A stretch of 64,000 nucleotides of DNA from an uncultured Gammaproteobacteria bacterium (GTDB taxonomy: Bacteria > Patescibacteriota > Patescibacteriia > UBA9934 > GWF2-40-263). The notes beneath the pieces were generated by a model. It saw only the letters and a program-made list of their open reading frames with translations. It had not been told where the DNA came from and did no database searches. Shown here in pieces: positions 1 through 64,000 of this stretch (within the stretch, counting starts at the first letter, position 1; each line of letters begins with the position of its first letter). Location of the stretch: assembly GCA_964399675.1 (NCBI GenBank), contig CAYNRK010000004.1, positions 12,715-76,714 on the forward strand, in the 5' to 3' direction. The translations under genes were made by a program, and so were the position numbers.

Positions 1-51
1 TTGGTTGAAAAAAAGTCTATTTTTGGCTAAACTACTATAAACTTACCTTGC

Positions 52-447
52 ATGAAATCCTACAAGTTTGCGTTTCGACAATCAGTCAAGACATTCAAAG
101 AAATGAGTAAGAAATCAAAGATGTTTAGACGGACAACGTTACTGTCTGTTCTTCTTCTTGCGCTCGCATTTGCACTTCCTATTTGGCGAGTTATCCCTCT
201 TGTTTCTGAGCAGCCATTCCTGCCACTTCATTACAATATTTATTTTGGTATTGATCGGTTTGGACCTTGGTATTACATTTTCATTCCCGCGATTCTGGGA
301 CTTGTTATTCTTCTCATTAATATTTTGTTTGAAATTCATTTTTATAAACGGGAAAAAATTCTCACGCAAATGTTTTTTGTTTTAACTGTCATTACTGAGC
401 TAACATTACTTGCAGCAACATTTTTCTCTGTTCTAGCCATTATCTAA
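52..447 (+). CDS. hypothetical small integral membrane protein
   Basis: ORF with several hydrophobic helices. No diagnostic motif. Confidence 0.35.
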   Translation: MKSYKFAFRQSVKTFKEMSKKSKMFRRTTLLSVLLLALAFALPIWRVIPLVSEQPFLPLHYNIYFGIDRFGPWYYIFIPAILGLVILLINILFEIHFYKREKILTQMFFVLTVITELTLLAATFFSVLAII

Positions 448-448
448 T

Positions 449-1504
449 ATGACTTTGGAATCATTTGAAATTGTTCGTGTCCTGCTTCTTAGTACAGTGG
501 CGTTTGTGGTTGCTTTTTTTTGGGCGCCTTTGCTTCTTAGAACACTTAGGTATTACAAAGTTGGAAAGTCAATTCGATCAGAAGCAACAGCTCCAATTTT
601 TGCCAAACTTCATGCAAAAAAGCGCGGCACTCCAACCATGGGAGGTATATTGATTTGGGGAACGGTTTTTGTGCTTGCAATTGTGCTTTCGCAAATAGCG
701 CCATTTTTTCAAGACGGGTCATTGTTGTCACGTCTTGATTTTTTATCCCGAGGAGAAACTTTGTTGCCACTTGGGGCATTGGTTGCGTCAGCTGTTGTTG
801 GGTTTGTAGATGATTATTTTGATGTAAAAGGTTTTGGAGCAAAAGGTGGAGGTTTACGAATGCGCCACAGACTTCTTATTTACACATTGATTGCAATAGT
901 TGGAGCCTGGTGGTTTCGAGTAAAACTTGACTGGGATCTTTTGCATGTTCCATTTTTTGGTGATTTTAATATTGGACTTTGGTATGTTCCGTTTTTTATT
1001 TTTGTAATTGTGGCAACAGCGTTTTCTGTAAATGAATCAGATGGACTTGATGGTTTAGCCGGCGGCACGCTTATGACAGCGTTTGGTGCATTTGCGCTTA
1101 TTGCTTTTGCACAAGGGAAATATGATTTGGCTGTGTTTTGTAGTGTAATTCTTGGTGCGCTTTTGGCCTTCTTGTGGTTTAACATTAATCCAGCTTCATT
1201 TTTTATGGGTGATACCGGATCAATGTCGCTTGGTGTAACGCTTGGAATTGTAGCCATGCTAACGAACTCTGCTTTATTATTGCCAATTATTGGATTTGTT
1301 TTTGTGCTTGAGTCTCTTTCTGTGATTGCTCAAATCTTTTCCAGAAAAGTTTTTAAGAAAAAGTTTTTAAAATCCGCACCATTTCATCACCATTTGGAAG
1401 CTATTGGTTGGCCAGAGCCTCAGATTGTGATGAGGCTTTGGGTTGTTTCTATTATTTTTGCATCCATTGGTGTTGCCCTTGCTTTACTTGATGCACTCTT
1501 ATAA
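449..1504 (+). CDS. mraY: phospho-N-acetylmuramoyl-pentapeptide transferase
   Basis: Multi-TM protein with MraY signature segments (..GLDGLAGG.., ..MGDTGS..). Confidence 0.9.
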   Translation: MTLESFEIVRVLLLSTVAFVVAFFWAPLLLRTLRYYKVGKSIRSEATAPIFAKLHAKKRGTPTMGGILIWGTVFVLAIVLSQIAPFFQDGSLLSRLDFLSRGETLLPLGALVASAVVGFVDDYFDVKGFGAKGGGLRMRHRLLIYTLIAIVGAWWFRVKLDWDLLHVPFFGDFNIGLWYVPFFIFVIVATAFSVNESDGLDGLAGGTLMTAFGAFALIAFAQGKYDLAVFCSVILGALLAFLWFNINPASFFMGDTGSMSLGVTLGIVAMLTNSALLLPIIGFVFVLESLSVIAQIFSRKVFKKKFLKSAPFHHHLEAIGWPEPQIVMRLWVVSIIFASIGVALALLDALL

Positions 1505-1506
1505 TC

Positions 1507-2613
1507 ATGCGTGGTTCAATCGGTTCAATCGATTATGTTTATTTGGGAATTATCATGGCGATAATTCTGTTTGGGTTTATCATGCTTTTGTCAGCTTCTT
1601 CACCAATTGGATACGATTCATTTGGCGACAGCTATTATTTCATCAAGCACCAAGTTATTTTCGGATTTATTCCAGGCCTTGCGGCATTGCTTGTGTTTAG
1701 TCGGGTTCCATATACTTTTTGGAAAAAGCATGCCTGGAACTTGTTGATTATTTCAATTGTTTTACTTGTTCTTGTTTTTATTCCAGGATTATCCGCGGGA
1801 ATTGGAACAGCACATAGTTGGATTTCAATTGGGGGAGTTTTTTCACTTCAGCCATCTGAGATTGTGAAATTAACTTTTTTGTTTTATTTGGCTGCGTGGT
1901 TGGGGCAACGCGGACGACATTCCGTAAGTAATGTGCAGGCAGGGTTTGTGCCATTTGTGTCTGTGCTTGGAACAATCATGATCCTCATGGTTTTGCAACC
2001 GGACATTGGAACAATGTTTATTATTGCTGCAATGTCGCTTGTTGTTTATTTTGTTGCCGGAGCGCCAATCACTTATATCATTGGTTTGGTTCTTGCCGGA
2101 GCAGCAGGCCTTGCAGCGCTTATTGGTTTTGCACCTTATCGCGCAGCACGGTTTACAACTTTTTTGCATCCTGAACTTGATCCGCAGGGAATTGGCTATC
2201 ACATTAACCAAGCGCTTTTAGCAATTGGATCAGGTGGAATATTTGGTTTGGGTTATGGTCACTCGCGACAAAAGTTTCAATATCTTCCAGAGGTTGCCGG
2301 AGATTCGATTTTTGCTATTATCGCTGAAGAAATGGGGTTGATTTTTTCTTTTTTGACAATTGGTCTGTTTTTGCTATTTTTGTGGAGAACTGTTGAGATT
2401 GCAAAGCAAGCGCCTGATAAGTTTGCAAAGTATGTGGTTGTCGGAGTTGGTGCATGGATTGCGATTCAAGCTTTTGTTAACATTGGATCAATGGTTGCAT
2501 TAATGCCAATTACCGGCGTGCCTCTTCCGTTTATAAGTTATGGCGGAACCTCACTCGCGGTTTCAATGGCAGCGGTTGGAGTGGTGTTAAATATATCGAA
2601 GTCATCAAAATAA
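1507..2613 (+). CDS. ftsW: SEDS-family peptidoglycan glycosyltransferase FtsW/RodA
   Basis: Polytopic membrane protein with C-terminal ..PFISYGGTSL.. motif. Lies between mraY and murG. Confidence 0.85.
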   Translation: MRGSIGSIDYVYLGIIMAIILFGFIMLLSASSPIGYDSFGDSYYFIKHQVIFGFIPGLAALLVFSRVPYTFWKKHAWNLLIISIVLLVLVFIPGLSAGIGTAHSWISIGGVFSLQPSEIVKLTFLFYLAAWLGQRGRHSVSNVQAGFVPFVSVLGTIMILMVLQPDIGTMFIIAAMSLVVYFVAGAPITYIIGLVLAGAAGLAALIGFAPYRAARFTTFLHPELDPQGIGYHINQALLAIGSGGIFGLGYGHSRQKFQYLPEVAGDSIFAIIAEEMGLIFSFLTIGLFLLFLWRTVEIAKQAPDKFAKYVVVGVGAWIAIQAFVNIGSMVALMPITGVPLPFISYGGTSLAVSMAAVGVVLNISKSSK

Positions 2614-2853
2614 ATTTCGTATGCGTCTTTGCGAGGAAGGAGGCGTTAGCCGACTGACGAAGTCGAGCTGAGCTCGACGAAGCAATCTCCATGTTATTAT
2701 GTCATCCCGACCGAGCGAAGCGAGCGGAGGGATCTCGAATATGCGAGATCTCTCCGTGCGCTCGCTTTGCTCGCTTAGTCGAGATGACAAAGCATGACCA
2801 CACGGAGATTGCTTCGTCGGCCTAGCGGCCTCCTCGCAACGACGCAGTGCTAT
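2614..2853. repeat. family-A nested palindromic element (modules gcgtctttgcgagg, gaagcaatctccgt, gtcatcccgaccgagcgaagcgagcggag, gatctcgaatatgcgagatc)
   Basis: Long imperfect hairpin read directly from the sequence. Same modules recur at 15 or more other places. Confidence 0.85.
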
Positions 2854-2854
2854 T

Positions 2855-3916
2855 ATGAAAATACTATTCACAGGCGGAGGAACGCTTGGGCCTGTCACAC
2901 CTCTTTTGGCAGTGATGGAAGCTTTTAAGAAACAAGACAAGTCTGTTGATTTTGTTTGGGTTGGAACAAAACATGGTCCTGAACAACGGTTGATTAAAAA
3001 GTTAAACGTTCGATTTTATTCATTACCAAAAGCGCGACTGCCTCGCCACTTTTCTCTTGAATGGCTTTTATTGCCAATAACTTTTTTGTCTGCATTTTTG
3101 GCAGCTATTCATATCTTGCATCAAGAAAAACCAAACGTAGTTGGATCTGCCGGTGGTTATACTGCAGTGCCGATTATTTATGCAGCAAAGTTTTTAAAGA
3201 TTCCGGTTTGGATTCATCAGCAAGATGTTCGTTTGCTTCTTACAAATAAGATTACGGCTTCCAAAGCAAAATTTATTACAGTTGCCTGGGAAGCATCAAA
3301 GAAAGATTTTTCTAGTCTGACAACCCAAGTGATTGGAAACCCTGTTAGGCAAAGTGTTATTGATGGTTTAAAAAAGAACGCGCAAGATCAATTTGAATTA
3401 AACAAAAACAAACCAACTGTTCTTGTGATGGGAGGAGGGTCCGGTGCGAAATGGTTGAATCAACAAATGGCAGAAATTGGCAAAAAGCTTGCCGGGAGCG
3501 CAAACGTTATTCATCTGACCGGTCGTGGGAAAATGATTGCAAGGCTCGAGGAGCTGCACGATGATTATCATGCTGTTGAATTTTTATCAGAAGGAATGGC
3601 TGATGTGCTGAATGCTGCAGATGTGATCGTTTCTCGTGCTGGCATGGGTGCGATTACTGAGTGCAGTGCTCTTTCAAAGGCTTGTGTTTTTGTGCCGCTT
3701 GTTGAATCGCATCAGGAGGATAATGCAAAAGCTTTGGGTGAGTCAGTGGTTGTTCTTGAACAAAAGAGCACAACAACATCTGTGTTGTTGAAGAGTGTTT
3801 TGGAATTGGTTGGTGATGAGAAAAAAAGAAAAGCACTTGGGAGTGCTCTTCATAATCGTTTGAGAACTGATTGTGTATCTGAGATTGTGCAAGTTTTGAA
3901 AACGATTGCAAAATAA
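2855..3916 (+). CDS. murG: UDP-GlcNAc:undecaprenyl-PP-MurNAc-pentapeptide GlcNAc transferase
   Basis: N-terminus MKILFTGGGTLGPVTPLLAV typical of MurG (GT28). Length about 350 aa. Confidence 0.9.
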   Translation: MKILFTGGGTLGPVTPLLAVMEAFKKQDKSVDFVWVGTKHGPEQRLIKKLNVRFYSLPKARLPRHFSLEWLLLPITFLSAFLAAIHILHQEKPNVVGSAGGYTAVPIIYAAKFLKIPVWIHQQDVRLLLTNKITASKAKFITVAWEASKKDFSSLTTQVIGNPVRQSVIDGLKKNAQDQFELNKNKPTVLVMGGGSGAKWLNQQMAEIGKKLAGSANVIHLTGRGKMIARLEELHDDYHAVEFLSEGMADVLNAADVIVSRAGMGAITECSALSKACVFVPLVESHQEDNAKALGESVVVLEQKSTTTSVLLKSVLELVGDEKKRKALGSALHNRLRTDCVSEIVQVLKTIAK

Positions 3917-3918
3917 TA

Positions 3919-3946
3919 CGCACCCAATGGGTGCGAATCATTTTTA
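3919..3946 (+). terminator. rho-independent terminator after murG
   Basis: Hairpin cgcaccc-aat-gggtgcg followed by a T-tract. Confidence 0.7.
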
Positions 3947-3955
3947 CTTTTCTGC

Positions 3956-4150
3956 TTATTCTGCTGGAACTGCTGGAGTTTCCTCAGCTGGTGCTTCGGC
4001 CGGTGCCTCAGCAGGAGCTTCGGCTGGTGCTTCGACTGGAGTTTCGACCGCTGCTTCAGGAGCAGCAGCTTCACCACCAGCACAACCAGGGCACTTGCTT
4101 TCCTCGTTGAGGTCTGCAGATGCACTGCAAGAAGTACATGTACCTTCCAT
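3956..4150 (-). CDS. small Cys4 zinc-ribbon-like protein with acidic (PAEA)n tail
   Basis: CxxC-x11-CPGC followed by AEAPAEAP repeats. Upstream on minus strand TTGCAA-17-TATACT promoter-like hexamers. The opposite-strand ORF 3906..4172 starts inside the murG terminator. Confidence 0.35.
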   Translation of the reverse strand: MEGTCTSCSASADLNEESKCPGCAGGEAAAPEAAVETPVEAPAEAPAEAPAEAPAEETPAVPAE

Positions 4151-4274
4151 AATAATGTTGTTAACTAATTAACGGAAATAGTATACACATACGGTTTGAT
4201 TCTTGCAATAGTTTCAAGAATTTGGTATATTCATCGCCGCGATCTTGTCAAATCAATTTATATTCCCAGTTTAT

Positions 4275-4349
4275 GCGCCGGTAGCTCAGTGGTAGAGCAG
4301 AGGCCTTTTAAGCCTAAGGTCGTGGGTTCGATCCCCACCCGGCGTACCA
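4275..4349 (+). tRNA. tRNA-Lys (anticodon TTT)
   Basis: Manual cloverleaf with GCTCAGTGGTAGAGC D-arm, loop CTTTTAA, GGTTCGATCC T-arm and encoded CCA. Confidence 0.85.
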
Positions 4350-4350
4350 C

Positions 4351-4385
4351 AAAAACACTCCAGCTTGCCTGGAGTGTTTTTGTTT
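4351..4385 (+). terminator. rho-independent terminator after tRNA-Lys
   Basis: acactccag / ctggagtgt stem followed by TTTTT. Confidence 0.7.
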
Positions 4386-4410
4386 TAAGTTATGATAAAC
4401 TCTACCTTGT

Positions 4411-5331
4411 ATGAAAATCATAACAACAACTTATAACGGCCCAGATCTGGATGGATATGGGTGTGCTGTTGCGTACGCGGAATTATTGCGCTCGCAGGGC
4501 AAGGATGCTCAGGCGCATGTGTGGGATGATCCACATATTGAGGTTCAGTGGCTTTTTGAAACTTTTAATTTACCACGTGCTTTGGGTCCGGTTGATGACA
4601 AAGATGCACAAACAGTTCTTCTTGATTGCAGTAGCCCTGAGGACATGCCAGGATCGTTTAATCTTGATCAAGTTGTTGAGATAATTGATCACAGAAAAGT
4701 TTTTAAAGTAGACGAATTTAAAAATGCAAAAGTTCAGATTGAGCCAGTTGGTGCTGCAGCAACACTTGTGGCCGAGCGGTTTAAAAAGTTAGGAATCAAT
4801 CCATCAAAAGAAAGCGCCTTATATTTGCTTGGAGGAATTATTTCCAATACACAAAATTTTACTGCTGTAGCAACTGATCGAGATCGTGAAATGGCTAAGT
4901 GGCTTAAAGAAATTTCAAACGCACCAGACGATCTTGCAAAACAAATGTTTATTGCAAAGTCAGATTTGTCTGGTGACAGACTTCAGCAAACTCTCAAAAA
5001 TGATTTTAAAGTCGTTCAAATTCAAAATATAACAGCGGCAATTACACAATTGGAAATTGTCGGAGTGTTGGATCTTGTTGCTCGCCGTCGAGATGAGCTT
5101 GAAGATTTTTTATTGGATCTTAAAAAACAACATGATTCTGATTTGACTTTTGTAAACATGAAGGAGTTGGAAACCGGTGAAAGTTATATTTTATGCGCTG
5201 ATGAAAAGACAAGAGACTTTTTAGCAAACATGCCAGATGTTGACTGGACAGATGGTCTGGGTCATTCAAAAACTTTGACACTTAGAAAACATATTGCCAA
5301 TTGGATTAAGAAAGAGTTGGACAAGAGTTGA
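4411..5331 (+). CDS. DHH-family phosphoesterase (family II inorganic pyrophosphatase-like)
   Basis: N-terminus NGPDLDGYGCAVAYAELL resembles the family II PPase N-term. IIDHRKV sits at the DHH position and a GGIISNTQNF motif is present. Confidence 0.55.
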   Translation: MKIITTTYNGPDLDGYGCAVAYAELLRSQGKDAQAHVWDDPHIEVQWLFETFNLPRALGPVDDKDAQTVLLDCSSPEDMPGSFNLDQVVEIIDHRKVFKVDEFKNAKVQIEPVGAAATLVAERFKKLGINPSKESALYLLGGIISNTQNFTAVATDRDREMAKWLKEISNAPDDLAKQMFIAKSDLSGDRLQQTLKNDFKVVQIQNITAAITQLEIVGVLDLVARRRDELEDFLLDLKKQHDSDLTFVNMKELETGESYILCADEKTRDFLANMPDVDWTDGLGHSKTLTLRKHIANWIKKELDKS

Positions 5332-5368
5332 AAGAGCTAATGAATCAGGATTAAACCAATATGATATA

Positions 5369-5413
5369 AAATTACTTATACCAACCGTGACGATCGTCAG
5401 TTATGGTATAAGT
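5369..5413. repeat. 44-bp perfect hairpin (cttatacca..tgacgatcgtca..tggtataag), copy 1
   Basis: Nested palindrome. Near-identical copies at 5948..5992 and 54185..54236. Confidence 0.8.
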
Positions 5414-5441
5414 AATTATTATCAATTCCGTAGTTTGAAAT

Positions 5442-5948
5442 ATGTCAGCTGATAAAAAACAACAAAAGCAAATCTCAAATCTTCTTGGTAAAATCAATAA
5501 CGAAGTGAACGCGTTGTTTTCAGCAAATTGGTCATATTGCGACAGGCGTCAGTGGATTGATATATCTGACGAAGACAAGGAAAGAATTTATCAATACAGA
5601 CGACTTCAGTATTTAAAAAGAAAAAAATGGATAAAAATTAAAAAAACTGAAGAGGGATTGCTTTGTTCATTAACTCAAGTAGGAAAGAAAGAATTACAAA
5701 GACGAGAAATTATTAAGAAAAAAGAAAAATTACCTGCAGGCCAAAAATGTCTTGTGATGTTTGACATTCCTGAAGATGCACGGTCGGGCAGACACGCACT
5801 TCGCCAGTTTCTTAAAAACGCTGACTTTAAAAGAATTCAACTCAGTGTTTGGGAAAGCGATCGTGATATTGGTGAGGAGGTGAAGAAATTTATAAAAAGA
5901 GCCGGTGTCAGCAAGTGGGTAATTGTGTTCGTTGGAAAGAAGTTATAA
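5442..5948 (+). CDS. hypothetical protein with C-terminal Cas2/VapD-like segment
   Basis: C-terminal CLVMFDIPEDARSGRHALRQFLKNADFKRIQLSVWES follows the Cas2 pattern hhhhYDI..R..L...G.R.Q.SVFE. No cas1 or CRISPR array in the window. Confidence 0.4.
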   Translation: MSADKKQQKQISNLLGKINNEVNALFSANWSYCDRRQWIDISDEDKERIYQYRRLQYLKRKKWIKIKKTEEGLLCSLTQVGKKELQRREIIKKKEKLPAGQKCLVMFDIPEDARSGRHALRQFLKNADFKRIQLSVWESDRDIGEEVKKFIKRAGVSKWVIVFVGKKL

Positions 5949-5992
5949 AACTTATACCAACCGTGACGATCGTCAATTATGGTATAAGTATT
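5948..5992. repeat. 44-bp perfect hairpin, copy 2 (direct repeat of 5369..5413)
   Basis: Sequence identity to copy 1 except one base in the loop. Confidence 0.8.
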
Positions 5993-6064
5993 TTTTTGAA
6001 ATTTTTTGGAGTGTTTTAGTTCTGTAACAAATTTATTCAGAGATTACAGTATTGATTGTCTTAG

Positions 6065-8743
6065 ATGTTAAAAAATCGTACAATACAATTGATGAACAGA
6101 AAATTTTTATGGCATTCGTTGTCTGTTGATGAGACTTTAAAAAAATTAAAGTCATCAATGGACGGACTGACAAAACGCGAAGTGGAGGAACGCCGCGAGC
6201 GTTTTGGTTTAAATGAATTACCAAAAGAAAAACCAGTGAAATGGTGGACAGTTCTTTTCGGTCAATTGTCCGGTCCAATGATTGTTATTCTGGCGATTGC
6301 TGCTTTTATAAGCGCTGGACTTCACGAGTGGGTTGATACTGGTGTTATTGTTGCTGCAATTGTTGTAAACACTGCCATTGGTTTTTTTCAGGAACTAAAA
6401 GCCAGTCGCGCACTTGAACATTTACAAGCTTTGGTTCAACCTCATGCTTTTGTTGTTCGTGATGGTAAAGAAGTATTTTTAACAGCCAAAGAAATTATTC
6501 CAGGAGACGTTTTGGTTTTGAAAACCGGAGACAGTATTACCGCAGACGCTCGTCTTATTGAATCAATTGATCTACAAGTAAACGAAGCGTCCCTTACCGG
6601 TGAATCAGTACCAATTTCAAAATCACTTGAGCCAAATAACCGCGGAACTGTTCTTGCTGAGCGAACCTGCATGGTTTTTGCCGGAACTGCAATAGTTGGT
6701 GGAAGAGGCCGTGCTGTTGTAGCTGCAACCGCAACCGACACAGAGCTTGGGTCAATTGCACAACTTGTTTCAGACACTAAAGAAACAAAAACACCACTGC
6801 AACACGAACTTGGTCGTCTGGCGCGATGGATTGCCGGCGCTGTTGTTTTTATAGTTGTAGCTCTTTTTTTTGCAGGGCTGTTTACCGGTCGAGATATAAC
6901 GGAAATGTTTGAGATTAGCGTTGCGCTTGCAGTGGCCGCTGTTCCTGAAGGATTAATTGTTTCTGTTACGATTATTTTGGCTATTGGAATGCAGAGGATT
7001 TTGCGTCGTAAATCTTTAGTACGTCGTCTTGTTGGTGCTGAAACTCTTGGGAGCGTGTCTGTTATTTGCACTGATAAAACAGGAACACTTACAGAGGGAG
7101 AAATGCAAGCCACGAAATTTTCGTTTCTTGATAAAGATGTTCAGTTGTCTGAAATGGTTGGTAAAACACTTACAGCTGGACCAAAAAAGATGGTAGAAAT
7201 TTCTGTTTTGTGTAATGACGCAAGTGTTGCTGAAACAGATGCAGAAGAAATCGAGCTTAGAGGAAGCCCAACTGAACGGGCGCTAATTGACGCAGCGCTT
7301 CGAGTAAACACTGATACAAAAAAGTTAATTGCATCACACAAGCGGCTTGCTGAGATTCCGTTTGATTCTGAGTACAAGTTTATGGTTACGCTGAATGAAT
7401 GGAAAGGAAAAGAGAATCGATTTTTATTAAAGGGCGCGCCGGATATAATTGTTGATTTTTGTGATCAAGTCGAAGTTGCTGGAAAAAAGAAAAAATTGAA
7501 TTCAACACAAAGGGCTTTGATTGATCAAAAGATAAAGGAGTTAACATCAGGTGGCATTAGATTGATAGCTTGCGCTTACAAGCCTTCAAAACAATCCCAG
7601 CCAGGTATTGATAAATCAAAGCTTGGTGGATTTATTTTTGTTGGATTTATTTGTTTACAAGATCCTTTGAGGCCGGATGTTAAGAAAAATATAATGGCAA
7701 CAAAAAAGGCTGGAGTGCAAACAGTTGTTATTACCGGCGATCATCCGCGCACAGCGCGGGCCATTGCAGAAGAGGCCGGGTTGTATTCGTCTGAAGAAAA
7801 TGTTGTAACAGGTGCTGAGATAGATTTGTGGTCTGATCAGGAGCTTGAAAAACGTGTTGGTAGGATTTCTGTTTATGCGCGTGTTGAGCCAGCACATAAG
7901 ATTCGTATTGTTCGCGCTTGGCAGGCTCGGGGCCATGTTGTTGCAATGACAGGCGATGGTGTTAACGATGCGCCAGCACTTAAAGCCGCGGATATTGGTT
8001 TGGCTTTGGGTTCAGGAACAGAGGTTGCCAAGCAAGCATCAGATGTTGTGATCATGAACAATAATCTTGGCACAATCTCAGCAGCGATTGAACAAGGGCG
8101 TGTGATTTTTGACAACATTAGAAAAGTCACTGTGTATTTAATGTCTGACAGTTTTACAGAAATTATTTTGATTGGTGGATCAATGATGCTTGGACTTCCA
8201 CTTCCACTTTTGCCAGCGCAAATTTTGTGGATCAATCTTGTTGCGGACAGTTTCCCGGGCGTAGGGCTCACGCTCGAACCCGGTGAAAGAGATACCATGA
8301 GTTTTCCTCCTCGGCCAAAGAATGAGCCGGTGTTGAACAAAGAAATGATTTCATTGATTTTTGTCATTGGAATTGTAACGGATGTTTTGTTGTTTGCTTT
8401 GTACTTCTGGCTTCTTGGTTCGTTTGATGATTTAAAGCTGGTTCAAACAATGATGTTTGCTGCGGTTGGAATTGATTCTTTGATGTACGTTTTTGCTGTT
8501 AAGAGTTTTAGAAAGCCGATTTTCAAGATCAATCCGTTTTCCAATAAATGGCTTATTTTAGGTATTTTGGTTGGTTTTGGGCTGATGTTGCTTGCAATTT
8601 TACATCCGTTTTTCCAGGAGATTTTTGAAGTCACATCCCTTGGCTTGTCGCACTGGGGTTTACTGCTTATGATAGGCTTGATAAAACTTATTGGTATTGA
8701 AGTTGCAAAGTGGTGGTTTATTCTTAAAAAGAAAAGAGCATAA
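6065..8743 (+). CDS. P-type cation-transporting ATPase (IIA-like, Ca2+/Mg2+ type)
   Basis: Phosphorylation motif CTDKTGTLT, hinge TGDGVNDAPALKAADIG, and 8-10 TM helices. Confidence 0.9.
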   Translation: MLKNRTIQLMNRKFLWHSLSVDETLKKLKSSMDGLTKREVEERRERFGLNELPKEKPVKWWTVLFGQLSGPMIVILAIAAFISAGLHEWVDTGVIVAAIVVNTAIGFFQELKASRALEHLQALVQPHAFVVRDGKEVFLTAKEIIPGDVLVLKTGDSITADARLIESIDLQVNEASLTGESVPISKSLEPNNRGTVLAERTCMVFAGTAIVGGRGRAVVAATATDTELGSIAQLVSDTKETKTPLQHELGRLARWIAGAVVFIVVALFFAGLFTGRDITEMFEISVALAVAAVPEGLIVSVTIILAIGMQRILRRKSLVRRLVGAETLGSVSVICTDKTGTLTEGEMQATKFSFLDKDVQLSEMVGKTLTAGPKKMVEISVLCNDASVAETDAEEIELRGSPTERALIDAALRVNTDTKKLIASHKRLAEIPFDSEYKFMVTLNEWKGKENRFLLKGAPDIIVDFCDQVEVAGKKKKLNSTQRALIDQKIKELTSGGIRLIACAYKPSKQSQPGIDKSKLGGFIFVGFICLQDPLRPDVKKNIMATKKAGVQTVVITGDHPRTARAIAEEAGLYSSEENVVTGAEIDLWSDQELEKRVGRISVYARVEPAHKIRIVRAWQARGHVVAMTGDGVNDAPALKAADIGLALGSGTEVAKQASDVVIMNNNLGTISAAIEQGRVIFDNIRKVTVYLMSDSFTEIILIGGSMMLGLPLPLLPAQILWINLVADSFPGVGLTLEPGERDTMSFPPRPKNEPVLNKEMISLIFVIGIVTDVLLFALYFWLLGSFDDLKLVQTMMFAAVGIDSLMYVFAVKSFRKPIFKINPFSNKWLILGILVGFGLMLLAILHPFFQEIFEVTSLGLSHWGLLLMIGLIKLIGIEVAKWWFILKKKRA

Positions 8744-8945
8744 CTCATCTTGCGTCGTTGCGAGGAGCGAAGCGACGAAGCAATCTCCGTGTTATTATGT
8801 CATCCCGACCGAGCGAAGCGAGCGGAGGGATCTCGCATATTCGAGATCTCTCCGTGCGCTCGCTTTGCTCGTTTAGTCGAGATGACAAAGCATGACTACA
8901 CGGAGATTGCTTCGTCAGTCGGCTTCGCCTCCTTCCTCGCAAAGA
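8744..8945. repeat. family-A nested palindromic element
   Basis: Same four modules as 2614..2853, almost base-for-base. Confidence 0.85.
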
Positions 8946-8961
8946 CGCGGGAAATACAAAT

Positions 8962-9567
8962 ATGAAAATTAAAAGACCGGCACTGTTTTCACAAATAAAA
9001 AAACAATATCAAACGCGTTCGCAAGCGCGGCGAGAAAACATTGGTAAGGCAAATGACGCGCTCAGTAAATCAAAGCGAGCAATTTTTGCTTTGCATCGAA
9101 ATGATCCTGCTGGTGCAGCAAAGTTGATTAAAGAGGCTGTGCAGTTGTTTGTTGTCTGTGAGAAAAAATTTATAAAGTTTCCAAATTTGATACACGAGGG
9201 AGCTTACAGAGCAGCGCTTGAGGAATATGCAGAGGCTCTTTTGTTTGATCAATATTTGAAAAAAGGATCAATTGGAAAAATTGATAAGCGTGCAATGGCT
9301 CCGGATATTTATTTGGCCGGACTTTCAGATACAACAGGTGAGATTGTTAGATATGCTATTCGCGAAGTTACGTCCGGGAATTTTGACCAGGTTAAAAAGG
9401 CAAAAGCTGCGGTTGAAATGATTATTGAGTTTTTGTTGGATTTGGATCTTACTGGTTATCAACGAACAAAATTTGATCAAGCAAAAAAGAATTTGCGTAG
9501 ACTTGAGGAAATAATTTATGACATATCAATCCGATCCACAGCATCCATGGATTTTTCATCGCGATGA
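8962..9567 (+). CDS. hypothetical protein
   Basis: ORF only. Helical and charged. No motif recognised. Confidence 0.4.
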   Translation: MKIKRPALFSQIKKQYQTRSQARRENIGKANDALSKSKRAIFALHRNDPAGAAKLIKEAVQLFVVCEKKFIKFPNLIHEGAYRAALEEYAEALLFDQYLKKGSIGKIDKRAMAPDIYLAGLSDTTGEIVRYAIREVTSGNFDQVKKAKAAVEMIIEFLLDLDLTGYQRTKFDQAKKNLRRLEEIIYDISIRSTASMDFSSR

Positions 9568-10192
9568 AGTTGATCTTTTAGAGGAGGACATTGAAGATAT
9601 CTATAGGGGTTATCAAGAGCAACCAAAAACTCAAACAGTGGTCGAGGATCAGGTCTTGAAAGAACAATTAGAAACAGAAGAATTATCAGACGCAGAGCTT
9701 GTGCTCAAAATGGGTTCGAAAATGTTTGATTTGGAAGATCGATCTTGTGGTGTTGATCACAATGATAATGAGTCATTTGCAGTTCCACTTAGACCGCATG
9801 TGAATCGCAATCCGCTTTATATCCATACGCGCACATGGGCACAGGAAGTGTATCGATTTGCAAAGGATACTTATCACAATAAACAAGTTCACTCCAGAGA
9901 TATTTTTCGTGTGTACATTAATGTCAACATGATTCCTATTAAATTATCGATTGCGCAAACAGAGGAGATGCAAGAAGATCCGCTTGCGTTTGAAATTGCA
10001 GAAAAGGAATACGTGCTTGTGCTTACATATTTAGATCGCGTGCTTGAGTCTCTTGAGAAAATTCAAATGCAATCGCTAACAGCACTTGATGAATTGATTA
10101 ATAAGGGGAAAATTATTAGAGCAGAAATATTTCGTGTGTATCAGCAACTCATTGATCGCAAAGATAAAAAGCGACCCGATAACTTTTTATGA
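9518..10192 (+). CDS. hypothetical protein (start uncertain, overlaps upstream ORF by 50 nt)
   Basis: ORF only. Confidence 0.35.
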   Translation: MTYQSDPQHPWIFHRDEVDLLEEDIEDIYRGYQEQPKTQTVVEDQVLKEQLETEELSDAELVLKMGSKMFDLEDRSCGVDHNDNESFAVPLRPHVNRNPLYIHTRTWAQEVYRFAKDTYHNKQVHSRDIFRVYINVNMIPIKLSIAQTEEMQEDPLAFEIAEKEYVLVLTYLDRVLESLEKIQMQSLTALDELINKGKIIRAEIFRVYQQLIDRKDKKRPDNFL

Positions 10193-10851
10193 AAAAACCC
10201 AAAGTCGCTGCTATTGTACCTGCTTTTAATGAAGAGAAAACCATTGCTGATGTGGTAAAAGTATTATGTTCATCAGAACTTATTGATAAGGTAATTGTGA
10301 TTTCTGATGGTTCAACTGACAAAACAAAAGAACGTGCTACAAAGGCGGGGGCAACAGTGTACGAGCTTCCAAAGACAACTGGAAAAGGTCAAGCAATGCT
10401 TCATGCCCTTAAACATACAAAAGCGTTGGTAATTGCTTTTTTTGATGCAGATCTTATTGGACTTACACAAGATCATGTTGAGCGATTACTTTTTCCGGTG
10501 ATAAATGGTGCGCGCATTATGAATGTTGGAGTGCGTGATAGAGGTCAGGTCATTAGTTTATTAACGCACAGAATGCCTCTTATTGGCGGCGAACGTGCTA
10601 TGATGAGACAAGTGATTGAAGGTGTGCCATCTGAATATTTGCAGGGATATATGATAGAATCAGCATTGAACTACTATTGTAGATCTAACAAATATCCATA
10701 TGGATCCGTGGATTTGCCCGGCCTTTCTATTCGCATGAAGTTTGATAAAGTAGGGGTTCCAACCGGAATGGTTCAATATATAAAAATGTATTTGCAGGTT
10801 TTTAAGGCGATGCTGATTGTGAGATTGGCACGATTATTTAGAAAGTTTTAA
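10189..10851 (+). CDS. family 2 glycosyltransferase
   Basis: KVAAIVPAFNEEKTI..ISDGSTDKT is the GT2 N-terminal signature. Following DAD motif present. Confidence 0.75.
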   Translation: MKKPKVAAIVPAFNEEKTIADVVKVLCSSELIDKVIVISDGSTDKTKERATKAGATVYELPKTTGKGQAMLHALKHTKALVIAFFDADLIGLTQDHVERLLFPVINGARIMNVGVRDRGQVISLLTHRMPLIGGERAMMRQVIEGVPSEYLQGYMIESALNYYCRSNKYPYGSVDLPGLSIRMKFDKVGVPTGMVQYIKMYLQVFKAMLIVRLARLFRKF

Positions 10852-10854
10852 GTA

Positions 10855-10930
10855 GTAGGAACTGGGAACTAGGAACCAGGACCTGGGATTAGTAGTCCCA
10901 GTCCCCAGTACCCAGTTCTCAGGCCCCAAA
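10855..10930. repeat. imperfect palindrome ggaactgggaactaggaaccagg..cccagtccccagtacccagttc
   Basis: Long hairpin in the GT2-murD spacer. Confidence 0.6.
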
Positions 10931-10933
10931 ACT

Positions 10934-12415
10934 ATGCCACTAAATTTATCTAAAATTGAAAATTTTCAGGATGCAATGGTGACTGTGATGGGGCTTGGTC
11001 GGTTTAAACAAGGAAGTGGTGTTGGTGCTGCAAAGTGGTTAATGCGTCACGGCGCTCAAATTGTGATTACAGATCTTAAAGATGAACTTGAACTAAAAGA
11101 ATCAGTTGATGAGATAACAAACTGGTATACAAAATACAAAGCTGAATATAAAGATCGAGAAATTTATCAGCCAATTTTCACTCTTGGTAAGCACGAAGAG
11201 GATGATTTTACAAATGTTGATCTTGTTGTACAAAATCCAGGTGTTGCTCGTGAAAGTGAGTTTGTTGTACTTGCAAAGGAGCAGGGAGTTCATGTTGAAA
11301 GTGATGTGTCGTTGTTTTTTAGATACTGTCCGTTTCCGATTTACAGCATTACAGGCACACGAGGAAAATCAACAACCACAGCATTGCTCGGAGAAATGCT
11401 TAAACACAAACATCCAAAAACAGTTGTGGCAGGAAATATTACTCGCTCACCGCTTGAGGATTTGGATTGGTTGTTAGAAGAAAAAGAACCCGTGCCAATT
11501 GTGCTTGAGCTTTCTTCTTGGTTGCTTGAGAGTTTAGAGGATTTAGGCATTGGTCCGGATATTGCGCTATTAACAAATGCATACAAAGATCATTTGGATC
11601 GATATGATTCATTTGAGCATTATGTTTGGGCAAAGGAGTTAATTTTTAAGATACAAAACGAAAATCAAATTGCAATTTTAAATGCTGATCAGGAAATCAT
11701 GGACGAGATTGCTTCTAGAACAAATGCAGGAAAGGTTTATTGGTTTTCTCAAAAAGGCTTGTCTGGTGACAAAGAGGGTGTGTATCAAGACAGCGATGAT
11801 TTGAAACGTCGCATAAGTGAAAGTGATGTGGTGTTTGGGCATGTGCATGATATTAAAATCGAAGGTGAACATAATATAATGAACGCATTGAGTGCATCGC
11901 TTATTGCACACTTGGCCGGTGTTTCAGATGATGACATTCATTCAACGCTTAAAACATTTATTGGCTTGCCGGGTCGACAACAGATTGTAGCTGAGATTGA
12001 GGGGGTATTATATGTTAATGACACAACCGCCACATCACCGGAAGGAGTATTGGCAGCTATTAAACGATTTGGAAAAGGAGGGAACATTGTTTTGTTAGCT
12101 GGCGGATCATCAAAAGGGTTGTCCTATGATGAGATGGGTAAGGCTGTTGGTGAACAATGTAAATTTGTTGTTTTGTTTGAGGGAACAGCCACTGAAGATA
12201 TTGCAAAAGCCATTGGCGATGGAGCACCGTCGGTTCGAGTTGATTCCATGGAAAAAGCCATGGAGGCTGCAGCTGATGTTGCTCAGCTTGGTGATGTTGT
12301 ATTACTTTCTCCCGGAACATCAAGTTTTGGAATGTTTAAAAATGAATTCGATCGGGGCGATCAGTTTGTGGAGATTGTAAAGAAAATAAAAAGAGAAGCA
12401 AAACCGCTGGAATAA
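10934..12415 (+). CDS. murD: UDP-N-acetylmuramoylalanine--D-glutamate ligase
   Basis: Rossmann-like N-domain (VMGLGRFKQGSGVGAAKWL) and Mur ligase P-loop ITGTRGKSTT. Confidence 0.85.
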   Translation: MPLNLSKIENFQDAMVTVMGLGRFKQGSGVGAAKWLMRHGAQIVITDLKDELELKESVDEITNWYTKYKAEYKDREIYQPIFTLGKHEEDDFTNVDLVVQNPGVARESEFVVLAKEQGVHVESDVSLFFRYCPFPIYSITGTRGKSTTTALLGEMLKHKHPKTVVAGNITRSPLEDLDWLLEEKEPVPIVLELSSWLLESLEDLGIGPDIALLTNAYKDHLDRYDSFEHYVWAKELIFKIQNENQIAILNADQEIMDEIASRTNAGKVYWFSQKGLSGDKEGVYQDSDDLKRRISESDVVFGHVHDIKIEGEHNIMNALSASLIAHLAGVSDDDIHSTLKTFIGLPGRQQIVAEIEGVLYVNDTTATSPEGVLAAIKRFGKGGNIVLLAGGSSKGLSYDEMGKAVGEQCKFVVLFEGTATEDIAKAIGDGAPSVRVDSMEKAMEAAADVAQLGDVVLLSPGTSSFGMFKNEFDRGDQFVEIVKKIKREAKPLE

Positions 12416-12430
12416 TCAGCGGTTTTTTAT
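12396..12430 (+). terminator. rho-independent terminator after murD
   Basis: ccgctg-gaataat-cagcgg followed by TTTTTT. Confidence 0.65.
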
Positions 12431-12442
12431 AAATATATCAAA

Positions 12443-13270
12443 ATGGAATTTGATTATTTTTTATACAATAAAAAAATTTTACCAATTTCAAAAGCGGTCG
12501 TTTCATTGTTTGATATTGAATATGCTTATGGATTCGGTGTTTACGAATCAGTTCGCGTTTCTAAAGGAGCAGTAAATTTTATTGATGACCATATTGAACG
12601 ATTGATTGAATCAGCAAAGGTAATCGGTTTAAAACACAACTTTTCGCAACCAGTGATTGAAAAAGGAATTTTGGGTTTAGTTGCGAAAACCCAATCACCA
12701 TCTTTCAACATAAAAATATTATTGATTGGTGCATCTGAAAAAGAGGATGCATCATTATTTGCTTTGTGTTTAAATCCATTTTTCCTTGATAAGAAATTAT
12801 ACAAAAATGGAGCTGACTTTATTACTTATAATCACGAAAGGGTTTTTCCTCATGCAAAAAGTTTGAACATGCTCCCAAGTTATGTCGCATATAAAAAAGC
12901 TAAGAGGGCTGGTGCTTATGATGCATTATTGATTAATCGGAATGGATTTATTACAGAAGGAACAAGAACAAATTTTTTCTGCATAAAAGACAAAATCATT
13001 TACACACCTCCGGATAAAGAAGTCTTGCTTGGTGTGACAAGAAAAGCATTGTTTAAAGTTGCTCAATTAAATGATTATGAAATCATTCAAAAGAATATCA
13101 GGTTTAGCGATGTTAAAAATTATGAAAATGCATTTGTATCTAGTACTTCAGCAAAAATCCTACCAATAAAAAAAATCAACACAACAATTTTTCAATCACC
13201 ATCAGAAGATCTTAAAAAGTTAATGAATTTGTTTGATGATTTTTTAACGAAGTGCAATGGAAAAATTTGA
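12443..13270 (+). CDS. class IV aminotransferase (D-amino acid / branched-chain type)
   Basis: Fold-type IV pattern (..YGFGVYESVRV.., ..EGTRTNFF..). Adjacent to murD, so a plausible D-Glu/D-Ala supplier. Confidence 0.6.
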   Translation: MEFDYFLYNKKILPISKAVVSLFDIEYAYGFGVYESVRVSKGAVNFIDDHIERLIESAKVIGLKHNFSQPVIEKGILGLVAKTQSPSFNIKILLIGASEKEDASLFALCLNPFFLDKKLYKNGADFITYNHERVFPHAKSLNMLPSYVAYKKAKRAGAYDALLINRNGFITEGTRTNFFCIKDKIIYTPPDKEVLLGVTRKALFKVAQLNDYEIIQKNIRFSDVKNYENAFVSSTSAKILPIKKINTTIFQSPSEDLKKLMNLFDDFLTKCNGKI

Positions 13271-13296
13271 GTTTTTGATAAAAAACGATTCGGAAA

Positions 13297-13330
13297 ATTT
13301 GACAAACAGGGAAAAATTTGGTTTAATATA
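13297..13330 (+). promoter_or_regulatory. sigma70-like promoter (TTGACA-18-TAATAT) of tRNA-like unit 1
   Basis: Hexamers read directly. The same layout is repeated at 15588..15622. Confidence 0.5.
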
Positions 13331-13427
13331 AATGCAGATGAGGGTTTAAAAACCTCCACCAACTGATGTCAATAAAATCTCCCTTCCAAATTTGTGATGG
13401 GAGATTTTATTTATTTCCCGAGTTCAT

Positions 13428-13504
13428 GGGCTTGTGGAGGTAATTGGTAACCTCATCTGCTTTGACATCAGAAGTTGCGGGTTCGAATCCCGTCGAGTCC
13501 ACCA
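13428..13504 (+). tRNA. tRNA-like gene with Val(GAC)-type loop TTGACAT inside a 9-nt loop closed by a 4-bp stem
   Basis: Good acceptor, D and T arms plus CCA. Anticodon arm is tctg/caga with loop cTTTGACAt. A 12-bp leader-trailer helix (cccgagttcatgg / ccatgactcggg) encloses the body, and a terminator follows. Confidence 0.5.
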
Positions 13505-13602
13505 TGACTCGGGTTCGAGCAAATCCACTTTTAATTAAGTGGATTTGTTTTTGTAAGAAATCAGCTGGAACAATAAGTGGTTTTTTGATAGTCTGGTTTG
13601 GT

Positions 13603-15582
13603 ATGGAGTTCATAAAAGATTTCAAAAATATTAATAAAGACAATGTAGAAATTGCCGGTGGCAAAGGTGCGTCTTTGGGAGAGATGACGCAAGCTGGGCT
13701 TCCAGTTCCGCCTGGTTTTGTTGTGTTAGCAGGCACCTTTGATTTTTTTCTTAAAGAAACAGACATAAATGTTGAGATTGATGCAGTGCTCGATACTGTT
13801 GATCACAAAGTGGTTCATACAGTCCAAGATGCATCTGAGAAAATTCAAGCAATGATTTTAAATGCAGTAATGCCAAAAGAGATCCAAGACACAATTCAAT
13901 CAAGTTTTGAAAAGCTGGATGCAGATTTGGTTGCTGTACGATCAAGTGCAACTTCTGAAGACAGCGCGACTGCTGCTTGGGCGGGGCAGCTGGATACTTT
14001 TTTGAACACGACTTCTGATGAATTGATCGAGAACATTAAGAAATGTTGGGCCTCGCTTTTTACACCAAGAGCGATTTTTTATCGATTTGAAAAAGAACTT
14101 CATCAGGAAAATATTTCTGTGGCAGTTGTTGTTCAGAAAATGATTGACAGTGACGTTTCTGGAATTGCTTTTTCAGTTCATCCTGTTACAGAAGATCCAA
14201 ATCAAATGATTATTGAAGCAGCATTTGGTCTTGGCGAGGCGATTGTTTCAGGACAAGTTACACCTGATGCTTATGTTGTTGATAAAGAAACATTTGAGAA
14301 TATTGATATTAATGTAAACCAAGAAAAACAAGTTTTGTCAGAAGACCAGATTCTGAACCTTGCCAAAGAGGTTGTGAAAATCGAATCACATTATGGCTTC
14401 CCGGTTGATGTTGAGTGGGCAATGAAAGATGGGGAGTTGTTTATTCTTCAAAGCAGACCGATTACGACTCTTTCACCAAAACTTAAGGATAAAGTACTTA
14501 ATATTGATGATTATTACCAGTGTTTGTTTCGTGTAATTGCAGGGGGTGTGGCCTTTCTTACATCTGATGTGTTTCGTAGGTATTACGAGACATTACAGGC
14601 AATTTTGACAGTTAAAGATGGGGTTTGGACAAGCTATATTCCAATTGCGGTACGTGATCAATTATTAGAAGAGGGGATTAAACTCTATTCGAATAGAAAA
14701 GCATTTGAAGAATATCAAACGGCTTTTAATACTTATATTAAATTTTCCGATACGTATTTTGACAAAATACTTAATAAAAAAAATCTAACAAAAAGTGATG
14801 TAAAAAAAGGTTACGAAACAGCAGATAAACATTTTTCATTTTATTCAAAAACTGAATTCTTTTATACAGACAAAGCGTATGAGTTATCTCTTGAGGCAAA
14901 CCAACAAGAGTTGAGGGAAAATCTGAGTCGTTTAGAAGAAGTTAAAAATAATGGTAGAGAACATCTGAACCGCATGTTTTTTGGAGGAGATGGGTATATT
15001 AGTAGAATGTCTGTGAAAGTTGCTCGGCAATTTGGTGTTTCAGAAGAAGATGTTTATTTGTACAAGGTTCAAGAAGTGATTGATTTGTTTGATCACAATA
15101 GAGTGTCTGCTAAGGAATTAAAGAGACGATTAGATTCATTTGTAACCATCAGCGATGGAGGTTCTACTAAGTATTTAGTCGGTGACGAGGCGATTGCATT
15201 CATCAATAAATTTGAAGAAAAACAAAATGTTAAAGGGGGTGTGTTGCGTGGCATGAGTGCTAATGTGGGTAAAGTAACGGGAAGAGTTAAGATTATACCA
15301 TCTGATTACTATTTTGATTTTTCAGTTCTTGATTCAATAATTGATTCAATGAATGAAGGAGATGTATTGGTTGCAGAAACAACATCTCCAGAATTAATGA
15401 GAGCTTGTAAAAAAGCATCTGCGATAATTACTGATCAGGGGGGGCTTCTATCACACGCTGCAATTGTAAGTCGGGAAATGGAAATACCGTGTATTGTTGC
15501 GGTTTCAAATGCAACTCAAGTTTTAAAAGACGGTGACGAGGTTGAGGTTGATGCAAACAATGGAGTGGTTCGCAAAATTTGA
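13603..15582 (+). CDS. PEP-utilising enzyme family protein (pyruvate,water dikinase / rifampicin-phosphotransferase-like)
   Basis: N-terminal PPDK-type ATP/PEP-binding domain (GGKGASLGEM, AVRSSATSEDSATAAWAG) and C-terminal mobile His domain (TDQGGLLSHAAIVSREMEIPCIV). Start moved from 13444 to the first Met downstream of the tRNA-like element. Confidence 0.75.
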   Translation: MEFIKDFKNINKDNVEIAGGKGASLGEMTQAGLPVPPGFVVLAGTFDFFLKETDINVEIDAVLDTVDHKVVHTVQDASEKIQAMILNAVMPKEIQDTIQSSFEKLDADLVAVRSSATSEDSATAAWAGQLDTFLNTTSDELIENIKKCWASLFTPRAIFYRFEKELHQENISVAVVVQKMIDSDVSGIAFSVHPVTEDPNQMIIEAAFGLGEAIVSGQVTPDAYVVDKETFENIDINVNQEKQVLSEDQILNLAKEVVKIESHYGFPVDVEWAMKDGELFILQSRPITTLSPKLKDKVLNIDDYYQCLFRVIAGGVAFLTSDVFRRYYETLQAILTVKDGVWTSYIPIAVRDQLLEEGIKLYSNRKAFEEYQTAFNTYIKFSDTYFDKILNKKNLTKSDVKKGYETADKHFSFYSKTEFFYTDKAYELSLEANQQELRENLSRLEEVKNNGREHLNRMFFGGDGYISRMSVKVARQFGVSEEDVYLYKVQEVIDLFDHNRVSAKELKRRLDSFVTISDGGSTKYLVGDEAIAFINKFEEKQNVKGGVLRGMSANVGKVTGRVKIIPSDYYFDFSVLDSIIDSMNEGDVLVAETTSPELMRACKKASAIITDQGGLLSHAAIVSREMEIPCIVAVSNATQVLKDGDEVEVDANNGVVRKI

Positions 15583-15587
15583 TAAAC

Positions 15588-15622
15588 AGACAAAAATTTG
15601 ATTTAATATAACTACGATCGAG
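15588..15622 (+). promoter_or_regulatory. sigma70-like promoter (TTGATA-18-TAATAT) of tRNA-like unit 2
   Basis: Paralogous to 13297..13330. Confidence 0.45.
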
Positions 15623-15705
15623 GTTATCCTCTGTAAATAAATCGGTATCAACCAAAAAGAACTCCCTAAAATTACGGGAGTTCTTTTTGTATAACCCGGG
15701 CTCAA

Positions 15706-15781
15706 GGGCCTGTGGGGGTAATGGTAACCCCGATCGAGTTGATACCGATAGCTGCCGGTTCGAATCCGGTCGGGTCCACCA
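15706..15781 (+). tRNA. tRNA-like gene with Ile(GAT)-type loop TTGATAC inside a 9-nt loop closed by a 4-bp stem
   Basis: Same architecture as 13428..13504 (stem atcg/cgat, loop agTTGATAc). Leader-trailer helix cccggg..cccggg and a downstream terminator hairpin. Confidence 0.5.
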
Positions 15782-15849
15782 TGACCCGGGACTAAACAAA
15801 CCCACCTTAGTTTAGGTGGGTTTGTTGTCTTAGAAATATTGTCCAGCAT

Positions 15850-16326
15850 TCATGTTCGTGACGACTTCTCCCATTCGCGGACAATTGTTAGCGATTCGTT
15901 TTCCAGTTCAGGTAAGTGGACTAATTCTATGGGTTGTGTCAGTTCAGAGTTAATGCTTGATAACTTGTAGTGTCCGCCGTAGTATTCATTTGACACTTTT
16001 TCTTTTTGACATGCAAAAACTATTTTTGGAATTGCACTCCAGCTAGAAGCGCCAAGGCACATAATGCAAGGTTGCATAGATGCATACAGCACCGCGTCAG
16101 ACAGATCACAAGATTGAAGATTTTTGCACGCTGCTCGAATCGCGGCCATCTCGCCATGATTGGTTGGGTCGTTCTGCTTGTTGCCGACGCTGATTCCTTC
16201 ACTAATAACTTTCTCGTTTTTTACGATAACCGCACCGGCAGGAAAGCCTCCTTGCGCTACTGATTCTTTTGCCTTTTCTATTGCTTGTTGTAAAAAATGT
16301 TTGTCTTTCATAGATAATAATTTCAT
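15850..16326 (-). CDS. CMP/dCMP-type zinc deaminase (TadA / guanine deaminase-like)
   Basis: HGEMAAI ... PCIMCLGA zinc-binding signature. Confidence 0.75.
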   Translation of the reverse strand: MKLLSMKDKHFLQQAIEKAKESVAQGGFPAGAVIVKNEKVISEGISVGNKQNDPTNHGEMAAIRAACKNLQSCDLSDAVLYASMQPCIMCLGASSWSAIPKIVFACQKEKVSNEYYGGHYKLSSINSELTQPIELVHLPELENESLTIVREWEKSSRT

Positions 16327-16478
16327 TACTTATGCGGAAGAATATCAACTTTTTATTTTTTTCACAATATTGACAAACATAATTTGACAAAACACAAAAA
16401 ATTTAATTTAATACAATTATCCAGTTGAGATATTATCTCCACGTCGGTGTCAACAAAAATCTCCCTTCCAAATTTATG

Positions 16479-16757
16479 TTAGGGGGTTTTTTGTTTGCCC
16501 CGGGCAAATTTTTTTTGCGCAGCAAGCGCTTTTTCAATACACTCATTTGGATCCAATCCAAGATCATCACACCAACGAATGGATGAGACAATCATATTGC
16601 CAAGTTCCTTTTTCAATTCATCATCCTCAACGCCATCGCGAGCCTGTCTACACAAATCACCATAAACAACACCCATTGCAACGACAATTTCATTAAGTGT
16701 CATTTTTTTATCTCCCCAAATATTTCTGCTTTGTAAAAGAAGTTCTTGAATGGTCAT
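16479..16757 (-). CDS. MazG-like nucleotide pyrophosphohydrolase (small single-domain)
   Basis: About 90-aa all-alpha protein with the MazG-type acidic motif E..E...D. Confidence 0.55.
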   Translation of the reverse strand: MTIQELLLQSRNIWGDKKMTLNEIVVAMGVVYGDLCRQARDGVEDDELKKELGNMIVSSIRWCDDLGLDPNECIEKALAAQKKFARGKQKTP

Positions 16758-16825
16758 ATGAGTTTATTATAGCTCGATTCCGTGCTAAAATGAATTTTGT
16801 CCAGGTAATCTGGATTTTTTAGCAT

Positions 16826-18142
16826 ATGATCAAAAGACTTCTTAAAAAATTGATTCCAGAAGTATTGATAAATTTTTATCATTTTTTATTAGCTCATCTT
16901 GCAGTAATAATCTATCGCCACCCATCTCGAAAAATGATTGTGATCGGTGTTACAGGAACTTCAGGGAAATCAACAACTTGTTATCTTCTTTCTCGCATGC
17001 TTGAGCAGATGGGTTATACAGTTGGGGTTGCTTCAACGATTCAATTTAAGATTGGTGAAAAGGAATGGATCAATGATCAAAAGATGACAATGGTCGGGCG
17101 GTTTCAGTTACAACGATTGCTTAGCGATATGGTAAATGCAAAATGTCGTTTTGCGATTGTTGAAACTACTTCAGAGGGAATTAAACAATCTCGGCACAAA
17201 GGAATCCATTACGATGTTGCAGTGTTAACGAATTTATATCCAGAGCATATTGAATCTCATGGAAGTTTTGAAAATTACAAAGCTGAAAAACTAAAGCTTT
17301 TTAAAAAACTCGAGCACGATAAGGTGAAAGTTATTAATGGAAAAGCTGTTGAAAAAACTATTATAGTAAACGCACAGGATGAACATGCAAACGACTTTTT
17401 GGATTTTAATGTTAAAATTAAATATACGTTCTCAATTGGCGATCAAATGAATGGCAACAATAAAGCAGTGATCGCAGATGAAATTACGAGCAATGCTCAA
17501 GGGCTCCGGTTTCGTGTAAACAGCGTGTTGTTCCAAGTGCCAATTCTTGGTCATCACAACATATCAAATTGTTTAGCGGCAATTTGTATTGGCCTTTCAC
17601 AAGGAATGAATCTTAATGAAATGGCCAAAGCGTTGAGGCGTGTTAAAGCAATTCCAGGAAGAATTGAGCGCATTGATGAAGGTCAGTCGTTTGTTGTAAT
17701 TGTTGATTATGCTTTTGAACCTCGGGCCATGTTAAAATTGTACGAGACAATCAAAGACTTAAAATGCAATCGTATTATCCACGTCTTTGGTGGAACCGGA
17801 GGTGGAAGAGATCGAAGTCATCATGAAAAGAACGGTTTGTTTGTTGGCCAACATGCAGACATTGCCGTTGTAACAGATGAAGATCCATACGATGATGATC
17901 CAATGGAAATTATCAATAGCGTGGCAAAGGGGGTGGAAGCTTCTGAAAAGTGTGAAGTAATTAAGATTCTTAATCGACAAGAAGCGATCAACAAGGCAGT
18001 GCAACTTGCACAGCCAAACGATATTGTTTTAATCACTGGAAAGGGAAGTGAACAAGCCATGGTTGTTGCACACGAAAAGCATGTTCCATGGGACGATCGG
18101 GTAGCAGCTCGGAAAGCACTCAAAAAGTATGGACATAAGTAG
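16826..18142 (+). CDS. Mur ligase family protein (MurE-like)
   Basis: P-loop VIGVTGTSGKSTT. C-terminal domain present. The DNPR-like region is degenerate, so MurE cannot be told from MurF. Confidence 0.65.
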   Translation: MIKRLLKKLIPEVLINFYHFLLAHLAVIIYRHPSRKMIVIGVTGTSGKSTTCYLLSRMLEQMGYTVGVASTIQFKIGEKEWINDQKMTMVGRFQLQRLLSDMVNAKCRFAIVETTSEGIKQSRHKGIHYDVAVLTNLYPEHIESHGSFENYKAEKLKLFKKLEHDKVKVINGKAVEKTIIVNAQDEHANDFLDFNVKIKYTFSIGDQMNGNNKAVIADEITSNAQGLRFRVNSVLFQVPILGHHNISNCLAAICIGLSQGMNLNEMAKALRRVKAIPGRIERIDEGQSFVVIVDYAFEPRAMLKLYETIKDLKCNRIIHVFGGTGGGRDRSHHEKNGLFVGQHADIAVVTDEDPYDDDPMEIINSVAKGVEASEKCEVIKILNRQEAINKAVQLAQPNDIVLITGKGSEQAMVVAHEKHVPWDDRVAARKALKKYGHK

Positions 18143-18617
18143 ACTTATTGAATTAAAACCCAACGAAGAAATTTTAGAGGTTGTGCACGAGTCTTTGGTT
18201 CCAAATTTGTTTAAGTTCTTAGGCTTAACCATTTGGCTTGTTGTTCCATTTTTCTTTTTGTTTCCATTGTTTGCTCTTGGAATTTTTGGAGTCATAATAT
18301 TTTTTGCGCTTGTGATCTCTGCGATTGTTGCAATTTTAAAAGCTTTTCTCCTGTGGTCCAGAACTGTGTTTGTGATTTCTGATAAAAGAGTGATTGATAT
18401 AAATCAAAAGAGTTTTTTTGATCGTGAAGTAACCGAGACTTCGTATAGACAAATTGATGAAGTGAGTTATCGGGTGAAAGGATTTGTGGCAACGATTTTT
18501 CGTTATGGATTTATTCGTTTGGATTTAAAGGGTTCATCTGCTGACATCGAGTTTGTTCATGTAAGTAGACCTGCGCGAATTCATAATCTTATTAATGACT
18601 TGCGAGACAATGCGTGA
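18129..18617 (+). CDS. membrane protein with bacterial PH (YdbS-like) domain
   Basis: Two TM helices followed by a short beta-rich domain. Confidence 0.4.
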   Translation: MDISRLIELKPNEEILEVVHESLVPNLFKFLGLTIWLVVPFFFLFPLFALGIFGVIIFFALVISAIVAILKAFLLWSRTVFVISDKRVIDINQKSFFDREVTETSYRQIDEVSYRVKGFVATIFRYGFIRLDLKGSSADIEFVHVSRPARIHNLINDLRDNA

Positions 18618-19077
18618 TTCTCAAAATTTATTTTTAAAAAGAATTTTAAAGTGGCGATTTTTGTTCGTTGTTAATTTGTTGTTGATTTTGTTTATATCTG
18701 TTTCATTGGGAAGAGAAATTTTTCGTAGTCAAGATATTCAAAAAGACATTGATGCTTTGCAGGTTGAGGCTGATGAACTTGCAACCAAGAATATGGCAAT
18801 TAAAGAATTTTATACTGCAATGCAAACTGAATCATATATTGAGCGAGAGGCGCGGTTGAAATTGGGTATGAAAAAGGAGGGGGAAGATGTGGTGATTGTT
18901 CAAAGGGCAGAAAAGGGAGAAGAGGTAGAAAAGGGAGAAGAGGGGGGGGATGAGAACGATCCACTTGGATTGATTATTAATGAAAATTCCACACAAAAGC
19001 TTGCTAATCCAACCAAGTGGTGGTATTACTTTTTCAATAAACCAGCGTTTGAAGATCAAAAGTCATATGAAAATTGA
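18595..19077 (+). CDS. septum formation initiator FtsB/DivIC-like
   Basis: Single TM helix, coiled coil, and conserved ..EREARLKLGMKKEGEDVV.. segment. Confidence 0.65.
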   Translation: MTCETMRDSQNLFLKRILKWRFLFVVNLLLILFISVSLGREIFRSQDIQKDIDALQVEADELATKNMAIKEFYTAMQTESYIEREARLKLGMKKEGEDVVIVQRAEKGEEVEKGEEGGDENDPLGLIINENSTQKLANPTKWWYYFFNKPAFEDQKSYEN

Positions 19078-20032
19078 ACATTTAGAACCTGAGCCTACAA
19101 ACGAGAACGAAACCAACTTACAAAAACCAAAATCTTCTTTATCAAATTTTTTTTCTACAAAGCGTGGAAAGCAAGTGATTGGAATTATTGTTGTTTTGGT
19201 GGTTGTTATAGGGCTTGTATTTTCGGTTTATAAACGAAGTCCTGATGACAAGCTTGTAAGGTTTGTGTCTGCAATTATTCCAATCCCTGCAATTAGCGTG
19301 GATTCACACTCGGTTCGGATGTCTGAATATTTGGTGGAATATGATGCTTTGATTAATTATTTTAATTCCATTGGAGAGGTTGATGAGATTCAAAAGGATC
19401 AAATTAAAGATACTATTGTTGAGACTTTGATTAATAAAGAGGTTGTTAATATTTTAACGGAGGAACACGGTATTTCCGTTGATGATGAAATAGTTGAAGC
19501 ATATTACAATGAAGTTGTTCTTGGTCAGGGAGGACAAGAGTCGTTTGAAACAGAGGCTCAAGAAATGTTTGGTTGGACAAATGAAGAGTTTAAAGAACGT
19601 ATTGTAGAGCCGATTGTGCTGGCACTTAAAATGAGTTCGTATGTGTTAAGCAATGTTGAGATCCAGTCGGGAAAGCGCAGCACTGTTGATAATGCACATG
19701 AGCGGATTATGAATGGGGAAGATTTTGTTTTAGTGGCAAAAGAGGTGCACACGCAAGAGCAGGTGATGTTTGAAACAGATCTTGGGTTTATCAAAATGTC
19801 TGAGTTACCAGAGGAGTTGGTTCATGTGATTGGTGTGCTTCAAGAAGATGAGGTTACAGATGTTATTGATATGTCAGATGCGTTTGTTATTTTCCAACTT
19901 AAAGAAAGAATTAAAACCGGCGATGATTCGCAATTGCATTTGTACTCGCTGACTGTGCCGAAAAAAACATTGGAGGATATGGCTAAAGAGTATTTGTTGA
20001 CGGCAAAGGTTAAAAGATACATCAAATCATAA
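19067..20032 (+). CDS. hypothetical membrane-anchored protein
   Basis: ORF with one N-terminal TM helix. Start set at the first Met after the upstream gene. Weak SurA/parvulin-like flavour only. Confidence 0.4.
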   Translation: MKIEHLEPEPTNENETNLQKPKSSLSNFFSTKRGKQVIGIIVVLVVVIGLVFSVYKRSPDDKLVRFVSAIIPIPAISVDSHSVRMSEYLVEYDALINYFNSIGEVDEIQKDQIKDTIVETLINKEVVNILTEEHGISVDDEIVEAYYNEVVLGQGGQESFETEAQEMFGWTNEEFKERIVEPIVLALKMSSYVLSNVEIQSGKRSTVDNAHERIMNGEDFVLVAKEVHTQEQVMFETDLGFIKMSELPEELVHVIGVLQEDEVTDVIDMSDAFVIFQLKERIKTGDDSQLHLYSLTVPKKTLEDMAKEYLLTAKVKRYIKS

Positions 20033-20066
20033 AAACAGACATGATAATTTTTTTTGGGGGACTCAT

Positions 20067-20142
20067 GCCACCGTAGCTCAGCTGGTAGAGCAATACTTTC
20101 GTAAAGTAGAGGTCAGCGGTTCGACTCCGCTCGGTGGCTCCA
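20067..20142 (+). tRNA. tRNA-Thr (anticodon CGT)
   Basis: Manual cloverleaf. Loop TTCGTAA, T-arm GGTTCGACTCC, encoded CCA. Confidence 0.85.
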
Positions 20143-20158
20143 GAAAGGATCATCTGTG

Positions 20159-20232
20159 GCGGATGTAGTTCAATGGTAGAATGTAAGCTTCCCAAGCTTG
20201 AGGCGGGGGTTCGATTCCCCTCATCCGCTCCA
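20159..20232 (+). tRNA. tRNA-Gly (anticodon CCC)
   Basis: Manual cloverleaf. Loop TTCCCAA, T-arm GGGGGTTCGATTCCCCT, encoded CCA. Confidence 0.85.
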
Positions 20233-20312
20233 AGGGGTCTTTTTTTGTTTGTAAACAGAAAACCCCCGCAGTCCAAGTCGGACTTTGGGGGCAGGGGGAG
20301 AAGTGGTTGTGG

Positions 20313-21620
20313 CTACTGACAGACGACGTTGAACTCGCCGCTGCCGAGACCACATTCGTTCCAGCGGGCCGAAGTGCAGGTGACCGTCTTGAATTCGTTG
20401 CCACCGGCCTGGGCTCGACCGACGAATGCTGCCACGTGCGTTTCGAACGGTCCTCCGCCTTCCACGCAGACTGCGTCACCGATTTCGTAGTTGGTGTGGA
20501 AGTAGACCTCGCGATTGGACGGGATCTCGAGCGGGATCTCGAGGTTCCAGATCATGAGGTACATGTGCGCTCGCTCCCGCGCCTCATCCAAATCCCGGAC
20601 GAGCGGAAGGTTCACGTACTCTACCCTGTCCTCGTACGGAACTGCCAGGTAGAGCTGGAAGGTTGTGTTGCGTCCCATTGCCCAGCTTGCACCTACCAGG
20701 ATTTCGATCGTGTCGATCGTCACCTGGTTGTACCTGGTCCTGACACGAACCGCCTGGGTGTCCAGACGGTTGTCCACTAGATCACTGCAATTGACCACCT
20801 CGGGCACGATGCGTTCGGGCTGGTCTGTGCAGAGAGCCTTGTTGCAGGGCTCGTTGGGTTCGTTGAGTTCCACACATTCGCCGTCCAGACAGAGACCGCT
20901 TTCACACGAGGAGAAGTCCTGCATTGCGCTGTGCACACATTCGCCGTCTGGCGTGCACCGATCCTGCGTGCACTCGTTGCTATCTCCGCAGTGATCGTTT
21001 CCGGTGCACTCCACGCAGCCGGTTGTTGATACTACTCCTTCGGTCTGTGAGATGCACCACCGTTCGGGCTCGTCACATACTCGAATGAGGTTCTCGCATC
21101 GGTTGTTGATGCAGAAGTACTCGCGACACGGCTCGCCTGTGATTGGGCAGTGACGGTCTTCGGTACAGTCCATGCCCGGATCCTCACCAAAGCAGACACC
21201 TTCCTCACACCGGCCATGCGTACCGCACGGCACGTTGTGGAGCGGGACACTCTCGCACCTACCGAAGTAGTTGCACTTGTCGAACGTGCACGGGTTGTTG
21301 TCCAGGCAATGCATCGGATCCGTGCATTCGATACAGCCCGGAACCTTGGTGTTGTAGGACGCGTGGGGCACGCACCACTCACCCTCGCCACAGAGGACCG
21401 ATGCCCACTCGCATCGGTTGTTGAGGCAGACCGGGATGAGACAGGCGTTGCCAGTCCCGCAGTCCAGATCCTCCCAACACTCGATGTTGGGATCGGTTGG
21501 TTGCGAACCCGCGTCCGTGTCGGAGTACGGAACTCCTGTGAACACGAGTTCACGTGTTCGTGCGTCATCGCATCCCCCGAGGAACACAACGAGCAGGGAA
21601 GCGATCATCAGCTTGTACAT
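20313..21620 (-). CDS. cysteine-rich secreted lipoprotein with Cys-repeat modules (GC-rich island)
   Basis: Signal peptide plus lipobox (..VVFLGGC). Many CxxDxxC / CTxDxC repeats. Strong SD aaggtgg. Composition about 60% GC against the AT-rich flanks. Confidence 0.7.
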   Translation of the reverse strand: MYKLMIASLLVVFLGGCDDARTRELVFTGVPYSDTDAGSQPTDPNIECWEDLDCGTGNACLIPVCLNNRCEWASVLCGEGEWCVPHASYNTKVPGCIECTDPMHCLDNNPCTFDKCNYFGRCESVPLHNVPCGTHGRCEEGVCFGEDPGMDCTEDRHCPITGEPCREYFCINNRCENLIRVCDEPERWCISQTEGVVSTTGCVECTGNDHCGDSNECTQDRCTPDGECVHSAMQDFSSCESGLCLDGECVELNEPNEPCNKALCTDQPERIVPEVVNCSDLVDNRLDTQAVRVRTRYNQVTIDTIEILVGASWAMGRNTTFQLYLAVPYEDRVEYVNLPLVRDLDEARERAHMYLMIWNLEIPLEIPSNREVYFHTNYEIGDAVCVEGGGPFETHVAAFVGRAQAGGNEFKTVTCTSARWNECGLGSGEFNVVCQ

Positions 21621-21824
21621 GTTTCCACCTTTGTGGATGACCGGCCATCGGCCTACCTTTTACGCTCGCGCGTCCGTTTGTCATTGCTGAAAATGACATT
21701 CGGAGGTCAAGATCTCTAAACAATTCAATCAGGTTGGCGCCTAATCAAACAGAGAAACAATATACCAGAAAATTAGGCTTTTGTCAACAGTTCTCGTATG
21801 GTAAAATGAATAAGCTTTTGGAAT

Positions 21825-22505
21825 ATGATCCGTCTTAAAAACGTTTCAAAATTTTATCTACCCAACATTGTTGGTGTGCAAGGTGTTAGTCTCCACATTC
21901 CGGCCGGGGAATTTGTTTCTATTGTGGGTCAAAGCGGAACCGGAAAAACCACACTTGCAAAGCTTTTGTTTGTTGAGGAGCGACCAAGTCGAGGGAAAAT
22001 TGAGATTGGTGGATGGGATATTAGTAAAATTGATGAGCGTGAGGTTCCACTTCTTCGCAGGCAAATGGGAGTTGTTTTTCAGGATTTTAAGTTGCTTCCC
22101 AAGAAAACCGTTTACGAAAATATTGCTTTTGCACTTCAGGTTGCGGGTGCCAGGCCAAAACGAATTCGAGAAGTTGTGCCACGCGTCTTAGATATTGTGG
22201 GGCTTTCAGATAAACACAATCGCTATCCAAAACAACTTTCAGGCGGGGAGGCACAGCGTGTTGCAATTGGAAGAGCGCTTGTTCATCAACCAAAATTGTT
22301 TGTAGCTGATGAGCCAACCGGAAATCTTGATACTTTAAACACGCTTGAAATAATTGATCTTCTTAAAAAAATAAATGAGTTTGGCACAACAGTTGTTTTG
22401 GTCACACACAACCGAGAGGTTGTTAATCGTTTGAAAAAAAGAGTCATCACATTAGATGACGGTCGGGTTGTTTCAGATGTGGAAGAGGGAAGATATAAAT
22501 TATAA
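21825..22505 (+). CDS. ftsE: cell-division ABC ATPase
   Basis: Walker A GQSGTGKTT, ABC signature LSGGEAQRVAIGRAL, Walker B LFVADEPTGNLD. Confidence 0.85.
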   Translation: MIRLKNVSKFYLPNIVGVQGVSLHIPAGEFVSIVGQSGTGKTTLAKLLFVEERPSRGKIEIGGWDISKIDEREVPLLRRQMGVVFQDFKLLPKKTVYENIAFALQVAGARPKRIREVVPRVLDIVGLSDKHNRYPKQLSGGEAQRVAIGRALVHQPKLFVADEPTGNLDTLNTLEIIDLLKKINEFGTTVVLVTHNREVVNRLKKRVITLDDGRVVSDVEEGRYKL

Positions 22506-22612
22506 TTGCTGTCATCCCGAGCGAAGGCCCGTCAGACGGGCCGAAGCCGAGGGATCTCGAATATTGCGAGATCTCTCCGCTCGCTTCGCTCGGTCGAGAT
22601 GACATCTAGTAT
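22505..22612. repeat. family-A palindromic element (modules 3 and 4 plus the ggcccgtcagacgggcc submodule)
   Basis: gtcatcccgagcgaag..gagggatctcgaatattgcgagatctctcc..tcgagatgac. Confidence 0.8.
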
Positions 22613-23525
22613 GTTTGTAAATTCATACAGAGTAACAAAATTCGCTTTCCAGAATTTCTGGAGAAATTTTTGGTTGTCCATAGTGACAATAAGCATGTTG
22701 ATTTTGACATTGCTTACAATTAATATTTTGCTTGTTCTGAATCATGTTACAAATCAGGCAATAGGGTTTGTTGAGGATCGGATTGAGGTGTCAGTGTATT
22801 TTCACGATTCAACTGAGGAAGAAACAGTAACATCAGCGGTTGATTATTTGCGATCATTAGCGCAGGTTAAAAATGTTGAAACGATTTCAGCTGGTGAAGC
22901 TTATGAACGATTTGTTGAACGACACCAAGACGAGCCGGCAATTATGGATTCGCTTGAAGAGTTGGGTGGTAATCCATTTGGTCCAACCCTAATAGTAAAA
23001 GCGTTTGCTGCCGAGGACTTTGATTTGATTATTGAGGCTTTGGATAATCCAAAGTTTAGAGATGATATTAGGGAAAAAGATTTTTCAGATTATGAGCAAA
23101 TAGTTGAAAAGATTCAATCAACAACCAGCAAGATTCGAACGTTTGGGGTTGTGTTATCTTTGATCTTTTTGTTTATTGCCACTTTGATTATTTTCAACAC
23201 AGTCCGAATGGGGGTTTTTGTACACAGAGAAGAAATTGGAATAATGAAATTGGTTGGAGCATCGAATTGGTTTGTAAGAGCACCGTTTATACTTGAGGCG
23301 ATTTTGCTTAGTTTGATCACAGTGGCACTTGTTGCAATTCTTGTTTATCCAACTATTTCAATTTTAGAACCAAAGTTTGATTTGTATTTTGGCGGACAGA
23401 GTTCAGAGGTGGTTGAGTATTTCAAACAAAACGGACTTAAGATTTTCGGCATTCAATTGCTTGTAATGATTGCCTTGACCATAATTTCAACAAGCATGGC
23501 TATAAGGAAGTATTTGAAGGTTTAG
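22601..23525 (+). CDS. ftsX: cell-division permease
   Basis: 4-TM FtsX-like permease following ftsE. The track ORF starts at 22506 because the repeat is open in frame. Start placed at the first Met after the repeat. Confidence 0.75.
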
Positions 23526-23568
23526 ACTTGAATTTTTTTCTATTGTCATTTACAATCCGCTCGTTCAC

Positions 23569-23642
23569 TCCCGGATCGTCTAATGGCAGGACACCTGGTT
23601 TTGGTCCAGGCAATCGGGGTTCGAATCCCTGTCCGGGAACCA
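23569..23642 (+). tRNA. tRNA-Gln (anticodon TTG)
   Basis: Manual cloverleaf. U1-A72 start, loop TTTTGGT, T-arm GGGGTTCGAATCCCTG, CCA. Confidence 0.8.
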
Positions 23643-23682
23643 AAGCAAAAACACCAGTCAAGCTGGTGTTTTTGCTTTGGAA
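23643..23682 (+). terminator. terminator hairpin after tRNA-Gln
   Basis: aaagcaaaaacaccag-tcaa-gctggtgtttttgcttt. Confidence 0.7.
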
Positions 23683-23803
23683 AAGTCCAGAATCCAGACC
23701 TGGCTCCTTTGTCCCTTTTCAAGCCGGTCAGAAATCAAGATTAAAATAAAAAAACAGCAAGTCATCCTTGCGTGCTTCTATCACAATTATCCATCCAGAT
23801 TGT

Positions 23804-24067
23804 TTATTTCAAGTGTTGGTCGAACTGATCTTTTGTACAAATTTCTGTTGCAACAACCCTCCTCATTAAATCTTTTATAATATATTTATTCACTGTATTG
23901 TGTTTGAAAGGTATCGGGAATGGTCTTGACCAAGAGTCGTGTTTAATTAGCCATTGATGTTTTCCTCCATTATCAACTGTAAATCCGGTTTGAGCCTCTA
24001 ACCATTTCAACAACTTTAATACCTTATTGCGCTTTACATCTGCATACTCTCCCATAGTTCTTTTCAT
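23804..24067 (-). CDS. hicA: HicA-family toxin (mRNA interferase)
   Basis: About 87 aa with ..GGKHQWLIKHD..PIPFKHNTVNKYIIKDL.., the HicA dsRBD-like signature. Confidence 0.7.
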   Translation of the reverse strand: MKRTMGEYADVKRNKVLKLLKWLEAQTGFTVDNGGKHQWLIKHDSWSRPFPIPFKHNTVNKYIIKDLMRRVVATEICTKDQFDQHLK

Positions 24068-24460
24068 TTAAGAAGCGGGTAACGCAACTTTGCCAAAATT
24101 AAAAGAAGATTTTTTAATTGCTGTATTGTTCAATTCATCAAATTCTTTTTGTGATGGTCTTACTCTGTAATGTCCACCTAATTCTTTTGCGTAATTAAGA
24201 GGGATTTTATAAACAGCATAAAGTACATCATTCACCATTTCAATAAACTCTTGAGCAGATTTGGCTTGAGTTATATAACGCTCACCATCAACATCAATAA
24301 AACCTATTATAAAGTCACCGTCTCTTTTCCAAGAAACACTGACTGGATTACTAAGTTTATGGGCGTTTGCTACCAAGACTTCAAATATAATTTCACTATC
24401 TCCAAAGATAGCTTCCTTTATTATTGACAGTTTGTATTTAAGTGGTGATAAAGCAGGCAT
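24068..24460 (-). CDS. hicB: HicB-family antitoxin
   Basis: Directly upstream of hicA in the same operon. UPF0150-like ..FEVLVANAHKL..SVSWKRDGDFIIGFIDVDGERY... Start set at the internal Met. Confidence 0.65.
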   Translation of the reverse strand: MPALSPLKYKLSIIKEAIFGDSEIIFEVLVANAHKLSNPVSVSWKRDGDFIIGFIDVDGERYITQAKSAQEFIEMVNDVLYAVYKIPLNYAKELGGHYRVRPSQKEFDELNNTAIKKSSFNFGKVALPAS

Positions 24461-24639
24461 AAAAAATTTGAAATTCAAAAGGAGAATTATCAATAAAACT
24501 CAATGTTGTCAATAATACTCATTCAATTTGATTATATCATTGAATTCTCAGCTTAGATACACTCTGGCAATTAAGGAGGTTCAAACGACTAAAACAAAAA
24601 CACCTTCAATTACAGCAAGGGTTTGTTGAGAACAAAAGA

Positions 24640-24690
24640 ATATACTTATAAAATACTTCGCGATCGCGAAGTATTTTATAACAACTTTTC
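24640..24690. terminator. perfect palindrome tacttataaaatacttcgcgatcgcgaagtattttataa (bidirectional terminator-like)
   Basis: Member of the TACTTATA..CGATCG..TATAAGTA hairpin family. Confidence 0.6.
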
Positions 24691-24776
24691 AAAAAGAAAA
24701 GCCGCCTGTACAAGAACGGAAACGTATCGGCATTTGAGTTATGCAAACAGTTTTTCTTGTATGGCGGTTGAGCAGC

Positions 24777-24983
24777 CTATGAGGAGGCCAGTCCGAGTTC
24801 CTCGAGGCTCTTGAACGGAACGACGGTGACCTGGTGATGCTTGTCATTGGAAGTGACACCAACATCGCTTCCGTCGTCTGGGTCACCTACTCGAAGTCGC
24901 TTCTGCCTGCACCATTCCATGGCGTTATCTATGGCGATCTGCTTGGTGAACGGCCCGTCTTCTGTGAAGCTCACTACGTGCAC
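24777..24983 (-). CDS. hypothetical small protein (GC-rich island)
   Basis: 68-aa ORF. Downstream motif gcggcttttcttttt is shared with the next gene. Confidence 0.35.
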   Translation of the reverse strand: MHVVSFTEDGPFTKQIAIDNAMEWCRQKRLRVGDPDDGSDVGVTSNDKHHQVTVVPFKSLEELGLASS

Positions 24984-25188
24984 GGCTCTTTGGTTTTCAT
25001 TACCCAGTCTCCTTTTCCTCGGTTCGAGAGTGTGGTCGATTTGGTTAAGGTTTTGTATCAGAAAACCAAAAGTCTGTCAATCCAAAACAACCTTATTATT
25101 AAAAGAGAATTTTTTACTCAAAAAGAAAAGCCGCGCCTTAGAGTAGACGGGCCGTGCGTGTGCTGCTCATGGCAGCTGGTTGCTGCGG

Positions 25189-25521
25189 TTAGGCAGCGAT
25201 CGGGACGATCTCGTAGCTTCCGAAGCGTCCGATACCACCGATGGCGGCCTTGTCAGCGCTTGTCAGGCCGAAGAGCTCGGTGTATCCCGCTGCCACGTTG
25301 GGGTGGAAGCCGGCGAGCAGTCTCGCGAGTGTTCCGGTTCTGGTGCCCATGCCGCCTTCGGGGCTGTCGAGGAAGGCCTCGAAGCTGCCATCGTCGCGAC
25401 GTTCGATGTGGTTATCCCACAGAGACCTGCCCCACATGATCCACCTCTCGACCCTGATCACTCTGCCATCTCTGACAGTGATCTTGTTCGGGGGAAGCTC
25501 GACGTTTGCTCGGCTGGCCAT
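25189..25521 (-). CDS. hypothetical protein (GC-rich island)
   Basis: 110-aa ORF in a roughly 60% GC block. Shares the downstream gcggcttttctttttga motif. Confidence 0.4.
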   Translation of the reverse strand: MASRANVELPPNKITVRDGRVIRVERWIMWGRSLWDNHIERRDDGSFEAFLDSPEGGMGTRTGTLARLLAGFHPNVAAGYTELFGLTSADKAAIGGIGRFGSYEIVPIAA

Positions 25522-25662
25522 GAAGCACCTTCCTTGTCGATGATCTGTTTCGGATGGAGTTAATTATTTTTACAGGTATGAAGTTGCATTGTCAACAAAA
25601 ACACCTTCATCAGAGAGAAGGGTTTGTTGATTTTTCTTTACACATGAGGAAGAATAAGATAT

Positions 25663-26352
25663 ATGCCTATTGACCAAAAAGAATGGGAACAGGAGGTTCG
25701 AGATGTATTTGAAAAAATGAAAACACATCAAGAACCGTACGATATTTCTGTTGATGGAGTTGATATTACAATTCTTCCAAATGTATTTTCACCCGCTTAC
25801 TTTACTGATAGCGCCTGGTTTACCAGACATGTTTCCAGAATTGCAAAAGATAAAACATTACTTGAGATTGGAACTGGCACTGGTATTGTTGCTTTGTTTG
25901 TAGCGCTTAATGGCGCGACAGTGACTGCAACAGATATAAGTCCGGATGCAGTTGAAAATGCAAAGCTTAATTTTGAAAAATACGGTATTGATGCAAGTGT
26001 GTATTTGGGAAACATGTACGAACCTATTCCAACAGATTCTCAATTTGATATAATTTTTTGGAACCATCCATTTAACAAAGGCGATAATCCAGACGAAGAA
26101 ATTTTGTTGCAATCCGGATTTGATTATAACTATAATTCGCTAAAACAATATCTTGGAAATGCAGAGCGCTTTTTAAAACCAAACGGTCAGTTGCTATTAG
26201 GAACAGGGAATTTTGCAAAGTTAGATGAAGTTGAAAAGATTGCCTCTGAGGCAGGTTATGAAATGGAGCTTCTTGTTAAAGAAGACATGCCTCTTGCTGC
26301 TTCAAGTGAAATTGACAACGATTATCGAATCTATTCATTTTTCAAAAATTAG
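25663..26352 (+). CDS. class I SAM-dependent methyltransferase (NPPY-type, HemK/RsmC-like)
   Basis: Motif I LEIGTGTGIVAL and motif IV IIFWNHPF. Confidence 0.7.
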   Translation: MPIDQKEWEQEVRDVFEKMKTHQEPYDISVDGVDITILPNVFSPAYFTDSAWFTRHVSRIAKDKTLLEIGTGTGIVALFVALNGATVTATDISPDAVENAKLNFEKYGIDASVYLGNMYEPIPTDSQFDIIFWNHPFNKGDNPDEEILLQSGFDYNYNSLKQYLGNAERFLKPNGQLLLGTGNFAKLDEVEKIASEAGYEMELLVKEDMPLAASSEIDNDYRIYSFFKN

Positions 26353-26378
26353 TAAGATCGTGTTATAGTTATCTCACT

Positions 26379-26852
26379 ATGCCAAACCCAACCGGACTAT
26401 TTATTGGGAAATTTCAACCATTTCATAATGGGCATTTTTTGGTGATTGGAGGAATGACAAAGGTGTGTGGAAAGATCCTTGTTGGTGTTGAAAAAGTTGA
26501 TAAACCGTTTACTTCACAAGAAAGGAAAGAAATGATGCAACGTGCGTTGCAGGCCAAGAATTTGATTCCAATGTTTGATATCAATTTTATTGATCTTCCA
26601 GAGCGATCTGCTGATTGGGCTGATAAGGTTTTGGAAGCCACTGGTCCGGTTGATAAACTTTGGTGTGGAGATGAGGAAACAAAAAAGTTGTTTGAAGGAA
26701 AAATTGAAGTGCAGAACATTGCAGAGGTTCCGGGGATTTCCTGTTCTGAAATTCAAGAGAAAATGAAAACAGGAGGGGATTGGCAATGGAATGTTCCAGA
26801 TGAGGTTGTGACGTATATAAGAGAGGTTGAAGGATTAAAAAGAATTACCTAA
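26379..26852 (+). CDS. nicotinamide-nucleotide adenylyltransferase (NadM-like cytidylyltransferase fold)
   Basis: GLFIGKFQPFHNGH is the (H/T)xGH nucleotidyltransferase motif in the NadM context. Confidence 0.7.
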   Translation: MPNPTGLFIGKFQPFHNGHFLVIGGMTKVCGKILVGVEKVDKPFTSQERKEMMQRALQAKNLIPMFDINFIDLPERSADWADKVLEATGPVDKLWCGDEETKKLFEGKIEVQNIAEVPGISCSEIQEKMKTGGDWQWNVPDEVVTYIREVEGLKRIT

Positions 26853-26885
26853 AAAACGCGAGCTGATAGCTCGCGTTTTTTTATT
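26852..26885. terminator. bidirectional rho-independent terminator
   Basis: aaaaaacgcgagc-tgata-gctcgcgtttttt between convergent genes. Confidence 0.75.
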
Positions 26886-26905
26886 CTCGTATTATTTTTT
26901 GTTCA

Positions 26906-27472
26906 TCATTTTACAATCAGAGCACCTTCCATTCCAAATGTTTGGTGACTTCCAACATCACAGTAAAAAGGATACTCGCCTGATTTTGTTGGCGCAGTAA
27001 ACGTCAGTGCTTCACCTTGCTTGATCGAGTAATCAAGATTAATCTCATCAATCACAAATGTATGGAAGCCGGCATTTTTTGTGAATGAGATTGTAATTTT
27101 TTCACCTGGGCTTGCATTAATAACATTTGGGGAAAAGAAGAAGTTTCCAGATTCCATATTCAAACTGTTACCGGTTGGATCGCCAAGAACAACATCTGTT
27201 ACTGGCACACCGTCTTCTTCATCAGGTAGATCTTCAGCCTCTGGTTCTTCTGTAATGGGTTTATAAGTAACATTCATGCCAGAATCAGTTTTAACAGTTA
27301 TTGTTTCAGAATCTTCTGCCTGGCTTTCTTGATCATCTGATCCGCCTTTAATAATATCCATTACATCTGAACGGCTGTCTGCTGATTTTGTTTCTGTTTG
27401 AGATTCTGTTGCAGATGCGCATCCTCCCCCAATAAGAACAAGAATTCCAAGACTTATAAGGGTTTTTTTCAT
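26906..27472 (-). CDS. cupredoxin-domain lipoprotein (plastocyanin/azurin-like)
   Basis: Lipobox ..IGGGC. C-terminal type 1 Cu ligands H..C....H....M (FYCDVGSHQTFGM). Confidence 0.7.
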   Translation of the reverse strand: MKKTLISLGILVLIGGGCASATESQTETKSADSRSDVMDIIKGGSDDQESQAEDSETITVKTDSGMNVTYKPITEEPEAEDLPDEEDGVPVTDVVLGDPTGNSLNMESGNFFFSPNVINASPGEKITISFTKNAGFHTFVIDEINLDYSIKQGEALTFTAPTKSGEYPFYCDVGSHQTFGMEGALIVK

Positions 27473-27477
27473 AATTT

Positions 27478-27605
27478 TTCCTTTGTCATCCCGAGCGAGC
27501 CCATTCGACTCACTTCGTTCGCTCAGGGCAGGCTCCGCGAGCCGAGGGATCTCGTATATTCGAGATCTCTCCGCTCGGCTGACGCCTCGGTCGAGATGAC
27601 ATTAG
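27478..27605. repeat. family-A palindromic element
   Basis: gtcatcccgagcgagcc..gagggatctcgtatattcgagatctctcc..tcgagatgac. Confidence 0.8.
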
Positions 27606-27726
27606 ATAGATAAAGGGGTTAATCTTTCTACGTTAAGATTAACGCGATTTCACTTAGATGACAAGATGATACCAAAGCTTAGCTTTGGTAAGAGGATTAT
27701 CCACAGTTTATTGTGGGTATTTTTGT

Positions 27727-27755
27727 TGACGAGTGTTTGTGTGTGGGATAGAATG
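27727..27755 (+). promoter_or_regulatory. sigma70-like promoter (TTGACG-17-TAGAAT) with about 145-nt structured leader upstream of mraZ
   Basis: Hexamers read directly. The leader contains several hairpins. Confidence 0.45.
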
Positions 27756-27906
27756 GTTGGGAGTGGAGAAAAGTGGGGATTAGCGAAGTTCTTCGCTGAT
27801 GCTCACTTTTGTTACTTGACCCAGGCTATCCACCTTCGCTAAAGCTTCGGTGGACAGGAAGCCTGGGGCTACCGGTTAATTCGTGAGCTTTCACTCAAGC
27901 GCCTCT

Positions 27907-28338
27907 ATGTTTATTGGAGAATATAAACATGCCATAGATGAGAAGGGACGTCTTGCGATTCCCAAAAAATTTCGAAAGAAATTAGAAAAAGGCGCTGTTG
28001 TTACAAGAGGATTGGACACAGCTCTTTTCCTGTTTCCCAAGGAGGAGTGGGACAAGCTCGCGGAAAAACTCGCAAGTTTGCCCCTGGGGCAATCCAATAG
28101 CCGTGCATTCGCCCGACTCATGCTTGCGGGCGCAATGGACGTGGCTTTGGACAAACAGGGGAGGGTTGTGATTCCGGAATATTTACGCTCATACGCAACA
28201 CTAAAAAAGAACGTTATTGTTGCCGGACTTTTTACGCGCCTTGAACTTTGGGATGAAAAGAAATGGGAGGCGTATAAGAAAAAGGTTGAAGGCGATGCAG
28301 AAAGTGTTGCTGAGAAATTAGGAGAGTTAGGGTTTTAG
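27907..28338 (+). CDS. mraZ: transcriptional regulator MraZ
   Basis: MFIGEYKHAIDEKGRLAIPKKFR and a second ..DKQGRVVIPEYLR repeat (two MraZ/SpoVT-AbrB-like halves). Start at the Met matching the canonical MraZ N-terminus. Confidence 0.85.
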   Translation: MFIGEYKHAIDEKGRLAIPKKFRKKLEKGAVVTRGLDTALFLFPKEEWDKLAEKLASLPLGQSNSRAFARLMLAGAMDVALDKQGRVVIPEYLRSYATLKKNVIVAGLFTRLELWDEKKWEAYKKKVEGDAESVAEKLGELGF

Positions 28339-28429
28339 AAAATTCAGGATTCCAGGTCGCGCGGAGGAGAAGCGGCCCGGCATCCTGAAGTAAGTCCGTG
28401 TGACCCATTGTATGGAAAATTTTAACCAT

Positions 28430-29299
28430 ATGATCACACATGTACCTGTCTTACTTCATGAAGTGATTGAGTACTTCAATCCAAAGCCGAACCAATTGTT
28501 TATTGACGGCACTGTGGGGCAGGGAGGACACGCTGAGGTTATCCTTGAGCGTATCCTTCCTCGGGGCCGTCTGCTCGGAATCGATCGTGATTCTGAAAGT
28601 CTGGGAGTCGCAAAGAAGCGACTTTTATCATCGCAGGATCGAGTTGTCTTTGTAGAGGACTCGTTTGCGAACACAAAATCCCACGCCTATGTTCATCAAT
28701 TCACTCATGTTAACGGAATCCTATTGGATCTTGGCTTTGCTTCTCATCACGTTGATGTGGCAAGCCGCGGTTTCACGTTCAAGAACAATGGCCCGTTTGA
28801 CATGCGTTATGACCGATCTCAGAAGCTCAGTGCACAGGAGATAGTTAATACTTGGTCTGAAGATGAATTGGCACGGATTTTTCGTATCTACGGTGAAGAG
28901 AAAAAGGCACGTGAGATTGCAAAAGCGATTGTGCGCGCCAGAAAAACCAAACCTCTTAAAAGTACAACCCAGCTGGCTGATTTAGTTGAGCAGGTTGTAA
29001 AACGAAGAGGGAAAATTCATCCAGCCACAAAAGTGTTTCAAGCAATCAGAATTGCTGTGAACACTGAGCTTGATGAGTTGGAGAAAGCACTTCCAGATCT
29101 CATTGAACTGCTGGAACCAAAAGGTCGAATAGCGATAATCACTTTTCATTCGCTTGAAGATCGAATGGTCAAACGCTTTTTTGCAAACAGTGATCAGTTA
29201 ACGCTGGTAAACAAAAAAGTGATTAAGCCGTCACAAAAAGAGATCAAAGCAAACCCAAGAGCACGAAGTGCAAAATTACGCATTGCAGAGAAAGTCTAA
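28430..29299 (+). CDS. rsmH: 16S rRNA m4C1402 methyltransferase
   Basis: HVPVLLHEVIEYF..FIDGTVGQGGHAE is the RsmH/MraW signature. Follows mraZ. Confidence 0.85.
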   Translation: MITHVPVLLHEVIEYFNPKPNQLFIDGTVGQGGHAEVILERILPRGRLLGIDRDSESLGVAKKRLLSSQDRVVFVEDSFANTKSHAYVHQFTHVNGILLDLGFASHHVDVASRGFTFKNNGPFDMRYDRSQKLSAQEIVNTWSEDELARIFRIYGEEKKAREIAKAIVRARKTKPLKSTTQLADLVEQVVKRRGKIHPATKVFQAIRIAVNTELDELEKALPDLIELLEPKGRIAIITFHSLEDRMVKRFFANSDQLTLVNKKVIKPSQKEIKANPRARSAKLRIAEKV

Positions 29300-29323
29300 A
29301 TCATATAGACCTCCCCACAGTCT

Positions 29324-29677
29324 ATGACTCCTCACGCACAGTCTTTTACAACACAACAAGTCAACACAAGATCTGTGCGCGATTTTTTTGCAGCAAAGGT
29401 TGGTTGGCTTAATGTTGTTACTTTGGGAGTTTTGTTTGTTCTTTGCTTGTCATATATCTTTTACGTGAACAGTGTCATTTCTCAAGGTTATAAAATGCGT
29501 GAACTTGAAACTAGAATTAACAATCTTACACTTTCAAATCAAGAGATTGAACTTGATTCAAGAAAAGCACAGTCTTTAAAAAATGTTGAGCGAAGTGTAA
29601 AAATGCTTGGTCTTGTAAAAGCTGATGGTCCGGTTTATGTAAAATCAACTGAACCAAGCTACGCACTTGCGGATTAG
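29324..29677 (+). CDS. FtsL-like cell division protein
   Basis: Small bitopic coiled-coil protein in the canonical position after rsmH. Confidence 0.5.
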   Translation: MTPHAQSFTTQQVNTRSVRDFFAAKVGWLNVVTLGVLFVLCLSYIFYVNSVISQGYKMRELETRINNLTLSNQEIELDSRKAQSLKNVERSVKMLGLVKADGPVYVKSTEPSYALAD

Positions 29678-29732
29678 TTAAAAGACGGACATAAGGGTCT
29701 GTTTTTTGTTTGTGATATAATTATTCCTGTCA

Positions 29733-29885
29733 TCTCGACCAAGGCGTTACTTACCCTTGTCATCTCGACCAAGGTGCTACTTACCCTTGTCATCTCGACC
29801 AAGGTGCTACTTACCCTTGTCATCTCGACCAAGGTGCTACTTACCCTTGTCATCTCGACCGAGCGAAGCGAGCGGAGAGATCTTG
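29733..29885. repeat. tandem array of four and a half 30-bp units (ccttgtcatctcgaccaaggtgctacttac) running into a family-A module
   Basis: Direct tandem copies with no spacers. The unit equals the gtcatctcgacc end of family A. Confidence 0.85.
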
Positions 29886-29889
29886 CATT

Positions 29890-30180
29890 ATGGAAGAAAA
29901 ATTTTACTACATTTATATACTTACCAACTCCTCCGAGGCGGTTCTATATGTTGGAGTCACGAATAATTTGATTAGAAGAATGCATGAGCATCAAAATAAA
30001 CTGATAGAAGGTTTTACGAAAAAGTATAACTGTACGAAACTTATTTACTATGAGGTCACCAACGATGTGTACGCTGCGCTAGAAAGAGAAAAACAAATAA
30101 AAAAATGGAATAGAAAAAAGAAGGAACATCTTGTTAATTTAGATAATCCCGAGTGGAAAGACTTGTCAGTCGATTTTTGA
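29890..30180 (+). CDS. GIY-YIG nuclease domain protein (small stand-alone)
   Basis: FYYIYILTN..VLYVGVTNNLIRRMHEH is GIY-YIG with the conserved R and E. The start codon abuts the repeat. Confidence 0.75.
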   Translation: MEEKFYYIYILTNSSEAVLYVGVTNNLIRRMHEHQNKLIEGFTKKYNCTKLIYYEVTNDVYAALEREKQIKKWNRKKKEHLVNLDNPEWKDLSVDF

Positions 30181-30184
30181 TAAT

Positions 30185-30535
30185 TCGAGATTTCTCGCGT
30201 AAAGCGACGTGCCACGTAAAAGCTCAAGCACTCTACGTGGTGTGGTCGCCACGCGACTTTGCGTCGGCTTCGCTCGGGATGACAAAAAAGAAATAATTGT
30301 CATCTCGACCGGAGGCCCGTCAGACGGGCCGGAGCGGAGAGATCTCGAATATGCGAGATTTCTCCGCTCGCTGTGCTCGGTCGAAATGACATAATAATAA
30401 TTGGTCGAAATGACATGTATCGGTTGTCATCCCGAGCGAAGCCGAGGGATCTCGAATATTGGAACAACACGATTCGAGATTTCTCCGCTCGCTTCGCTCG
30501 GTCGAAATGACAGAAACGGCACTGACACATAGAAT
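30185..30535. repeat. cluster of family-A modules, including the cgcgtaaagcgacgtg..cacgcgactttgcg palindrome and three gtcat..gatctcgaatat..atgac units
   Basis: Read directly from the sequence. Confidence 0.85.
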
Positions 30536-30541
30536 GTAACT

Positions 30542-31915
30542 ATGCTTAAACTCTACAACACATTAACACGCAAAAAGGAGGAGTTTCAGCCGCTTAAAAA
30601 AGGCAAGGTTGGTTTGTATGTTTGCGGGCCAACAGTTTATTGGTTTGCACATGTTGGGAACTTTCGAACCTATTTGTTTGCTGATGTTTTATGCCGCGCG
30701 CTTGAGATGAACGATTACTCGTTAACAACGGTTGTGAACATTACAGACGTTGGACATCTAACCGATGATGAAGATCAAGGTGAAGATAAAATGTTGGTTG
30801 CAATGCGTCGTGAAGGCAAAACGGCTTTTGAGATTGCTGAGTTTTATACGCAAGCATTCATGAAAGATGTTGAACAACTTAATATCAAGCCGGCTCAGGA
30901 ATTTCCAAAAGCAACTGATCATATTCAAGAACAGATCAACATGATTAAGCTTATTGAGAAAAATGGTTTTGCTTATACAACATCAGACGGTGTGTATTTT
31001 GATACAAGCAAGCTGCCAGAATACGGAGTTCTTTCAGGACAAAAAGCTGAGGACAAAAAAGCTGGCGCGCGCGTTGAGATGAAAGAGAAAAAAAATCCAA
31101 CGGATTTTGCATTGTGGAAGTTCTCACCTAAAGACCAGCAGCGAGACATGGAATGGGAATCGTCTTGGGGAAAGGGTTTCCCAGGTTGGCACATTGAATG
31201 TTCGGCAATGGCTGAAAAATATTTAGGGCCAACATTTGATATTCACACAGGCGGGGTTGATCACATTGCGGTGCATCATGAAAATGAGATTGCACAGGCT
31301 GTTGGCGCGAACCATGCTCAGCAGGCTAGGTTTTGGATGCATGGTGAGTATTTAACAGTTGATAACGGTAAGATGAGCAAGTCGCTTGGCAACTTGTATA
31401 CCATCGATGATTTGGTTGAAAAAGGAATTGATCCATTGTCATTTAGATATTTTGTTTTAGGAGCGCATTATCGAACCAAATTGAATTTTACTTGGGAGGC
31501 GCTTGAAGCTGCACAGAATGCTTTGTTTAGATTGCGAGATATTGTTCGAGATTGGGAAGCTCCAAAAGATGAATGTGATAAATGTGGAAAACGTTTTAAG
31601 GATGCAATCAATGATGATTTGAATACACCACAAGCGCTTGCGATTGTGTGGGAACTTGTTGACTCTGATAAACCATCACACACAAAAGCCCAGACACTTT
31701 TGAAGTTTGATGAGGTTCTTGGGCTTGGACTAAAGGAATACATTGCAAAACCGTTGTTGATTCCAGACGAAATAAGTGCTTTGCTTGTTGAACGAGAAAA
31801 GGTTCGTAAAGAAAAAGATTGGAAAGCATCAGATGAAATAAGAGAACAAATTAAAACAAAAGGATTTCTGGTTGAGGACACTGATCAGGGACAAAAACTT
31901 CGGGAGAAAAGATAG
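30542..31915 (+). CDS. cysS: cysteinyl-tRNA synthetase
   Basis: HIGH-type CGPTVYWFAHVGN and KMSKSLGN motifs. Confidence 0.9.
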   Translation: MLKLYNTLTRKKEEFQPLKKGKVGLYVCGPTVYWFAHVGNFRTYLFADVLCRALEMNDYSLTTVVNITDVGHLTDDEDQGEDKMLVAMRREGKTAFEIAEFYTQAFMKDVEQLNIKPAQEFPKATDHIQEQINMIKLIEKNGFAYTTSDGVYFDTSKLPEYGVLSGQKAEDKKAGARVEMKEKKNPTDFALWKFSPKDQQRDMEWESSWGKGFPGWHIECSAMAEKYLGPTFDIHTGGVDHIAVHHENEIAQAVGANHAQQARFWMHGEYLTVDNGKMSKSLGNLYTIDDLVEKGIDPLSFRYFVLGAHYRTKLNFTWEALEAAQNALFRLRDIVRDWEAPKDECDKCGKRFKDAINDDLNTPQALAIVWELVDSDKPSHTKAQTLLKFDEVLGLGLKEYIAKPLLIPDEISALLVEREKVRKEKDWKASDEIREQIKTKGFLVEDTDQGQKLREKR

Positions 31916-31982
31916 AGGACAGTAAAAACCGTGACTGTGGGAAACGTGCCCCAATAGTCGCGGTTTTATGATAAAATAAGAC

Positions 31983-32564
31983 TTGCATATGCCAACAGAT
32001 AAAAATAAACCAACACGAGAACCTGTGGAACCAACAGGTTTTTCAGAGGTTCAGGAAGAACCGGTTGAAAAAGAGTTGCCTGTAGAACAAGAACAGGCTG
32101 GTGTTGGGGTTGAGGGAGAAGAAGTGGGAGAGGTAAAAGAGGTCCGAGAGGTGGAAGAGGTAGAGGAAGTAAAAGAGGTGGAAGATGGCGAAGTGGTGGC
32201 TGATGAGTCTGTTCAAGGCACAGCGCAAGTGGTTGTTGATCCGCTTGTTGCAGAAGACGATCGATTAACCAAAGAGGTTGAGTCTATTATGGAAGAGGAT
32301 TTTACAGATATATTTCTTTCCATGCCCCCTGACAAGCAGCAGGAGTTTAAAGAGACAGGAGAAGAAACACTTTCGAAAATTAGGCAGTTACTTGAATCAA
32401 CAAAGATAAACGCAAAAAAGATTTTTCAACTGTTGCGTGATTGGATGAAAATTATTCCTGGAGTGGACAGATTTTTTCTTGAGCAGGAGGCAAAGATAAA
32501 AACAGACAAAATTTTGTTTATCAGTGAAGAGGAAAAGAAACGTTCGCTTGATGAGATTGAATAA
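31983..32564 (+). CDS. hypothetical acidic protein with (EVEEVKEV)n repeats
   Basis: Low-complexity N-terminal half and helical C-terminal half. Confidence 0.4.
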   Translation: MHMPTDKNKPTREPVEPTGFSEVQEEPVEKELPVEQEQAGVGVEGEEVGEVKEVREVEEVEEVKEVEDGEVVADESVQGTAQVVVDPLVAEDDRLTKEVESIMEEDFTDIFLSMPPDKQQEFKETGEETLSKIRQLLESTKINAKKIFQLLRDWMKIIPGVDRFFLEQEAKIKTDKILFISEEEKKRSLDEIE

Positions 32565-32595
32565 AGGAACAGTCCCATAAAATCTAATTGAATTT

Positions 32596-35139
32596 GTGTT
32601 CTATTTACTTCAATTAGGATTGCAGCCTGAACAAGAACCGATGCAAGCATTTGCAGCCGGGGATTTGGGATACATGAAATGGATCCTTATCGTAGTGATT
32701 ATTTTGGCTGTTATTGCAGGCCTTGTTTTTTTAGCCAGGTTTTTTGTGATTAGGATTGCAAGTGCACGACACGCAACGTTTGGGCGTGTTGTTTTATTGA
32801 TTACATTGCCAAAGTTTCGTCGTGAAGAAGAAAGTGAGCGTGGCCCACAAAAAGAACAGGTGCACGAAGCAATTGCCGCTGCTGAGACGGTTTTTAGTTC
32901 AATTGGAGGACTAAAGGCTGAGCGTGGATTTAATGCATGGTTTTTTGGTCGAAATGATGAGGTTTCTTTTGAAATAATTGTTCAGAAAAAGTTGATTGAG
33001 TTTAAAATTAGTGTTCCAAAACACATGCGTGTGTTTTTGGAGCAGCAACTTTCAGCGGCTTATCCGGATGCATATCTGGAAGAAGTAGAAGACTATAATT
33101 TGTTTCAACCGGATGGGACCATTCTTGGCGCCCATCTTGTGTTTAAAAGACAAAGTTCTTTTCCAATAAAAACTTATCGTAAACTTGATAAAGATCCGCT
33201 TAATGCAATAACAAACGTTTTAACACAAGTTGATGAAGAGGATGGTGCGGCTTTCCAGTTTTTGGTTCGTTCGTCTTATGCAAAATGGCGTAAGAAAGGT
33301 ATTGCAATTGCATCTCGCATGCAGCAAGGAATGAAATTGGAAGAGGCAATTAAAGGTCACAAAAAATCAAAAATGTCACTTGGTGAACTGGCCGGTACTT
33401 CAGAAGCAAAGCCGGAAAAGGATTATCGTCTTTCACCGCTTGAGGAAGAGATTATAAAAGGTCTTGAGGAAAAGGCCAGCAAAGGAGGAATGGATGTTTG
33501 TGTTCGTGTTATTGCTTCATCAAAAAATCCTGCGCGCGCACAAAGTATTTTAGCTAACATGCTTAATGCATTTGCACAATATAACATTTATCAATACGGC
33601 AATTCTTTTACAAAAGTTGTTCCAGGTTCTAAAAAGAAAATCATTCGCAAGTTTATTTATCGAATATTTTCTCCTCGTAACACTGTTGTGATGAACTCTG
33701 AAGAAGTGGCAAGCTTGTGGCATCTTCCATTGCCGTGGACTGAAACTCCAAATATCAAATGGTTGGGTGCGAGAAAGGCTGCTGCGCCAGCCTCGATTCC
33801 GGATGAAAACGAAGGATCAATTGAACTTGGATACAACACATATCGCGGTATTCATACGCCTGTTTGGATGAAAGAAAAGGATCGAACACGGCACATGTAC
33901 ATTGTGGGTAAATCCGGAACCGGTAAATCTCAATTGATCGCAAATTTGGCAATACAAGATATTATTAATGGTCATGGTGTTGCTGTTGTAGAACCTCACG
34001 GAGATTTGATAGAACAGATTCTTGGAAACATTCCGCGAGAACGTGTGGACGATGTGGTTCATTTCAACCCTTCGGATCTAGAGCGTCCAGTGGGTCTTAA
34101 TATGCTTGAGACCAAAGATGAAGCAATGAAAGATTTTGCTGTTCAGGAAATGATTTCCATTTTTTACAAACTCTTTCCGCCGGAAATGATTGGTCCAATG
34201 TTTGAGCACCACATGCGAAACGTGATGCTTACGCTAATGTCAGATCCGGAAAATCCAGGGTCTATTATTGAAATTCCACGCATGTTCTCTGACGAAGATT
34301 TCCAAAAGAAATGGCGTGCAAAGGTGAAGGATCCGGTTGTTCAATCGTATTGGGTTAATGAAGTTGACAAGACTTCAGATTTTCATAAGTCAGAAATGCT
34401 TGGTTATTTGATTTCCAAAGTTGGTCGTTTTGTAGAAAACGAGATGATGCGAAATATTATTGGTCAACAAAAGTCTGCTTTTGATTTTAGAGAAATAATG
34501 GACAATAAGAAGATTTTGCTTGTGAACTTGTCTAAGGGAAAAACAGGGGATGTTAACTCTGAGCTTTTGGGTCTTATCATTGTTTCAAAATTACAAATGG
34601 CCGCGCTTGCACGTGCTGACATGCCAGAGGAAAAACGTCACGACTTTTTCTTATACATTGACGAGTTCCAAAACTTTATCACTGATTCGATTGCAACTAT
34701 TTTATCTGAGGCACGAAAGTACCGCTTGAACCTAATTATTGCTCACCAGTACATTGGTCAGCTTGTTAAGAACGGTGACACGCAAATTAAAGAAGCTGTG
34801 TTTGGAAACGTTGGAACAAACTTTGTTGCGCGTGTTGGTCCAGAGGATGTGGAAACTCTTGGCAAAATTTACTCACCGGATTTTTCCGGATATGATCTGA
34901 TCAACTCAGATAAATTTACCTGGTATGTGAAAATGATTGTGGATAACACACAGGAGAAACCATTCACACTTAACTTTAATCAACCTCCAAACGGTGATCA
35001 TGAGTTGGCATCTGCAATTAAAGAGTTGTCCAGATTGAAATTCGGTCGTGATCAGGCTATTGTAGAGGCGGATATTTTGGAACGTACCACTCTTGTTGGA
35101 GGAACATCACAACCAACACCTCCTCCATCAACTAAATAA
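32596..35139 (+). CDS. TraD/TraG/VirD4-like (type IV coupling-protein family) P-loop ATPase
   Basis: N-terminal TM helix, Walker A GKSGTGKS, Walker B LYIDEFQNF, IIAHQ motif. Start could be 32674 (MKWIL). Confidence 0.55.
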   Translation: MFYLLQLGLQPEQEPMQAFAAGDLGYMKWILIVVIILAVIAGLVFLARFFVIRIASARHATFGRVVLLITLPKFRREEESERGPQKEQVHEAIAAAETVFSSIGGLKAERGFNAWFFGRNDEVSFEIIVQKKLIEFKISVPKHMRVFLEQQLSAAYPDAYLEEVEDYNLFQPDGTILGAHLVFKRQSSFPIKTYRKLDKDPLNAITNVLTQVDEEDGAAFQFLVRSSYAKWRKKGIAIASRMQQGMKLEEAIKGHKKSKMSLGELAGTSEAKPEKDYRLSPLEEEIIKGLEEKASKGGMDVCVRVIASSKNPARAQSILANMLNAFAQYNIYQYGNSFTKVVPGSKKKIIRKFIYRIFSPRNTVVMNSEEVASLWHLPLPWTETPNIKWLGARKAAAPASIPDENEGSIELGYNTYRGIHTPVWMKEKDRTRHMYIVGKSGTGKSQLIANLAIQDIINGHGVAVVEPHGDLIEQILGNIPRERVDDVVHFNPSDLERPVGLNMLETKDEAMKDFAVQEMISIFYKLFPPEMIGPMFEHHMRNVMLTLMSDPENPGSIIEIPRMFSDEDFQKKWRAKVKDPVVQSYWVNEVDKTSDFHKSEMLGYLISKVGRFVENEMMRNIIGQQKSAFDFREIMDNKKILLVNLSKGKTGDVNSELLGLIIVSKLQMAALARADMPEEKRHDFFLYIDEFQNFITDSIATILSEARKYRLNLIIAHQYIGQLVKNGDTQIKEAVFGNVGTNFVARVGPEDVETLGKIYSPDFSGYDLINSDKFTWYVKMIVDNTQEKPFTLNFNQPPNGDHELASAIKELSRLKFGRDQAIVEADILERTTLVGGTSQPTPPPSTK

Positions 35140-35400
35140 CCACCCAGTGCGTCATTGCGAGGAGGTCAAAGGCCGACGAAGTCGAGCTCAGCTCGACGAA
35201 GCAATCTCCGTGTAGAGTCATACTTTGTCATCTCGACTAAGCGAGCAAAGCGAGCGCACGGAGAGATCTCGCATATTCGAGATCTCTCGCGTAAAGCGAC
35301 GTGGTCGCCACGCGACTTTACGTCGGCAAGCTCGAGATGACATAATAACACGGAGATTGCTTCGGCCCGTCTGACGGGCCTCGCAAAGACGCAAGTGAAC
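35140..35400. repeat. family-A module cluster
   Basis: gcgtcattgcgagg, the acgtaaagtcgcgtggcgaccacg palindrome, and gatctcgcatattcgagatc. Confidence 0.85.
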
Positions 35401-35402
35401 AT

Positions 35403-36014
35403 ATGAATGAGTTAAACGAACAATTTGAAATTGAGGAAGAGGCAGAGGCTCATGCCAATAGAATTGAAAATGGTGATGCCAGACATCGCCTGGCTATTCA
35501 AATGCTCAAACAAACGCGAGATAGTTTGAATCATGTAATCAATTTGCTTGAAGATGGTGATACTTCGCGTGCCACAAGACACATGGTTGATCTTGTAACA
35601 AATCGTAAAGGCAGCATGGAGGAGTTTGAGTCTGAGTCTGGTGCAGCAATGATTGAAGGGGTTTTTGACGGACAGACAATGGTTGGTGCAGATGGCATTA
35701 GTTATCCAATTCCTGAGAACTATGCATCAAAATCTCAATTGGTTGAGGGTGACATGTTAAAACTATTTTTACGACCAGATGGCACACACGTTTTTAAACA
35801 AATCGGGCCGGTTGATAGACAACGTGTTGTTGGTAAGCTTGAGCATGATTCTCAAACAGCAGAGTATGTTGTCATTCACGATGACAGCATGTATAAAGTA
35901 CTTGATGCAAGCGTTAGTTATCACAAAGGAGTGCCTGGTGATGAAGTGGCAATCTTGATTCCAAAAGGAGGGAAAAGCCGTTGGGCGGCTGTTGAAAGAA
36001 TTATCAATCTATGA
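35403..36014 (+). CDS. hypothetical protein (co-oriented with and overlapping dnaX start)
   Basis: ORF only. Confidence 0.4.
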   Translation: MNELNEQFEIEEEAEAHANRIENGDARHRLAIQMLKQTRDSLNHVINLLEDGDTSRATRHMVDLVTNRKGSMEEFESESGAAMIEGVFDGQTMVGADGISYPIPENYASKSQLVEGDMLKLFLRPDGTHVFKQIGPVDRQRVVGKLEHDSQTAEYVVIHDDSMYKVLDASVSYHKGVPGDEVAILIPKGGKSRWAAVERIINL

Positions 36015-37666
36015 GCCAAACATTATATAGAAGATATCGACCGGAAAAGTTTAAGGATATTTCAGGTCAGGAACATGTTGTTAAAACCCTGCAGAATCAG
36101 CTAAAAGCTGGTTCTGTTGCTCATGCATATCTGTTTACAGGGCCACGTGGGATTGGGAAAACCACAATTGCGCGTTTGGTTGCAAAGGCTATTAATTGCG
36201 AGAAAGTAAAAGAAAGCGAGCCATGCGGAAAATGTTCGTCATGTACAGAGATTACTACTGGAAATGCGCTGGATGTTTTTGAGATTGACGCGGCATCTCA
36301 CACTGATGTTGAAAACGTTCGTGAGAACATTATTAAAAATGTTCGATTTGCACCAAACAAGTTGAATCGAAAAGTTTATATTATAGATGAGGTTCACATG
36401 CTTTCAACCTCTGCTTTTAACGCGCTGTTAAAAACACTTGAAGAACCCCCAGAGCACGCATTATTTATTCTTGCAACAACTGAGATTCATAAAGTTCCTG
36501 AGACGATTATTAGTCGTTGTCAGCGTTTTGATTTTGCAAGGATTGACAAAGCAGAGCTTGTTAAGCGAATGAAAAGGATTTTGAAAAAAGAAGGGGTGGT
36601 TGTGGCTGATGATGTGCTTGCAGAGATTGCACGACACAGCGGTGGATTTGCGCGCGATGCGGAAAGCATGCTTGGCCAAGTGCTGGCATTGGGAGAAAAG
36701 GAGATCAGTATGGATCAGGCAATGCTTGTGCTTCCGGCAACCACAGCAATTATTGTTGAACAATTTATTGATTCAATGTTTTCCAAAGGAGCAGGGGAGA
36801 CAATCAAGCTTTTGAATCAGAATCTTGAGCAGGGAGTTGACCTTAAACATTTTTTGGATGATGTTATTTCAAAGTTGCGCGACCAGCTTCTTGAAACTGT
36901 TTCAGAAGGAAAGGCTTTAGTTTCTGTTGATCAGCTTCGGTTTGCAATTGAGAAATTTTTAAAAGCCCGCAGACATATTAATGTTGATCACTTGCCACAG
37001 CTTCCGCTTGAATTGGCTATTGTGGAGATTGTAAGTGAAGGAGCCAGGGATCAGGAGCTGGCTGTCGGGAATAGCACATCTGCGTCATTGCGAGGAGCCG
37101 AGGGCGACGACGTAAAGTCGCGTGGCAACCACGTTGCTTTACGCAAAGCAGTCTCCGTGGAAAAAAAAATTGAAAAATCGGATTTTAAGAAACAGGAGGT
37201 TGATTTGGATATCCAAGAAACACAACCCCTGTCATCTCGACCGAGCGAAGCGAGCGGAGAGATCTCGCATATTCGAGATCTCCCGGCTTCGTCCAACAAC
37301 AGCGAGGCTTTGCTTGAGACAGTACAAGAGGAGACTGTGTTCGATTCCGTCCCAGTCATATCACTCGAGGAAGTCAAAGAAAAATGGCCAACCGTGTTTG
37401 AGCAAATTCAAGAGTGCAATGCATCCTTGCCGTTATTTATGGAGTCCTGTGAGATTTGTGGAGTAAAAGACGATCATGTTGAGCTTGCGTTTGAATACGA
37501 TTTGCACGTTCAGGCAGTGAACAAAGAAAAGAACCGTGTGTTAATTGAAAAGGTGTTGGAAAAGGTTTTGGGTAAGAAAGTTAAGGTGAGGGCTTTGAAA
37601 ACAGAAAAAAAGGAATCAGATTCGGTCAAAGATTTGCTTGAAGAGTTTGGTGGGAGTGTAGTGTAA
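36011..37666 (+). CDS. dnaX: DNA polymerase III subunit tau/gamma
   Basis: YRPEKF..GQEHVV..AYLFTGPRGIGKTT clamp-loader AAA+ module. Carries an in-frame family-A repeat insertion at 37075..37300. Confidence 0.9.
   Translation: MSQTLYRRYRPEKFKDISGQEHVVKTLQNQLKAGSVAHAYLFTGPRGIGKTTIARLVAKAINCEKVKESEPCGKCSSCTEITTGNALDVFEIDAASHTDVENVRENIIKNVRFAPNKLNRKVYIIDEVHMLSTSAFNALLKTLEEPPEHALFILATTEIHKVPETIISRCQRFDFARIDKAELVKRMKRILKKEGVVVADDVLAEIARHSGGFARDAESMLGQVLALGEKEISMDQAMLVLPATTAIIVEQFIDSMFSKGAGETIKLLNQNLEQGVDLKHFLDDVISKLRDQLLETVSEGKALVSVDQLRFAIEKFLKARRHINVDHLPQLPLELAIVEIVSEGARDQELAVGNSTSASLRGAEGDDVKSRGNHVALRKAVSVEKKIEKSDFKKQEVDLDIQETQPLSSRPSEASGEISHIRDLPASSNNSEALLETVQEETVFDSVPVISLEEVKEKWPTVFEQIQECNASLPLFMESCEICGVKDDHVELAFEYDLHVQAVNKEKNRVLIEKVLEKVLGKKVKVRALKTEKKESDSVKDLLEEFGGSVV
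37075..37300. repeat. family-A repeat inserted in frame inside dnaX (about 75 codons)
   Basis: gcgtcattgcgagg..acgtaaagtcgcgtggcaaccacg..gtcatctcgaccgagcgaagcgagcggagagatctcgcatattcgagatctc lies within the ORF and translates as ..SLRGAEGDDVKSRGNHVALR..SSRPSEASGEISHIRDL... Confidence 0.8.
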
Positions 37667-37748
37667 CAAATTTTTGCACGTCTTGATTAGACAGTTTAAG
37701 GTAGCTTTGTTAGTATAATCTTAACGTAATTTAGTAAATATAGAATCT

Positions 37749-38012
37749 ATGCGCGAAACAACACCAACTCCAGAACCAACCCCAGAACAAGTAGCCAACA
37801 ACGAGGTTGGTGTAGAGGAGGCATTGAAGACCTTTGTAATTCCTGAAACAATGAGTGAGCTTGCCAGCGTAAAAGTGATAGAACGAGCCGAACAAGGCGA
37901 AACATTTTGGGTGCCTTCCGAGCTACATGTTGGAGTATACGAAGCGCGTGCAAAAGGACTTGACAGAGGTGATTTAAAATTCCTTGTTGAAGAAGGTAAG
38001 GGTGGTGAGTAA
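37749..38012 (+). CDS. hypothetical small acidic protein
   Basis: ORF only. Confidence 0.35.
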   Translation: MRETTPTPEPTPEQVANNEVGVEEALKTFVIPETMSELASVKVIERAEQGETFWVPSELHVGVYEARAKGLDRGDLKFLVEEGKGGE

Positions 38013-38085
38013 ATTATCCTGAATTTTTAAGCGACAAAAAACTGAAACAGGGCAGCGGTAATGTTGTCTGGAAAAATTTCCTAGA

Positions 38086-38142
38086 AAAAAATACTTATAA
38101 AATACTTCTCGATCGAGAAGTATTTTATAAGTATTTTTTTGG
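38086..38142. terminator. 54-bp perfect palindrome (A-tract tacttataaaatacttctcgatcgagaagtattttataagta T-tract)
   Basis: Bidirectional terminator-like. Same family as 24640..24690, 5369..5413 and 54185..54236. Confidence 0.7.
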
Positions 38143-38225
38143 TTCCCAATAAAGTTAACAGAAAAACCGCCAGAACTTCCTTGGGATGGGAAGGTGGCGG
38201 CTTGAGAATCGTGTGGTTGGTTAGC

Positions 38226-38672
38226 TCACACGCGCGTGCAGGTTTTGGCCTCGCAGTCAATGTGACATGCATCGCCCTTTTCGATTTCTTGTCCCCTGAA
38301 GTTGGCACCAAGCACGTCTTCTCCGTAGTCCTCAGGGAACCACCTCGTATACTCGAAGTGGGTTACCAGGATCAGGAAATCGGCTTGATCCGCATGCTCC
38401 TGGATCAGGGCAATGGCAGCGTCTGAGTCCATTGGATGGCTGGCTTCCGACCAGAGCACCTCGTGTTCGGTGAAGCTGACACCGAACAGGTCGGCCAGGA
38501 TCTGGGCGCTCTCGCTTGCTCGATCCTTGGTCGATGAGAGTATGCACACGGAAGCGTTGCCGATGCGCTCCTTCAGCCTAGCGTGCAGTGCGCGAATCTG
38601 CTCGGTACCGCGTTTGGAGAGGTGGTCATCGGCTTTGTAGTGACCGTGCCGGACCACAATCAGACTCTTCAT
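38226..38672 (-). CDS. histidine phosphatase family protein (SixA / phosphoglycerate-mutase-like), GC-rich island
   Basis: N-terminal LIVVRHGHY (RHG catalytic motif). SD ggagga. Followed by ccgccag..ctggcgg hairpin and T-tract. Confidence 0.7.
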   Translation of the reverse strand: MKSLIVVRHGHYKADDHLSKRGTEQIRALHARLKERIGNASVCILSSTKDRASESAQILADLFGVSFTEHEVLWSEASHPMDSDAAIALIQEHADQADFLILVTHFEYTRWFPEDYGEDVLGANFRGQEIEKGDACHIDCEAKTCTRV

Positions 38673-38916
38673 ATTCTTCCTCCAACATGGAGATCAAGGC
38701 TCCGTTCTCACCATCTCATCGATATGAGAGCTGGGGAGAATTTAGGCTTGTTTCTAGCTGAATATTAGTAAGAAAAATTATCATAAAAAGACTTTTTTGT
38801 CAACACAAAATCGTCAGCTTTCGCTGAGCGCATGTGGCTTGCCACGTGAACACCGACGTTGTACTACACTACAGCCCCGTAAAATTGACATACCGACATG
38901 GTCAATCACGTGGCAC

Positions 38917-38949
38917 GTAAAAACACCAACTAGAGTTGGTGTTTTTACG
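38917..38949. terminator. perfect palindrome acgtaaaaacaccaactagagttggtgtttttacgt
   Basis: Terminator at the 3' end of the minus-strand tRNA-Gln. Confidence 0.7.
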
Positions 38950-39023
38950 TGGTTCCCGGGCAGGGACTCGAACCCCGATTTAGTGGACCAGAACCACTCG
39001 TCCTGCCGTTAGACGACCCGGGA
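38950..39023 (-). tRNA. tRNA-Gln (anticodon CTG)
   Basis: Reverse complement folds as a canonical cloverleaf with loop TTCTGGT, T-arm GGGGTTCGAGTCCCTG and CCA. Confidence 0.8.
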
Positions 39024-39039
39024 ATAAATTGCCTGGCAA

Positions 39040-39105
39040 AATATACCTTTAATATTCCCAAAAGTCAATCGAATCTTGACAAAATCACTAAAAAATGCTA
39101 TCATG
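39040..39105. promoter_or_regulatory. divergent promoter pair: minus-strand TTGACT-17-TATATT for tRNA-Gln(CTG), plus-strand TTGACA-18-TATCAT for the small GC-rich ORF
   Basis: Hexamers read directly on both strands. Confidence 0.5.
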
Positions 39106-39153
39106 GTTTCTTGTTGTTTCGCAATGGTGCGGACAACACTCCGGGGAGAGGAT

Positions 39154-39255
39154 CATGCCCGCGAAGCACCGATGCGGTCACAACCGCTGCCAGTTCTCCA
39201 CGTCGCAGGCGCACCGCAGCGCCAAGGACATGGGCGGCGGCTCCAAGAAGAAGTA
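39154..39255 (+). CDS. 33-aa basic peptide MPAKHRCGHNRCQFSTSQAHRSAKDMGGGSKKK (GC-rich micro-island)
   Basis: Preceded by RBS ggagagg. Has its own promoter and a downstream terminator. Not in the ORF track because it is shorter than 60 aa. Confidence 0.4.
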
Positions 39256-39270
39256 GCCCAACAACTCGAA

Positions 39271-39315
39271 CTCACCCTGCGGGGCGCCTACTCTAGGGCG
39301 CCCCGTGTTCGTTTT
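39271..39315. terminator. GC-rich hairpin cggggcgcc-tactcta-gggcgcccc followed by T-tract
   Basis: Bidirectional. Also the 3' end of the minus-strand RimK-like gene. Confidence 0.7.
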
Positions 39316-40207
39316 AAAAATTTATTGAAAATTCGATTATTTTTTTGGCAATGTCTTTGCCGGTAACTTCCTCCAAGGCTTTAAATCCAGGATTGGCATT
39401 TACTTCCAAAACAAGCGGTCCACTTTCAGATCTAATAAGATCAACTCCTGCAATTTCAAGGTTAACTGATTTTGCAACTTTTACTGCAAGTTGTTTTTCC
39501 TGATCTGATAATTCAATTTCTTTTCCTGTTCCACCTGTTGAAGTGTTTGCTCTAATGTCTCCAGAAGACGCTGATCGTTCCATTGCGGCAATTACTTTAT
39601 TTCCAATCACAAACGCACGCACATCTTTTCTTTCTGCCTCTTTGACAAATCGTTGAACAATAATTGGATTGTGATCTCGGATTGCTAAGTATTCAGCAAT
39701 TGGCTGAAAAGTCTCTTTGTCTGGCGCATAAAATACACCCTTACCATGAGTTCCAAATGCAATTTTGATAATCACAGGAAAACCAAGTTGATTTGCAAAC
39801 ACTAAAGCTTGTTCAGGATTTTTTGTGATTGCTGATTCAGGATGAGGAATGTCATTATTTTGAAAATGTAGTAATTGTCTAATTTTGTTTTTTGATAAAC
39901 CAAGATGATGCTTGCTGTTTATCAATTTAAATCCAGATTGATTTAAATAATGAATCGGATGCATGTGCAAGCTTGGCTCTTCAATAAAGTTTGGTCTTGG
40001 AAGAATTACATCAAGTTTTGGAAGTGGTTTTCCATCATAAAGATAACCCCCCCTAACCCCCCCTTGAAAGGGGGGGGAACAAAACAAAAAGTTTGGTTCG
40101 TACAATCGAACTGTTTCATGTCCAAGCTCTTTTGCAGCTTCTTCAAGTCGATCAACACTTGAATATTGCTCCCAGGATTGTTTTGAAATAAGAATTCCAA
40201 TTTTCAT
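39314..40207 (-). CDS. RimK-family ATP-grasp ligase (alpha-L-glutamate ligase-like)
   Basis: ATP-grasp C-terminal half (..AGVDLIRSESGPLVLEVNANPGF..). Contains an in-frame family-C element (..[12 protein letters not shown]..). The track N-terminus 40208..40321 is read-through of a family-A repeat. Confidence 0.7.
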   Translation of the reverse strand: MKIGILISKQSWEQYSSVDRLEEAAKELGHETVRLYEPNFLFCSPPFQGGVRGGYLYDGKPLPKLDVILPRPNFIEEPSLHMHPIHYLNQSGFKLINSKHHLGLSKNKIRQLLHFQNNDIPHPESAITKNPEQALVFANQLGFPVIIKIAFGTHGKGVFYAPDKETFQPIAEYLAIRDHNPIIVQRFVKEAERKDVRAFVIGNKVIAAMERSASSGDIRANTSTGGTGKEIELSDQEKQLAVKVAKSVNLEIAGVDLIRSESGPLVLEVNANPGFKALEEVTGKDIAKKIIEFSINF

Positions 40208-40325
40208 ATTATTTCTATATGTCATCTCGACCGGAGACCCGTCTGACGGGCCGGAGCGGAGAGATCTCGAACACGAATATGCGAGATCCCTCGACTCACT
40301 GTCGTTCGCTCGGGATGACACAGTG
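40208..40325. repeat. family-A palindromic element
   Basis: gtcatctcgaccggagacccgtctgacgggccggagcggagagatctcgaacacgaatatgcgagatccctcg..gggatgac. Confidence 0.8.
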
Positions 40326-40330
40326 TTTCA

Positions 40331-41362
40331 TTATTTTGTCATTTGAATTCGGCCGGATGCTTTTGGATGAAGCGCATCCCGAGTTGATAATGCACCATCT
40401 TTGAGTCCATCAGCTAGCATTTCATCTAAGATAGCATGTACTTCTTCTTTTGTAGATGTTGTGTGCAATCGTTGTCTAAATCGTTTAGCTCCATCGATTC
40501 CCTTAAAGTACCAACTTAAATGTTTCCTAAATGTTACAACCCGATTATCGCCATACTGCGCGATGTGAAGATCTAAATGTTGCTTTATTGTTTTAACCCT
40601 TTGTTCAAGTGAAATTTGGGTTGGCTCTTTACCACTAATTATTTCTTCAATCTGAGAAAAGATCCAAGGGTTGCCAAGAGCACCGCGGGCAATTAAGACG
40701 CCATCACATCTGGTCTCTTTAAGCGCTTGAAAAGTCAACAAGGCTGTGTGGATATCTCCGTTGGCAAGAACGGGGATAGAAACTTTTTCTTTTGCTTGCT
40801 TGATTATCTCCCAGTCGGCTTTTCCAGCATAGCCTTGTTTTTTTGTTCGACCATGAATTGTAATAAGATCTGCGCCAGCTTGTTCAAGAATTTTTACAAA
40901 TTCAAAGCATTCTGTTGGATTTTCCCAGCCTGTTCGAATTTTTACAGACAAGGGAACTGTGATAACTTTTTTTACTGCTTGAACAATTTTTGTGGCCAGG
41001 TCTGGATCTTTCATCAAGGCTGCTCCGTTGAAATGATTTACAACTTTGTAAACAGGACAGCCCATGTTGATATCAAACCCTTCTGGGTTATGTGATTCCT
41101 CAATCAAATTCGCGGCCTCGGCCATCACCTCAGGGTCGCTTCCGAAAATTTGTTGAACAATTGGTCGCTCACTTTTATGAATTTCTGTCATGCCAAGCGT
41201 TTTATGATTACCACGAACAACTGCTTCTGAAGAAACCATCTCTCGAAAAACAACAGGAGACGCCATGGTCTTAACCAACTGACAAAAAGCCGAGTCAGTC
41301 ATGTCTGCCATTGGCGACAATGCAACAATGGGTCGTTTGATTGAATTCCAGTTTAGTTTCAT
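40331..41362 (-). CDS. tRNA-dihydrouridine synthase
   Basis: ..ALSPMADMTD.. plus an FMN-binding TIM barrel (Dus family). Start placed at MKLNWNS. Confidence 0.8.
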   Translation of the reverse strand: MKLNWNSIKRPIVALSPMADMTDSAFCQLVKTMASPVVFREMVSSEAVVRGNHKTLGMTEIHKSERPIVQQIFGSDPEVMAEAANLIEESHNPEGFDINMGCPVYKVVNHFNGAALMKDPDLATKIVQAVKKVITVPLSVKIRTGWENPTECFEFVKILEQAGADLITIHGRTKKQGYAGKADWEIIKQAKEKVSIPVLANGDIHTALLTFQALKETRCDGVLIARGALGNPWIFSQIEEIISGKEPTQISLEQRVKTIKQHLDLHIAQYGDNRVVTFRKHLSWYFKGIDGAKRFRQRLHTTSTKEEVHAILDEMLADGLKDGALSTRDALHPKASGRIQMTK

Positions 41363-41429
41363 AAGTAAAAGGAGGATATAGGAAAAAGTTAATTGAAGCA
41401 AGAATGGGATCAGTGTATAATCTTCTCAT

Positions 41430-41813
41430 GTGAAAAAAGAATCTTCATCAATCTACTTGTATGGCGCAGCAGTTTTAGTTGTTGTGATTATTGGTTTTGT
41501 TGTTCTAAAAAACAGCACACCATCAGTGCACACATCGTTTGCAGAATGTTTAGCTGAAAATGATGTAAAAATGTATGGTGCATGGTGGTGTTCACATTGC
41601 GAGAATCAGAAAACAATATTTGGTAATGCGTTTGATCAAATTGAATATATTGAATGCTCAGACTCCGGATCTCGTGCAATTAATGAAACTTGCAAAGACA
41701 TTGGACTTAAAGGATATCCAACTTGGGAATTTTCAGATGGAAGTCGGCTTGCAGGCGAAGTTACGCTTGAGGTTTTAGCGGAAAAGACTGGATGTGAATT
41801 ACCAACACAATAA
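41430..41813 (+). CDS. membrane-anchored thioredoxin-like protein (CxxC: WCSHC)
   Basis: N-terminal TM helix followed by a Trx-fold CxxC. Immediately upstream of VKOR. Confidence 0.6.
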   Translation: MKKESSSIYLYGAAVLVVVIIGFVVLKNSTPSVHTSFAECLAENDVKMYGAWWCSHCENQKTIFGNAFDQIEYIECSDSGSRAINETCKDIGLKGYPTWEFSDGSRLAGEVTLEVLAEKTGCELPTQ

Positions 41814-41824
41814 ATATCCCCCGA

Positions 41825-41866
41825 GCCTGTCGAGGGGCGCAGGCCTTCGACAGGCTCGGGCAATAT
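41825..41866. repeat. perfect GC-rich hairpin cccgagcctgtcgaagg...ccttcgacaggctcggg
   Basis: 17-bp stem between the Trx-like gene and VKOR. Confidence 0.7.
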
Positions 41867-41871
41867 CATTT

Positions 41872-42309
41872 ATGAAAAAAATCATCACAACACTTATTAT
41901 ATTATCACTGATCGGTGTGGCCATTTCCACTTATTCCTTTTTGCACAACAAAGGTTTTGTGTCTGGTGAAATTTGTGTAATCGGTGAATCATTGGATTGT
42001 GATGTTGTAAACCAAGGACCTTACTCAAAACTGTTTGGTATTCCTGTTTCATTGATAGGGATTATTGGATACGCTTTTCTTTTTGTTGGATCTGTAATGA
42101 AGCGTAACGACCAAAAAGACGAGGGGCTTACCAGATTTTTGTTATTAGCATCTTTGGGAGGTCTGTTGTTCAGCTTTTATTTATCCGGAATTGAGGCGTT
42201 TATTTTGCAGACTTGGTGTTTGGTTTGTTTGATATCTCAGTTGGTAATTTTGCTCATTACTATTCTGGCTGGTAAGGTTTATTTATTGGAGAAAAAGTCA
42301 GAGAAATAA
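41872..42309 (+). CDS. vitamin K epoxide reductase family protein (VKOR, DsbB analogue)
   Basis: Loop cysteine pair (C..C) and TM4 CLVC redox motif. Four TM helices. Confidence 0.75.
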   Translation: MKKIITTLIILSLIGVAISTYSFLHNKGFVSGEICVIGESLDCDVVNQGPYSKLFGIPVSLIGIIGYAFLFVGSVMKRNDQKDEGLTRFLLLASLGGLLFSFYLSGIEAFILQTWCLVCLISQLVILLITILAGKVYLLEKKSEK

Positions 42310-42322
42310 AAGTTTAAAATAT

Positions 42323-42631
42323 ATGGATAAACAAAAAGCAATTATAATAGGTTTTTTACAGGCAGTTGCAATGACTGTATATGTTTTTTTGGTTTCAGCT
42401 TTAATGATGAGTCTTGATAATATTTTGCCAAACATGCCAGCATTTGGTATTGCCAGCTTTTTACTCCTCTTTGTTTTATCTGCTGCATTTATGGCTCTGA
42501 TTTTTGCAGGTTATCCGGTTTCATTGTTTTTCAAAAAAGATACAAAAAGAGGATTGCACATAATGGGATTCACAGTTCTTTTTTTAGCATTATTTTTTCT
42601 AGCATTCATTATTATCCAGGCTTCAGTTTAA
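42323..42631 (+). CDS. hypothetical small membrane protein
   Basis: Three hydrophobic helices. Confidence 0.35.
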   Translation: MDKQKAIIIGFLQAVAMTVYVFLVSALMMSLDNILPNMPAFGIASFLLLFVLSAAFMALIFAGYPVSLFFKKDTKRGLHIMGFTVLFLALFFLAFIIIQASV

Positions 42632-42637
42632 ATCGAT

Positions 42638-44005
42638 ATGTTGCTTTCTTTTCATGGGGCGGCGCGGGGGGTAACCGGATCTTGTCATTTATTAAAATTA
42701 AAAGACGCTGATGGCAAAGATCATCAGCTTCTTTTTGATTGTGGAATGTTTCAAGGCGAAAATTTGTGTGGATCAAAAAACTTGGAAGACTTTGGTTTTG
42801 ATCCAAAACAAGTTGATGCGTTATTTATCACACACCCTCATGTGGATCACACCGGACGAATACCAAAGTTGGTCAAGGAAGGTTTTTCCGGTTCGATTTA
42901 TATGACGCATCCGTGCCATGGATTATCAAAGCTTGTTTTGGAAGATGCGTATCATATTATGACAGAAGATGCTGAAAAGTGTGGAAGTTCTGTTTTGTAT
43001 GAATTGAAAGATTTAATGAAATCATTTGAACAAATAAAAACAGTTTCATATCACGAGCAGGTGGATGTTGCTCCAGGTGTTAGTATCATGTTCCATGATG
43101 CAGGGCATGTGTTAGGCTCCTCGTTTATTTCTGTTGAAGCAGAAGGTAAGCGTGTTGTTTTTTCAGGTGATATTGGAAACGACAATGTGCCAATATTGCC
43201 GGACACAGAGGCCCTTTCAAAAGCTGATGTTGTTATTTGTGAAGCAACATATGGACATAGAGTTCATGAGGAAAGGTCTGAGAGGTCAAAAAAGCTGAAA
43301 GAGGCTTTGGAGGAAACAATAAAAAATAAATCGGTTTTGATGATTCCGGCTTTTTCAATTGAGCGAACCCAAGAATTGTTATACGAGATTGACAGGATTC
43401 TTTTGAATGAACTTAAAACAAAGATTCCGATTTTTCTTGATAGTCCAATGGCAATAAAGGCTACTCAGCTTTATCGAGATTTTAAACAGTTTTTACAATT
43501 TGATGTTTCAATTTTAAGCGAACCGGATCGGGACTTTTTTACTTTTAAGAATCTGCGTGAGACTCTTTCAAGAGATGAATCAAAAGAGATTAACTATACA
43601 AAACCACCAAAGGTTATTATTGCCGGCTCTGGCATGATGTCTGGGGGACGAATTATGCATCATTTGATTCGTTATCTTCCTGATTCAAAAAATCAAGTTT
43701 TGATTATTGGTTTTCAGGCCAAAGGAACACTTGGGCGAAAGATTTTTGAGGGAGAAAAAAAGGTGCACATATTTCGAGAGGAGGTTGAAGTAAAAGCAAA
43801 GGTGTCAGCCATTGGCGCGTTTTCAGCGCATGGTGACATGAACAAACTTACAAAATGGCTTAAGCCGGAAGATGGGAAAGTGCCTGAACAGATTTTCCTT
43901 GTGCATGGGGATCCTGAAGCAAAAGAATTATTTGCAACTCATCTAAGACACAAATTACGAACTGACGTGATTGTGCCCGGGTATCATAGCGAACACGAAA
44001 TTTAA
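42638..44005 (+). CDS. beta-CASP metallo-beta-lactamase family ribonuclease (RNase J / CPSF-like)
   Basis: HxHxDH (ITHPHVDHTG) plus beta-CASP motifs. Length about 455 aa. Confidence 0.7.
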   Translation: MLLSFHGAARGVTGSCHLLKLKDADGKDHQLLFDCGMFQGENLCGSKNLEDFGFDPKQVDALFITHPHVDHTGRIPKLVKEGFSGSIYMTHPCHGLSKLVLEDAYHIMTEDAEKCGSSVLYELKDLMKSFEQIKTVSYHEQVDVAPGVSIMFHDAGHVLGSSFISVEAEGKRVVFSGDIGNDNVPILPDTEALSKADVVICEATYGHRVHEERSERSKKLKEALEETIKNKSVLMIPAFSIERTQELLYEIDRILLNELKTKIPIFLDSPMAIKATQLYRDFKQFLQFDVSILSEPDRDFFTFKNLRETLSRDESKEINYTKPPKVIIAGSGMMSGGRIMHHLIRYLPDSKNQVLIIGFQAKGTLGRKIFEGEKKVHIFREEVEVKAKVSAIGAFSAHGDMNKLTKWLKPEDGKVPEQIFLVHGDPEAKELFATHLRHKLRTDVIVPGYHSEHEI

Positions 44006-44032
44006 AACACCCGCCTTGAGCGGGTGTTTTTG
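44006..44032 (+). terminator. rho-independent terminator
   Basis: cacccgc-cttga-gcgggtg followed by TTTTT. Confidence 0.75.
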
Positions 44033-44130
44033 TCACCCCCCTCTTTTTGCGTCTTTGCGAGCCCCCTTTCGCGGAAAGGGGCGAAGCCCGTCCGAACGGC
44101 CGCAAGGCCGGGCGGGCAATCTCCGTTGAG
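44033..44130. repeat. GC-rich family-A variant (gcgtctttgcgagccccctttcgcggaaaggggcgaagcccgtccgaacgg..)
   Basis: Module 1 plus a cccctttcgcggaaagggg hairpin. Confidence 0.6.
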
Positions 44131-44245
44131 AACTATGTAGGACAGTCACGTTGTATAATTTCGGCAGACTCGCTTCGCTCGTGCTGGCGAAATTATACAA
44201 TATACCTGTTGATGGCGTCCTGGAGGTTCGTTGGAGGATTGTGGG
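44131..44245 (+). repeat. family-B repeat (about 110 bp), copy 1
   Basis: gacagtcacgttgtataatttcggcag..ctggcgaaattatacaa..cctgttgatgg..ttcgttggaggattgtg. Near-identical to 45412..45530 and 56521..56635. Confidence 0.85.
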
Positions 44246-44462
44246 GGACAGTCATGTTGTTTCACATGCACACAGGAAAAATTTTCTTGCTGCGGAACTC
44301 GTGCTCTTTGTTGTTTATTTTAAAGGTAAGCACTCAGACAGTCCTCGCTGCAAAAATTTTCCCTGTGTGCATGTGAAACAAATCCGAGGGCATTATTAAA
44401 TAGAAAAACCGCCAGAGCTTTCAGTGAAAGATGGCGATCTGATTGCTTGCTGAGTTCGTGGC

Positions 44463-45296
44463 CTAGGCCGCGAGCGGGAAGCGGTCGTGAAGGAGCTTCA
44501 TGGCGTTGAGCCCGATGAGTGCGGCTTCTTCGTCGCCGGTGACCTCGAACGTGTTGGTCTGGCGATTGCCGTAGATGGCGTTGACCGAGCCGGCCCAGTA
44601 GCCGCCATGGGTCATGCACCAGACGTAGATCGTTGCCGACTCCATGGAGTAGAGCAATACACCGCGTTGGGTCAGCTCGTCGTGGAGCATTTGCAAGCGC
44701 GGAGGGATGTAGCCCATGTCGTCCGGTCGTGCCTGGCCTTCGTTGAAGCACGTGGTTGTTGCCTCAATGCCGACGTGGTGCGGCAGGCTGAGAGTCTCGG
44801 CAGCCTCGATGAGCGCAGCGATCACTCGGTGGTCAGCGAATGCAGGATACTCGATCGGCGCCCAGTTGGTGCTGGCGCCATCCAGTCGAACAGCCCCGCT
44901 TGCGATGGCTGATTCACCGACGTTCGGCTCTCTCTGGAGCGTGGAGCATGAGCCCACACGGATAAAGCGCTCTGCTCCCGAACGCACTGCCTCGGGCAGC
45001 ACAATGCCCGTGGATGCGCTGCCCATGCCGGTTGTGACCACAGACATGGGAACGCCCTGGAATTCGCCGGTGAAGCTCCTGAGCCCCCGGTGATCACCGA
45101 CCTTGATCGCCCCGGGACCGAAGAAGCGGCTCACCAACTCCTCAGCATCCTTGATCGGATCTGTTCCGGCGATCAGCTCTGCCCGTTCGGGTGAGCCCAC
45201 CAACAGGCAGTGGGGCGCCAGATCGTGTGCGTCTGTGTGGAGATGGTATTGCTTGCCACCTGCAGAGGTTGGGGCGTCAGCCTTTCTATCGCTCAT
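44463..45296 (-). CDS. nucleoside phosphorylase, PNP/UDP family 1 (purine/uridine phosphorylase-like), GC-rich island
   Basis: ..HCLLVGSPERAELIAG.. N-terminal fold and ..TGMGSASTGIVLPE.. segment typical of PNP_UDP_1. Confidence 0.7.
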   Translation of the reverse strand: MSDRKADAPTSAGGKQYHLHTDAHDLAPHCLLVGSPERAELIAGTDPIKDAEELVSRFFGPGAIKVGDHRGLRSFTGEFQGVPMSVVTTGMGSASTGIVLPEAVRSGAERFIRVGSCSTLQREPNVGESAIASGAVRLDGASTNWAPIEYPAFADHRVIAALIEAAETLSLPHHVGIEATTTCFNEGQARPDDMGYIPPRLQMLHDELTQRGVLLYSMESATIYVWCMTHGGYWAGSVNAIYGNRQTNTFEVTGDEEAALIGLNAMKLLHDRFPLAA

Positions 45297-45411
45297 GAAA
45301 CCCTCCTGGTTTCGCAGAGGTTCAAAAACAAAAACCGTTCGTATATTTACAACGGTTTAAGTGTTCTGTCAACCATGTCGCTTTATACGAAGCAATCTCC
45401 GGGAGACTTTT

Positions 45412-45530
45412 GGGGGACAGTCACGTTGTATAATTTCGGCAGACTCGCTTCGCTCGTGCTGGCGAAATTATACAACGTACCTGTTGATGGTGGCTTGGGG
45501 GTTCGTTGGAGGATTGTGTGAGTGCGGGTG
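45412..45530 (+). repeat. family-B repeat, copy 2 (direct repeat of copy 1)
   Basis: Over 90% identity by eye. Confidence 0.85.
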
Positions 45531-45576
45531 TTTAATAATGGACAGTCTGTTAATTTTATTTTAGTATGATCTCGTT

Positions 45577-47433
45577 ATGACCGATCAAAAGCAAATTCGG
45601 AATTTTTGCATTATTGCACACATTGATCATGGTAAGTCGACCCTTTCGGATCGGCTTCTTGAATTTACCGGCACAGTTGAAAAGAGAAAAATGCAAAATC
45701 AGATTTTGGATACAATGGAGCTGGAAAGGGAGAAAGGAATTACAATAAAGCTTGCGCCGGCAAGGATGGAGTATGACTACACACCAATAACCCCCCCTAA
45801 CCCCCCCTTGAAAAGGGGGGGAACTTACGTTCTCAATCTAATTGATACTCCGGGTCATGTTGATTTTAATTATGAAGTTTCTCGATCATTGGCAGCTGTT
45901 GAGGGCGCAATACTTTTAGTTGATGCAACTCAAGGTGTGCAAGCGCAAACCATTGCAAATCTTTTTTTGGCCATTGAAGAGGATTTAGAAATTATCCCTG
46001 TTCTTAATAAGATCGATCTTCCGGCAGCAGATGTTCCAGCACGAACAAAAGAAATTGTGAAACTTATTGGATGTGATCCAAAAGAGGTTTTGGCTGTAAG
46101 TGGAAAAACAGGCGAAGGTGTTGAAGCGCTTCTTGATGCAATTGTTAAGCGCATTCCAGCACCAAAAGGAAATACAGATGCGAATCCTCGAGCTTTGATT
46201 TTTGATTCTTTTTATGATGACTACCGTGGAGTCATGGCTTATATTCGCATGGTAGATGGTTTGCTTGAGAAAGGTTCAAAAATTGAAATGATTGGAACAA
46301 GTGCGCGCGCTGAAGTGTTGGAAATAGGGGCTGTTACTCCAAATGGACTAAAACCAAGTCCTGAATTTTCAACCGGGCAAATCGGTTATGTTGTCACAGG
46401 GCTTAAAGATATTTCCGCATGTCGAGTTGGTGATACTATAACTTCGGGAACCCCCCCTAACCCCCCCTTGAAAAGGGGGGGAACGTCACCGCTTCCGGGC
46501 TATAAAGATGTAAAGCCAATGGTTTTTGCTGGAATGTTTCCGCAAGAAGGTAATGACTTTCAAAAGTTAAGAGAAGCAATTGAAAGGCTAAAATTAAATG
46601 ATTCAGCGTTGATTTATGAACCAGAACACTCACCGGCGCTTGGTTATGGATTTCGGTGTGGGCTTTTGGGAATGTTGCATTTGGAGATTTTAAAAGAACG
46701 ACTTGAGCGTGAGTTTAATTTGGAACTTGTTGTTACTGTTCCATCAGTTGCGTATCAGGTTCATCAGCGTTCCAAAGAAATGATTATAATCAAGAGTCCG
46801 CTTGATCTTCCGGATCCGTCACATATTGATTTTATTGAAGAGCCATGGGTAAAATTAGATATTGTTACACCAACGGATTATGTTGGTGCTGTAATGCAGT
46901 TGGTGCAGGATAGGCGCGGTACTTACAAGAACACAGAATACCTTTCTGAGAATCGGGCGATTTTGCATTACGAGATTCCGCTTTCAATGATCATTGTTGA
47001 TTTTTACGATAAACTTAAAGGAGTAACAGCCGGATACGCATCAATGAATTATGAGGTCATTGATTATCGTGAAGCAAATGTTGTGCGTATGAATATTTTA
47101 GTGGCTGAGGATACTGTTGATGCGTTTGCTACACTTGTCTATCGAGATGAGGCGGATAAGGCTGGACGGAGAATTGTGAAGTCACTTAAAGAATCAATTC
47201 CGCGAGCAAACTTTGTAATCAAACTGCAAGCCGCTGTTGGTGGTAAGATTGTTGCAAGTGAAAGAATTTCCGCAGTTCGAAAAGACGTGACTGCAAATTT
47301 GTATGGAGGTGACGTAACACGGAAGCGCAAACTGCTTGAAAAGCAAAAGAAAGGAAAAGCTAAAATGCTAGCTCATGGAAAAGGAAAGGTAAATATTCCA
47401 ACGAATGCATATTTGAATGTTTTAAAAAGATAG
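45577..47433 (+). CDS. lepA: elongation factor 4
   Basis: FCIIAHIDHGKSTLSDRLL G1 motif and LepA-specific C-terminal domain. Two in-frame family-C insertions (PPNPPLKRGGT) at 45789..45825 and 46449..46485. Confidence 0.9.
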   Translation: MTDQKQIRNFCIIAHIDHGKSTLSDRLLEFTGTVEKRKMQNQILDTMELEREKGITIKLAPARMEYDYTPITPPNPPLKRGGTYVLNLIDTPGHVDFNYEVSRSLAAVEGAILLVDATQGVQAQTIANLFLAIEEDLEIIPVLNKIDLPAADVPARTKEIVKLIGCDPKEVLAVSGKTGEGVEALLDAIVKRIPAPKGNTDANPRALIFDSFYDDYRGVMAYIRMVDGLLEKGSKIEMIGTSARAEVLEIGAVTPNGLKPSPEFSTGQIGYVVTGLKDISACRVGDTITSGTPPNPPLKRGGTSPLPGYKDVKPMVFAGMFPQEGNDFQKLREAIERLKLNDSALIYEPEHSPALGYGFRCGLLGMLHLEILKERLEREFNLELVVTVPSVAYQVHQRSKEMIIIKSPLDLPDPSHIDFIEEPWVKLDIVTPTDYVGAVMQLVQDRRGTYKNTEYLSENRAILHYEIPLSMIIVDFYDKLKGVTAGYASMNYEVIDYREANVVRMNILVAEDTVDAFATLVYRDEADKAGRRIVKSLKESIPRANFVIKLQAAVGGKIVASERISAVRKDVTANLYGGDVTRKRKLLEKQKKGKAKMLAHGKGKVNIPTNAYLNVLKR

Positions 47434-47534
47434 TATGAAAAAGAAAACAAAGTTCCGAATCTTTTGGGGTGTTGTTGGGGGAATGGTGATCATCAGCATG
47501 GTCATGTTTACGGTTGCTATTGGTTTTGGGCTCT

Positions 47535-47615
47535 AGTTGTCATCCCGAGCGAGGCGCAGCCAAGCCGAGGGATCTCGCATATTCGAGATTTCTCCGCTCG
47601 CTGTGCTCGGTCGAA
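47535..47615. repeat. family-A palindromic element
   Basis: gtcatcccgagcgaggcgcagccaagccgagggatctcgcatattcgagatttctcc..tcgaaatgac. Confidence 0.8.
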
Positions 47616-49355
47616 ATGACAAAAAGAATGCAGTGGCGTGTTGCTGAGAAAATTTTAGAGGAAATCAAAAAACAGTTTCCGGAGATTGATCCGGCTGTTT
47701 TGCAATTATTGTTTAATCGCAACATTAAAACACAAGAAGAGATTGATGTTTATTTAAGTCCGGATTGGAGCCGAGACACTTTTTCACCTCATCTGTTTAA
47801 CAACATGAGTGAGGCGATCAAAAGAGTGTTTGATTCACTTGAGGCCGGTGATGTTATTACTGTTCATGGAGATTATGATGCAGACGGCGTATGCGCTTCG
47901 GCAATTCTAATATCAACACTTAAAGAAATTTGTCGAGAATTTGATTTTGATAAATTAAAAATCACTTCATATATTCCGCATCGCGAAAAAGAGGGTTATG
48001 GCATGTCTGTGGAAACGATTGAGCATCTTCATGAACACGACAAGACAAAACTTGTAATTGCTGTTGATTGCGGAATTAGCAACAAGCCGGCGGTTGATCG
48101 CGGAAAAGAACAGGGAATGGATACGATTATTTGTGATCACCACACAATGCCGGAAGAATTACCTGATCAAGCAATTCTGATTCATCCGTTGGTTCCAGGT
48201 GAAAAGTTTCCAAACAAGCATCTTTGTGGCACAAGTGTGGCGTTTAAGCTTGCAAGCGCTTTGTTGGATGAGGCGCGAACACGCGGGGCATCGTTTCCGG
48301 CGGGTTATGAAAAGTGGCTTTTAGATTTGGTTGCAATCGCAACTGTGACAGATGTTATGCCGCTAACAGGAGAGAATCGTGTGCTTGAAAAGTATGGTCT
48401 TTTGGTTTTGAATAAAACACGAAGAAAAGGCATTCAGAAACTTATTGATATTGCAGGTTCAAAAAAGGGCAAGCTTGATACTGTTTCGATTGGTTTCCAA
48501 CTTGGTCCTCGGATTAACGCAGCCGGAAGAATGACGCATGCCAATGAGGCGCTTGCGCTTATGGTTGAGGAAGATGATTTGCAAGCAACAAAGTTTGCAA
48601 TGCAATTGAATGATCGAAATAAAGAACGACAAGCAGCTTCTCAACAAATGTATTTGCAAGCAAAAAAACTTGTAAAAGACCCTGGCGATCAAAAGTTGTT
48701 GATTGTGTGTCAACAAGGTTGGCCAGCAGGGCTTGTGGGTTTGGTTGCCGGAAAGCTTGTGAATGAGTTTCATGTACCAACGTTTGTTGTTGGACAAGAT
48801 GGTGAAAAATTTGTTGGCTCAGGTAGGAGTATTAAAGGATTTGATATTACAAAGGCCATGCATGCAGCATCGGAACATCTTGATCGATTTGGTGGACATC
48901 CGGAAGCGTGCGGCTTTTCAACCACTGGTCAGGATCGATTTGAAAAAGCAAAAAGTGTAATGCTTGAATATGCTCAAACACAGATTAAAGATGAAATGCT
49001 TTTGCCAATCCTAAATATTGACGCAGAAATTGATTTTAAAGATGTTACATGGGATTTGCAAAAAGAGCTTGAAAAGTTTGAGCCATTTGGTAAGGGGAAT
49101 CCGCAGCCGATTTTTGCCAGCAAACAAGTTGAGGTTGTAGACAAAAGATATGTTGGGGCTGATGGAAAACATTTACGACTGACGGTTCGTTCACCGCGTG
49201 GTACCATAATGAAAATGATTGGGTTTCGATTTGGTGAAATGTTTGATCAACTCGAAATCGGAAAACCAATAGACGTTGCTTATGAGATTGGTGTTAATGA
49301 GTGGAATGGTAATAGGGAATTGCAATTAAAGATTGTGGATATTAAATTGAGGTAG
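47616..49355 (+). CDS. recJ: single-stranded-DNA-specific exonuclease
   Basis: DHH motifs (VHGDYDADGVCA; CDHH), DHHA1 and an OB-fold C-terminus. Track start 47514 is repeat read-through. Confidence 0.85.
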   Translation: MTKRMQWRVAEKILEEIKKQFPEIDPAVLQLLFNRNIKTQEEIDVYLSPDWSRDTFSPHLFNNMSEAIKRVFDSLEAGDVITVHGDYDADGVCASAILISTLKEICREFDFDKLKITSYIPHREKEGYGMSVETIEHLHEHDKTKLVIAVDCGISNKPAVDRGKEQGMDTIICDHHTMPEELPDQAILIHPLVPGEKFPNKHLCGTSVAFKLASALLDEARTRGASFPAGYEKWLLDLVAIATVTDVMPLTGENRVLEKYGLLVLNKTRRKGIQKLIDIAGSKKGKLDTVSIGFQLGPRINAAGRMTHANEALALMVEEDDLQATKFAMQLNDRNKERQAASQQMYLQAKKLVKDPGDQKLLIVCQQGWPAGLVGLVAGKLVNEFHVPTFVVGQDGEKFVGSGRSIKGFDITKAMHAASEHLDRFGGHPEACGFSTTGQDRFEKAKSVMLEYAQTQIKDEMLLPILNIDAEIDFKDVTWDLQKELEKFEPFGKGNPQPIFASKQVEVVDKRYVGADGKHLRLTVRSPRGTIMKMIGFRFGEMFDQLEIGKPIDVAYEIGVNEWNGNRELQLKIVDIKLR

Positions 49356-49378
49356 ATACCGAACGTCCCCCTTTTCAA

Positions 49379-49475
49379 GAAATACTAACCACCCCTAACC
49401 CCTCCTTGAAAAGGAGGGGAATAATGCATGTCGGTTGAAAGTTCTCCCCCTTTTTAAGGGGGAGTTAGAGGGGGT
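49379..49475. repeat. family-C palindromic element (aaccacccctaacccctccttgaaaaggaggggaa) plus second hairpin tctccccctttttaagggggag
   Basis: Direct repeat of 49852..49892. The same core sits in frame inside lepA, ligA, pilD and the RimK-like gene. Confidence 0.85.
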
Positions 49476-49488
49476 TATGATTTTGGAT

Positions 49489-49848
49489 ATGTATAACGAA
49501 CTTTTCAATAAAAAAGAAAAGAAAACTTTCAGACAAAAATTACGAACTGATCCAACAGCAGCAGAAAAACAGTTGTGGCCACATCTGCAAGGTAGACAAA
49601 TAGAAGGATTGAAGTTTCGGCGTCAGCATGGAATCGGAAAGTATGTCGTCGATTTCTATTGTCCTGAAATCAAACTTATTATAGAGGTTGATGGTGATTC
49701 ACATTTTGAACCTGGAGCTCAAGAAAAAGATGTTGAACGAGAGAGAAGTCTTATTAATAGTGGTTTTCGAGTTTTGCGCTTTACCGATCGTGACATTTTT
49801 GATTCGATGGAAGATGTGATTGAAATTATAAAATCAAATTTATACTAG
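49489..49848 (+). CDS. DUF559 / Vsr-like (PD-(D/E)xK fold) endonuclease-domain protein, copy 1
   Basis: ..KFRRQHGIGKYVVDFYCPEIKLIIEVDGDSH..RVLRF.. pattern of the very-short-patch-repair-like DUF559 family. Start set after the repeat-derived 18 codons. Confidence 0.7.
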   Translation: MYNELFNKKEKKTFRQKLRTDPTAAEKQLWPHLQGRQIEGLKFRRQHGIGKYVVDFYCPEIKLIIEVDGDSHFEPGAQEKDVERERSLINSGFRVLRFTDRDIFDSMEDVIEIIKSNLY

Positions 49849-49851
49849 AAA

Positions 49852-49892
49852 TACTAACCACCCCTAACCCCTCCTTGAAAAGGAGGGGAACT
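49852..49892. repeat. family-C palindromic element
   Basis: gaaatactaaccacccctaacccctccttgaaaaggaggggaa. Confidence 0.85.
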
Positions 49893-49903
49893 TTCCAAAA
49901 ACT

Positions 49904-50302
49904 ATGAAACTAACTATTTTTACTGACGGTGGTTCAAGAGGGAATCCCGGACACGCGGCTTCTGCTGCTGTGTTAAAAAATTCTGCTGGAGAAACAGTTG
50001 CAACCGTATCAAAGTACCTTGGTAAAACAACAAACAACCAGGCTGAATACACTGCAATTGTTTTGGGTCTTCAAAAAGCAAAGAAAATGAAAGCCACAGA
50101 AGTGCAGGTTTATATGGACTCAGAACTTGCTACAAAACAGCTCAATGGTCAGTACAAGGTGAAGAATCCCGGTATTGCTGAGCGGTTTTTGGAAGTTAAA
50201 AATCTTATGCACGCTTTTAAACGTGTGAAGTTTTCACATGTAAGACGTGAAAAAAATAAGGAATCCGATGCTTTAGTAAACAAAGTTTTGGACGAATTGT
50301 GA
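49904..50302 (+). CDS. rnhA: ribonuclease HI (small RNase H-like)
   Basis: IFTDGGSRGNPG..TNNQAEY..D(S)..D catalytic DEDD arrangement. Confidence 0.75.
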   Translation: MKLTIFTDGGSRGNPGHAASAAVLKNSAGETVATVSKYLGKTTNNQAEYTAIVLGLQKAKKMKATEVQVYMDSELATKQLNGQYKVKNPGIAERFLEVKNLMHAFKRVKFSHVRREKNKESDALVNKVLDEL

Positions 50303-50317
50303 TATAATAATTCCATT

Positions 50318-51433
50318 ATGGGATTGTTTGGAGGTAAAAAATCAAATACGTTTTTAGGCGTTGATGTTGGGGCAAGCAGCATCAAAATTATTGAATTTGC
50401 AAATGTAAAGGGTCGTGCCAAACTAATGACTTATGGTTATGTTGAAGTTCCTGTTGCTGAGTCTGGCGAGTCTTTGTTGGATACTCCAAAACGAACAGGG
50501 GAGTTGCTTCAAAAGGTTTGCAAAGATTCCGGATGTAAATCAACCAGTGCAATGGCAGCACTTGCTTCATCAGCTGTGTTTTCAACAATCCTTTCTATTC
50601 CAAAAGCAAAGGATAAAAAAATGATGAAACCGCTTATTGATGCAGAGCTTGAAAAGCTCACCCCGCTTCCTTTGACTGAAATGATTACGTATTCGACATT
50701 TTTAGATGAAGAGAAAGAAAAAAAACCAGAAGGAAAAAAGAAGGAAGTTGAGAAAGTTGAAAAGAAAGATGAGACAAAACACTCGCGCGTACTTGTCACA
50801 GCTGCGGCAAAAACATTGGTTCAAAAATATATTGAAATTTTCCGTGTTGCAAAACTTGAGCTTCAGGCTTTGGATACAGAATCGTTTGCGCTTATTAGAT
50901 CGCTTATTGGAAAAGACAAAGGATCAATCATGATTATTGATCTTGGGTCCAAACGAACAAATCTAACAGTTGTTGAAAAAGGAATTCCTTTTATTTCACG
51001 TAGCATCAACATTGGGGGCGACTCAGTCACAAGAAAGATAATGGAAACAATGCAACTTTCAGAGACTGATGCAGAGCGAATGAAACGTGATCTTGGTCAA
51101 ATGAGCGGAGAAGGTTCTGATCTTCCAGGAGGCTTGCCAAAAATTTTAGAGTTTTTTATCCAGCCATTAGTAAATGAGATTCGATACACGTTTGAGCTTT
51201 ATGCAAACACAGAGCTTACAGACAGAAAGTCGATTGATAAAATTGTTCTAACCGGTGGTGCATCAAACTTGCCGCGCGTCCCAGAGTATTTGGCTGAGGC
51301 TCTGAATTTAAATGTATATCGCGGTGATCCATGGGCACGTGTTGTTTTTCCAAATGATCTGGCATCTGTTTTGGAAGAGATTGGTCCAAGGATGAGTATT
51401 TCAATAGGACTCGCAATGCGAGACATAGAATGA
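50318..51433 (+). CDS. pilM: type IV pilus assembly ATPase-like protein PilM
   Basis: Actin-like fold. N-terminus LGVDVGASSIKII. Followed by pilin and prepilin peptidase genes. Confidence 0.75.
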   Translation: MGLFGGKKSNTFLGVDVGASSIKIIEFANVKGRAKLMTYGYVEVPVAESGESLLDTPKRTGELLQKVCKDSGCKSTSAMAALASSAVFSTILSIPKAKDKKMMKPLIDAELEKLTPLPLTEMITYSTFLDEEKEKKPEGKKKEVEKVEKKDETKHSRVLVTAAAKTLVQKYIEIFRVAKLELQALDTESFALIRSLIGKDKGSIMIIDLGSKRTNLTVVEKGIPFISRSINIGGDSVTRKIMETMQLSETDAERMKRDLGQMSGEGSDLPGGLPKILEFFIQPLVNEIRYTFELYANTELTDRKSIDKIVLTGGASNLPRVPEYLAEALNLNVYRGDPWARVVFPNDLASVLEEIGPRMSISIGLAMRDIE

Positions 51434-51447
51434 TAGAATCTAATAGT

Positions 51448-51960
51448 ATGAAAAACAAAAAAGGCTTTACTTTAGTAGAAATTTTAGTGGTTGTTGCCAT
51501 TATTGCGCTTGTTGGAACAATGGCAGCTGTTGCTGTTAATTCAGCGCGGTCAAAACAAAGAGACGCAACTAGGCTTTCAAATGTAAGACAGCTTCAGTCA
51601 GCAATGGAAGATTTCTTTAATGAAAGCAATCATTATCCAAACGGCGATCTAACTCCACTTGGGGACGCCTCAATCAGTTCTTGTTTGAGTACAACTGGAT
51701 TCCATGGAGACTGTTCACTTGATTCCGCCGTGTTTCTTAGAGTGGTTTCCGGTACATATGAAAAAGGTCTTGATGGTGTTGTTACCTGCGGTGATCCGGC
51801 ACGAAATGCACTTTGTTACACACAACTCAAAGAAGGTGATGCATATGTAATTCATTTTGAACTGGAGAATGGTTTGGCTGCAGTTGGATTGCAGCAAGGT
51901 GTGAACTGTGCAACACCAAACGGAATGTTTGCCGGTGTGTGTGCTGAAGAAGTTGAATAA
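51448..51960 (+). CDS. type IV pilin / pseudopilin with prepilin N-terminal methylation domain
   Basis: MKNKKG|FTLVEILVVVAIIALV is a class III signal peptide. Confidence 0.8.
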   Translation: MKNKKGFTLVEILVVVAIIALVGTMAAVAVNSARSKQRDATRLSNVRQLQSAMEDFFNESNHYPNGDLTPLGDASISSCLSTTGFHGDCSLDSAVFLRVVSGTYEKGLDGVVTCGDPARNALCYTQLKEGDAYVIHFELENGLAAVGLQQGVNCATPNGMFAGVCAEEVE

Positions 51961-51963
51961 AAT

Positions 51964-52734
51964 ATGACACTCTTCATACTTTTTCTTTTAGGAATTTGTG
52001 TGGGGAGTTTTTTAAATGTTGCGATTTTTAGAGCGCATGAAGACGAGAAGTTGCGTGGGCGTTCAAAGTGCATGAAATGTGAGATTCCAATCGGTGCTAA
52101 AGATTTGGTGCCGGTTTTAAGCTACTTGTTGCTAAAAGGTAGGTGTAGAAATTGCAAACAAGTTTTCTCATGGCAATACCCAGCAGTTGAGCTTGCAACC
52201 GGATTGCTTTTTATAATTCCCCCCCTTATCAAGGGGGGGTTAGGGGGGGTTAGCTTTGATTTATTGCCGATCCTAATCCGCGACTGGGTTTTCATTTCTT
52301 TTCTAATAATCATTTTTGTTTACGATCTAAAGCACATGTTGATTTTGGATCGTTTTACAATTCCAGCAATGATATTTGCTTTGATCGCAAACCTTTGGAT
52401 TGGAATCATTCCAGCATGGTTATTGTTGCTTGGGGCAGTTGTGTTAGCAGGATTTTTTTACATTCAGTTTTTGATTTCAAAAGGCAAATGGATTGGAGGG
52501 GGAGATATTCGACTTGGAGCACTCATGGGATTTATGCTTGGACTCCAGTATGGATTGGTTGCTTTGTTTTTAGGATATGTATTTGGTGCTGTGTTTGGTT
52601 TGATTTTGATGGCGCTTAATAAAGCCAATAAAAAAACAATGATTCCTTTGGGAACATTTTTAACCATTTCAACGCTCATAACTCTTTTTTACGGGCACAA
52701 CATTCTTGATTGGTATTTAGGGTTTTTCGTCTGA
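51964..52734 (+). CDS. pilD: prepilin peptidase (A24 family)
   Basis: N-terminal CxxC..CxxC zinc module (CMKC..CRNC) and a polytopic A24 domain. In-frame family-C insertion at 52218..52253 (..PPLIKGGLGGV..). Confidence 0.8.
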   Translation: MTLFILFLLGICVGSFLNVAIFRAHEDEKLRGRSKCMKCEIPIGAKDLVPVLSYLLLKGRCRNCKQVFSWQYPAVELATGLLFIIPPLIKGGLGGVSFDLLPILIRDWVFISFLIIIFVYDLKHMLILDRFTIPAMIFALIANLWIGIIPAWLLLLGAVVLAGFFYIQFLISKGKWIGGGDIRLGALMGFMLGLQYGLVALFLGYVFGAVFGLILMALNKANKKTMIPLGTFLTISTLITLFYGHNILDWYLGFFV

Positions 52735-52740
52735 TACTGA

Positions 52741-52890
52741 ATGTCCCCCTTTTCAAGGGGGACTACAGGGGGTTAGCATTTCATAAGCATAACCACCCCT
52801 AACCCCTCCTTGAAAAGGAGGGGAATAATGCATGTCGGTTGAAAGTTCTCCCCCTTTTTAAGGGGGAGTTAGAGGGGGTTAGCATTTTGA
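52741..52890. repeat. family-C element cluster (gtcccccttttcaagggggac; aaccacccctaacccctccttgaaaaggaggggaa; tctccccctttttaagggggag)
   Basis: Paralogous to 49379..49475. Confidence 0.85.
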
Positions 52891-52892
52891 AT

Positions 52893-53252
52893 ATGTATAA
52901 CGAACTATTTAATAAAAAAGACAAGAAAACTTTTAGACAAAAATTACGTACTGATCCAACAGCAGCAGAAAAGTTGTTATGGTTGCATTTGCAGGGTAAG
53001 CAAATGGAAGGATTAAAGTTTCGGCGGCAGCACGGAATCGGAAAGTATGTCGTTGATTTCCATTGTCCTAAAATTAAACTTGTTATTGAGGTTGATGGTG
53101 ATTCGCATTTTGAATCAGGAGCTCAGCAAAAAGATTCCGAACGAGAGCAATATCTAATCAACAAAGGTCTTCGAGTTTTACGGTTTACTGATCGTGACAT
53201 TTTTGATTCGATGGAGGACGTTGTTGAAATTATTCAATCAAACTTATACTAA
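52893..53252 (+). CDS. DUF559 / Vsr-like endonuclease-domain protein, copy 2
   Basis: About 90% identical to copy 1 at protein level (alignment by eye). Confidence 0.7.
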   Translation: MYNELFNKKDKKTFRQKLRTDPTAAEKLLWLHLQGKQMEGLKFRRQHGIGKYVVDFHCPKIKLVIEVDGDSHFESGAQQKDSEREQYLINKGLRVLRFTDRDIFDSMEDVVEIIQSNLY

Positions 53253-53285
53253 CCACCCCTAACCCCTCCTTGAAAAGGAGGGGAA
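53245..53285. repeat. family-C palindromic element
   Basis: tactaaccacccctaacccctccttgaaaaggaggggaa. Confidence 0.85.
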
Positions 53286-53456
53286 GAATGCGAGATCTTC
53301 AATCAACTATTGACATTTTAGTCTTTTTTTGTTAATTTATTTTTCTCTTTGCCACAGTGTTTAGTGCACCAACTTGATGCCTTAAACGTTGTGGCAAAGG
53401 GCGCTGCTTGCGCATATCGCGTAGGAGTTTGTTGGTTGCCATGGCAAAGGAACACA

Positions 53457-54044
53457 ATGGCTGCAAGTATTGGTCAGGCATTGGAGCTCATGACAAAGCT
53501 CGCAACAGCAGTCCCGTGGGGCGAGCTGGACAAACAGTTCGTTCAAGGTCTCATCGCTGACCCAGAGATCGGTTCTGAGTTCGTCTACTTCCTTCGAAAC
53601 TGGGGCGGGTCGGTCGTCGGTGAGCAGATCATCGACCTCGAAGTCAATCCGTTCATTCCGGATGGTTCTGAGATCTGCCCCAAGGACCAGATCGACAGCA
53701 GCGTTTGCGGCAAGTTCATCTTCGACCCCGATCAGATCGAGCTACATCTCGATTCGGGTCAGGAAGACGAGGAGTCGATCCAAGGCTATGACCTGCGCAG
53801 AGCCCTTGAGGGTCAGCCGGTTTTGCCCGCACATGTTCTCGACTTCCTGCTCGAGAACCCGCACTTCATCCCGGAGAGCTGGGAGGACAAGGGGGTGTTC
53901 TTCTGGGGCACCATCTACCGCTGCTCGGGCGGCAGCCTGTATGTCCGTTGCCTCCGCTGGCGCGGTGCTAGGTGGTGCTGGCGCTACGGCTGGCTTGGCG
54001 ATCACTGGGGCTCCGACGATCCTGCTGCGGTTTCCGCAAGCTAG
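53457..54044 (+). CDS. hypothetical protein (GC-rich island)
   Basis: ORF in a roughly 60% GC block. Preceded by TTGACA-like promoter elements and a 5' hairpin ctttgccacag..ctgtggcaaag. Confidence 0.45.
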   Translation: MAASIGQALELMTKLATAVPWGELDKQFVQGLIADPEIGSEFVYFLRNWGGSVVGEQIIDLEVNPFIPDGSEICPKDQIDSSVCGKFIFDPDQIELHLDSGQEDEESIQGYDLRRALEGQPVLPAHVLDFLLENPHFIPESWEDKGVFFWGTIYRCSGGSLYVRCLRWRGARWCWRYGWLGDHWGSDDPAAVSAS

Positions 54045-54184
54045 GATCTGGGAATCTGGAGCTCTGGTTACTAAGCTCTTTGAACTCTTGACTCCTAGCT
54101 CTCAACGGCCAATCACACTCGTGAACGGTCGTTTTTCAATTTAATTATTGATTTTTAAATTATCGAAAAACTTTTTAGAAAAAA

Positions 54185-54236
54185 TACTTATACCATTCGT
54201 GACGATCGTCAGTTTTGGTATAAGTATTTTTTAGTA
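54185..54236. terminator. perfect hairpin acttatacca..tgacgatcgtca..tggtataagt flanked by A-tract and T-tract
   Basis: Third copy of the 5369/5948 element. Confidence 0.7.
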
Positions 54237-54323
54237 TCCAATAAACAGCTTGCTGTTATAGTTACAAATTGTTGGCAATAATTTTTTGTTTTTTTCGTTT
54301 TCTCAACAAGTTTTTTGTGTTAA

Positions 54324-56348
<2,025 letters not shown>

Positions 56349-56379
56349 TTTCAATCTCACTCGCGTCTTTGCTCCGTTC

Positions 56380-56520
56380 CTTCATCCTGTGTCATTGCTC
56401 TCCCCTGCGTCGTTGCGAGCCCCCTTTCGTGAAACGGGGCGAAGCAATCTCCGTAAAGAATTCCCTCGTGTCCTGCACCTTGTGTCATTGCGAGCGAAGC
56501 GAAGCAATCTTCGTAAAGAA
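56380..56520. repeat. family-A module cluster
   Basis: gtcattgc..gcgtcgttgcgagccccctttcgtgaaacggggcgaagcaatctccgt.. repeated twice. Confidence 0.8.
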
Positions 56521-56635
56521 TTATGGGGGACAGTCACGTTGTATATAATTTCGGCAGTACTCGCTTTGTTCCGTGCTGGCGAAATTATATACAACGTACC
56601 TGTTGATGGCAGACTGAGTGTTCGTCGGAGGATTG
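56521..56635 (+). repeat. family-B repeat, copy 3
   Basis: gacagtcacgttgtatataatttcggcag..ctggcgaaattatatacaa..cctgttgatgg..ttcgtcggaggattgtg. Confidence 0.8.
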
Positions 56636-56656
56636 TGGATTTTTTTAAATAGATTT

Positions 56657-56962
56657 ATGTCTTTATCAAAAAACGAAGTTAAACACATTGCAAAATTGGC
56701 TCGGCTTTATATTTCTGAGGAAGAGCTTGAAACTTATCGTGAACAGCTTGGATCGATTTTGGAGTATGTGGAAAAGTTGCAAGAGGTGGATACAGAAGGT
56801 GTGCCGGAATTGCGGCATGCAGCTGATGTTGAGAATGTGTTTCGAGAAGATGTTGAGCAGGGATGTGATGATGGTGTGAGAAAGCGAGCGCTGGATAATT
56901 TTTCAAATCGTGAAGGTGACCTCTTGGAAGTTCAATCGGTTTTTGAAGAAAGAACAGAATAA
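56657..56962 (+). CDS. gatC: Asp/Glu-tRNA amidotransferase subunit C
   Basis: MSLSKNEVKHIAKLARLYISEEE.. is the GatC N-terminus. Precedes gatA. Confidence 0.8.
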   Translation: MSLSKNEVKHIAKLARLYISEEELETYREQLGSILEYVEKLQEVDTEGVPELRHAADVENVFREDVEQGCDDGVRKRALDNFSNREGDLLEVQSVFEERTE

Positions 56963-56964
56963 GT

Positions 56965-58410
56965 ATGGATGTATCATCAATAACAATCAAAGAAGCAAAG
57001 CAGAAAATGGAAGCAAAAGAAATCTCAAGTGAAGAGCTTGTATCTAGTTATGTTTCTGCAATTGAATCATCAAACGATTCAATGAATGCAATGTTGGATG
57101 TTTCTAAAACAGTAATTAAGGAAGCAAAAGAGATTGATAAAAAACGCGCAGCAGGTGAAAGTCTTGGACTACTTGCCGGAGTACCGATTGCGATTAAGGA
57201 TAATATTTTGGTTCAAGATTGGGGATCAACAGCAGGTTCACAGATTTTAGAAGGCCATAAAGGCGCTTACAATGCAACTGTTATTGAAAGATTAAAAATT
57301 GCTGGAGCAATTTTATTAGGGCGCGCGAACATGGATGAGTTTGCAATGGGATCGTCAAATGAAACATCTCATTATGGTCCAACAAAAAATCCTTGGGATC
57401 AGACAAAAATCCCTGGAGGTTCAAGTGGTGGACCGGCAGCAGCGGTTGCGGCTGGATATGTGCCTTGTGCACTTGGATCAGATACTGGTGGGTCTGTTCG
57501 TCAGCCAGCATCGTTGTGTGGTGTTGTTGGACTAAAGCCGACTTATGGACGAGTTTCCAGATATGGACTAATGGCAATGGCATCAAGTTTTGATCAGATT
57601 GGGCCTCTTACGAGAACTGTTGAAGATGCAGCGCTTGTAATGGAAACAATCGAAGGTATTGATCCAAAAGACGGAACATCGTTTGATCTTTCAAGCACAA
57701 CAATTCCCGAGCTTTTAGAAAAAGATGTTCAGGGCTTAAAAATTGGATTACCAAAAGAGTATTTTGTAGAACAAATGGATCCAGCGATTAAAAAGTCTGT
57801 AATGGATGCTGTGAAAGTTTTTGAGTCAGCCGGAGCAGCTGTACAGGAAGTGTCTTTACCGCATGCTGAATACGCGCTTGCAGCGTACTACATCATCATG
57901 CCATCAGAAGCAAGTTCAAATTTGGGGCGTTATGACGGATTAAGATATGGATATCACTCAAGCGGTTCAAACTTAATCGATACATACGCACGTACACGCG
58001 GGGAAGGTTTTGGAAGGGAAGTACAGCGCAGAATTATGCTTGGTTCATATACATTGTCAGCCGGTTATTACGATGCATATTATCGAAAAGCACTTCAAAT
58101 ACGTTCGCTTATTAAACAAGATTTTGATAAGGCTCTAAAAGAAGTTGATGTGATTTTAACTGCAACATCCCCGTCTGTTGCTTGGGGGCTTGGAGAAAAG
58201 TTTGATGATCCAATTACAATGTATCTTTCTGACATTTATACAGTTACTGCCAATTTAGCGACGATTCCGGCGATGTCTGTTCCGTGTGGATTTGTTGAAA
58301 ATTTGCCGGTTGGACTTCAGTTAATGGGGCGACCGTTTGATGAGCATACGCTTTATCGCATGGGCGCGTATTATCAATCTGTTACAGATTGGCACAATAA
58401 GACTCCTTAA
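56965..58410 (+). CDS. gatA: Asp/Glu-tRNA amidotransferase subunit A
   Basis: Amidase signature GGSSGGPAAAVAAG with Ser-cisSer-Lys triad context. Confidence 0.9.
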   Translation: MDVSSITIKEAKQKMEAKEISSEELVSSYVSAIESSNDSMNAMLDVSKTVIKEAKEIDKKRAAGESLGLLAGVPIAIKDNILVQDWGSTAGSQILEGHKGAYNATVIERLKIAGAILLGRANMDEFAMGSSNETSHYGPTKNPWDQTKIPGGSSGGPAAAVAAGYVPCALGSDTGGSVRQPASLCGVVGLKPTYGRVSRYGLMAMASSFDQIGPLTRTVEDAALVMETIEGIDPKDGTSFDLSSTTIPELLEKDVQGLKIGLPKEYFVEQMDPAIKKSVMDAVKVFESAGAAVQEVSLPHAEYALAAYYIIMPSEASSNLGRYDGLRYGYHSSGSNLIDTYARTRGEGFGREVQRRIMLGSYTLSAGYYDAYYRKALQIRSLIKQDFDKALKEVDVILTATSPSVAWGLGEKFDDPITMYLSDIYTVTANLATIPAMSVPCGFVENLPVGLQLMGRPFDEHTLYRMGAYYQSVTDWHNKTP

Positions 58411-58495
58411 TTTGTGTCATTGCGAGCGAAGCGAAGCAATCCTCGTATACGAAGATTGCCGCGTCGGCCTTCGGCCTCCTCGCAATGACACGGGA
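58411..58495. repeat. family-A palindromic element
   Basis: gtcattgcgagcgaagcgaagcaatcctcgtatacgaagattgccgcgtcggccttcggcctcctcgcaatgac. Confidence 0.8.
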
Positions 58496-58499
58496 AAAG

Positions 58500-59258
58500 A
58501 TGATTCCTTATTTTCAATTAACAACCATTCAATTAGGCCCCATTCCGATTCAGGTATGGGGTCTTATGGTTGCTTTGGGAATTGTTGCAGCAACTTTGGT
58601 TGCAGCCAAGATGGCAAAGAAGAGGGGACAGGATTCACAAATGTTTTGGGATCTTGCAGCTTGGGTAATTTTGGGTGCTGTTGTTATGTCTCGGTTGTTT
58701 TATGTTTTGTATGAACCAGGATTCTATTTTGAAAGTCCGCTTGAGATTTTTAAGATTTGGCATGGTGGGTTATCTATCATGGGTGGATTTGTTGGAGCGA
58801 TTATTGTTGGGATTTGGTTTTTACGAAAAAAGAAAGTTGATGTCTTTGCATATTCTGACACTGCGGTTTTTGGTTTACCACTTGGATTATTTATTGGTCG
58901 GCTTGGTTGTTTTTTAATTCACGACCACCCAGGAACTCTTACTGACTTTTCATTGGGTGTTAAATACATGGATGGCATTAGACATGATCATGGTTTGTAT
59001 CTGGCAATCAACGGATTGATTCTGTTTTTGGTTTTTCTTTGGCTTGCAAAAAGGAAAGTCAAGACTGGAACTTATATTGTTGTATTTTTGATTTGGTATG
59101 GAGTAATACGTTTCTTTTTAGATTTTTTACGAGCAACAGACGGCGCAATCGTAGATACTAGATATTTCAACTTAACCCCTGCTCAGTATTTTTCAATTGT
59201 TATGGTTGCAGCAGGAGTATATTTTTTCTCAAAAAGAAAAATATTGTTTAAGCCCTAA
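58500..59258 (+). CDS. lgt: prolipoprotein diacylglyceryl transferase
   Basis: Multi-TM. Lgt signature ..FIGRLGCFL.. with G..GG motifs. Confidence 0.8.
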   Translation: MIPYFQLTTIQLGPIPIQVWGLMVALGIVAATLVAAKMAKKRGQDSQMFWDLAAWVILGAVVMSRLFYVLYEPGFYFESPLEIFKIWHGGLSIMGGFVGAIIVGIWFLRKKKVDVFAYSDTAVFGLPLGLFIGRLGCFLIHDHPGTLTDFSLGVKYMDGIRHDHGLYLAINGLILFLVFLWLAKRKVKTGTYIVVFLIWYGVIRFFLDFLRATDGAIVDTRYFNLTPAQYFSIVMVAAGVYFFSKRKILFKP

Positions 59259-59264
59259 AATCTG

Positions 59265-59335
59265 TGGATCTGTGGGGAATCGAACCCCAGTCGCATAGGT
59301 TGATAATCCTTGCGACGCACCTGCCAGACCCACAG
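59265..59335 (-). ncRNA. tRNA-like element (acceptor, T-arm and CCA intact; D and anticodon arms non-canonical) inside an 18-bp inverted repeat
   Basis: The reverse complement has an 8-bp acceptor atctgtgg/ccacagat, T-arm tggggttcgattcccca and CCA. No 5-bp/7-nt anticodon hairpin could be found. Flanked by aagccctaaaatctgtgg / ccacagattttagggctt. Confidence 0.3.
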
Positions 59336-59602
59336 ATTTTAGGGCTTAAATTAAAACACTCCCAACCGAAATTTTGGAAGGGAGCATTTTTATTATCACA
59401 AGGATTATCAACCTGAGTTTATTAAATCAAATTTTTTCGATTATGTCAAATTAAAAACTTTTTTAAAAGTTATTTTTTTAGAAGTTAGTAGCCGAATTTA
59501 GATTGTTGACGAAAAAAAATTGACAAAAGTGTGTTAAGATATGACTTGAAAAATAGGTCATTTTTTATTTATCCACAATTCTGTTTACTAATTTTGTGAC
59601 AT

Positions 59603-60358
59603 ATGGAAAAAGCACATAAAATATCTGAGAAGACACTCGATGCAATTGGGCTTAAGAAAAAAGACATCGATGTCTATACAGCGCTTGTAAAGCTTGGAAC
59701 AGCTCCGCTTCGCAAAATTGCTGATGAAAGCGGTCTGAATCGTGGAACAACTTACGACACAATTAAACATCTAATGCACCTGGGTCTTGTAAGTTATGTT
59801 GATGCAAAAACGCATCGTTACTTTTCAGCAGAGGATCCGCGTAAACTTACAGGTGTTGCAACGCGTAAGGAAGTCGCACTCGAACAAGCTCGCGAGGATC
59901 TTAAAAAAGCGATTCCGCATTTTCAGGAACTTCTAGGCTGGAGTAAACATCGACCAACTGTTCGATACTACGAAGGCGAGACAGGTGTGCATGATATCCT
60001 GCAAGACGTTTTGGATGTATGTGATAAATCCAAGTCTCGGACTTTCAATGTGTATTCCTCTGCTGGCATCCGTGATCTGATTGCAAACGCTTGGCCTGGA
60101 TTTGTAAAAAGACGTATTAGAATGAAAGTGCACTGTAACGCGATTGCTATTGGTGAAGGAGGTAGAACAGCAGGACTTGACGAGCGCAAGTGGTTAAGTC
60201 AAGATCATCGCGCTCCAACTTACATCTTTGTTTATCCAGGAAAGACAGCATACGTTTCTATTGACGAAAAAAGACAACTGTTTGGAGTGATAATTGACGA
60301 CAAAGCAATTGCTTCAACGCAAAAAATGATATTTGAATCCCTTTGGGAGCATCTTTAA
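59603..60358 (+). CDS. TrmB-like winged-helix transcriptional regulator
   Basis: N-terminal ..LGLKKKDIDVYTALVKLGTAPLRKIADESGLNRGTTYDTIKHL.. wHTH. C-terminal TrmB-like effector-domain length. Confidence 0.55.
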   Translation: MEKAHKISEKTLDAIGLKKKDIDVYTALVKLGTAPLRKIADESGLNRGTTYDTIKHLMHLGLVSYVDAKTHRYFSAEDPRKLTGVATRKEVALEQAREDLKKAIPHFQELLGWSKHRPTVRYYEGETGVHDILQDVLDVCDKSKSRTFNVYSSAGIRDLIANAWPGFVKRRIRMKVHCNAIAIGEGGRTAGLDERKWLSQDHRAPTYIFVYPGKTAYVSIDEKRQLFGVIIDDKAIASTQKMIFESLWEHL

Positions 60359-60464
60359 ATCCCGCGCTCTAGGCGCGCGCCTTGGGTGCTGGAAATTTGT
60401 GAAGAGATGTGGCGAGTGGTATGACCAAGAGTCATCCGACTTGCCGCAACCTCTTCAGAAATTT

Positions 60465-60545
60465 CTCATGTCATCCCGAGCGAGCGCAGCGAGCCGAGGG
60501 ATCTCGCATATCCGAGATTTCTCCACTCGCTGCGCTCGGTCGAAA
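60465..60545. repeat. family-A palindromic element
   Basis: gtcatcccgagcgagcgcagcgagccgagggatctcgcatatccgagatttctcc..tcgaaatgac. Confidence 0.8.
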
Positions 60546-60563
60546 TGACAAGGAAGTAAGGAG

Positions 60564-61124
60564 GTGCGAATGCACAACTCGGTTGTTGCCATGTTCTGTG
60601 GCCCGCACGAGGACGGAAGGCCTACCTCCCGTCGCATCAACGCAGCGATCCAGACGGCCATGGGTCTGAAGGCACCGTTGATGATCGCCGGGGACGCGAA
60701 CGATGGCAAGGACCTGGAGTTGTTTGCCGGTCGCGCACACCGCCGTTCTCCCGCCCTGGATGTTGTCAAGCTCTACGACGAGCGCGCCAACACGCTCGCT
60801 GACGTCCAGATTCTCATCGAAGAGCTTCGCGAGCACAGGCATCGCGGAGTCACCACGATCTACCTGGTCACGGACTGGTGGCACATGCCCCGTTCGTTCG
60901 TGATGCTCGCCCTGGAGCTTCAGAACTTGATGCCAGAGCGTCGCTTTGACATCCAGATCGTGAACGTGCGGTGTCCTGAGCCGCCTCATGAAGAGCTTCT
61001 CGGAGAGCGGCAGGGAATCATGCACTACCTTGCTGGCACTTACGGCAGCCACGAGCTCACACGAAAGCCGTACGGAAAGCCAGCACAGGAACGTGCACTC
61101 GCGGCTCCTGTAGCCGCGAACTAA
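60564..61124 (+). CDS. DUF218 (YdcF/SanA-like) domain protein, GC-rich island
   Basis: ..IYLVTDWWHMPRSFVML.. matches the conserved DUF218 core. Strong SD aggaggt. Confidence 0.6.
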   Translation: MRMHNSVVAMFCGPHEDGRPTSRRINAAIQTAMGLKAPLMIAGDANDGKDLELFAGRAHRRSPALDVVKLYDERANTLADVQILIEELREHRHRGVTTIYLVTDWWHMPRSFVMLALELQNLMPERRFDIQIVNVRCPEPPHEELLGERQGIMHYLAGTYGSHELTRKPYGKPAQERALAAPVAAN

Positions 61125-61179
61125 AGAGCGCCAGACCATCTACTCGGTCCAGCGCTCATTTCTTTTTATTATTTTGCGT

Positions 61180-61262
61180 CTTTGCGAGAAAGCCCGTCAG
61201 ACGGGCTGACGAAGCAATCCCCGTAACAACGGAGATTGCTTCACCCCCACTTTTTTCAGAAG
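61180..61262. repeat. family-A palindromic element
   Basis: gcgtctttgcgagaaagcccgtcagacgggctgacgaagcaatccccgt..acggagattgcttc..cgcaacgacgca. Confidence 0.8.
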
Positions 61263-61286
61263 TGGGGGTTCGCAACGACGCAATGA

Positions 61287-61658
61287 TTACCTAAACAAAT
61301 TACCCCAAAATCCTTTTTTAGATTTACTGTCAGTTGTATCTTGGGAGTCGTTTGCAGGTTTTAGATTTTTAATAAATTGCGCAAGTCGTTCCATCTCTTT
61401 TTCAACAAGCACACCTTCATATTCGCCGCCATGTGCGCTTGTGCCTTCGTATGTTGCTGCCTTTTGATCTAAGTGTAGATTTATTTGCATTCCATTATCT
61501 CGATCTTCAACGTATGCGTGATAGCGAGGAAATCGTTCAGATGCCACACGTTTAACATAACTGATTTGTCCTTGCCGAGTGCGCTGTTCACCATAACCAA
61601 GACGTCTTAAGATGTTGCGCGAATGGTCAGCAAGCGGCCCTGAAAAAAATTGTTTCAT
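61287..61658 (-). CDS. hypothetical protein, paralogue A (..FPRYHAYV..INLHLDQ..YEG..EMERL..)
   Basis: Tandem paralogue of 61765..62166 (shared motif string). Family not recognised. Confidence 0.45.
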   Translation of the reverse strand: MKQFFSGPLADHSRNILRRLGYGEQRTRQGQISYVKRVASERFPRYHAYVEDRDNGMQINLHLDQKAATYEGTSAHGGEYEGVLVEKEMERLAQFIKNLKPANDSQDTTDSKSKKGFWGNLFR

Positions 61659-61664
61659 ATCTGT

Positions 61665-61750
61665 TATCCTGCGTCATTGCGAGGAGGCCGAAGGCCGACG
61701 AAGCAATCTCCGTACACGGGGATTGCTTCGGTCGCAAAGCTCCCTCGCAA
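61665..61750. repeat. family-A palindromic element
   Basis: gtcattgcgaggaggccgaaggccgacgaagcaatctccgtacacggggattgcttcggtcgcaaagctccctcgcaaagacgc. Confidence 0.8.
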
Positions 61751-61764
61751 AGACGCAGAGGCAA

Positions 61765-62166
61765 TTATGATTTGAAAATAAGGTCAAAGAGATTTTTTTT
61801 GCGCTTTGGTTTTTCTGTTGCCGGATTGTTAAGTGAGTGTTTTGGTTGATTAACTTTTTTGCCACCGCGAGCTCCACTAATAATTCCGATTAAGCGATTC
61901 ATTTCTGTTCGAACCCGTCCACCTTCATATGCCCATTCATGCTGATGATTACCTGAATGGTCAAGATTTAGTTGGTCAATATGAAGATCGATTTCCATGC
62001 CTTGATTATTGGTTGTGACGTATGCGTGAAATCGTGGAAAAGGCTCGTTACTTATTTGCCGATGATAGCACGGTTTACCATCCTCTGTGCAATGAAAAAC
62101 ATAGCCAGCGTTTTGCATAAGTTTATCCGGTCGATCTAAAAGCGGTCCTGGGATAAGAGTTTTCAT
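61765..62166 (-). CDS. hypothetical protein, paralogue B (..FPRFHAYV..IDLHIDQ..YEG..EMNRL..)
   Basis: See paralogue A. Confidence 0.45.
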   Translation of the reverse strand: MKTLIPGPLLDRPDKLMQNAGYVFHCTEDGKPCYHRQISNEPFPRFHAYVTTNNQGMEIDLHIDQLNLDHSGNHQHEWAYEGGRVRTEMNRLIGIISGARGGKKVNQPKHSLNNPATEKPKRKKNLFDLIFKS

Positions 62167-62244
62167 AAAACAACCTACTTCTATAGTAGGTCATTTTTTT
62201 GTTGCAAAGTCAAATGTTTTTATGTGAATAAAAGAAAGAGCATT

Positions 62245-62273
62245 GACAATTAGAACACTTTGTAGTATATTTT
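62245..62273 (+). promoter_or_regulatory. sigma70-like promoter TTGACA-17-TAGTAT upstream of the GC-rich lipoprotein gene
   Basis: Hexamers read directly. RBS aaggagg follows. Confidence 0.5.
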
Positions 62274-62308
62274 TTTCTTGTCAGAGTCTGGGGAACCAAG
62301 GAGGCACA

Positions 62309-62761
62309 ATGAGACTGCAAGGCATTCTGACACTGATCGCACTGCTTTTCCTGTCGGTGGTGGCTTGCAGACCGCCGCTCGAGTTCCTGCGTGGCGATGA
62401 TCACCTTTCCGATCAGAAAGAGTCCGAGCTCGATATGAGCCGTGCCGATCCGATCGTCAAGACAGTCGCCAAGATCTACAAGGGCAAGGAGGAGCTTCGA
62501 CAAGACGACATGGTCGATCTTTCCTGCGACGATCTCTACTTGCTCTGGCGAGCACTCTTCAGCAAGTACTTTCACTCAAACCTCGGCACCTGTCTGAAGG
62601 AGGGTGAGATCTGTTTGCGTCGGGAGGGTGTGGCCTGGATCGCAGAGGACGATCATGGTTTCAAGGACGACCCGCATACCATCAAGAGGTTCACCAAGGT
62701 CGACCGGAGCAATCGGCGTGCAATCGCCGCAATGAGATCTGAGAGTGGTTGTACTGACTAG
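62309..62761 (+). CDS. hypothetical lipoprotein (GC-rich island)
   Basis: Signal peptide with lipobox ..SVVAC. About 60% GC. Confidence 0.5.
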   Translation: MRLQGILTLIALLFLSVVACRPPLEFLRGDDHLSDQKESELDMSRADPIVKTVAKIYKGKEELRQDDMVDLSCDDLYLLWRALFSKYFHSNLGTCLKEGEICLRREGVAWIAEDDHGFKDDPHTIKRFTKVDRSNRRAIAAMRSESGCTD

Positions 62762-62898
62762 GGCATCACATGGCCCCAGGAACACGATCTGATCGCTTTC
62801 ACACTAGCTGCCCACTGGGCGGCTCTTTCGTTTGACAAAAATAGGCTTTTGGTGTAGGGTATTCACTCGGAAAAAGATGAACCGAGAGGAGGAAAACG

Positions 62899-63684
62899 AT
62901 GAGAAATCGTACGAGCACTGCGGCGAGCTGGATGGCAATCGCCATCGTGTTCGCCTTCTCCGTTCCCATGGTCGCAACAGCTGAGGAATCCGACACCGAA
63001 GCCGGAGCCGAAGGCGAAGGTGAGGGCGAAGGTGAGGGCGAGGACGGAGCCGAACCCGCCGAGGTGGTCTTGACAGGGGGAGGAACGGACGACGTCGTTC
63101 TGTCGAACACCGGCGGTGGTGGCAAGAAGGCCAAGAAGAAGGTCAAGAAGGGCAAGTGCGCTGACGGGAGCGACTGCGACTGTCGGAAGGCGGTCAGAGT
63201 CGCGCTCAAGGAAGCACGCGACGGATTCAAGAAGGCCAAGAAGAAGGCCAAGAAGGCCGCTGGAGAGCAGCAAGAGGCAGCCATCAGGGCTGCGGTCGAG
63301 AAGGCCGAGACAGCACTTCGCGCAGAGCTTCACAAGGGCGAAGAGGAGCGAGCCGAGGAAAAGGTCAAGAGGGCTCTCGCAGGCAGGCGTTCAGAGTTCC
63401 ACCTGGAGTGGATCCTCGAGGGCATGTTCGCGGGAACCGAGCTCACAGACCACGTGCTCGCCGAGCTGGATTGTGCACAACTGGGCATGCTCAAGATCAT
63501 GCCGCGTGCACGTCACGGATATGTCCCGGAAGACATGGAAGTGCGCAGGAAGCTCCTTGCTCAGGAGTGGTACAAGCCGAATCCTGCAGTCGACGACGCA
63601 GCTCTGCCCAGCCGCATGACCTCGGCGGATCAGCTCAACGAGCTCCGGATCAACAAGGCGCTCACTGCCAAGGAATGCGAGTAG
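62899..63684 (+). CDS. secreted protein with acidic (EGEG)n and Lys-rich regions and C-terminal YARHG-like domain (GC-rich island)
   Basis: Signal peptide. C-terminal ..[28 protein letters not shown].. matches the YARHG motif. SD gagaggagg. Confidence 0.55.
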
Positions 63685-63779
63685 TACAACAACTACCCGC
63701 AAGTCCACCACGACCGCTCAGCAATGGGCGGTTTTCAAATTGAAAAAAAAGTTTGAATGTTGTATATTCCGATGGTTGT

Positions 63780-63867
63780 GGTGAGGTGGCCGAGTGGTCG
63801 AAGGCGCACGCTTGGAAAGCGTGTAAACCGAAAGGTTTCCAGGGTTCGAATCCCTGTCTCACCGCCA
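63780..63867 (+). tRNA. tRNA-Ser (anticodon GGA)
   Basis: Type II tRNA with long variable arm. Loop CTTGGAAAG, T-arm GGGTTCGAATCCCTG, CCA. Confidence 0.85.
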
Positions 63868-63887
63868 TACTTATTAAATATTTTTTT

Positions 63888-64000
63888 ATGAAAAGCCTAG
63901 AAGGAACTCAAACCGAGAAAAATTTATTAAAATCTTTTGCCGGGGAATCACAAGCAAGAATGAGATATGATTATTTTTCCAAACAAGCGAAAAAAGACGG
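63888..64000 (+). CDS. rubrerythrin (5' partial, runs off window)
   Basis: [38 protein letters not shown] is the rubrerythrin N-terminal diiron-helix signature. Confidence 0.7.

Follow-up and report, generated by a model that had tools for sequence, protein, structure and literature searches.

Two DUF559 nuclease genes between inverted three-arm palindromes in a Candidatus Uhrbacteria bacterium: an apparent family of selfish cassettes recurring across bacterial phyla

We analysed a 64-kb stretch of DNA (the window) of a Candidatus Uhrbacteria bacterium, in which an earlier note had placed two nearly identical DUF559 genes, each bounded by direct repeats of about 40 bp. Both genes were present on the forward strand, copy 1 at 49489..49848 and copy 2 at 52893..53252, and each encodes a Vsr-like, EDxHD-type endonuclease of 119 aa that matches Pfam PF04480 (DUF559) with E-values of 1e-32 and 5e-32 (112.7 and 110.4 bits as against a gathering cut-off of 20.6), respectively. 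The stop codon TAA of copy 2 is the first TAA of the palindromic element on its right. The claim of near identity had to be given up, as the copies agree at only 305 of 360 nucleotides and 103 of 119 amino acids, with a dS of 0.69, a dN/dS of 0.11 and 45% of synonymous sites different. The two genes are old paralogs under purifying selection, and a divergence of this size (dS 0.69) gives no hint that the gene itself was copied recently. The flanks of the two units (cassettes, below) were free of differences both across a 92-nt block upstream and across the 35-nt right end.

Comparison of copy 1 with PDB sequences returned 3hrl (E 3e-30) and 3r3p (E 2e-5). A fold search (Foldseek) gave TM scores of 0.61-0.77 between the DUF559 model and 3hrl or the catalytic domain of I-Bth0305I (3r3p), and the model was nearer to both of these than to Vsr. 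Residues E30, D59, D72, H76 and D85 were invariant among 29 DUF559 homologues and align with E170, D196, N208, H213 and D222 of I-Bth0305I, the EDxHD positions that are found also in Vsr. The predicted catalytic residues of the EDxHD/Vsr site are thus all intact, and the window proteins are modelled with the composite EDxHD motif on a Vsr-like fold. Identity as a Vsr mismatch endonuclease was not borne out, since the scores were sub-threshold (Pfam Vsr 17.4 against 27 bits, TIGR00632 16.7 against 97.9) and no C5-cytosine methyltransferase lies nearby, no methyltransferase partner being found among the genes called in 39477-59848. NCBIfam PRK09767 (YcjD) was matched weakly (66 bits against 218). 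Pfam revealed no extra domain in the 119-aa ORF, and Rfam no intron around it; the ORF stands free between RecJ and RNase H. Membership of a defence system was rejected, PADLOC having given weak nuclease-domain matches only. With a limit of E<=1e-30 the DUF559 family comprises about 1,700 clusters (50% identity), and with E<=1e-10 about 24,000. Many databases name its members 'very-short-patch-repair endonuclease'.

The palindrome flanking these genes (family C) was found as 12 intact copies and one truncated copy (49365-49379) in the window, all within 40044-54849. The sequence AACCACCCCTAACCCCTCCTTGAAAAGGAGGGGAA occurs exactly four times, at 49387, 49856, 52791 and 53251, bracketing each gene, with 0 occurrences expected from shuffles. 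The direct repeats proved to be exact copies, 45 nt long around copy 1, where they take in AGAAATAC, and 36 nt long around copy 2. Direct copies had been proposed as the functional ends; each gene in fact lies between inverted copies. The 'companion hairpin' (TCTCCCCCTTTTTAAGGGGGAG with TTAGAGGGGGTTA) is indeed present but is not a second family; it is the same element inverted, and the real unit is therefore L(inverted)-DUF559-R. Nor does this hairpin run into the first codons, as 11 nt separate the end of the element from the conserved ATG; it is only a mechanically called ORF starting at TTG that reads through it.

The left end of cassette 1, the former 'companion hairpin', is a type II element on the minus strand at 49444..49477 (plus strand CTCCCCC TTTTTAA GGGGGAG TTA GAGGGGG TTA), and its right end is a type I element on the plus strand at 49855..49890. 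Cassette 2 is bounded in the same manner by a type II element at 52848..52881 (minus strand) and a type I element at 53250..53285 (plus strand). The upstream direct copies belong to an adjacent gene-less doublet, which is intact before cassette 2 (52743-52825) and truncated before cassette 1 (49365-49421). The intact doublet has at its left end a three-arm element on the minus strand (52743..52775, reading GTCCCCC TTTTCAA GGGGGAC TA CAGGGGG TTA) and at its right end a type I element on the plus strand (52790..52825), which serves copy 2 as its upstream direct repeat. Cassette 1 likewise has as its upstream direct repeat a type I element on the plus strand (49386..49421), reading TAA CCACCCC TAA CCCCTCC TTGAAAA GGAGGGG AA; the spacer of about 21 nt that follows it (49422..49443, plus strand), between the plus and the minus element, is identical in both cassettes. 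Before this direct repeat lies a truncated left-type element (49365..49379, plus strand, GTCCCCC TTTTCAA G), which was aligned to the intact 52743-52775 and is joined via AAATAC to the next element. Its odd junction, TTTTCAAG followed by AAATACTAACC, recurs in locus L293. The stretch 49365..49379 is thus what remains of the gene-less doublet lying before cassette 1.

Each element, called by an explicit strict detector, is 33-36 nt long and consists of a 9-bp C/G hairpin, a free 3-nt loop and a third arm that mirrors the stem; in the cassettes the third arms point toward the DUF559 gene and the hairpins outward. Of 124 scanned copies with free N positions, 113 had a third arm that mirrored the stem (A and T being interchangeable). 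Among hairpins near DUF559 genes chosen without regard to the element, 52 of 68 lay along the mirror diagonal, as against 3 along the direct diagonal. ViennaRNA folded the element into the 9-bp hairpin only. Watson-Crick pairing of the third arm with a stem arm was rejected, as one mismatch and one wobble always remain, and for this reason the mirror (triplex-type) reading would be the better fit. Judged by its letters, the element is a homopurine-homopyrimidine mirror repeat of the kind that qualifies as candidate H-DNA, i.e. an intramolecular triplex. The hairpins are followed by AA or TTAG and by no T-tract; the terminator scan lay below the shuffle mean, and promoter and terminator scans together at or below shuffle background, on which ground a role of the elements as promoters or intrinsic terminators was rejected. 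An Rfam search of 39-56 kb at a permissive E-value gave chance miRNA and leader matches only.

The earlier note had also reported five solo copies within genes, and all five were recovered, each in frame. They are type III elements: one, all-C, on the plus strand in a RimK/ATP-grasp-like gene of the minus strand (40044..40079, encoding 11 residues), two on the plus strand in LepA (45788..45823 and 46448..46483, 12 residues each), one on the minus strand in the prepilin peptidase PilD (52217..52252, encoding IPPLIKGGLGGV) and one on the plus strand in the NAD-dependent DNA ligase LigA (54814..54849, 11 residues). They cluster around the cassettes (permutation p = 0.003), and their borders read (T/G)AA...AA only. 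Solo copies had been regarded as non-autonomous derivatives of the cassette; derivatives in the form of gene-less doublets do exist, but the solo copies of the window differ in subtype from the cassette ends, all five being all-C and the cassette ends T-interrupted. Both LepA inserts are absent from LepA of related Uhrbacteria, where the divergence of the empty-site DNA is too high to place the junctions to the base. At the LigA site two related genera carry decayed elements of other types and a third carries none. In other phyla, 31 of 89 solo copies fall within long ORFs.

A pattern scan of one genome per species yielded 125 element matches from many phyla. Ten of them had a DUF559 ORF at a distance of 0-300 nt, and in every case the inverted element came first, then the gene and then the direct element; 115 had no DUF559 ORF within 300 nt, and 114 had none anywhere in the fetched locus (<=8 kb). 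For the reverse test, 82 metagenome DUF559 genes were chosen by protein similarity alone. The earlier note would have been refuted had DUF559 genes elsewhere never adjoined the palindrome; they clearly do, 51 of the 82 genes having one strict element or more within 200 nt. Among these 51, an inverted copy lay upstream in 32, a direct copy downstream in 35 and both in 22, and the wrong orientation was seen in 14 and 14. Element density was 1.67 per kb near DUF559 genes against 0.10 per kb elsewhere (17-fold), and 0 in shuffled sequence. The association of DUF559 with three-arm elements is general across phyla. The commonest arrangement of elements was the R-spacer-L junction (54 pairs). Left and right cassette ends are often different variants, so that a simple symmetric homodimer model does not explain the ends. 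The 248 kb surrounding 80 distant viral relatives of DUF559 contained no element, and IMG/VR had only 2 matches to the element. A phage vector for the cassette was rejected because of these two matches only and because the viral relatives are distant and element-free.

The cassette behaves as a unit. Within a clade of six loci (L160, L175, L176, L179, L189 and L192), nucleotide homology of 70-79% extends over exactly the stretch that the left and right hairpins delimit, and the surroundings outside the outer hairpins are unrelated; within the clade, gene and end variants are passed on together. DUF559 is the sole ORF within the cassette, and no other gene type recurs between elements. Gene-less (-,+) doublets were found 25 times elsewhere, one of which (L160, 579-677) retains the first and last 10 nt or so of the cassette interior, and internal-deletion derivatives of about 70-170 bp retain both ends, e.g. 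the 113-bp elements of a Prevotella MAG. DUF559 with its flanking palindromes is a recurrent discrete unit found across phyla in varied genomic places.

Empty sites, for which the earlier note had proposed a search in related genomes, were found. Four other Uhrbacteria share the order LepA-RecJ-RNaseH-PilM-pilin-PilD-x-LigA and lack the DUF559 gene at the syntenic sites; in three of them RecJ and RNase H are 0-58 nt apart, and this junction is an empty site. PilD was called in one of the four (L209), with no DUF559 after it. A third cassette from the same series of samples has different surroundings, and a further cassette from Uhrbacteria lies elsewhere again. Target-site duplications, a check that the earlier note had named, were seen neither at the two window cassettes nor in the six clade members nor at solo-copy borders. 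Contigs with an identical protein (L001-L008) were at least 99.97% identical to the window with no indels, and no ongoing mobility was seen because the database strains of this organism are all identical. Among orthologous fetched loci, a four-arm element was present in L177 and absent in L168, and no pair differing in the presence of a cassette was found.

To this unit we give about an even chance of being what its architecture suggests, namely that the window holds two selfish cassettes of about 0.45 kb, whose DUF559 nuclease cuts their ends and which spread in a homing or gene-conversion-like manner. Both the action of the nuclease on the elements and the origin of new copies are inferred. 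The nuclease would recognise and cut or nick the structured ends or the gene-less L-R doublets, in which the third arms abut and make up a palindrome centred on the place of the gene. Repair or recombination by the host, with the repeats of about 35 nt as homology, may then copy the cassette or repeat sequence, and copying of this homing or gene-conversion-like kind would preserve the identity of the ends even as the genes drift. On this view the gene-less doublets and the solo elements are non-autonomous relatives. We propose that elements survive in essential genes because their C- and G-runs can be read as Pro and Gly in open frames. Against nuclease-driven spread it must be said that the 119-aa nuclease is without strand-transfer activity or a separate DNA-binding domain. 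More doubtful, and offered tentatively, is the wider suggestion of a new class of mobile DNA, in which a minimal Vsr-like (DUF559) nuclease as the only protein would read structure and not sequence alone, with ends made of a hairpin and a mirror arm, capable of a purine-motif triplex, and with nick- or break-induced copying.

An unlikely alternative is that another enzyme moves the three-arm elements and DUF559 is a frequent passenger or a preferred landing place, for instance if elements tend to insert beside other elements or beside this gene. It would fit the majority of elements elsewhere, which have no DUF559 in the fetched locus (<=8 kb), the subtype difference between solo copies and cassette ends, the often differing left and right ends and the prevalence of R-spacer-L junctions (54 pairs), which suggests insertion next to existing elements. 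It sits badly with homology that is bounded by the outer hairpins across unrelated contexts, gene included, and with co-inherited end variants; the strong orientation bias relative to the DUF559 gene and the lack of any other gene type recurring between elements also speak against it. The sole transposase-like neighbour, a Y1 transposase gene (Y1_Tnp, L293) near the third cassette, carries its own, different flanking palindrome. That the nuclease might instead be domesticated to the benefit of the host, as a repair enzyme specific for structures or mismatches that processes or maintains C/G-run repeats forming hairpins or triplexes, with the elements as its own regulatory or recognition sites in a RAYT-REPIN-like mutualism, we regard as distinctly unlikely, the cassettes being missing at syntenic sites of related genera and placed at different sites in different genomes. 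More than one copy in the genome, a patchy phyletic distribution with near-identical 35-nt ends across phyla and the lack of a methyltransferase partner in the neighbourhood weigh on the same side. Such a role would nevertheless suit two old paralogs under strong purifying selection, a Vsr-like active site (Vsr repairs T:G mismatches), the one LigA site that shows three internally consistent element types in three genera, and flanks homogenised in spite of gene divergence, the outcome expected of biased repair or gene conversion.

It is highly improbable that the elements are only expression signals of DUF559, with an upstream hairpin sequestering the Shine-Dalgarno sequence, a downstream hairpin stabilising or terminating the mRNA and solo copies as by-products. 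The stems do hold CCTCC (an anti-SD mimic) and GGAGG (Shine-Dalgarno-like), and the elements lie 2-40 nt from the start codon upstream and abut the stop codon downstream; however, there is no T-tract, the promoter and terminator scans gave nothing above background, elements are inserted in frame in unrelated genes in both orientations, gene-less doublets exist and the mirror third arm is left without a role. A function in expression could be compatible with mobility of the elements. A chance by-product of local segmental duplication in a repeat-rich genome is scarcely credible: the genes are only 3.4 kb apart and have a compound flank in common, but their flanks are identical while 45% of synonymous sites differ, and the architecture recurs in independent phyla. 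Segmental duplication is refuted by this cross-phylum recurrence, by the 51 of 82 DUF559 loci, an unbiased set, and by the density enrichment.

The reading as selfish cassettes cut by their own nuclease was compared with known systems. REPIN-RAYT resembles it in a short palindromic repeat dispersed as singlets and inverted doublets, REP/REPIN doublets being the likely replicating unit (PMC3116915, PMC3337134), and in an enzyme gene that itself lies between inverted repeat copies, as it does here. RAYT, however, is an HUH Y1 transposase (IS200/IS605-like) and the enzyme here a PD-(D/E)xK/Vsr-like nuclease; the elements here have a mirror third arm, lack a GTAG or CGTC tag and occur also inside ORFs; and RAYTs are single-copy and vertically inherited, whereas the cassettes are multi-copy, cross-phylum and absent from syntenic sites of sister genera. 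With EDxHD homing endonucleases (I-Bth0305I, PDB 3r3p; PMC3239194) DUF559 shares the catalytic fold and five catalytic positions, and with homing endonuclease genes in general the placing of a selfish nuclease gene at the centre of a (pseudo)palindromic sequence, for which spread by break repair is plausible. In contrast to I-Bth0305I, it lacks an intron or intein as well as the NUMOD DNA-binding domain (119 against 266 aa), it would target a repeated element and not one unique, conserved gene, and bounded ends and gene-less derivatives are found only on the cassette side.

Insertion sequences and MITEs (PMC10969869) likewise have terminal inverted repeats (about 33 nt here), a single internal ORF and internal-deletion derivatives. 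The cassette differs in showing none of the known transposase chemistries (DDE, HUH, Ser or Tyr) and no detected target-site duplication, in that each of its ends is a hairpin with a mirror arm and in half-units of 33-36 nt that occur alone. The Rickettsia palindromic elements (RPEs), placed in frame in unrelated and essential genes to which they add a tolerated peptide, are similar to the solo inserts, but are about 100-150 bp long, restricted to Rickettsia and without an associated gene; the three-arm inserts are 33-36 nt long, C/G-rich, encode Pro/Gly-rich loops, cross phyla and have a cognate gene cassette. Vsr endonuclease has the fold and catalytic residues of DUF559, which nevertheless scores below the Vsr Pfam and TIGR cut-offs and has no adjacent cytosine methyltransferase. 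Integron attC cassettes also present a small promoterless ORF followed by an imperfect palindrome, and arrays are possible, but here there is no integrase and no resemblance to attC, an inverted copy lies upstream and elements occur inside ORFs. The cassette looks like an undescribed family of selfish DNA; no description of cassette or element was found in the literature searched (DUF559, the element, the peptides, palindromes of Patescibacteria) or in Rfam.

Since DUF559 is a very large family with no assigned function, usually mislabelled as Vsr, its link to these repeats across phyla offers a testable hypothesis for its substrate, and the model of a structure-reading nuclease, if true, would give much of the family a function. 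If the nuclease drives the repeats, they would represent a second, mechanistically unrelated route to the REPIN-RAYT lifestyle and the first repeat family with triplex-type (mirror) covariation at its ends. It would also account for the in-frame inserts, rich in Pro and Gly, that interrupt essential genes in the CPR and in other bacteria, and for the flagging of DUF559 genes as targets of 'programmed inversion' (PMC9881135). Many of the spurious extensions that database DUF559 gene calls show at the N- or C-terminus, and many fused multi-domain calls, would likewise be accounted for; C-terminal tails translated from the right element were present in 56 of the 120 closest homologues.

The two DUF559 genes of the window (49489..49848, copy 1, and 52893..53252, copy 2, both on the + strand) each encode a protein of 119 aa, with Pfam DUF559 matches at E 1e-32 and 5e-32, respectively. 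The earlier note called them nearly identical, but only 305/360 nt and 103/119 aa are common to both, and their divergence (dS 0.69, dN 0.08, dN/dS 0.11) indicates that they are old paralogs under purifying selection. A 35-mer (AACCACCCCTAACCCCTCCTTGAAAAGGAGGGGAA), of which no occurrence is expected by chance in the window, was found exactly four times (49387, 49856, 52791 and 53251), bracketing both genes. With a hairpin detector, 12 intact family-C (three-arm) elements were located in the 64-kb window, all within 40044-54849; a truncated copy lies at 49365-49379. Both loci have the same layout, in which a gene-less doublet (L', short spacer, R) is followed after 21 nt by the cassette (L, DUF559, R). 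The doublet upstream of cassette 2 is intact (52743-52825), and that upstream of cassette 1 is truncated (49365-49421). The L end of the cassette is an inverted type II element (CTCCCCC) and the R end a direct type I element (CCCCTCC). Direct repeats had been proposed to bracket each gene. This holds for the four copies of the 35-mer, but these are the R of the doublet and the R of the cassette, and the gene itself sits between inverted copies with third arms inward and hairpins outward. The companion hairpin, previously described as running into the first codons, turned out to be the same element in reverse orientation, ending 11 nt ahead of the conserved ATG. The R-spacer-L block (92 nt) and the 35-nt right end showed 0 differences between the two cassettes. 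Such identity despite the divergence of the genes means that the flanks are either homogenised or far more constrained than the protein; at the level of sequence, the ends stay identical while the genes drift.

The element spans 33-36 nt. In direct orientation it reads (T)AA - arm3 - TAA - arm1 - TTnnnAA - arm2 - AA, where arm1 and arm2 with the TT/AA fold into a 9-bp hairpin with a 3-nt loop. Arm3 is the mirror of arm1 and not its complement, A and T being interchangeable. A pattern scan of one genome per species, with six arm positions set to N, gave 124 hits among the matches listed. Among these listed hits, the stem CCCCTCC/GGAGGGG occurred with arm3 CC[A/T]CCCC in 62 and the stem CTCCCCC/GGGGGAG with arm3 CCCCC[T/A]C in 44, while 7 were all-C; none mixed stem and arm3 types, and the loop centres were free to vary. 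We repeated the mirror test on 68 hairpins near DUF559 genes, unselected for the element: the base interrupting arm1 at position p was matched at 8-p of the upstream 7-mer in 52 and at p in 3. Across the family (window copies and loci L009-L206), the interrupting base was found at four or five different positions, each time with its mirror position in arm3. Purine-motif triplexes follow the rule G*G:C, A*A:T or T*A:T. By this established chemistry the G-rich strand of both variants would form a putative triplex, and the mirror arm fits a purine-motif intramolecular triplex (H-DNA), the covariation extending over a handful of phylogenetically non-independent stem types. One reading frame is open through the element in direct and two in inverted orientation, turning the C-runs and G-runs into Pro and Gly (e.g. 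PPLIKGGLGGV).

The cassette behaved as a unit. Six metagenome loci form a clade in which nucleotide homology (70-79%) covered about 430 nt, exactly between the outer bases of the left and right hairpins, and the surrounding DNA was unrelated. Left and right end variants in this clade were unlike each other, each being kept within the clade, and no target-site duplication was seen at its cassette borders. Inverted-direct element pairs enclosing DUF559 (n=29) were 340-469 nt apart, and those without a gene (n=25) 9-103 nt; one gene-less doublet adjoining a cassette retains the first and last internal bases of that cassette. The gene-less pairs include MITE-like elements of 113-114 bp with perfect 32-nt three-arm ends from a Prevotella sp. 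RGIG4603 MAG (L035, L037, L071, L118), in two internal-sequence subfamilies with several copies per genome; no DUF559 was found near them in the retrieved 8-kb loci. Direct-inverted junctions numbered 54 (e.g. L011, L014, L024, L034, L048, L076, L093, L113, L125 and others; window 49386-49477). In these the interrupting base was almost always at differing positions in the two hairpins, e.g. type II beside type I, and the loops either matched exactly or were reverse complements of each other, as if selection acted against cross-pairing of neighbouring hairpins.

The window host is a Candidatus Uhrbacteria bacterium. The block LepA-RecJ-RNaseH-PilM-pilin-(PilD)-x-LigA-GatC-GatA-Lgt is conserved in four other Uhrbacteria, of which one (L209) has a called PilD, with no DUF559 after it. 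The search for empty sites suggested in the earlier note succeeded, RecJ and RNase H being 0-58 nt apart in 3/4 of these relatives. Since the block is conserved in relatives without cassettes, both window cassettes are insertions and the relatives represent empty sites. In one related Uhrbacteria genome (L210, 3918-5386), the RecJ-RNase H junction carries two unrelated ORFs (191 and 235 aa) without Pfam match, so this junction may be a recurrent insertion hot spot. A third cassette, from the same sample series (L293), has the same flank types in another context; its protein is 76% identical to copy 1, and it shares with the window the odd junction of TTTTCAAG with AAATACTAACC. Another Uhrbacteria genome (L056) has a cassette at yet another site. 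The cassette is conserved and its inverted ends are structured, and gene-less derivatives exist alongside empty sites.

The five solo palindromes that had been placed inside genes are indeed all there in frame (RimK-like ATP-grasp, LepA twice, PilD and LigA). These five are the solo elements of the window, 0.5-9.3 kb from the cassettes; the other 49 kb are free of them (permutation p = 0.003). They are all-C throughout, unlike the cassette ends. LepA of relatives (77% identical) is without either insert. The LigA site carries a pristine all-C element in the window (54814-54849), a decayed CCTCCCC-type element in L209 (~9846-9900) and a decayed type II element in L210 (~8699-8750), and the element is absent in L208. 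Hairpin and mirror arm are consistent within each subtype across these three Uhrbacteria genera, L208 representing a fourth; the presence of three types at a single orthologous position suggests that conversion or re-insertion has happened repeatedly. Of the solo copies in other phyla, about a third (31/89) are in frame within long ORFs. A four-arm element is present in locus L177 where L168 (84-88% identical) has other sequence.

Scanning one genome per species gave at least 118 loci with the element. Within Patescibacteria these belonged to Uhr-, Andersen-, Doudna-, Magasanik-, Falkow- and Saccharibacteria, and outside to Cyanobacteria, Bacteroidota, several Proteobacteria, Planctomycetota, Nitrospinota, Poribacteria, Ignavibacteria and others; IMG/VR gave 2 matches. 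A DUF559 ORF lay 0-300 nt away from 10/125 element matches among those listed, in every case in the order inverted element, gene, direct element, and its stop codon was often the first TAA of R. In the reverse test, 80 metagenome loci with 82 DUF559 genes were picked by protein similarity alone. Contrary to the possibility, raised in the earlier note, that DUF559 genes elsewhere never adjoin the palindrome, at least one strict element was present within 200 nt of 51/82 genes. An upstream inverted copy was found for 32/82, a downstream direct copy for 35/82 and both in the expected orientation for 22/82, with 14 upstream and 14 downstream copies in the wrong orientation. The surroundings of 80 viral DUF559 relatives (27-45% identity, 248 kb) held 0 elements. 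C-terminal peptides such as TSPHPSLRRRGK, present in 56/120 closest homologues, are read-through into R. Many single-domain DUF559 entries also have N-terminal extensions of 35-70 aa translating the left element, e.g. PRLSKEGLGVV and PSPLQGGGREGV. Database entries in which two or three DUF559 domains follow each other (P0241, P0243, P0244, P0246, P0339) are probably tandem cassettes joined by read-through of ORF-compatible elements. The DUF559 profile matched 1,710 clusters (50% identity) at E<=1e-30; at the looser threshold of E<=1e-10 the number was 23,761.

Among solved structures, the closest relatives are the DUF559 protein 3hrl of N. gonorrhoeae (E 3e-30) and, at E 2e-5, the homing endonuclease I-Bth0305I in its catalytic domain. 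The AlphaFold model (pLDDT 81) aligned to both with TM 0.61-0.88, and more weakly to Vsr. Residues E30, D59, D72, H76 and D85, invariant in 29 homologues, correspond in alignment to the catalytic EDxHD positions that have been described in I-Bth0305I and Vsr (PMC3239194). The nuclease is under selection and apparently active. It would recognise folded or abutted cassette ends, and its cut or nick, repaired from other copies, would spread and homogenise elements and cassettes by a homing or gene-conversion-like route. Brought together (GGGGTGGTTA to TAACCACCCC), the two third arms would make a palindrome centred on the position of the gene, which is how the homing target of a dimeric enzyme is expected to be built.

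The system works like REPIN-RAYT, except that its enzyme is not a HUH transposase, and like IS/MITE pairs, except that neither target-site duplication nor a known transposase class was found. The enzyme is related to EDxHD homing endonucleases, but Pfam showed no NUMOD or other DNA-binding domain in it, and Rfam and Pfam no intron or intein at the locus; unlike Vsr, it has no methyltransferase pairing, none neighbouring the window genes. No Rfam model for the element was found in a scan of the window region, and no description of cassette or element in the literature searched. That the system represents an entirely new class of mobile DNA is possible, though still doubtful. We consider it unlikely that another enzyme moves the elements with DUF559 as passenger or target.

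A nuclease domesticated for repair or maintenance, in RAYT-like mutualism with the elements, appears somewhat less likely again. That the elements are pure expression signals is improbable. Chance duplication is refuted as the source of the arrangement: element density in the reverse-test loci was 1.67 per kb near DUF559 genes vs 0.10 per kb elsewhere, with 0 elements in shuffled sequence. DUF559 proteins are 14-fold enriched among predicted gene-altering programmed-inversion targets (PMC9881135). Because the genes have inverted three-arm flanks, the inverted elements are likely the trivial cause of this enrichment.

GC-rich islands at 44000-45500 (0.51-0.62) and 53500-54000 (0.60), in a genome of ~40% GC, are both probably foreign DNA; the first contains a PNP_UDP_1 gene (44463..45296, - strand) and the second a 195-aa ORF without Pfam or NCBIfam match (53457..54044), directly after cassette 2. 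A second repeat family, unrelated to family C (GTCATC(C/T)CGA(C/G)CGAGCGAAGCGAGCGGAGGGATCTCGnATATnCGAGATCTCTCC..., 9-10 copies), maps to 2694, 8792, 22510, 27511, 29842, 30304, 35228, 37224, 40220, 47534 and 60463; the RecJ ORF as called has one copy at its 5' end, and 29718-29867 contains a 30-nt tandem array. The third family comprises long AT-rich palindromes centred on CGATCG (ACTTATACCAnCCGTGACGATCGTCAnnTGGTATAAGT; 5368, 5944, 24638, 38087 and 54180), one just upstream of LigA. The fourth, ~116 nt long (GCAATCTCCG...GGGGGACAGTCACGTTGTATA...), flanks the PNP island on both sides (44116-44263 and 45391-45518) and recurs after LigA (56504-56637). In L293, a Y1_Tnp gene (IS200/RAYT-like, 14639-15085) lies 6 kb from the third cassette. 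It is bordered by a palindrome of its own, unlike the three-arm element (CCGGCAGAGCCGG / CCCCGGCAGAGCCGGGGG), and the two may be an ordinary REP-RAYT pair of the same genome or community.

Follow-up and report, generated by a model that had tools for sequence, protein, structure and literature searches.

The prepilin peptidase gene pilD in the 64-kb stretch of DNA analysed here (hereafter the window) contains, in frame, a short repeat that is also found in other genes of the same stretch. This raises the question of what kind of element the repeat is, how it came to lie inside a coding sequence, and whether pilD makes any use of it. The original prediction placed a palindrome at 52218-52253, in an orientation opposite to that of its relatives. 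The repeat is indeed present at this site: the string cccccccttatcaagggggggttagggggggtta matches 52219-52252 of the forward strand exactly, so that the range first given was one base too wide on each side, and its orientation is the reverse of that of eight other copies in the window. It is read without a stop, as had been claimed, and gives PPLIKGGLGGV, residues 86-96 of an intact ORF of 256 aa. The positions of this copy, of its parts and of the related features of the window are collected in Table 1.

Table 1. Copies of the repeat, their host genes and the DUF559 cassettes (window coordinates).
Feature	Position	Strand	Remarks
Copy in RimK-like ATP-grasp gene	40044-40077	-	in frame; host ORF 39314..40321 (-)
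lepA copy 1	45788-45821	-	host lepA 45577..47433 (+); residues 72-83, complementary strand
lepA copy 2	46448-46481	-	in frame; residues 292-303
DUF559 cassette 1	49356..49903	+	fills recJ|rnhA junction; from detector, repeats and relatives' synteny
Cassette 1, truncated motif	49365-49379		
Cassette 1, T-type motif 5' of DUF559 gene	49387-49419	-	
Cassette 1, F' motif	49444-49476	+	
Cassette 1, DUF559 gene	49489-49848	+	
Cassette 1, T-type motif 3' of DUF559 gene	49856-49888	-	
pilD, host gene	51964..52734	+	prepilin peptidase, 256 aa, intact; from Pfam domains, invariant residues and AF2
pilD repeat core, 33 nt	52219..52251	+	codons 86-96, PPLIKGGLGGV
pilD copy, Y arm	52219-52227	+	CCCCCCCTT
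pilD copy, loop 1	52228-52230	+	ATC
pilD copy, R arm	52231-52239	+	AAGGGGGGG
pilD copy, loop 2	52240-52242	+	TTA
pilD copy, reverse-Hoogsteen block	52243-52251	+	GGGGGGGTT
DUF559 cassette 2	52735..53283	+	directly after pilD stop codon; from Pfam, detector and relatives' synteny
Cassette 2, first motif	52744-52774	+	
Cassette 2, T-type motif 5' of DUF559 gene	52791-52823	-	
Cassette 2, F' motif	52848-52880	+	
Cassette 2, DUF559 gene	52893-53252	+	PF04480
Cassette 2, T-type motif 3' of DUF559 gene	53251-53283	-	
ligA copy	54814-54847	-	in frame; host ligA 54336..56348 (+)

The host protein carries both of its Pfam domains, A24_N_bact at residues 8-85 and Peptidase_A24 at residues 108-213, and the residues Cys36/39/61/64 and the catalytic Asp121/181 are invariant in 78 aligned sequences. 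The insert, a Pro/Gly-rich segment, separates the Cys4 N-terminal module from the catalytic membrane domain, as had been proposed. It falls in a loop that differs in length by about 15 residues across 120 homologues. For PilD, the AF2 model (pLDDT 91.8) predicts that residues 86-96 prolong a hairpin formed by helix 71-94 and helix 98-124, with the turn at 95-97. The identical protein was found on 16 contigs that come from independent assemblies of groundwater metagenomes (ENA, JGI and Logan), and the pilD copy is therefore no assembly artefact. The nearest homologues carry the names Candidatus Uhrbacteria or Patescibacteria. The peptide PPLIKGGLGGV was absent from 118 PilD homologues and found only in this same protein; a pilD allele with an empty site was not found at the DNA level, the 16 contigs being identical and the next homologue only 67% identical.

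Copies of the repeat in the window share one layout: a C-rich arm of 9 nt, a loop of 3 nt, a complementary G-rich arm of 9 nt, the 3-nt linker TTA and a further G-rich block of 9 nt, 33 nt in all, or 11 codons. The pilD copy has this 9/3/9/3/9 geometry with no mismatch, according to the triplex-motif detector that we used, and differs from the family consensus at one of 34 positions. Its 33-nt core contains 22 G+C in a region of about 0.39-0.45 GC. The hairpin, which is the only part of the fold that was modelled, has a predicted energy of -10.6 kcal/mol with DNA parameters (ViennaRNA). The term palindrome covers the two hairpin arms; the whole element is more than this, since the additional G block follows a mirror rule.

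The mirror rule was established on the family, the pilD copy itself being uninformative in this respect since its arms are homopolymers. From the window and 120 loci elsewhere, 459 unique C-rich hairpins were collected, and 93 of them had a single asymmetric T interruption, a third block with exactly one non-G and a fixed 3-nt linker. The non-G of the third block occupied the mirror position in 88 of these 93 hairpins and the direct-repeat position in none. At the mirror position the base was T in 60 cases and A in 28, and never C, and the rule held in six core classes. An antiparallel purine-motif triple helix has exactly this code (G.GC, T.AT, A.AT), which identifies the repeat as an intrastrand triplex motif; a mirror repeat is not the product expected of an ordinary duplication or inversion. 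A coordinated change was observed at the second insertion site of LepA, where the window copy and a homologue (P0122) differ in all three blocks, from C/G/G to T/A/A, with the triplet preserved. The covariation of the third block in the family is sequence-level evidence of selection on a DNA triple-helix fold. A hairpin with a spare G block, engaged in alternative pairing or in a G-quadruplex, was considered as the main reading of the element and dropped, as the interruptions are mirror-placed and not placed as in a direct repeat; a G-quadruplex may compete with the triplex fold.

Class II intrastrand triplex motifs have been defined previously and include the BoxC/PIT/TMECO repeats of Escherichia coli (Holder et al. 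2015, NAR 43:10126, PMC4666352; earlier BoxC/PIT work by Bachellier et al. and Hoyne/Maher is cited therein). The stems of the window element are G/C-rich and at least 8 nt long, its loops are within 1-6 nt, and it is over-represented and present in multiple copies, which are the defining features of that class. Judged by its sequence, the repeat is a class II purine-motif intrastrand triplex motif of a known kind, in a shorter 9/3/9/3/9 version. Single-stranded TMECO oligonucleotides fold as a triplex by NMR and CD, and stable triplex was not seen in vivo by DMS footprinting (PMC4666352). From the sequence rules and these published TMECO data, a single strand of the 9-triplet element would be expected to fold as a triplex too.

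A Hamming scan of the window with the family consensus detected 11 copies, and none in each of 20 shuffles; the general triplex-motif detector found 12, compared with a total of one over 30 shuffles. All 12 lie within 40-55 kb, eight in one orientation and four, including that of pilD, in the other. Seven flank two DUF559 genes. The other five are in frame within genes and bear out the five intragenic copies mentioned at the outset; by domain matches and ORF positions, their hosts are the RimK-like gene, pilD, ligA and, with two copies, lepA. The C7 subtype is common to these five, and the intergenic copies are interrupted; the motifs that flank the DUF559 genes are T-type or variants of it, and not the C7 type of the solo copies. 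Each of the five solo copies is at most 9.5 kb from a DUF559 gene of the window; by a hand calculation from the detector coordinates, the chance that five random points all lie in 14.8 kb out of 64 kb is about 0.012. Outside the window, the exact 34-mer was found at 40 loci in genomes of many phyla (Uhrbacteria, Ignavibacteria, Thiomargarita, Nitrospinaceae, Cyanobacteria, Bacteroidota, Abditibacteriota and others). It had no match in the viral contigs scanned, and a phage vector is thus not indicated.

The original prediction further stated that the element is open on both strands, and that this is what would be expected if frame-breaking copies were removed by selection. The first statement is correct: two phases of the 33-nt core are open on the F strand and one on the complementary strand, and the copy in the RimK-like gene uses the second of the two open F-strand phases. 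The second statement is not supported for the family, as three open phases out of six compare with 4.7-4.9 in composition-matched shuffles and 3.9 in random 33-mers of the window. Tabulating the frames, the check proposed for this claim, gave 4, 1 and 4 uses of the three open phases among nine verified intragenic copies; it is uninformative on selection, being nearly tautological, since an intact gene can carry a copy in a stop-free phase only. The ease with which copies survive in frame follows from the 33-nt (11-codon) length and from the C and G runs, and not from a designed coding capacity.

Comparison with homologues indicates how the intragenic copies relate to their hosts. Neither insert is present in LepA homologues of 78-79% identity (ARMEH-K-GYTLNLIDTPGH, where the window LepA is longer); insert 2 is missing in P0123-P0125, and P0122 holds a different subtype there. 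LepA of Aquifex (2ywe) is shorter by 10 and 5 residues at the two insertion sites. The closest homologues of the RimK-like protein (58-60% identity) have no copy and read C-GDE-LLYDG, for a net gain of about 8 aa in the window protein, and at the site of the copy the window LigA is 7 aa longer than that of E. coli (4glx). As the net gain is less than 11 aa in the RimK-like gene, in ligA and at lepA site 2, either native codons were replaced or the ancestral loops were different or shorter. No target-site duplication was found in the flanks of 41 copies, where conservation is limited to a 5' TT and a 3' A.

The same loops were hit more than once. PilD of L013, which is 50% identical, carries a motif of another subtype, CCCCCCCTTTTCAAGGGGGGGTTAGGGGGGGTT, and PilD of L127 (P0089) a motif of the TCCCCCCTC type, both in the same loop, orientation and frame as in the window. 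Motifs of other subtypes were likewise found at LepA site 1 in three homologues (P0126, P0129 and P0218) and in the RimK loop in three others (P0277, P0272 and P0264). This recurrence results either from frequent insertion with few tolerant loops or from targeting. In other genomes, all four C7-type matches were truly intragenic and in frame; their hosts are a DHFR/RibD_C protein, DnaX, PilD and an Eco57I-like methylase. No genuine intragenic copy was found among the T-type matches in other genomes, most of which are in short open stretches; the few in long stop-to-stop ORFs either precede the likely start codon or belong to antisense ORFs that are spurious.

Each of the two DUF559 genes of the window is enclosed by motifs, in one cassette between recJ and rnhA and in another between pilD and ligA; in the latter, the TAA stop codon of the DUF559 gene (53250-53252) is the complement of the loop 2 TTA of the downstream motif. 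The window DUF559 protein matches PF04480 with E=7.9e-32 (109.8 bits for a cutoff of 20.6), contains the conserved core motifs, has PDB 3hrl as its closest solved structure (4.5e-17) and is 37% identical to E. coli YcjD. DUF559 is a small Vsr-like member of the PD-(D/E)XK nuclease superfamily. The two window genes are paralogues that diverged long ago and evolve under purifying selection (dS 0.71, dN/dS 0.11); despite this divergence, the 92 nt upstream of both, which comprise two motifs and a spacer, are 100% identical. Three syntenic relatives, which share the order recJ-rnhA-pilM...pilD-ligA-gatC-gatA, have no DUF559 gene at either the recJ|rnhA or the pilD|ligA junction. L132 has 3 nt between recJ and rnhA and an overlap of pilD with ligA, and in the two other relatives recJ and rnhA are also adjacent or overlapping. 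As these junctions are free of DUF559 in the three relatives, both cassettes are insertions of about 550 bp. The 8.8 kb of syntenic DNA of L132, the sole relative compared at the DNA level, was devoid of triplex motifs.

The DUF559-motif link is not restricted to the window. Among 72 distinct metagenomic DUF559 genes of 42-57% identity, a motif was present within 150 nt upstream in 46 of 67 cases, downstream in 43 of 66, and on at least one side in 50 of 61. With a background expectation of 0.02 motif per flank, DUF559 flanks are about 35-fold above background. Where the two flanking motifs are convergent, 10 of 21 pairs are inverted repeats at least 90% identical, compared with 4% of cross-locus pairs. 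Four of the 40 genomic matches to the exact 34-mer abut DUF559 genes, at 0-9 nt, and the four proteins are 37-55% identical to each other and to that of the window. In 48 of 144 DUF559 representatives the called ORF enters a motif-derived peptide, compared with about 7 in shuffles. In E. coli K-12, TMECO no. 9 (1,351,239-1,351,204) is located 168 nt downstream of ycjD, a DUF559 gene whose 3' end overlaps a degenerate motif. The subtype match between solo motifs and the DUF559 flanks of the same locus was modest (0.76 vs 0.64 identity, n=18). In conclusion, the association of DUF559 with the repeats is well supported; that DUF559 mobilises them we only infer. The adjacency of DUF559 was absent from the original prediction, and in the literature searched, the coverage of which was incomplete, we found no paper that ties DUF559 or ycjD to BoxC/TMECO repeats.

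The pilD finding is thus real, in that a triplex repeat occupies an unusual in-frame position, and its neighbourhood suggests a partner gene family not noted before. The explanation that we prefer, with a probability of roughly 0.8, is that the pilD element is a dispersed class II triplex repeat, inserted as a passenger and linked to DUF559, which perhaps spreads the solo copies. In the short PilD loop that joins membrane helices two and three, a copy was inserted or took the place of native sequence; given its 33-nt length and a stop-free phase, it is read through as an 11-residue Pro/Gly-rich segment that leaves the conserved residues intact. In all likelihood PilD tolerates this copy as a passenger and makes no functional use of it. 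In a way analogous to RAYT and REP, the DUF559 protein might recognise or nick the folded motif, and in this way spread, maintain or homogenise the solo copies. More tentatively, and at somewhat less than even odds, DUF559 could be the missing partner of the BoxC/PIT/TM repeats: two-motif cassettes of about 0.5 kb would be autonomous, and their nuclease would recognise the DNA folded as hairpin with third strand and seed or homogenise solo 33-nt copies that survive as in-frame inserts. In gene-dense CPR genomes, solo copies would survive mainly as such 11-codon inserts in permissive protein loops. We know of no activity of DUF559 on such motifs, and a PD-(D/E)XK nuclease of 120 aa acting as the lone mobilising enzyme is, to our knowledge, without precedent.

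Several explanations that give the pilD copy a function compete with the passenger reading. Its C7/G7/G7 runs could be prone to slipped-strand mispairing and so form a contingency switch that toggles pilD and type IV pili. Pilus genes are classic phase-variable loci, and a switch would account for the homopolymer C7 of the five intragenic copies where the intergenic ones are interrupted; it is nevertheless very unlikely, as the element is also found in ligA, which is essential in model bacteria, twice in lepA and in the RimK-like gene, where an off-state makes little sense. Moreover, 16 out of 16 contigs from independent samples encode the same in-frame PilD, and runs of seven bases are near the lower limit at which slippage is efficient. 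It is just as hard to believe that the repeat is kept for an action in RNA, its 9-bp hairpin pausing ribosomes or stabilising the transcript. The hairpin is stable (about -10 kcal/mol, DNA parameters) and motifs occur near the DUF559 start and stop codons, but the nine verified intragenic copies show no orientation bias with respect to transcription (5 sense, 4 antisense), which counts against a role at the RNA level. Rfam returned no matching family, only tRNAs and chance miRNA matches (whole window at gathering thresholds; 49.3-55 kb at E<=1). The third block fits the purine-motif triplex code, which is not formed in RNA, and PIT elements have no promoter or terminator activity in E. coli (PMC4666352). 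A co-option of the insert, by which a longer TM2-TM3 hairpin would be useful to PilD, is improbable: it would explain why three PilD lineages have motifs in the same loop, with other subtypes in L013 and L127 in the same orientation and frame, and it agrees with the confident helix continuation predicted by AF2. The LepA and RimK loops recur in the same manner, however, which fits permissive sites that filter frequent insertions; most PilD homologues have short loops, and the peptide is set by the DNA motif.

The remaining alternatives concern the identity of the repeat. Short GC-rich hairpin repeats are typically REPs, and with a genome coverage of 64 kb the transposase of an ordinary REP/RAYT or MITE element might be encoded elsewhere in the genome, the adjacency of DUF559 being incidental. 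Against this, a tblastn search with E. coli RayT detected no RAYT homologue in the window (best E = 0.28), the GTAG/CGTC tetranucleotide was not evident by eye beside the aligned copies, the mirror third block is foreign to REPs, and the adjacency to DUF559, about 35-fold over background, was obtained from 72 independent loci; this explanation is highly implausible. That the segment is merely a native loop of PilD, or an artefact of assembly or annotation, we regard as practically negligible. Its variable loop length is all that speaks for a native origin, against a single mismatch in 34 to a consensus common to copies in four other genes, and an artefact is at odds with the recovery of the same protein from ENA, JGI and Logan contigs and with Pfam domain matches on both sides of the insert.

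Intrastrand triplex repeats have been known since the 1990s and are catalogued in hundreds of genomes. What is new here is that this class colonises coding sequence in frame (lepA, ligA, pilD and the rimK-like gene), repeatedly in the same loops of orthologues, that the repeats show a systematic link to DUF559, a family of small nucleases that is very large and includes E. coli ycjD, and that cassettes made of DUF559 and motifs behave as insertions. If DUF559 is indeed the partner, a function would be provided for a protein family that comprises 24,630 representative clusters (E<=1e-3), and repeats for which the 2015 study had neither mobility gene nor function would be explained. The pairing of ycjD with a TMECO in E. 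coli makes the DUF559 hypothesis testable in a model organism.

Several known systems resemble the window element in part. With the Rickettsia palindromic elements (RPE; Ogata et al. 2000; see also PMC1779305 and PMC10969869) it has in common a selfish palindromic insert read in frame, at permissive sites of housekeeping genes whose function is spared. RPEs are reportedly about 100-150 bp long and restricted to Rickettsia, and we know of no triplex architecture in them and of no linked nuclease gene; an element of 33-36 nt from a CPR bacterium, with exact copies across phyla, falls outside their definition. MITEs that overlap coding sequences (Coxiella QMITEs, PMC5896051; PMC10969869) are also small non-autonomous repeats that provide codons, but they are longer, have the TIRs of an IS family and usually target-site duplications, none of which was seen here. 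REP/REPIN-RAYT systems share with the window the short GC-rich hairpins, solo or as inverted doublets, and the one or few small genes flanked by inverted repeats (Bertels and Rainey 2011, PMC3116915; Di Nocera et al. 2013, PMC3733652). Their partner is an IS200/IS605-type tyrosine transposase, whereas here it is a DUF559 PD-(D/E)XK-type nuclease; in place of the GTAG/CGTC tag, the consensus ends by eye in TT...GGTTA, a mirror block is added, and REPs are extragenic.

The closest relatives are the BoxC/PIT/TMECO repeats, with which the window element shares the order of the blocks, the TTA second loop ('type A'), 9-nt stems and the triplet code G.GC, T.AT/A.AT, as well as a multi-copy distribution in both orientations, occasional inverted pairs and occurrence in many phyla. 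TMECO follows the pattern CCCTCNCCC N3-6 GGGNGAGGG N3 GGGNGAGGG, with TTA as second loop (PMC4666352). The stems are CCCCCCCTT or CCCCTCCTT here and CCCTCNCCC in TMECO, the pattern of which is not matched by the window element. TMECOs of MG1655 are always intergenic (PMC4666352), in contrast to the 5 of 12 window copies that lie in frame inside genes. Finally, Holder et al. found no mobility-related genes near TMECOs and no function for them (PMC4666352), whereas motifs flank DUF559 genes both in the window and at E. coli ycjD.

The GC-rich 231-aa ORF (see table) had no Pfam match. Since in relatives pilD either abuts ligA directly or is next to a different small gene at this junction, gene order indicates that the 231-aa ORF is an insertion too, like the two DUF559 nuclease cassettes. 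The high-GC island bounded by 116-nt direct repeats has a GC content of 0.52, versus about 0.40, and looks like a cassette acquired separately. The 92 nt of non-coding DNA upstream of the two DUF559 paralogues are 100% identical, although the genes themselves have diverged (dS 0.71), a pattern suggestive of gene conversion, or else of a strong constraint acting on both the triplex motifs (33-nt dispersed repeats) and the spacer TAATGCATGTCGGTTGAAAGT, itself part of the identical stretch.

A second repeat family, unrelated to the triplex motif, was observed in the window. It is a long palindrome of about 70–85 nt, with the pattern TGTCATCCCGAGCGAGCG..GGGATCTCGCATATTCGAGATCTCTCC..CGCTCGGTCGAAATGACA, and at least 10 copies are dispersed across the entire window. 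In some cases a called ORF includes such a copy at its 5' end, for example in the initial ~38 codons of the rimK-like ORF and at the start of recJ. The head of this long palindromic family, TGTCATCTCGACC, also occurs in a tandem array of 30-nt units. A third family comprises AT-rich perfect palindromes of about 54 nt centred on CGATCG, with the pattern ACTTATACC..CGTGACGATCGTCA..GGTATAAGT; every copy is apparently intergenic.

Coordinates of the ORFs and repeats in the window
Feature	Position	Remark
GC-rich 231-aa ORF	53349-54044	between DUF559 cassette 2 and ligA
70–85-nt palindromes, sites 1-6	2694-2762, 8792-8860, 22510-22608, 27511-27581, 29842-29910, 30298-30397	
70–85-nt palindromes, sites 7-12	30418-30516, 35228-35298, 37224-37294, 40220-40302, 47531-47625, 60462-60554	
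Tandem array of 30-nt units	29718-29867	TACTTACCCTTGTCATCTCGACCAAGGTGC, 4-5 copies
54-nt CGATCG-centred palindromes	5368-5421, 5944-5997, 24638-24691, 38087-38140, 54180-54233	
116-nt direct repeats	44128-44243 and 45403-45518	91% identical, either side of high-GC island
116-nt repeat, partial third copy	56504-56637	after ligA
277-aa ORF	44463..45296	minus strand, inside high-GC island
92-nt stretch upstream of DUF559 paralogues	49386-49477; 52790-52881	non-coding

Observations were also made in other genomes. An AT-rich locus (CAYNCE010000009.1) from a MAG labelled uncultured Gammaproteobacteria encodes a PilD 50% identical to the CPR protein of the window and carrying the same motif of the C7 (homopolymer) subtype; this MAG may have been given an incorrect taxonomic label. 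In a Synechococcales MAG, an Eco57I-like ORF carries a triplex motif together with tandem in-frame repeats (LPQGEGRMLPSPPAP, three to four copies), suggesting that in cyanobacteria further short GC-rich repeats are translated within genes too. In E. coli K-12 (NC_000913.3, 1351204-1351430), the 3' end of ycjD, a DUF559 gene, is partially duplicated downstream of ycjD (GGAGACGGTGCTGGAGAATATTC...). The duplicate sits between a degenerate motif that overlaps the stop codon and the E. coli triplex repeat TMECO no. 9, an arrangement consistent with local rearrangement at triplex motifs.

Follow-up and report, generated by a model that had tools for sequence, protein, structure and literature searches.

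Two genes encoding DUF559 proteins lie 3.4 kb apart in the 64 kb stretch of DNA analysed here, which is referred to as the window. Pairwise alignment and a repeat finder gave 49355–49890 (cassette 1) and 52733–53285 (cassette 2) as the limits of the homology between them. A previous sequence-only reading had placed a second, palindrome-flanked DUF559 cassette at 52741–53285, after pilD, and this position is correct. Both ends were found by pairwise alignment to be common to copies 1 and 2, which speaks against a simple gene duplication with coincidental repeats. The flanking 'palindromes' are indeed repeats, but each is really a three-block motif of the BoxC/TM type, and inverted copies of it enclose the gene; the earlier reader had missed both points. 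The features of the two cassettes are as follows.

Cassette 1
49355–49420, no strand: left part, made up of the edge GATACCGAACG, half a hairpin (TCCCCCTTTTCAAG) with AAATAC after it and, at 49386–49420, a repeat in plus orientation
49443–49477, minus: gene-proximal repeat, which is the left inverted repeat (full-element scan)
49477–49848, plus: DUF559 gene copy 1; translation from the ATG at 49477 gives 123 aa and from that at 49489 gives 119 aa
49855–49890, plus: right inverted repeat, with the RNase H start codon 13 nt further on

Cassette 2
52733–52778, minus: left edge, in which GATACTGAATG overlaps the PilD stop codon and is followed by the outer repeat in minus orientation
52744–52778: full copy of the outer repeat, hairpin GTCCCCC-TTTTCAA-GGGGGAC (predicted by DNA folding) plus third arm TACAGGGGGTTAGC
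52790–52824, plus: plus-orientation repeat, TAACCACCCCTAA plus CCCCTCC-TTGAAAA-GGAGGGG
52847–52881, minus: gene-proximal repeat, which is the left terminal inverted repeat, TCTCCCCC-TTTTTAA-GGGGGAG plus TTAGAGGGGGTTA, third arm toward the gene
52893–53252, plus: DUF559 gene copy 2, 119 aa, putative Vsr-like PD-(D/E)XK nuclease (PF04480)
53250–53285, plus: right terminal inverted repeat, which begins with the TAA stop codon of the gene; homology with copy 1 stops here

The left edge of each cassette falls on the last 1–2 bases of the upstream stop codon, the TAG of RecJ ending at 49355 and the TGA of PilD at 52734, and the right end of both is GGAGGGGAA. The left edge of cassette 2 is shared with copy 1 at 49355–49379 (92 % identity over 25 nt; repeat finder and alignment). 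In the alignment, 32 nt of the outermost element are missing from copy 1, and 9 additional nt (TAGAAATAC) precede its 3′ element. The cassette 1 junction, CCCCCTTTTCAAG/AAATACTAACCACCCC, was seen again at a third DUF559 paralogue, which is at another locus (L095).

Each cassette consists of a DUF559 gene packed between inverted 35-nt repeats, with the third-strand arms directed toward the gene and the right repeat providing the stop codon. Additional, gene-less repeat copies are present upstream of the gene. Beside cassette 2, the copies at 52744–52778 and 52790–52824 form a gene-less 'arms-in' doublet (52744–52824), and the second of these, together with the gene-proximal repeat at 52847–52881, makes up a 92-nt module for which an outer stem enclosing two hairpins is predicted (z = −3.5). 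The hairpin part of the repeats has a predicted folding energy of −9.7 to −10.7 kcal/mol. When reverse-complemented, the repeat at 52847–52881 agrees with the plus-orientation consensus at 28 of 35 positions.

Insertion and age of the copies

In three related Uhrbacteria that share the gene order LepA-RecJ-RNaseH-PilM-pilin-PilD-x-LigA-GatC-GatA-Lgt, the RecJ–RNase H interval and the region following PilD contain neither a DUF559 gene nor a repeat. As these syntenic sites are empty, both cassettes are insertions in the window lineage. Cassette 2 and its flanks were recovered at 99.5–100 % identity in independent assemblies from other samples, which rules out an assembly artefact for this cassette. 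For copy 1, a single further assembly (L001) covers the region.

The second cassette had been read as about 90 % identical to the first at the protein level and as a recent local transposition or duplication. The measured amino acid identity is 86 %, and the ORFs differ at 15 % of their bases (85 % nucleotide identity, dS 0.69, dN/dS 0.115), whereas strains from different samples diverge by <0.5 %. This does not support a recent event, and cassette 2 is best read as an old paralogous unit rather than a fresh transposition. The local part of the claim fares better, as neither copy has a closer paralogue than the other, in keeping with a local origin. Across the three paralogues, dN/dS is 0.08–0.12 and dS is 0.7–1.8. 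The genome holds at least three DUF559 units, and these are old paralogues under purifying selection, located in the intergenic spacers of otherwise conserved operons.

The flanks of the two genes are identical. The 92-nt upstream block (49386–49477 and 52790–52881) and the 36-nt 3′ element together make 128 nt with no mismatches, for which P is about 6e-10 given the divergence of the ORFs. As, in addition, a 33-mer of the right repeat is unchanged in 55 unrelated metagenome contigs, the identity of the flanks does not reflect youth but points to constraint or gene conversion.

Transposition was also not borne out, as neither a target-site duplication nor a transposase was found. The flanks of the two cassettes, TTGAGGTAG/CTTTCC and CGTCTGA/GAATGCG, contain no convincing match, and the short GAAYG flank matches belong to an extended repeat consensus, since they recur internally at L095. 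Pfam revealed DUF559-type domains only and no transposase domain. An IS or MITE-type transposon was therefore rejected, despite the imperfect (28/35) 35-nt inverted repeats. Promoters and terminators around the cassettes were not above shuffle expectation. The GC-rich ORF that follows cassette 2 was considered as cargo and rejected; it has no Pfam, NCBIfam, PADLOC or Rfam match and is unlike the GC-rich stretch after the third paralogue.

The DUF559 protein and the repeat family

Both ORFs match the Pfam DUF559 profile (PF04480) with E values of 1.1e-32 and 5e-32 (112.6 and 110.4 bits, cut-off 20.6). Copy 2 matches PDB 3HRL by sequence (E 4.5e-17), and a Foldseek search with an AlphaFold model of the DUF559 protein (pLDDT 85) recovered 3HRL (E 1e-7, target-normalised TM 0.87), 3R3P (I-Bth0305I, E 2e-4) and 1CW0 (Vsr, E 2e-2). 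A restriction-endonuclease-like fold, as in 3HRL and Vsr, can be predicted with confidence. All 13 family-invariant residues (E26, W30, F43, R44, R45, Q46, G48, D55, E66, D68, G69, H72 and R97) are present in both copies, and the D55, E66, D68, H72 core and the FRRQ motif are invariant across 66 homologues. Judged by profile, fold and core residues, the window proteins are putative Vsr-like PD-(D/E)XK nucleases.

The fold and the core motif D...E-x-D-G..H are common to the window protein, Vsr and the EDxHD homing endonuclease I-Bth0305I (PDB 1CW0 and 3R3P), the DUF559 structure 3HRL and YcjD. However, the window protein is without the N-terminal extension of Vsr, and its gene is located in neither an intron nor an intein. 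The YcjD model NF007294 was matched with an E value of 4e-19, at 69 and 66 bits, which is below the equivalog cut-off of 218, and the window proteins are relatives of YcjD and not orthologues. The neighbouring genes that were examined include no evident cytosine methyltransferase partner. Membership of a defence system was rejected; the PADLOC matches were weak and at the domain level (DpdF, a methyl-directed restriction enzyme and a homing endonuclease) and are explained by the shared nuclease fold.

The G/C-rich element is 35 nt long and consists of a C-block, a loop, a G-block, TTA and a G-block. In the window it takes the form TCCCCCCC-TTTTCAA-GGGGGGG-TTA-GGGGGGG (C-block CCCCCCC) and variants of this, and the blocks were checked against the consensus and Table 1 of PMC4666352. 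With ≤3 mismatches allowed, the core pattern matched 13 times in 64 kb when both strands were counted, corresponding to 9 element positions, compared with 0.01 expected from shuffles. The full 35-nt element was located at 11 positions and the repeat finder added a twelfth (52744–52778), bringing the number to 12 full copies and a half copy at 49366–49379. Metagenomes contain 83 exact copies of the repeat in 80 contigs, of which 8 adjoin a DUF559 homologue and the others are solo, several being within real genes.

Given its three-block layout and dispersed, near-identical copies, the repeat appears to be a member of the published BoxC/PIT/TM family of intrastrand-triplex repeats (TM_ECO in E. 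coli; Holder et al. 2015, PMC4666352), which have also been presented as a G-quadruplex-hairpin switch, HPGQ (PMC5100583). Repeats of this family were first described in the 1990s and are known from hundreds of genomes, where they mark unstable loci; in vitro they form stable non-B structures and stall polymerase (PMC4666352). The published work reports neither a gene or mobile element associated with them nor a function (PMC4666352), and the E. coli elements that were assayed had neither promoter nor terminator activity (introduction of PMC4666352).

Five solo repeats were found in the window, and all are in frame within genes.

40044–40078, plus: RimK-like ATP-grasp gene (a minus-strand gene), 12 residues coded
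45788–45822, plus: LepA, 11 residues coded
46448–46482, plus: LepA, second copy
52218–52252, minus: PilD, coding PPLIKGGLGGV
54814–54848, plus: LigA, 11 residues coded

That pilD itself carries the element had been seen earlier and was confirmed; compared with an orthologue of 63 % identity (L090), the copy is an insertion. Identical nucleotides are found at the equivalent loop of two distant PilDs. LepA is 618 aa long, compared with 596 aa in a 77 %-identical orthologue, and the alignment gap is at the 45788–45822 repeat. For LigA, the same loop in L090 and L092 holds decayed repeats of other subtypes. A 24-bp difference in LigA of L004 was rejected as an empty repeat site, as its position is a different one and the L004 sequence appears chimeric over its first 61 nt. 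In other genomes, repeats are also found inside TsaD, QueA, GT4 and PilD genes. All five solo copies in the window fall in 14.8 kb around the two DUF559 genes (p about 0.01, our own estimate), and they belong to a C7-block subtype whereas the gene-flanking copies are of the CCACCCC/CCCCTCC subtype. The repeats can evidently colonise the coding sequences of essential genes in frame, as the Rickettsia palindromic elements (RPE) do. This bears on the annotation of CPR genomes, and on how odd proline/glycine-rich inserts in CPR proteins are read.

Association of gene and repeat

The 80 loci with the closest DUF559 relatives (41–55 % identity) were selected by similarity to the window protein, and what follows is therefore restricted to this clade and not claimed for all 24,630 clusters (at 50 % identity) of the DUF559 family. 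Triplex motifs were located by a hairpin-plus-arm scan. The hosts are Uhrbacteria, cyanobacteria, gamma- and deltaproteobacteria, Nitrospirae, Planctomycetota, Ignavibacteria and others. Hairpins occur at 5–7.5 per kb in the 150 nt next to the gene and at 0.04–0.24 per kb beyond 1 kb. A hairpin was found ≤150 nt from either end of 74 of the 80 DUF559 genes, compared with 14 of 169 other ORFs from these loci, which served as controls (Fisher 3e-41), and at both ends of 56 and 2, respectively. When loci sharing a site were collapsed, 52 of 58 sites had a hairpin at either end. The arrangement is polar, with the G-arm of the nearest upstream hairpin on the gene side in 54 of 65 loci and the C-arm on the gene side downstream in 51 of 67; the polarity is the opposite in a minority, for example in Deinococcus. 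Remoter homologues in Synechococcus PCC 7002 (pAQ6), Deinococcus and Azospirillum are similarly flanked.

In E. coli K-12, ycjD (1351407–1351760) is the annotated DUF559 gene. The published TM_ECO number 9 (1351239–1351204) is about 170 nt downstream, and a degenerate repeat copy overlaps the ycjD stop codon. The gene is present in 3377 of 5426 E. coli genomes and the remainder match only the repeat part of the query, so the repeats persist without ycjD. In a literature search, to which most subscription journals were closed, no publication connecting DUF559 with BoxC/PIT/TM repeats was found, and the link may already have been published.

The unit is at one orthologous site in 23 Microcoleus-type genomes, where the repeat-gene-repeat block has a mean identity of 0.84–0.94 in indel-rich surroundings, a pattern that resembles that of vertically inherited RAYTs. 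Carriage by plasmids or phages was rejected as the route of spread, since close homologues are rare in both (33 of 72,556 plasmids and 2 of 50,697 phages) and most are on megaplasmids or chromids.

The best reading of these findings is a partnership, by analogy with REP and RAYT, between a resident nuclease and its cognate repeats, and we consider it about equally apt to be right or wrong. We infer that DUF559 cleaves the repeats. As a resident nuclease with mostly vertical inheritance, it would recognise and nick or cut its own flanking repeats, and repair and recombination at the breaks would both keep these repeats uniform and seed the nearby solo and doublet copies. Only harmless copies would survive, either downstream of a stop codon or within permissive loops of LepA, LigA, PilD and RimK, where they are in frame and free of stops. 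By themselves, PD-(D/E)XK nucleases are not known to insert DNA, and this counts against such a mechanism. Also counted against it were the C7 subtype of the solo copies versus the flanking subtype, the presence of repeats without ycjD in E. coli and the minority with opposite polarity.

It is unlikely that DUF559 is instead a free-standing homing endonuclease that cuts the centre of a gene-less arms-in doublet, such that repair from an occupied doublet copies the gene in and the gene is the mobile part. The match to the catalytic domain of I-Bth0305I (Foldseek E 2e-4, TM 0.65–0.78) and the weak PADLOC homing-endonuclease match are in its favour, and the gene exactly fills the space between the inward-facing arms. 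A gene-less arms-in doublet is found by cassette 2 (52744–52824), and 4 of the 5 TM_ECO doublets in E. coli are arms-in, with gaps of 16–27 nt (from published coordinates). The three copies in the window genome, the scatter of homologues over phyla and the location of many homologues, like the repeats, on very short contigs would also fit. However, the single orthologous site in the Microcoleus-type genomes, the age of the window paralogues (dS 0.7–1.8) and the rarity of close homologues on plasmids and phages all argue against homing, and no same-site occupied/empty polymorphism was found among close strains.

The repeats might have spread by other means, namely replication slippage, template switching or an unrelated enzyme, with DUF559 acting on their hairpin, triplex or quadruplex structures as a repair nuclease related to Vsr, and with its gene located among the repeats because these accumulate where they are tolerated or through co-transfer. 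We think this quite unlikely. The relationship to the repair enzyme Vsr and the persistence of repeats in ycjD-less E. coli are consistent with this explanation, as are the non-B structures, polymerase stalling and unstable loci already noted (PMC4666352). It does not account for the strictly inward polarity, the provision of the stop codon by the repeat or the ~100-fold enrichment at gene ends in many phyla.

That the hairpins are only expression signals for DUF559 (terminator, insulator, mRNA stabiliser or a hairpin sequestering the ribosome-binding sequence AAGGAGG) and the solo copies look-alikes is very unlikely. In favour of this reading, AAGGAGG is paired with CCTCCTT in the stems, there are hairpins on both sides of the gene, and the genes are co-oriented with their neighbours with no promoter of their own detected. 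It would not explain the identical 33–35-nt copies in frame in LepA, LigA, PilD, RimK, TsaD and QueA. The hairpins are not followed by a T-run, the number of terminator-like sites does not exceed shuffle expectation, and published tests of the E. coli elements revealed neither promoter nor terminator activity (introduction of PMC4666352). It is hardly credible that a host gene was simply duplicated as a segment and the repeats are coincidental, or that the assembly is at fault; the copies are 3.4 kb apart and mutual closest paralogues, but the ends are shared, the sites are empty in relatives, dozens of unrelated genomes have this architecture and several independent assemblies give cassette 2.

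The REP/RAYT-like partnership of nuclease and repeats may reach further. DUF559 proteins, including YcjD of E. coli, could be the missing enzymes of the BoxC/PIT/TM repeats and represent a second, independent partnership of the REP/RAYT kind, with a Vsr-like PD-(D/E)XK nuclease, across most bacterial phyla. We put this forward tentatively, as possible rather than probable. If it is true, DUF559 would cut its cognate three-block repeats, and repair would generate, homogenise and disperse them. The instability of loci around the repeats would be explained, and in-frame peptide insertions would have been seeded in essential genes of streamlined CPR genomes. The polar and tight association across phyla offers a candidate partner for each side, and two old questions become simple experiments in E. 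coli, namely whether YcjD binds or cuts TM_ECO and whether ycjD affects the instability of TM loci.

Comparison with known systems

The window repeats share with the BoxC/TM repeats the layout of a C-block, a 3–7-nt loop, a complementary G-block, a 3-nt second loop that is mostly TTA, and a second G-block. They are also alike in length (about 34–37 nt), in having many dispersed copies and in their frequent inverted doublets. The E. coli TM consensus is CCCTCNCCC-N3-6-GGGNGAGGG-N3-GGGNGAGGG, whereas the blocks in the window are 7-nt C/G runs and not CCCTCNCCC. The BoxC/TM papers do not tie the repeats to any gene class or mobile element, whereas in the window and at ycjD of E. coli they bracket a DUF559 gene. 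E. coli repeats are described as 'always intergenic', and the window contains five in-frame intragenic copies; intergenic placement is a habit of the E. coli set and not a structural criterion of the family.

RPE are 100–150 bp long, are confined to Rickettsia and have no associated gene. Like the window repeats, they are palindromic, lie in frame in housekeeping genes and add a short peptide in permissive loops, leaving the gene intact. The window element is 35 nt, is in an Uhrbacteria-like host and is probably unrelated in sequence to RPE, and it is an analogue only by its in-frame insertion.

In the REP/REPIN and RAYT system ('REPtron'), short palindromic repeats are dispersed in the genome and a small nuclease-type gene lies between inverted copies of the same repeat. 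The window system is alike in having its gene flanked by inverted copies of the dispersed repeat of the genome, in largely vertical inheritance (the single Microcoleus site) and in its repeat doublets. However, the RAYT is an HUH/Y1 transposase (PF01797), whereas the window protein, in which Pfam finds only DUF559-type domains, is of the putative PD-(D/E)XK Vsr-like type. The window repeats also differ from REP in being three-block, triplex-type motifs without a GTAG-type guide and in entering coding regions. The window system is thus not a REPtron member, but is REPtron-like in layout.

Two DUF559 cassettes and their flanking repeats

The sequence-only reading placed a second DUF559 cassette after pilD, and both pairwise alignment and a repeat finder confirm this, delimiting two homologous regions:

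49355-49890, cassette 1, containing DUF559 gene copy 1
52733-53285, cassette 2, containing DUF559 gene copy 2

Both ends are common to the two cassettes. Homology begins with GATACYGAAYG, from the last 1-2 bases of the upstream stop codon (RecJ TAG, ending at 49355, and PilD TGA, ending at 52734), and finishes with GGAGGGGAA. No target-site duplication was found at the cassettes. In the alignment, 32 nt of the outermost repeat are missing from cassette 1, which carries 9 additional nt ahead of its 3' repeat. Cassette 2 was recovered at 99.5-100 % identity in independent assemblies of other samples and is therefore not an artefact. Both ORFs belong to DUF559 (PF04480, E about 1e-32) and are 85 % identical in nucleotide sequence; the proteins share 86 % identity, somewhat below the initial estimate of about 90 %.

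The repeat is 35 nt long, TAACCNCCCCTAA followed by the hairpin CCCCNCC-TTGAAAA-GGNGGGG, and is more than a simple palindrome, as a third C-rich block precedes the hairpin. In the other orientation, the hairpin comes first, with TTA and a second G block after it. Allowing at most 3 mismatches, the core palindrome is matched 13 times over both strands (0.01 expected from shuffles), and the window contains 12 full copies and 1 half copy of the repeat, all at 40-55 kb. Each DUF559 gene has a minus-orientation repeat to its left and a plus-orientation repeat to its right, forming imperfect 35-nt inverted repeats (28/35 positions) with the third arms toward the gene, and the stop codon of copy 2 is the TAA of the right repeat. 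Upstream of the gene-proximal repeat is an extra plus-orientation copy, and the pair makes up a 92-nt module predicted to fold into two hairpins enclosed by an outer stem. The outermost minus-orientation repeat, full in cassette 2 and half in cassette 1, forms with the plus-orientation copy an 'arms-in' doublet (third-strand arms facing each other) that has no gene.

Among solved structures, 3HRL, from a DUF559 protein of N. gonorrhoeae, is the nearest in sequence (E 4.5e-17). An AlphaFold model (66 homologues, pLDDT 85) matches 3HRL, the catalytic domain of the homing endonuclease I-Bth0305I (3R3P) and Vsr. The 13 residues invariant in the homologue alignment, including D55, E66, D68 and H72, are kept in both copies, and comparison of the two ORFs gave dS = 0.69, dN = 0.079 and dN/dS = 0.115. 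These results show a nuclease fold whose core is intact and on which purifying selection acts. The E. coli YcjD model also matches (E 4e-19), but far under its equivalog cut-off. The DUF559 family is very large (24,630 clusters at 50 % identity, E <= 1e-3). Four predicted proteins of 260-380 aa in the representative library (P0241, P0244, P0245 and P0324) contain two or three DUF559 stretches each, and could represent true fusions, or tandem units merged into one ORF by read-through.

Insertion and age of the cassettes

The host is Uhrbacteria-like (best PilM matches 65-67 % identical), and the gene order LepA-RecJ-RNaseH-PilM-pilin-PilD-x-LigA-GatC-GatA-Lgt is kept in 3 related genomes. In these, both the DUF559 gene and the repeat are absent from the RecJ-RNase H junction, where there is a 57-nt gap or the genes overlap, and from the region after PilD. 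It follows that each cassette was inserted in this lineage. Of the recent transposition suggested earlier, the insertion stands and the recency does not: with a dS of 0.69 between the ORFs, neither cassette is recent.

A third DUF559 paralogue (73-77 % amino acid identity, dS 1.5-1.8) is found at a separate locus, L095, from the same metagenomes, with repeat arrays of like kinds and an identical odd junction, CCCCCTTTTCAAG|AAATACTAACCACCCC. By contrast, the 92-nt module and the 36-nt 3' repeat of cassette 1 match those of cassette 2 without a single mismatch (P about 6e-10 at the ORF divergence). The 33-mer AACCACCCCTAACCCCTCCTTGAAAAGGAGGGG is unchanged in 55 of 83 matches in unrelated metagenome contigs, and part of the flank identity is, on this comparison, attributable to constraint. 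Another part must be due to conversion between the neighbouring cassettes, because a 22-nt spacer is identical in the two but differs at L095.

Directly after cassette 2 (53300-54100) and after the third paralogue (L095, 5400-6000) are G+C-rich islands of 600-800 bp (55-69 % G+C in a genome of roughly 40 %), with one ORF each (195-231 aa and 160-206 aa). These ORFs have no family match, and the two islands have neither mutual similarity nor an Rfam match. The island in the window opens with a 26-nt inverted repeat (53347-53399). Further G+C-rich islands (0.49-0.57 versus about 0.40) lie at 44000-45300, 20000-22000 and 60000-64000. The one at 44.4-45.3 kb contains a minus-strand PNP_UDP_1 phosphorylase gene amid plus-strand housekeeping genes, probably acquired horizontally, with a weak repeat-like hairpin, CCCCTTTCGCGGAAAGGGG (44063-44081), at its edge. 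Two tRNA-Ser(TGA) genes (13428-13504 and 15706-15781) are 2.3 kb apart and score poorly in Rfam (32 and 40 bits, where the other tRNAs reach 54-72).

Solo repeats within genes

The five repeats found away from any DUF559 gene in the window are all intragenic, in frame and free of stops, including the one that had been noted in pilD.

Table. Solo repeats in the window
Position	Gene	Peptide coded
40044	RimK-like	12 aa
45788	LepA	11 aa
46448	LepA	11 aa
52218-52252	PilD	PPLIKGGLGGV
54814-54848	LigA	11 aa

LepA has 618 aa, versus 596 aa in the orthologue, and both alignment gaps coincide with the repeat sites. The PilD and LigA repeats are likewise additional relative to orthologues, and these alignments show the solo copies to be insertions. 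All five are within 14.8 kb of the DUF559 genes (p about 0.01, our estimate).

The in-gene copies (40044-54848) are all of the C7 subtype (CCCCCCC blocks), and those flanking DUF559 genes are all of the CCACCCC / CCCCTCC or TCCCCC subtypes, so in-gene and gene-flanking repeats form separate subfamilies. The PilD repeat is a C7 variant with the loop TTATCAA (TTCCCCCCCTTATCAAGGGGGGGTTAGGGGGGG), located in an inter-domain loop. In a metagenome scan, this variant was matched only at the equivalent loop of two PilDs (L156 and L174) that are just 39 % identical to that of the window, and a 63 %-identical orthologue (L090, from a related Uhrbacteria) does not have it. The insert nucleotides are kept even at synonymous sites and the flanks are unrelated, which could be due to recurrent site-specific insertion or to selection on DNA or RNA. 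In the corresponding LigA loop, two other Uhrbacteria genera have decayed repeats of different subtypes, ACCCCTCCCAACCTCCCCTTTGAAAGGGAAGG and ACCCCCTCATACTCCCCCTTGGCAGGTGGAGG (L090, about 9850-9900, and L092, about 8700-8760). Either an old insertion has tracked each genome's own subtype or one spot has been hit repeatedly.

Association across bacteria and known systems

Of the homologues in GTDB species genomes, the closest 80 (41-55 % identity) have hosts that include Uhrbacteria and other CPR groups, cyanobacteria, gamma- and deltaproteobacteria, Nitrospirae, Planctomycetota, Ignavibacteria and Omnitrophota. Nearly all are flanked by a hairpin of the CCCCNCC-TTnnnAA-GGNGGGG type, at a density per locus of 5-7.5 per kb up to 150 nt from the gene versus 0.04-0.24 beyond 1 kb. 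A hairpin is present at either end of 74/80 DUF559 genes versus 14/169 other ORFs of the same loci (Fisher 3e-41), and at both ends of 56/80 versus 2/169. When loci with common flanking genes were collapsed, 52 of 58 independent sites had a hairpin. The G arm of the nearest upstream hairpin is gene-side in 54/65 loci, and the C arm of the nearest downstream hairpin in 51/67. The repeat-gene-repeat unit is conserved and polar. More distant homologues, on Synechococcus PCC 7002 plasmid pAQ6 and in Azospirillum and Deinococcus, are also repeat-flanked; the Deinococcus copy lies between paaD and paaZ and its flanks have the opposite polarity. From the repeat side, a DUF559 homologue adjoins 8 of 83 exact metagenome copies; the remainder are solo, several of them in frame within TsaD, QueA, a glycosyltransferase or PilD.

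In 23 Microcoleus-type genomes, the unit is at a single orthologous site; its block is conserved (0.84-0.94), whereas the DNA just outside is indel-rich and extra repeat copies vary. A unit of roughly 30 nt, CCCCTTGCTAAGGGGGGGAGTAAGAGTTAG, is tandemly repeated 3' of it, with copy number differing among species (L022-L082; for example L029, 4390-4700).

The window element fits the BoxC / PIT / TM family (Holder et al. 2015, PMC4666352), whose E. coli consensus is CCCTCNCCC-N3-6-GGGNGAGGG-N3-GGGNGAGGG; MG1655 has 23 copies. More than 260 genomes contain the motif, cyanobacteria and enterobacteria in abundance; it folds into a stable triplex in vitro and marks hypervariable loci, and the study reported no link to mobile elements or to any class of gene (PMC4666352). 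The E. coli sequence has also been described as a quadruplex-hairpin switch (PMC5100583). By the coordinates in Table 1 of PMC4666352, TM_ECO number 9 (1351239-1351204) lies downstream of ycjD (1351407-1351760), the DUF559 gene annotated in E. coli K-12, at a distance of about 170 nt (chance about 0.002 by our estimate, from 18 repeat sites in 4.6 Mb), and a degenerate repeat copy overlaps the ycjD stop codon. Downstream of ycjD (L094, 1351204-1351760) are, in this order, a partial duplicate of the last ~50 nt of the gene, a degenerate repeat and TM_ECO number 9. Of 5426 complete E. coli genomes, 3377 have ycjD. Some phylogroups have it in place of the eefRABCD operon (PMC12817139). No DUF559-repeat link was found in the literature searched, mostly outside subscription journals; family and repeats are each known, and their partnership appears to be unreported.

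These comparisons show solo repeats that have dispersed and survive only where harmless, gene flanks held uniform and cassettes inserted relative to relatives. The reading we consider most likely, though with only about an even chance of being right, is a REP/RAYT-like partnership, in which a resident DUF559 nuclease would act on its own cognate repeats, and break repair would homogenise them and disperse copies preferentially nearby, as with the five within 14.8 kb. A homing-type mobile gene with arms-in doublets as its target is the less probable first alternative; the single site in Microcoleus and the old paralogues favour a resident helper instead. Slightly less probable again is a repair 'guardian' merely co-occurring with repeats that spread independently; the main points against strict dependence on the nuclease are that repeats persist in E. 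coli genomes without ycjD and that in-gene copies are of a different subtype. Purely regulatory hairpins are improbable, and we discount coincidence or artefact almost entirely.

In E. coli, 4 of 5 TM_ECO doublets are arms-in, with gaps of 16-27 nt (Table 1 of PMC4666352), which is the layout of the DUF559 flanks minus the gene. The likeness of the proposed partnership to REP/RAYT systems lies in a repeat found together with its cognate nuclease.
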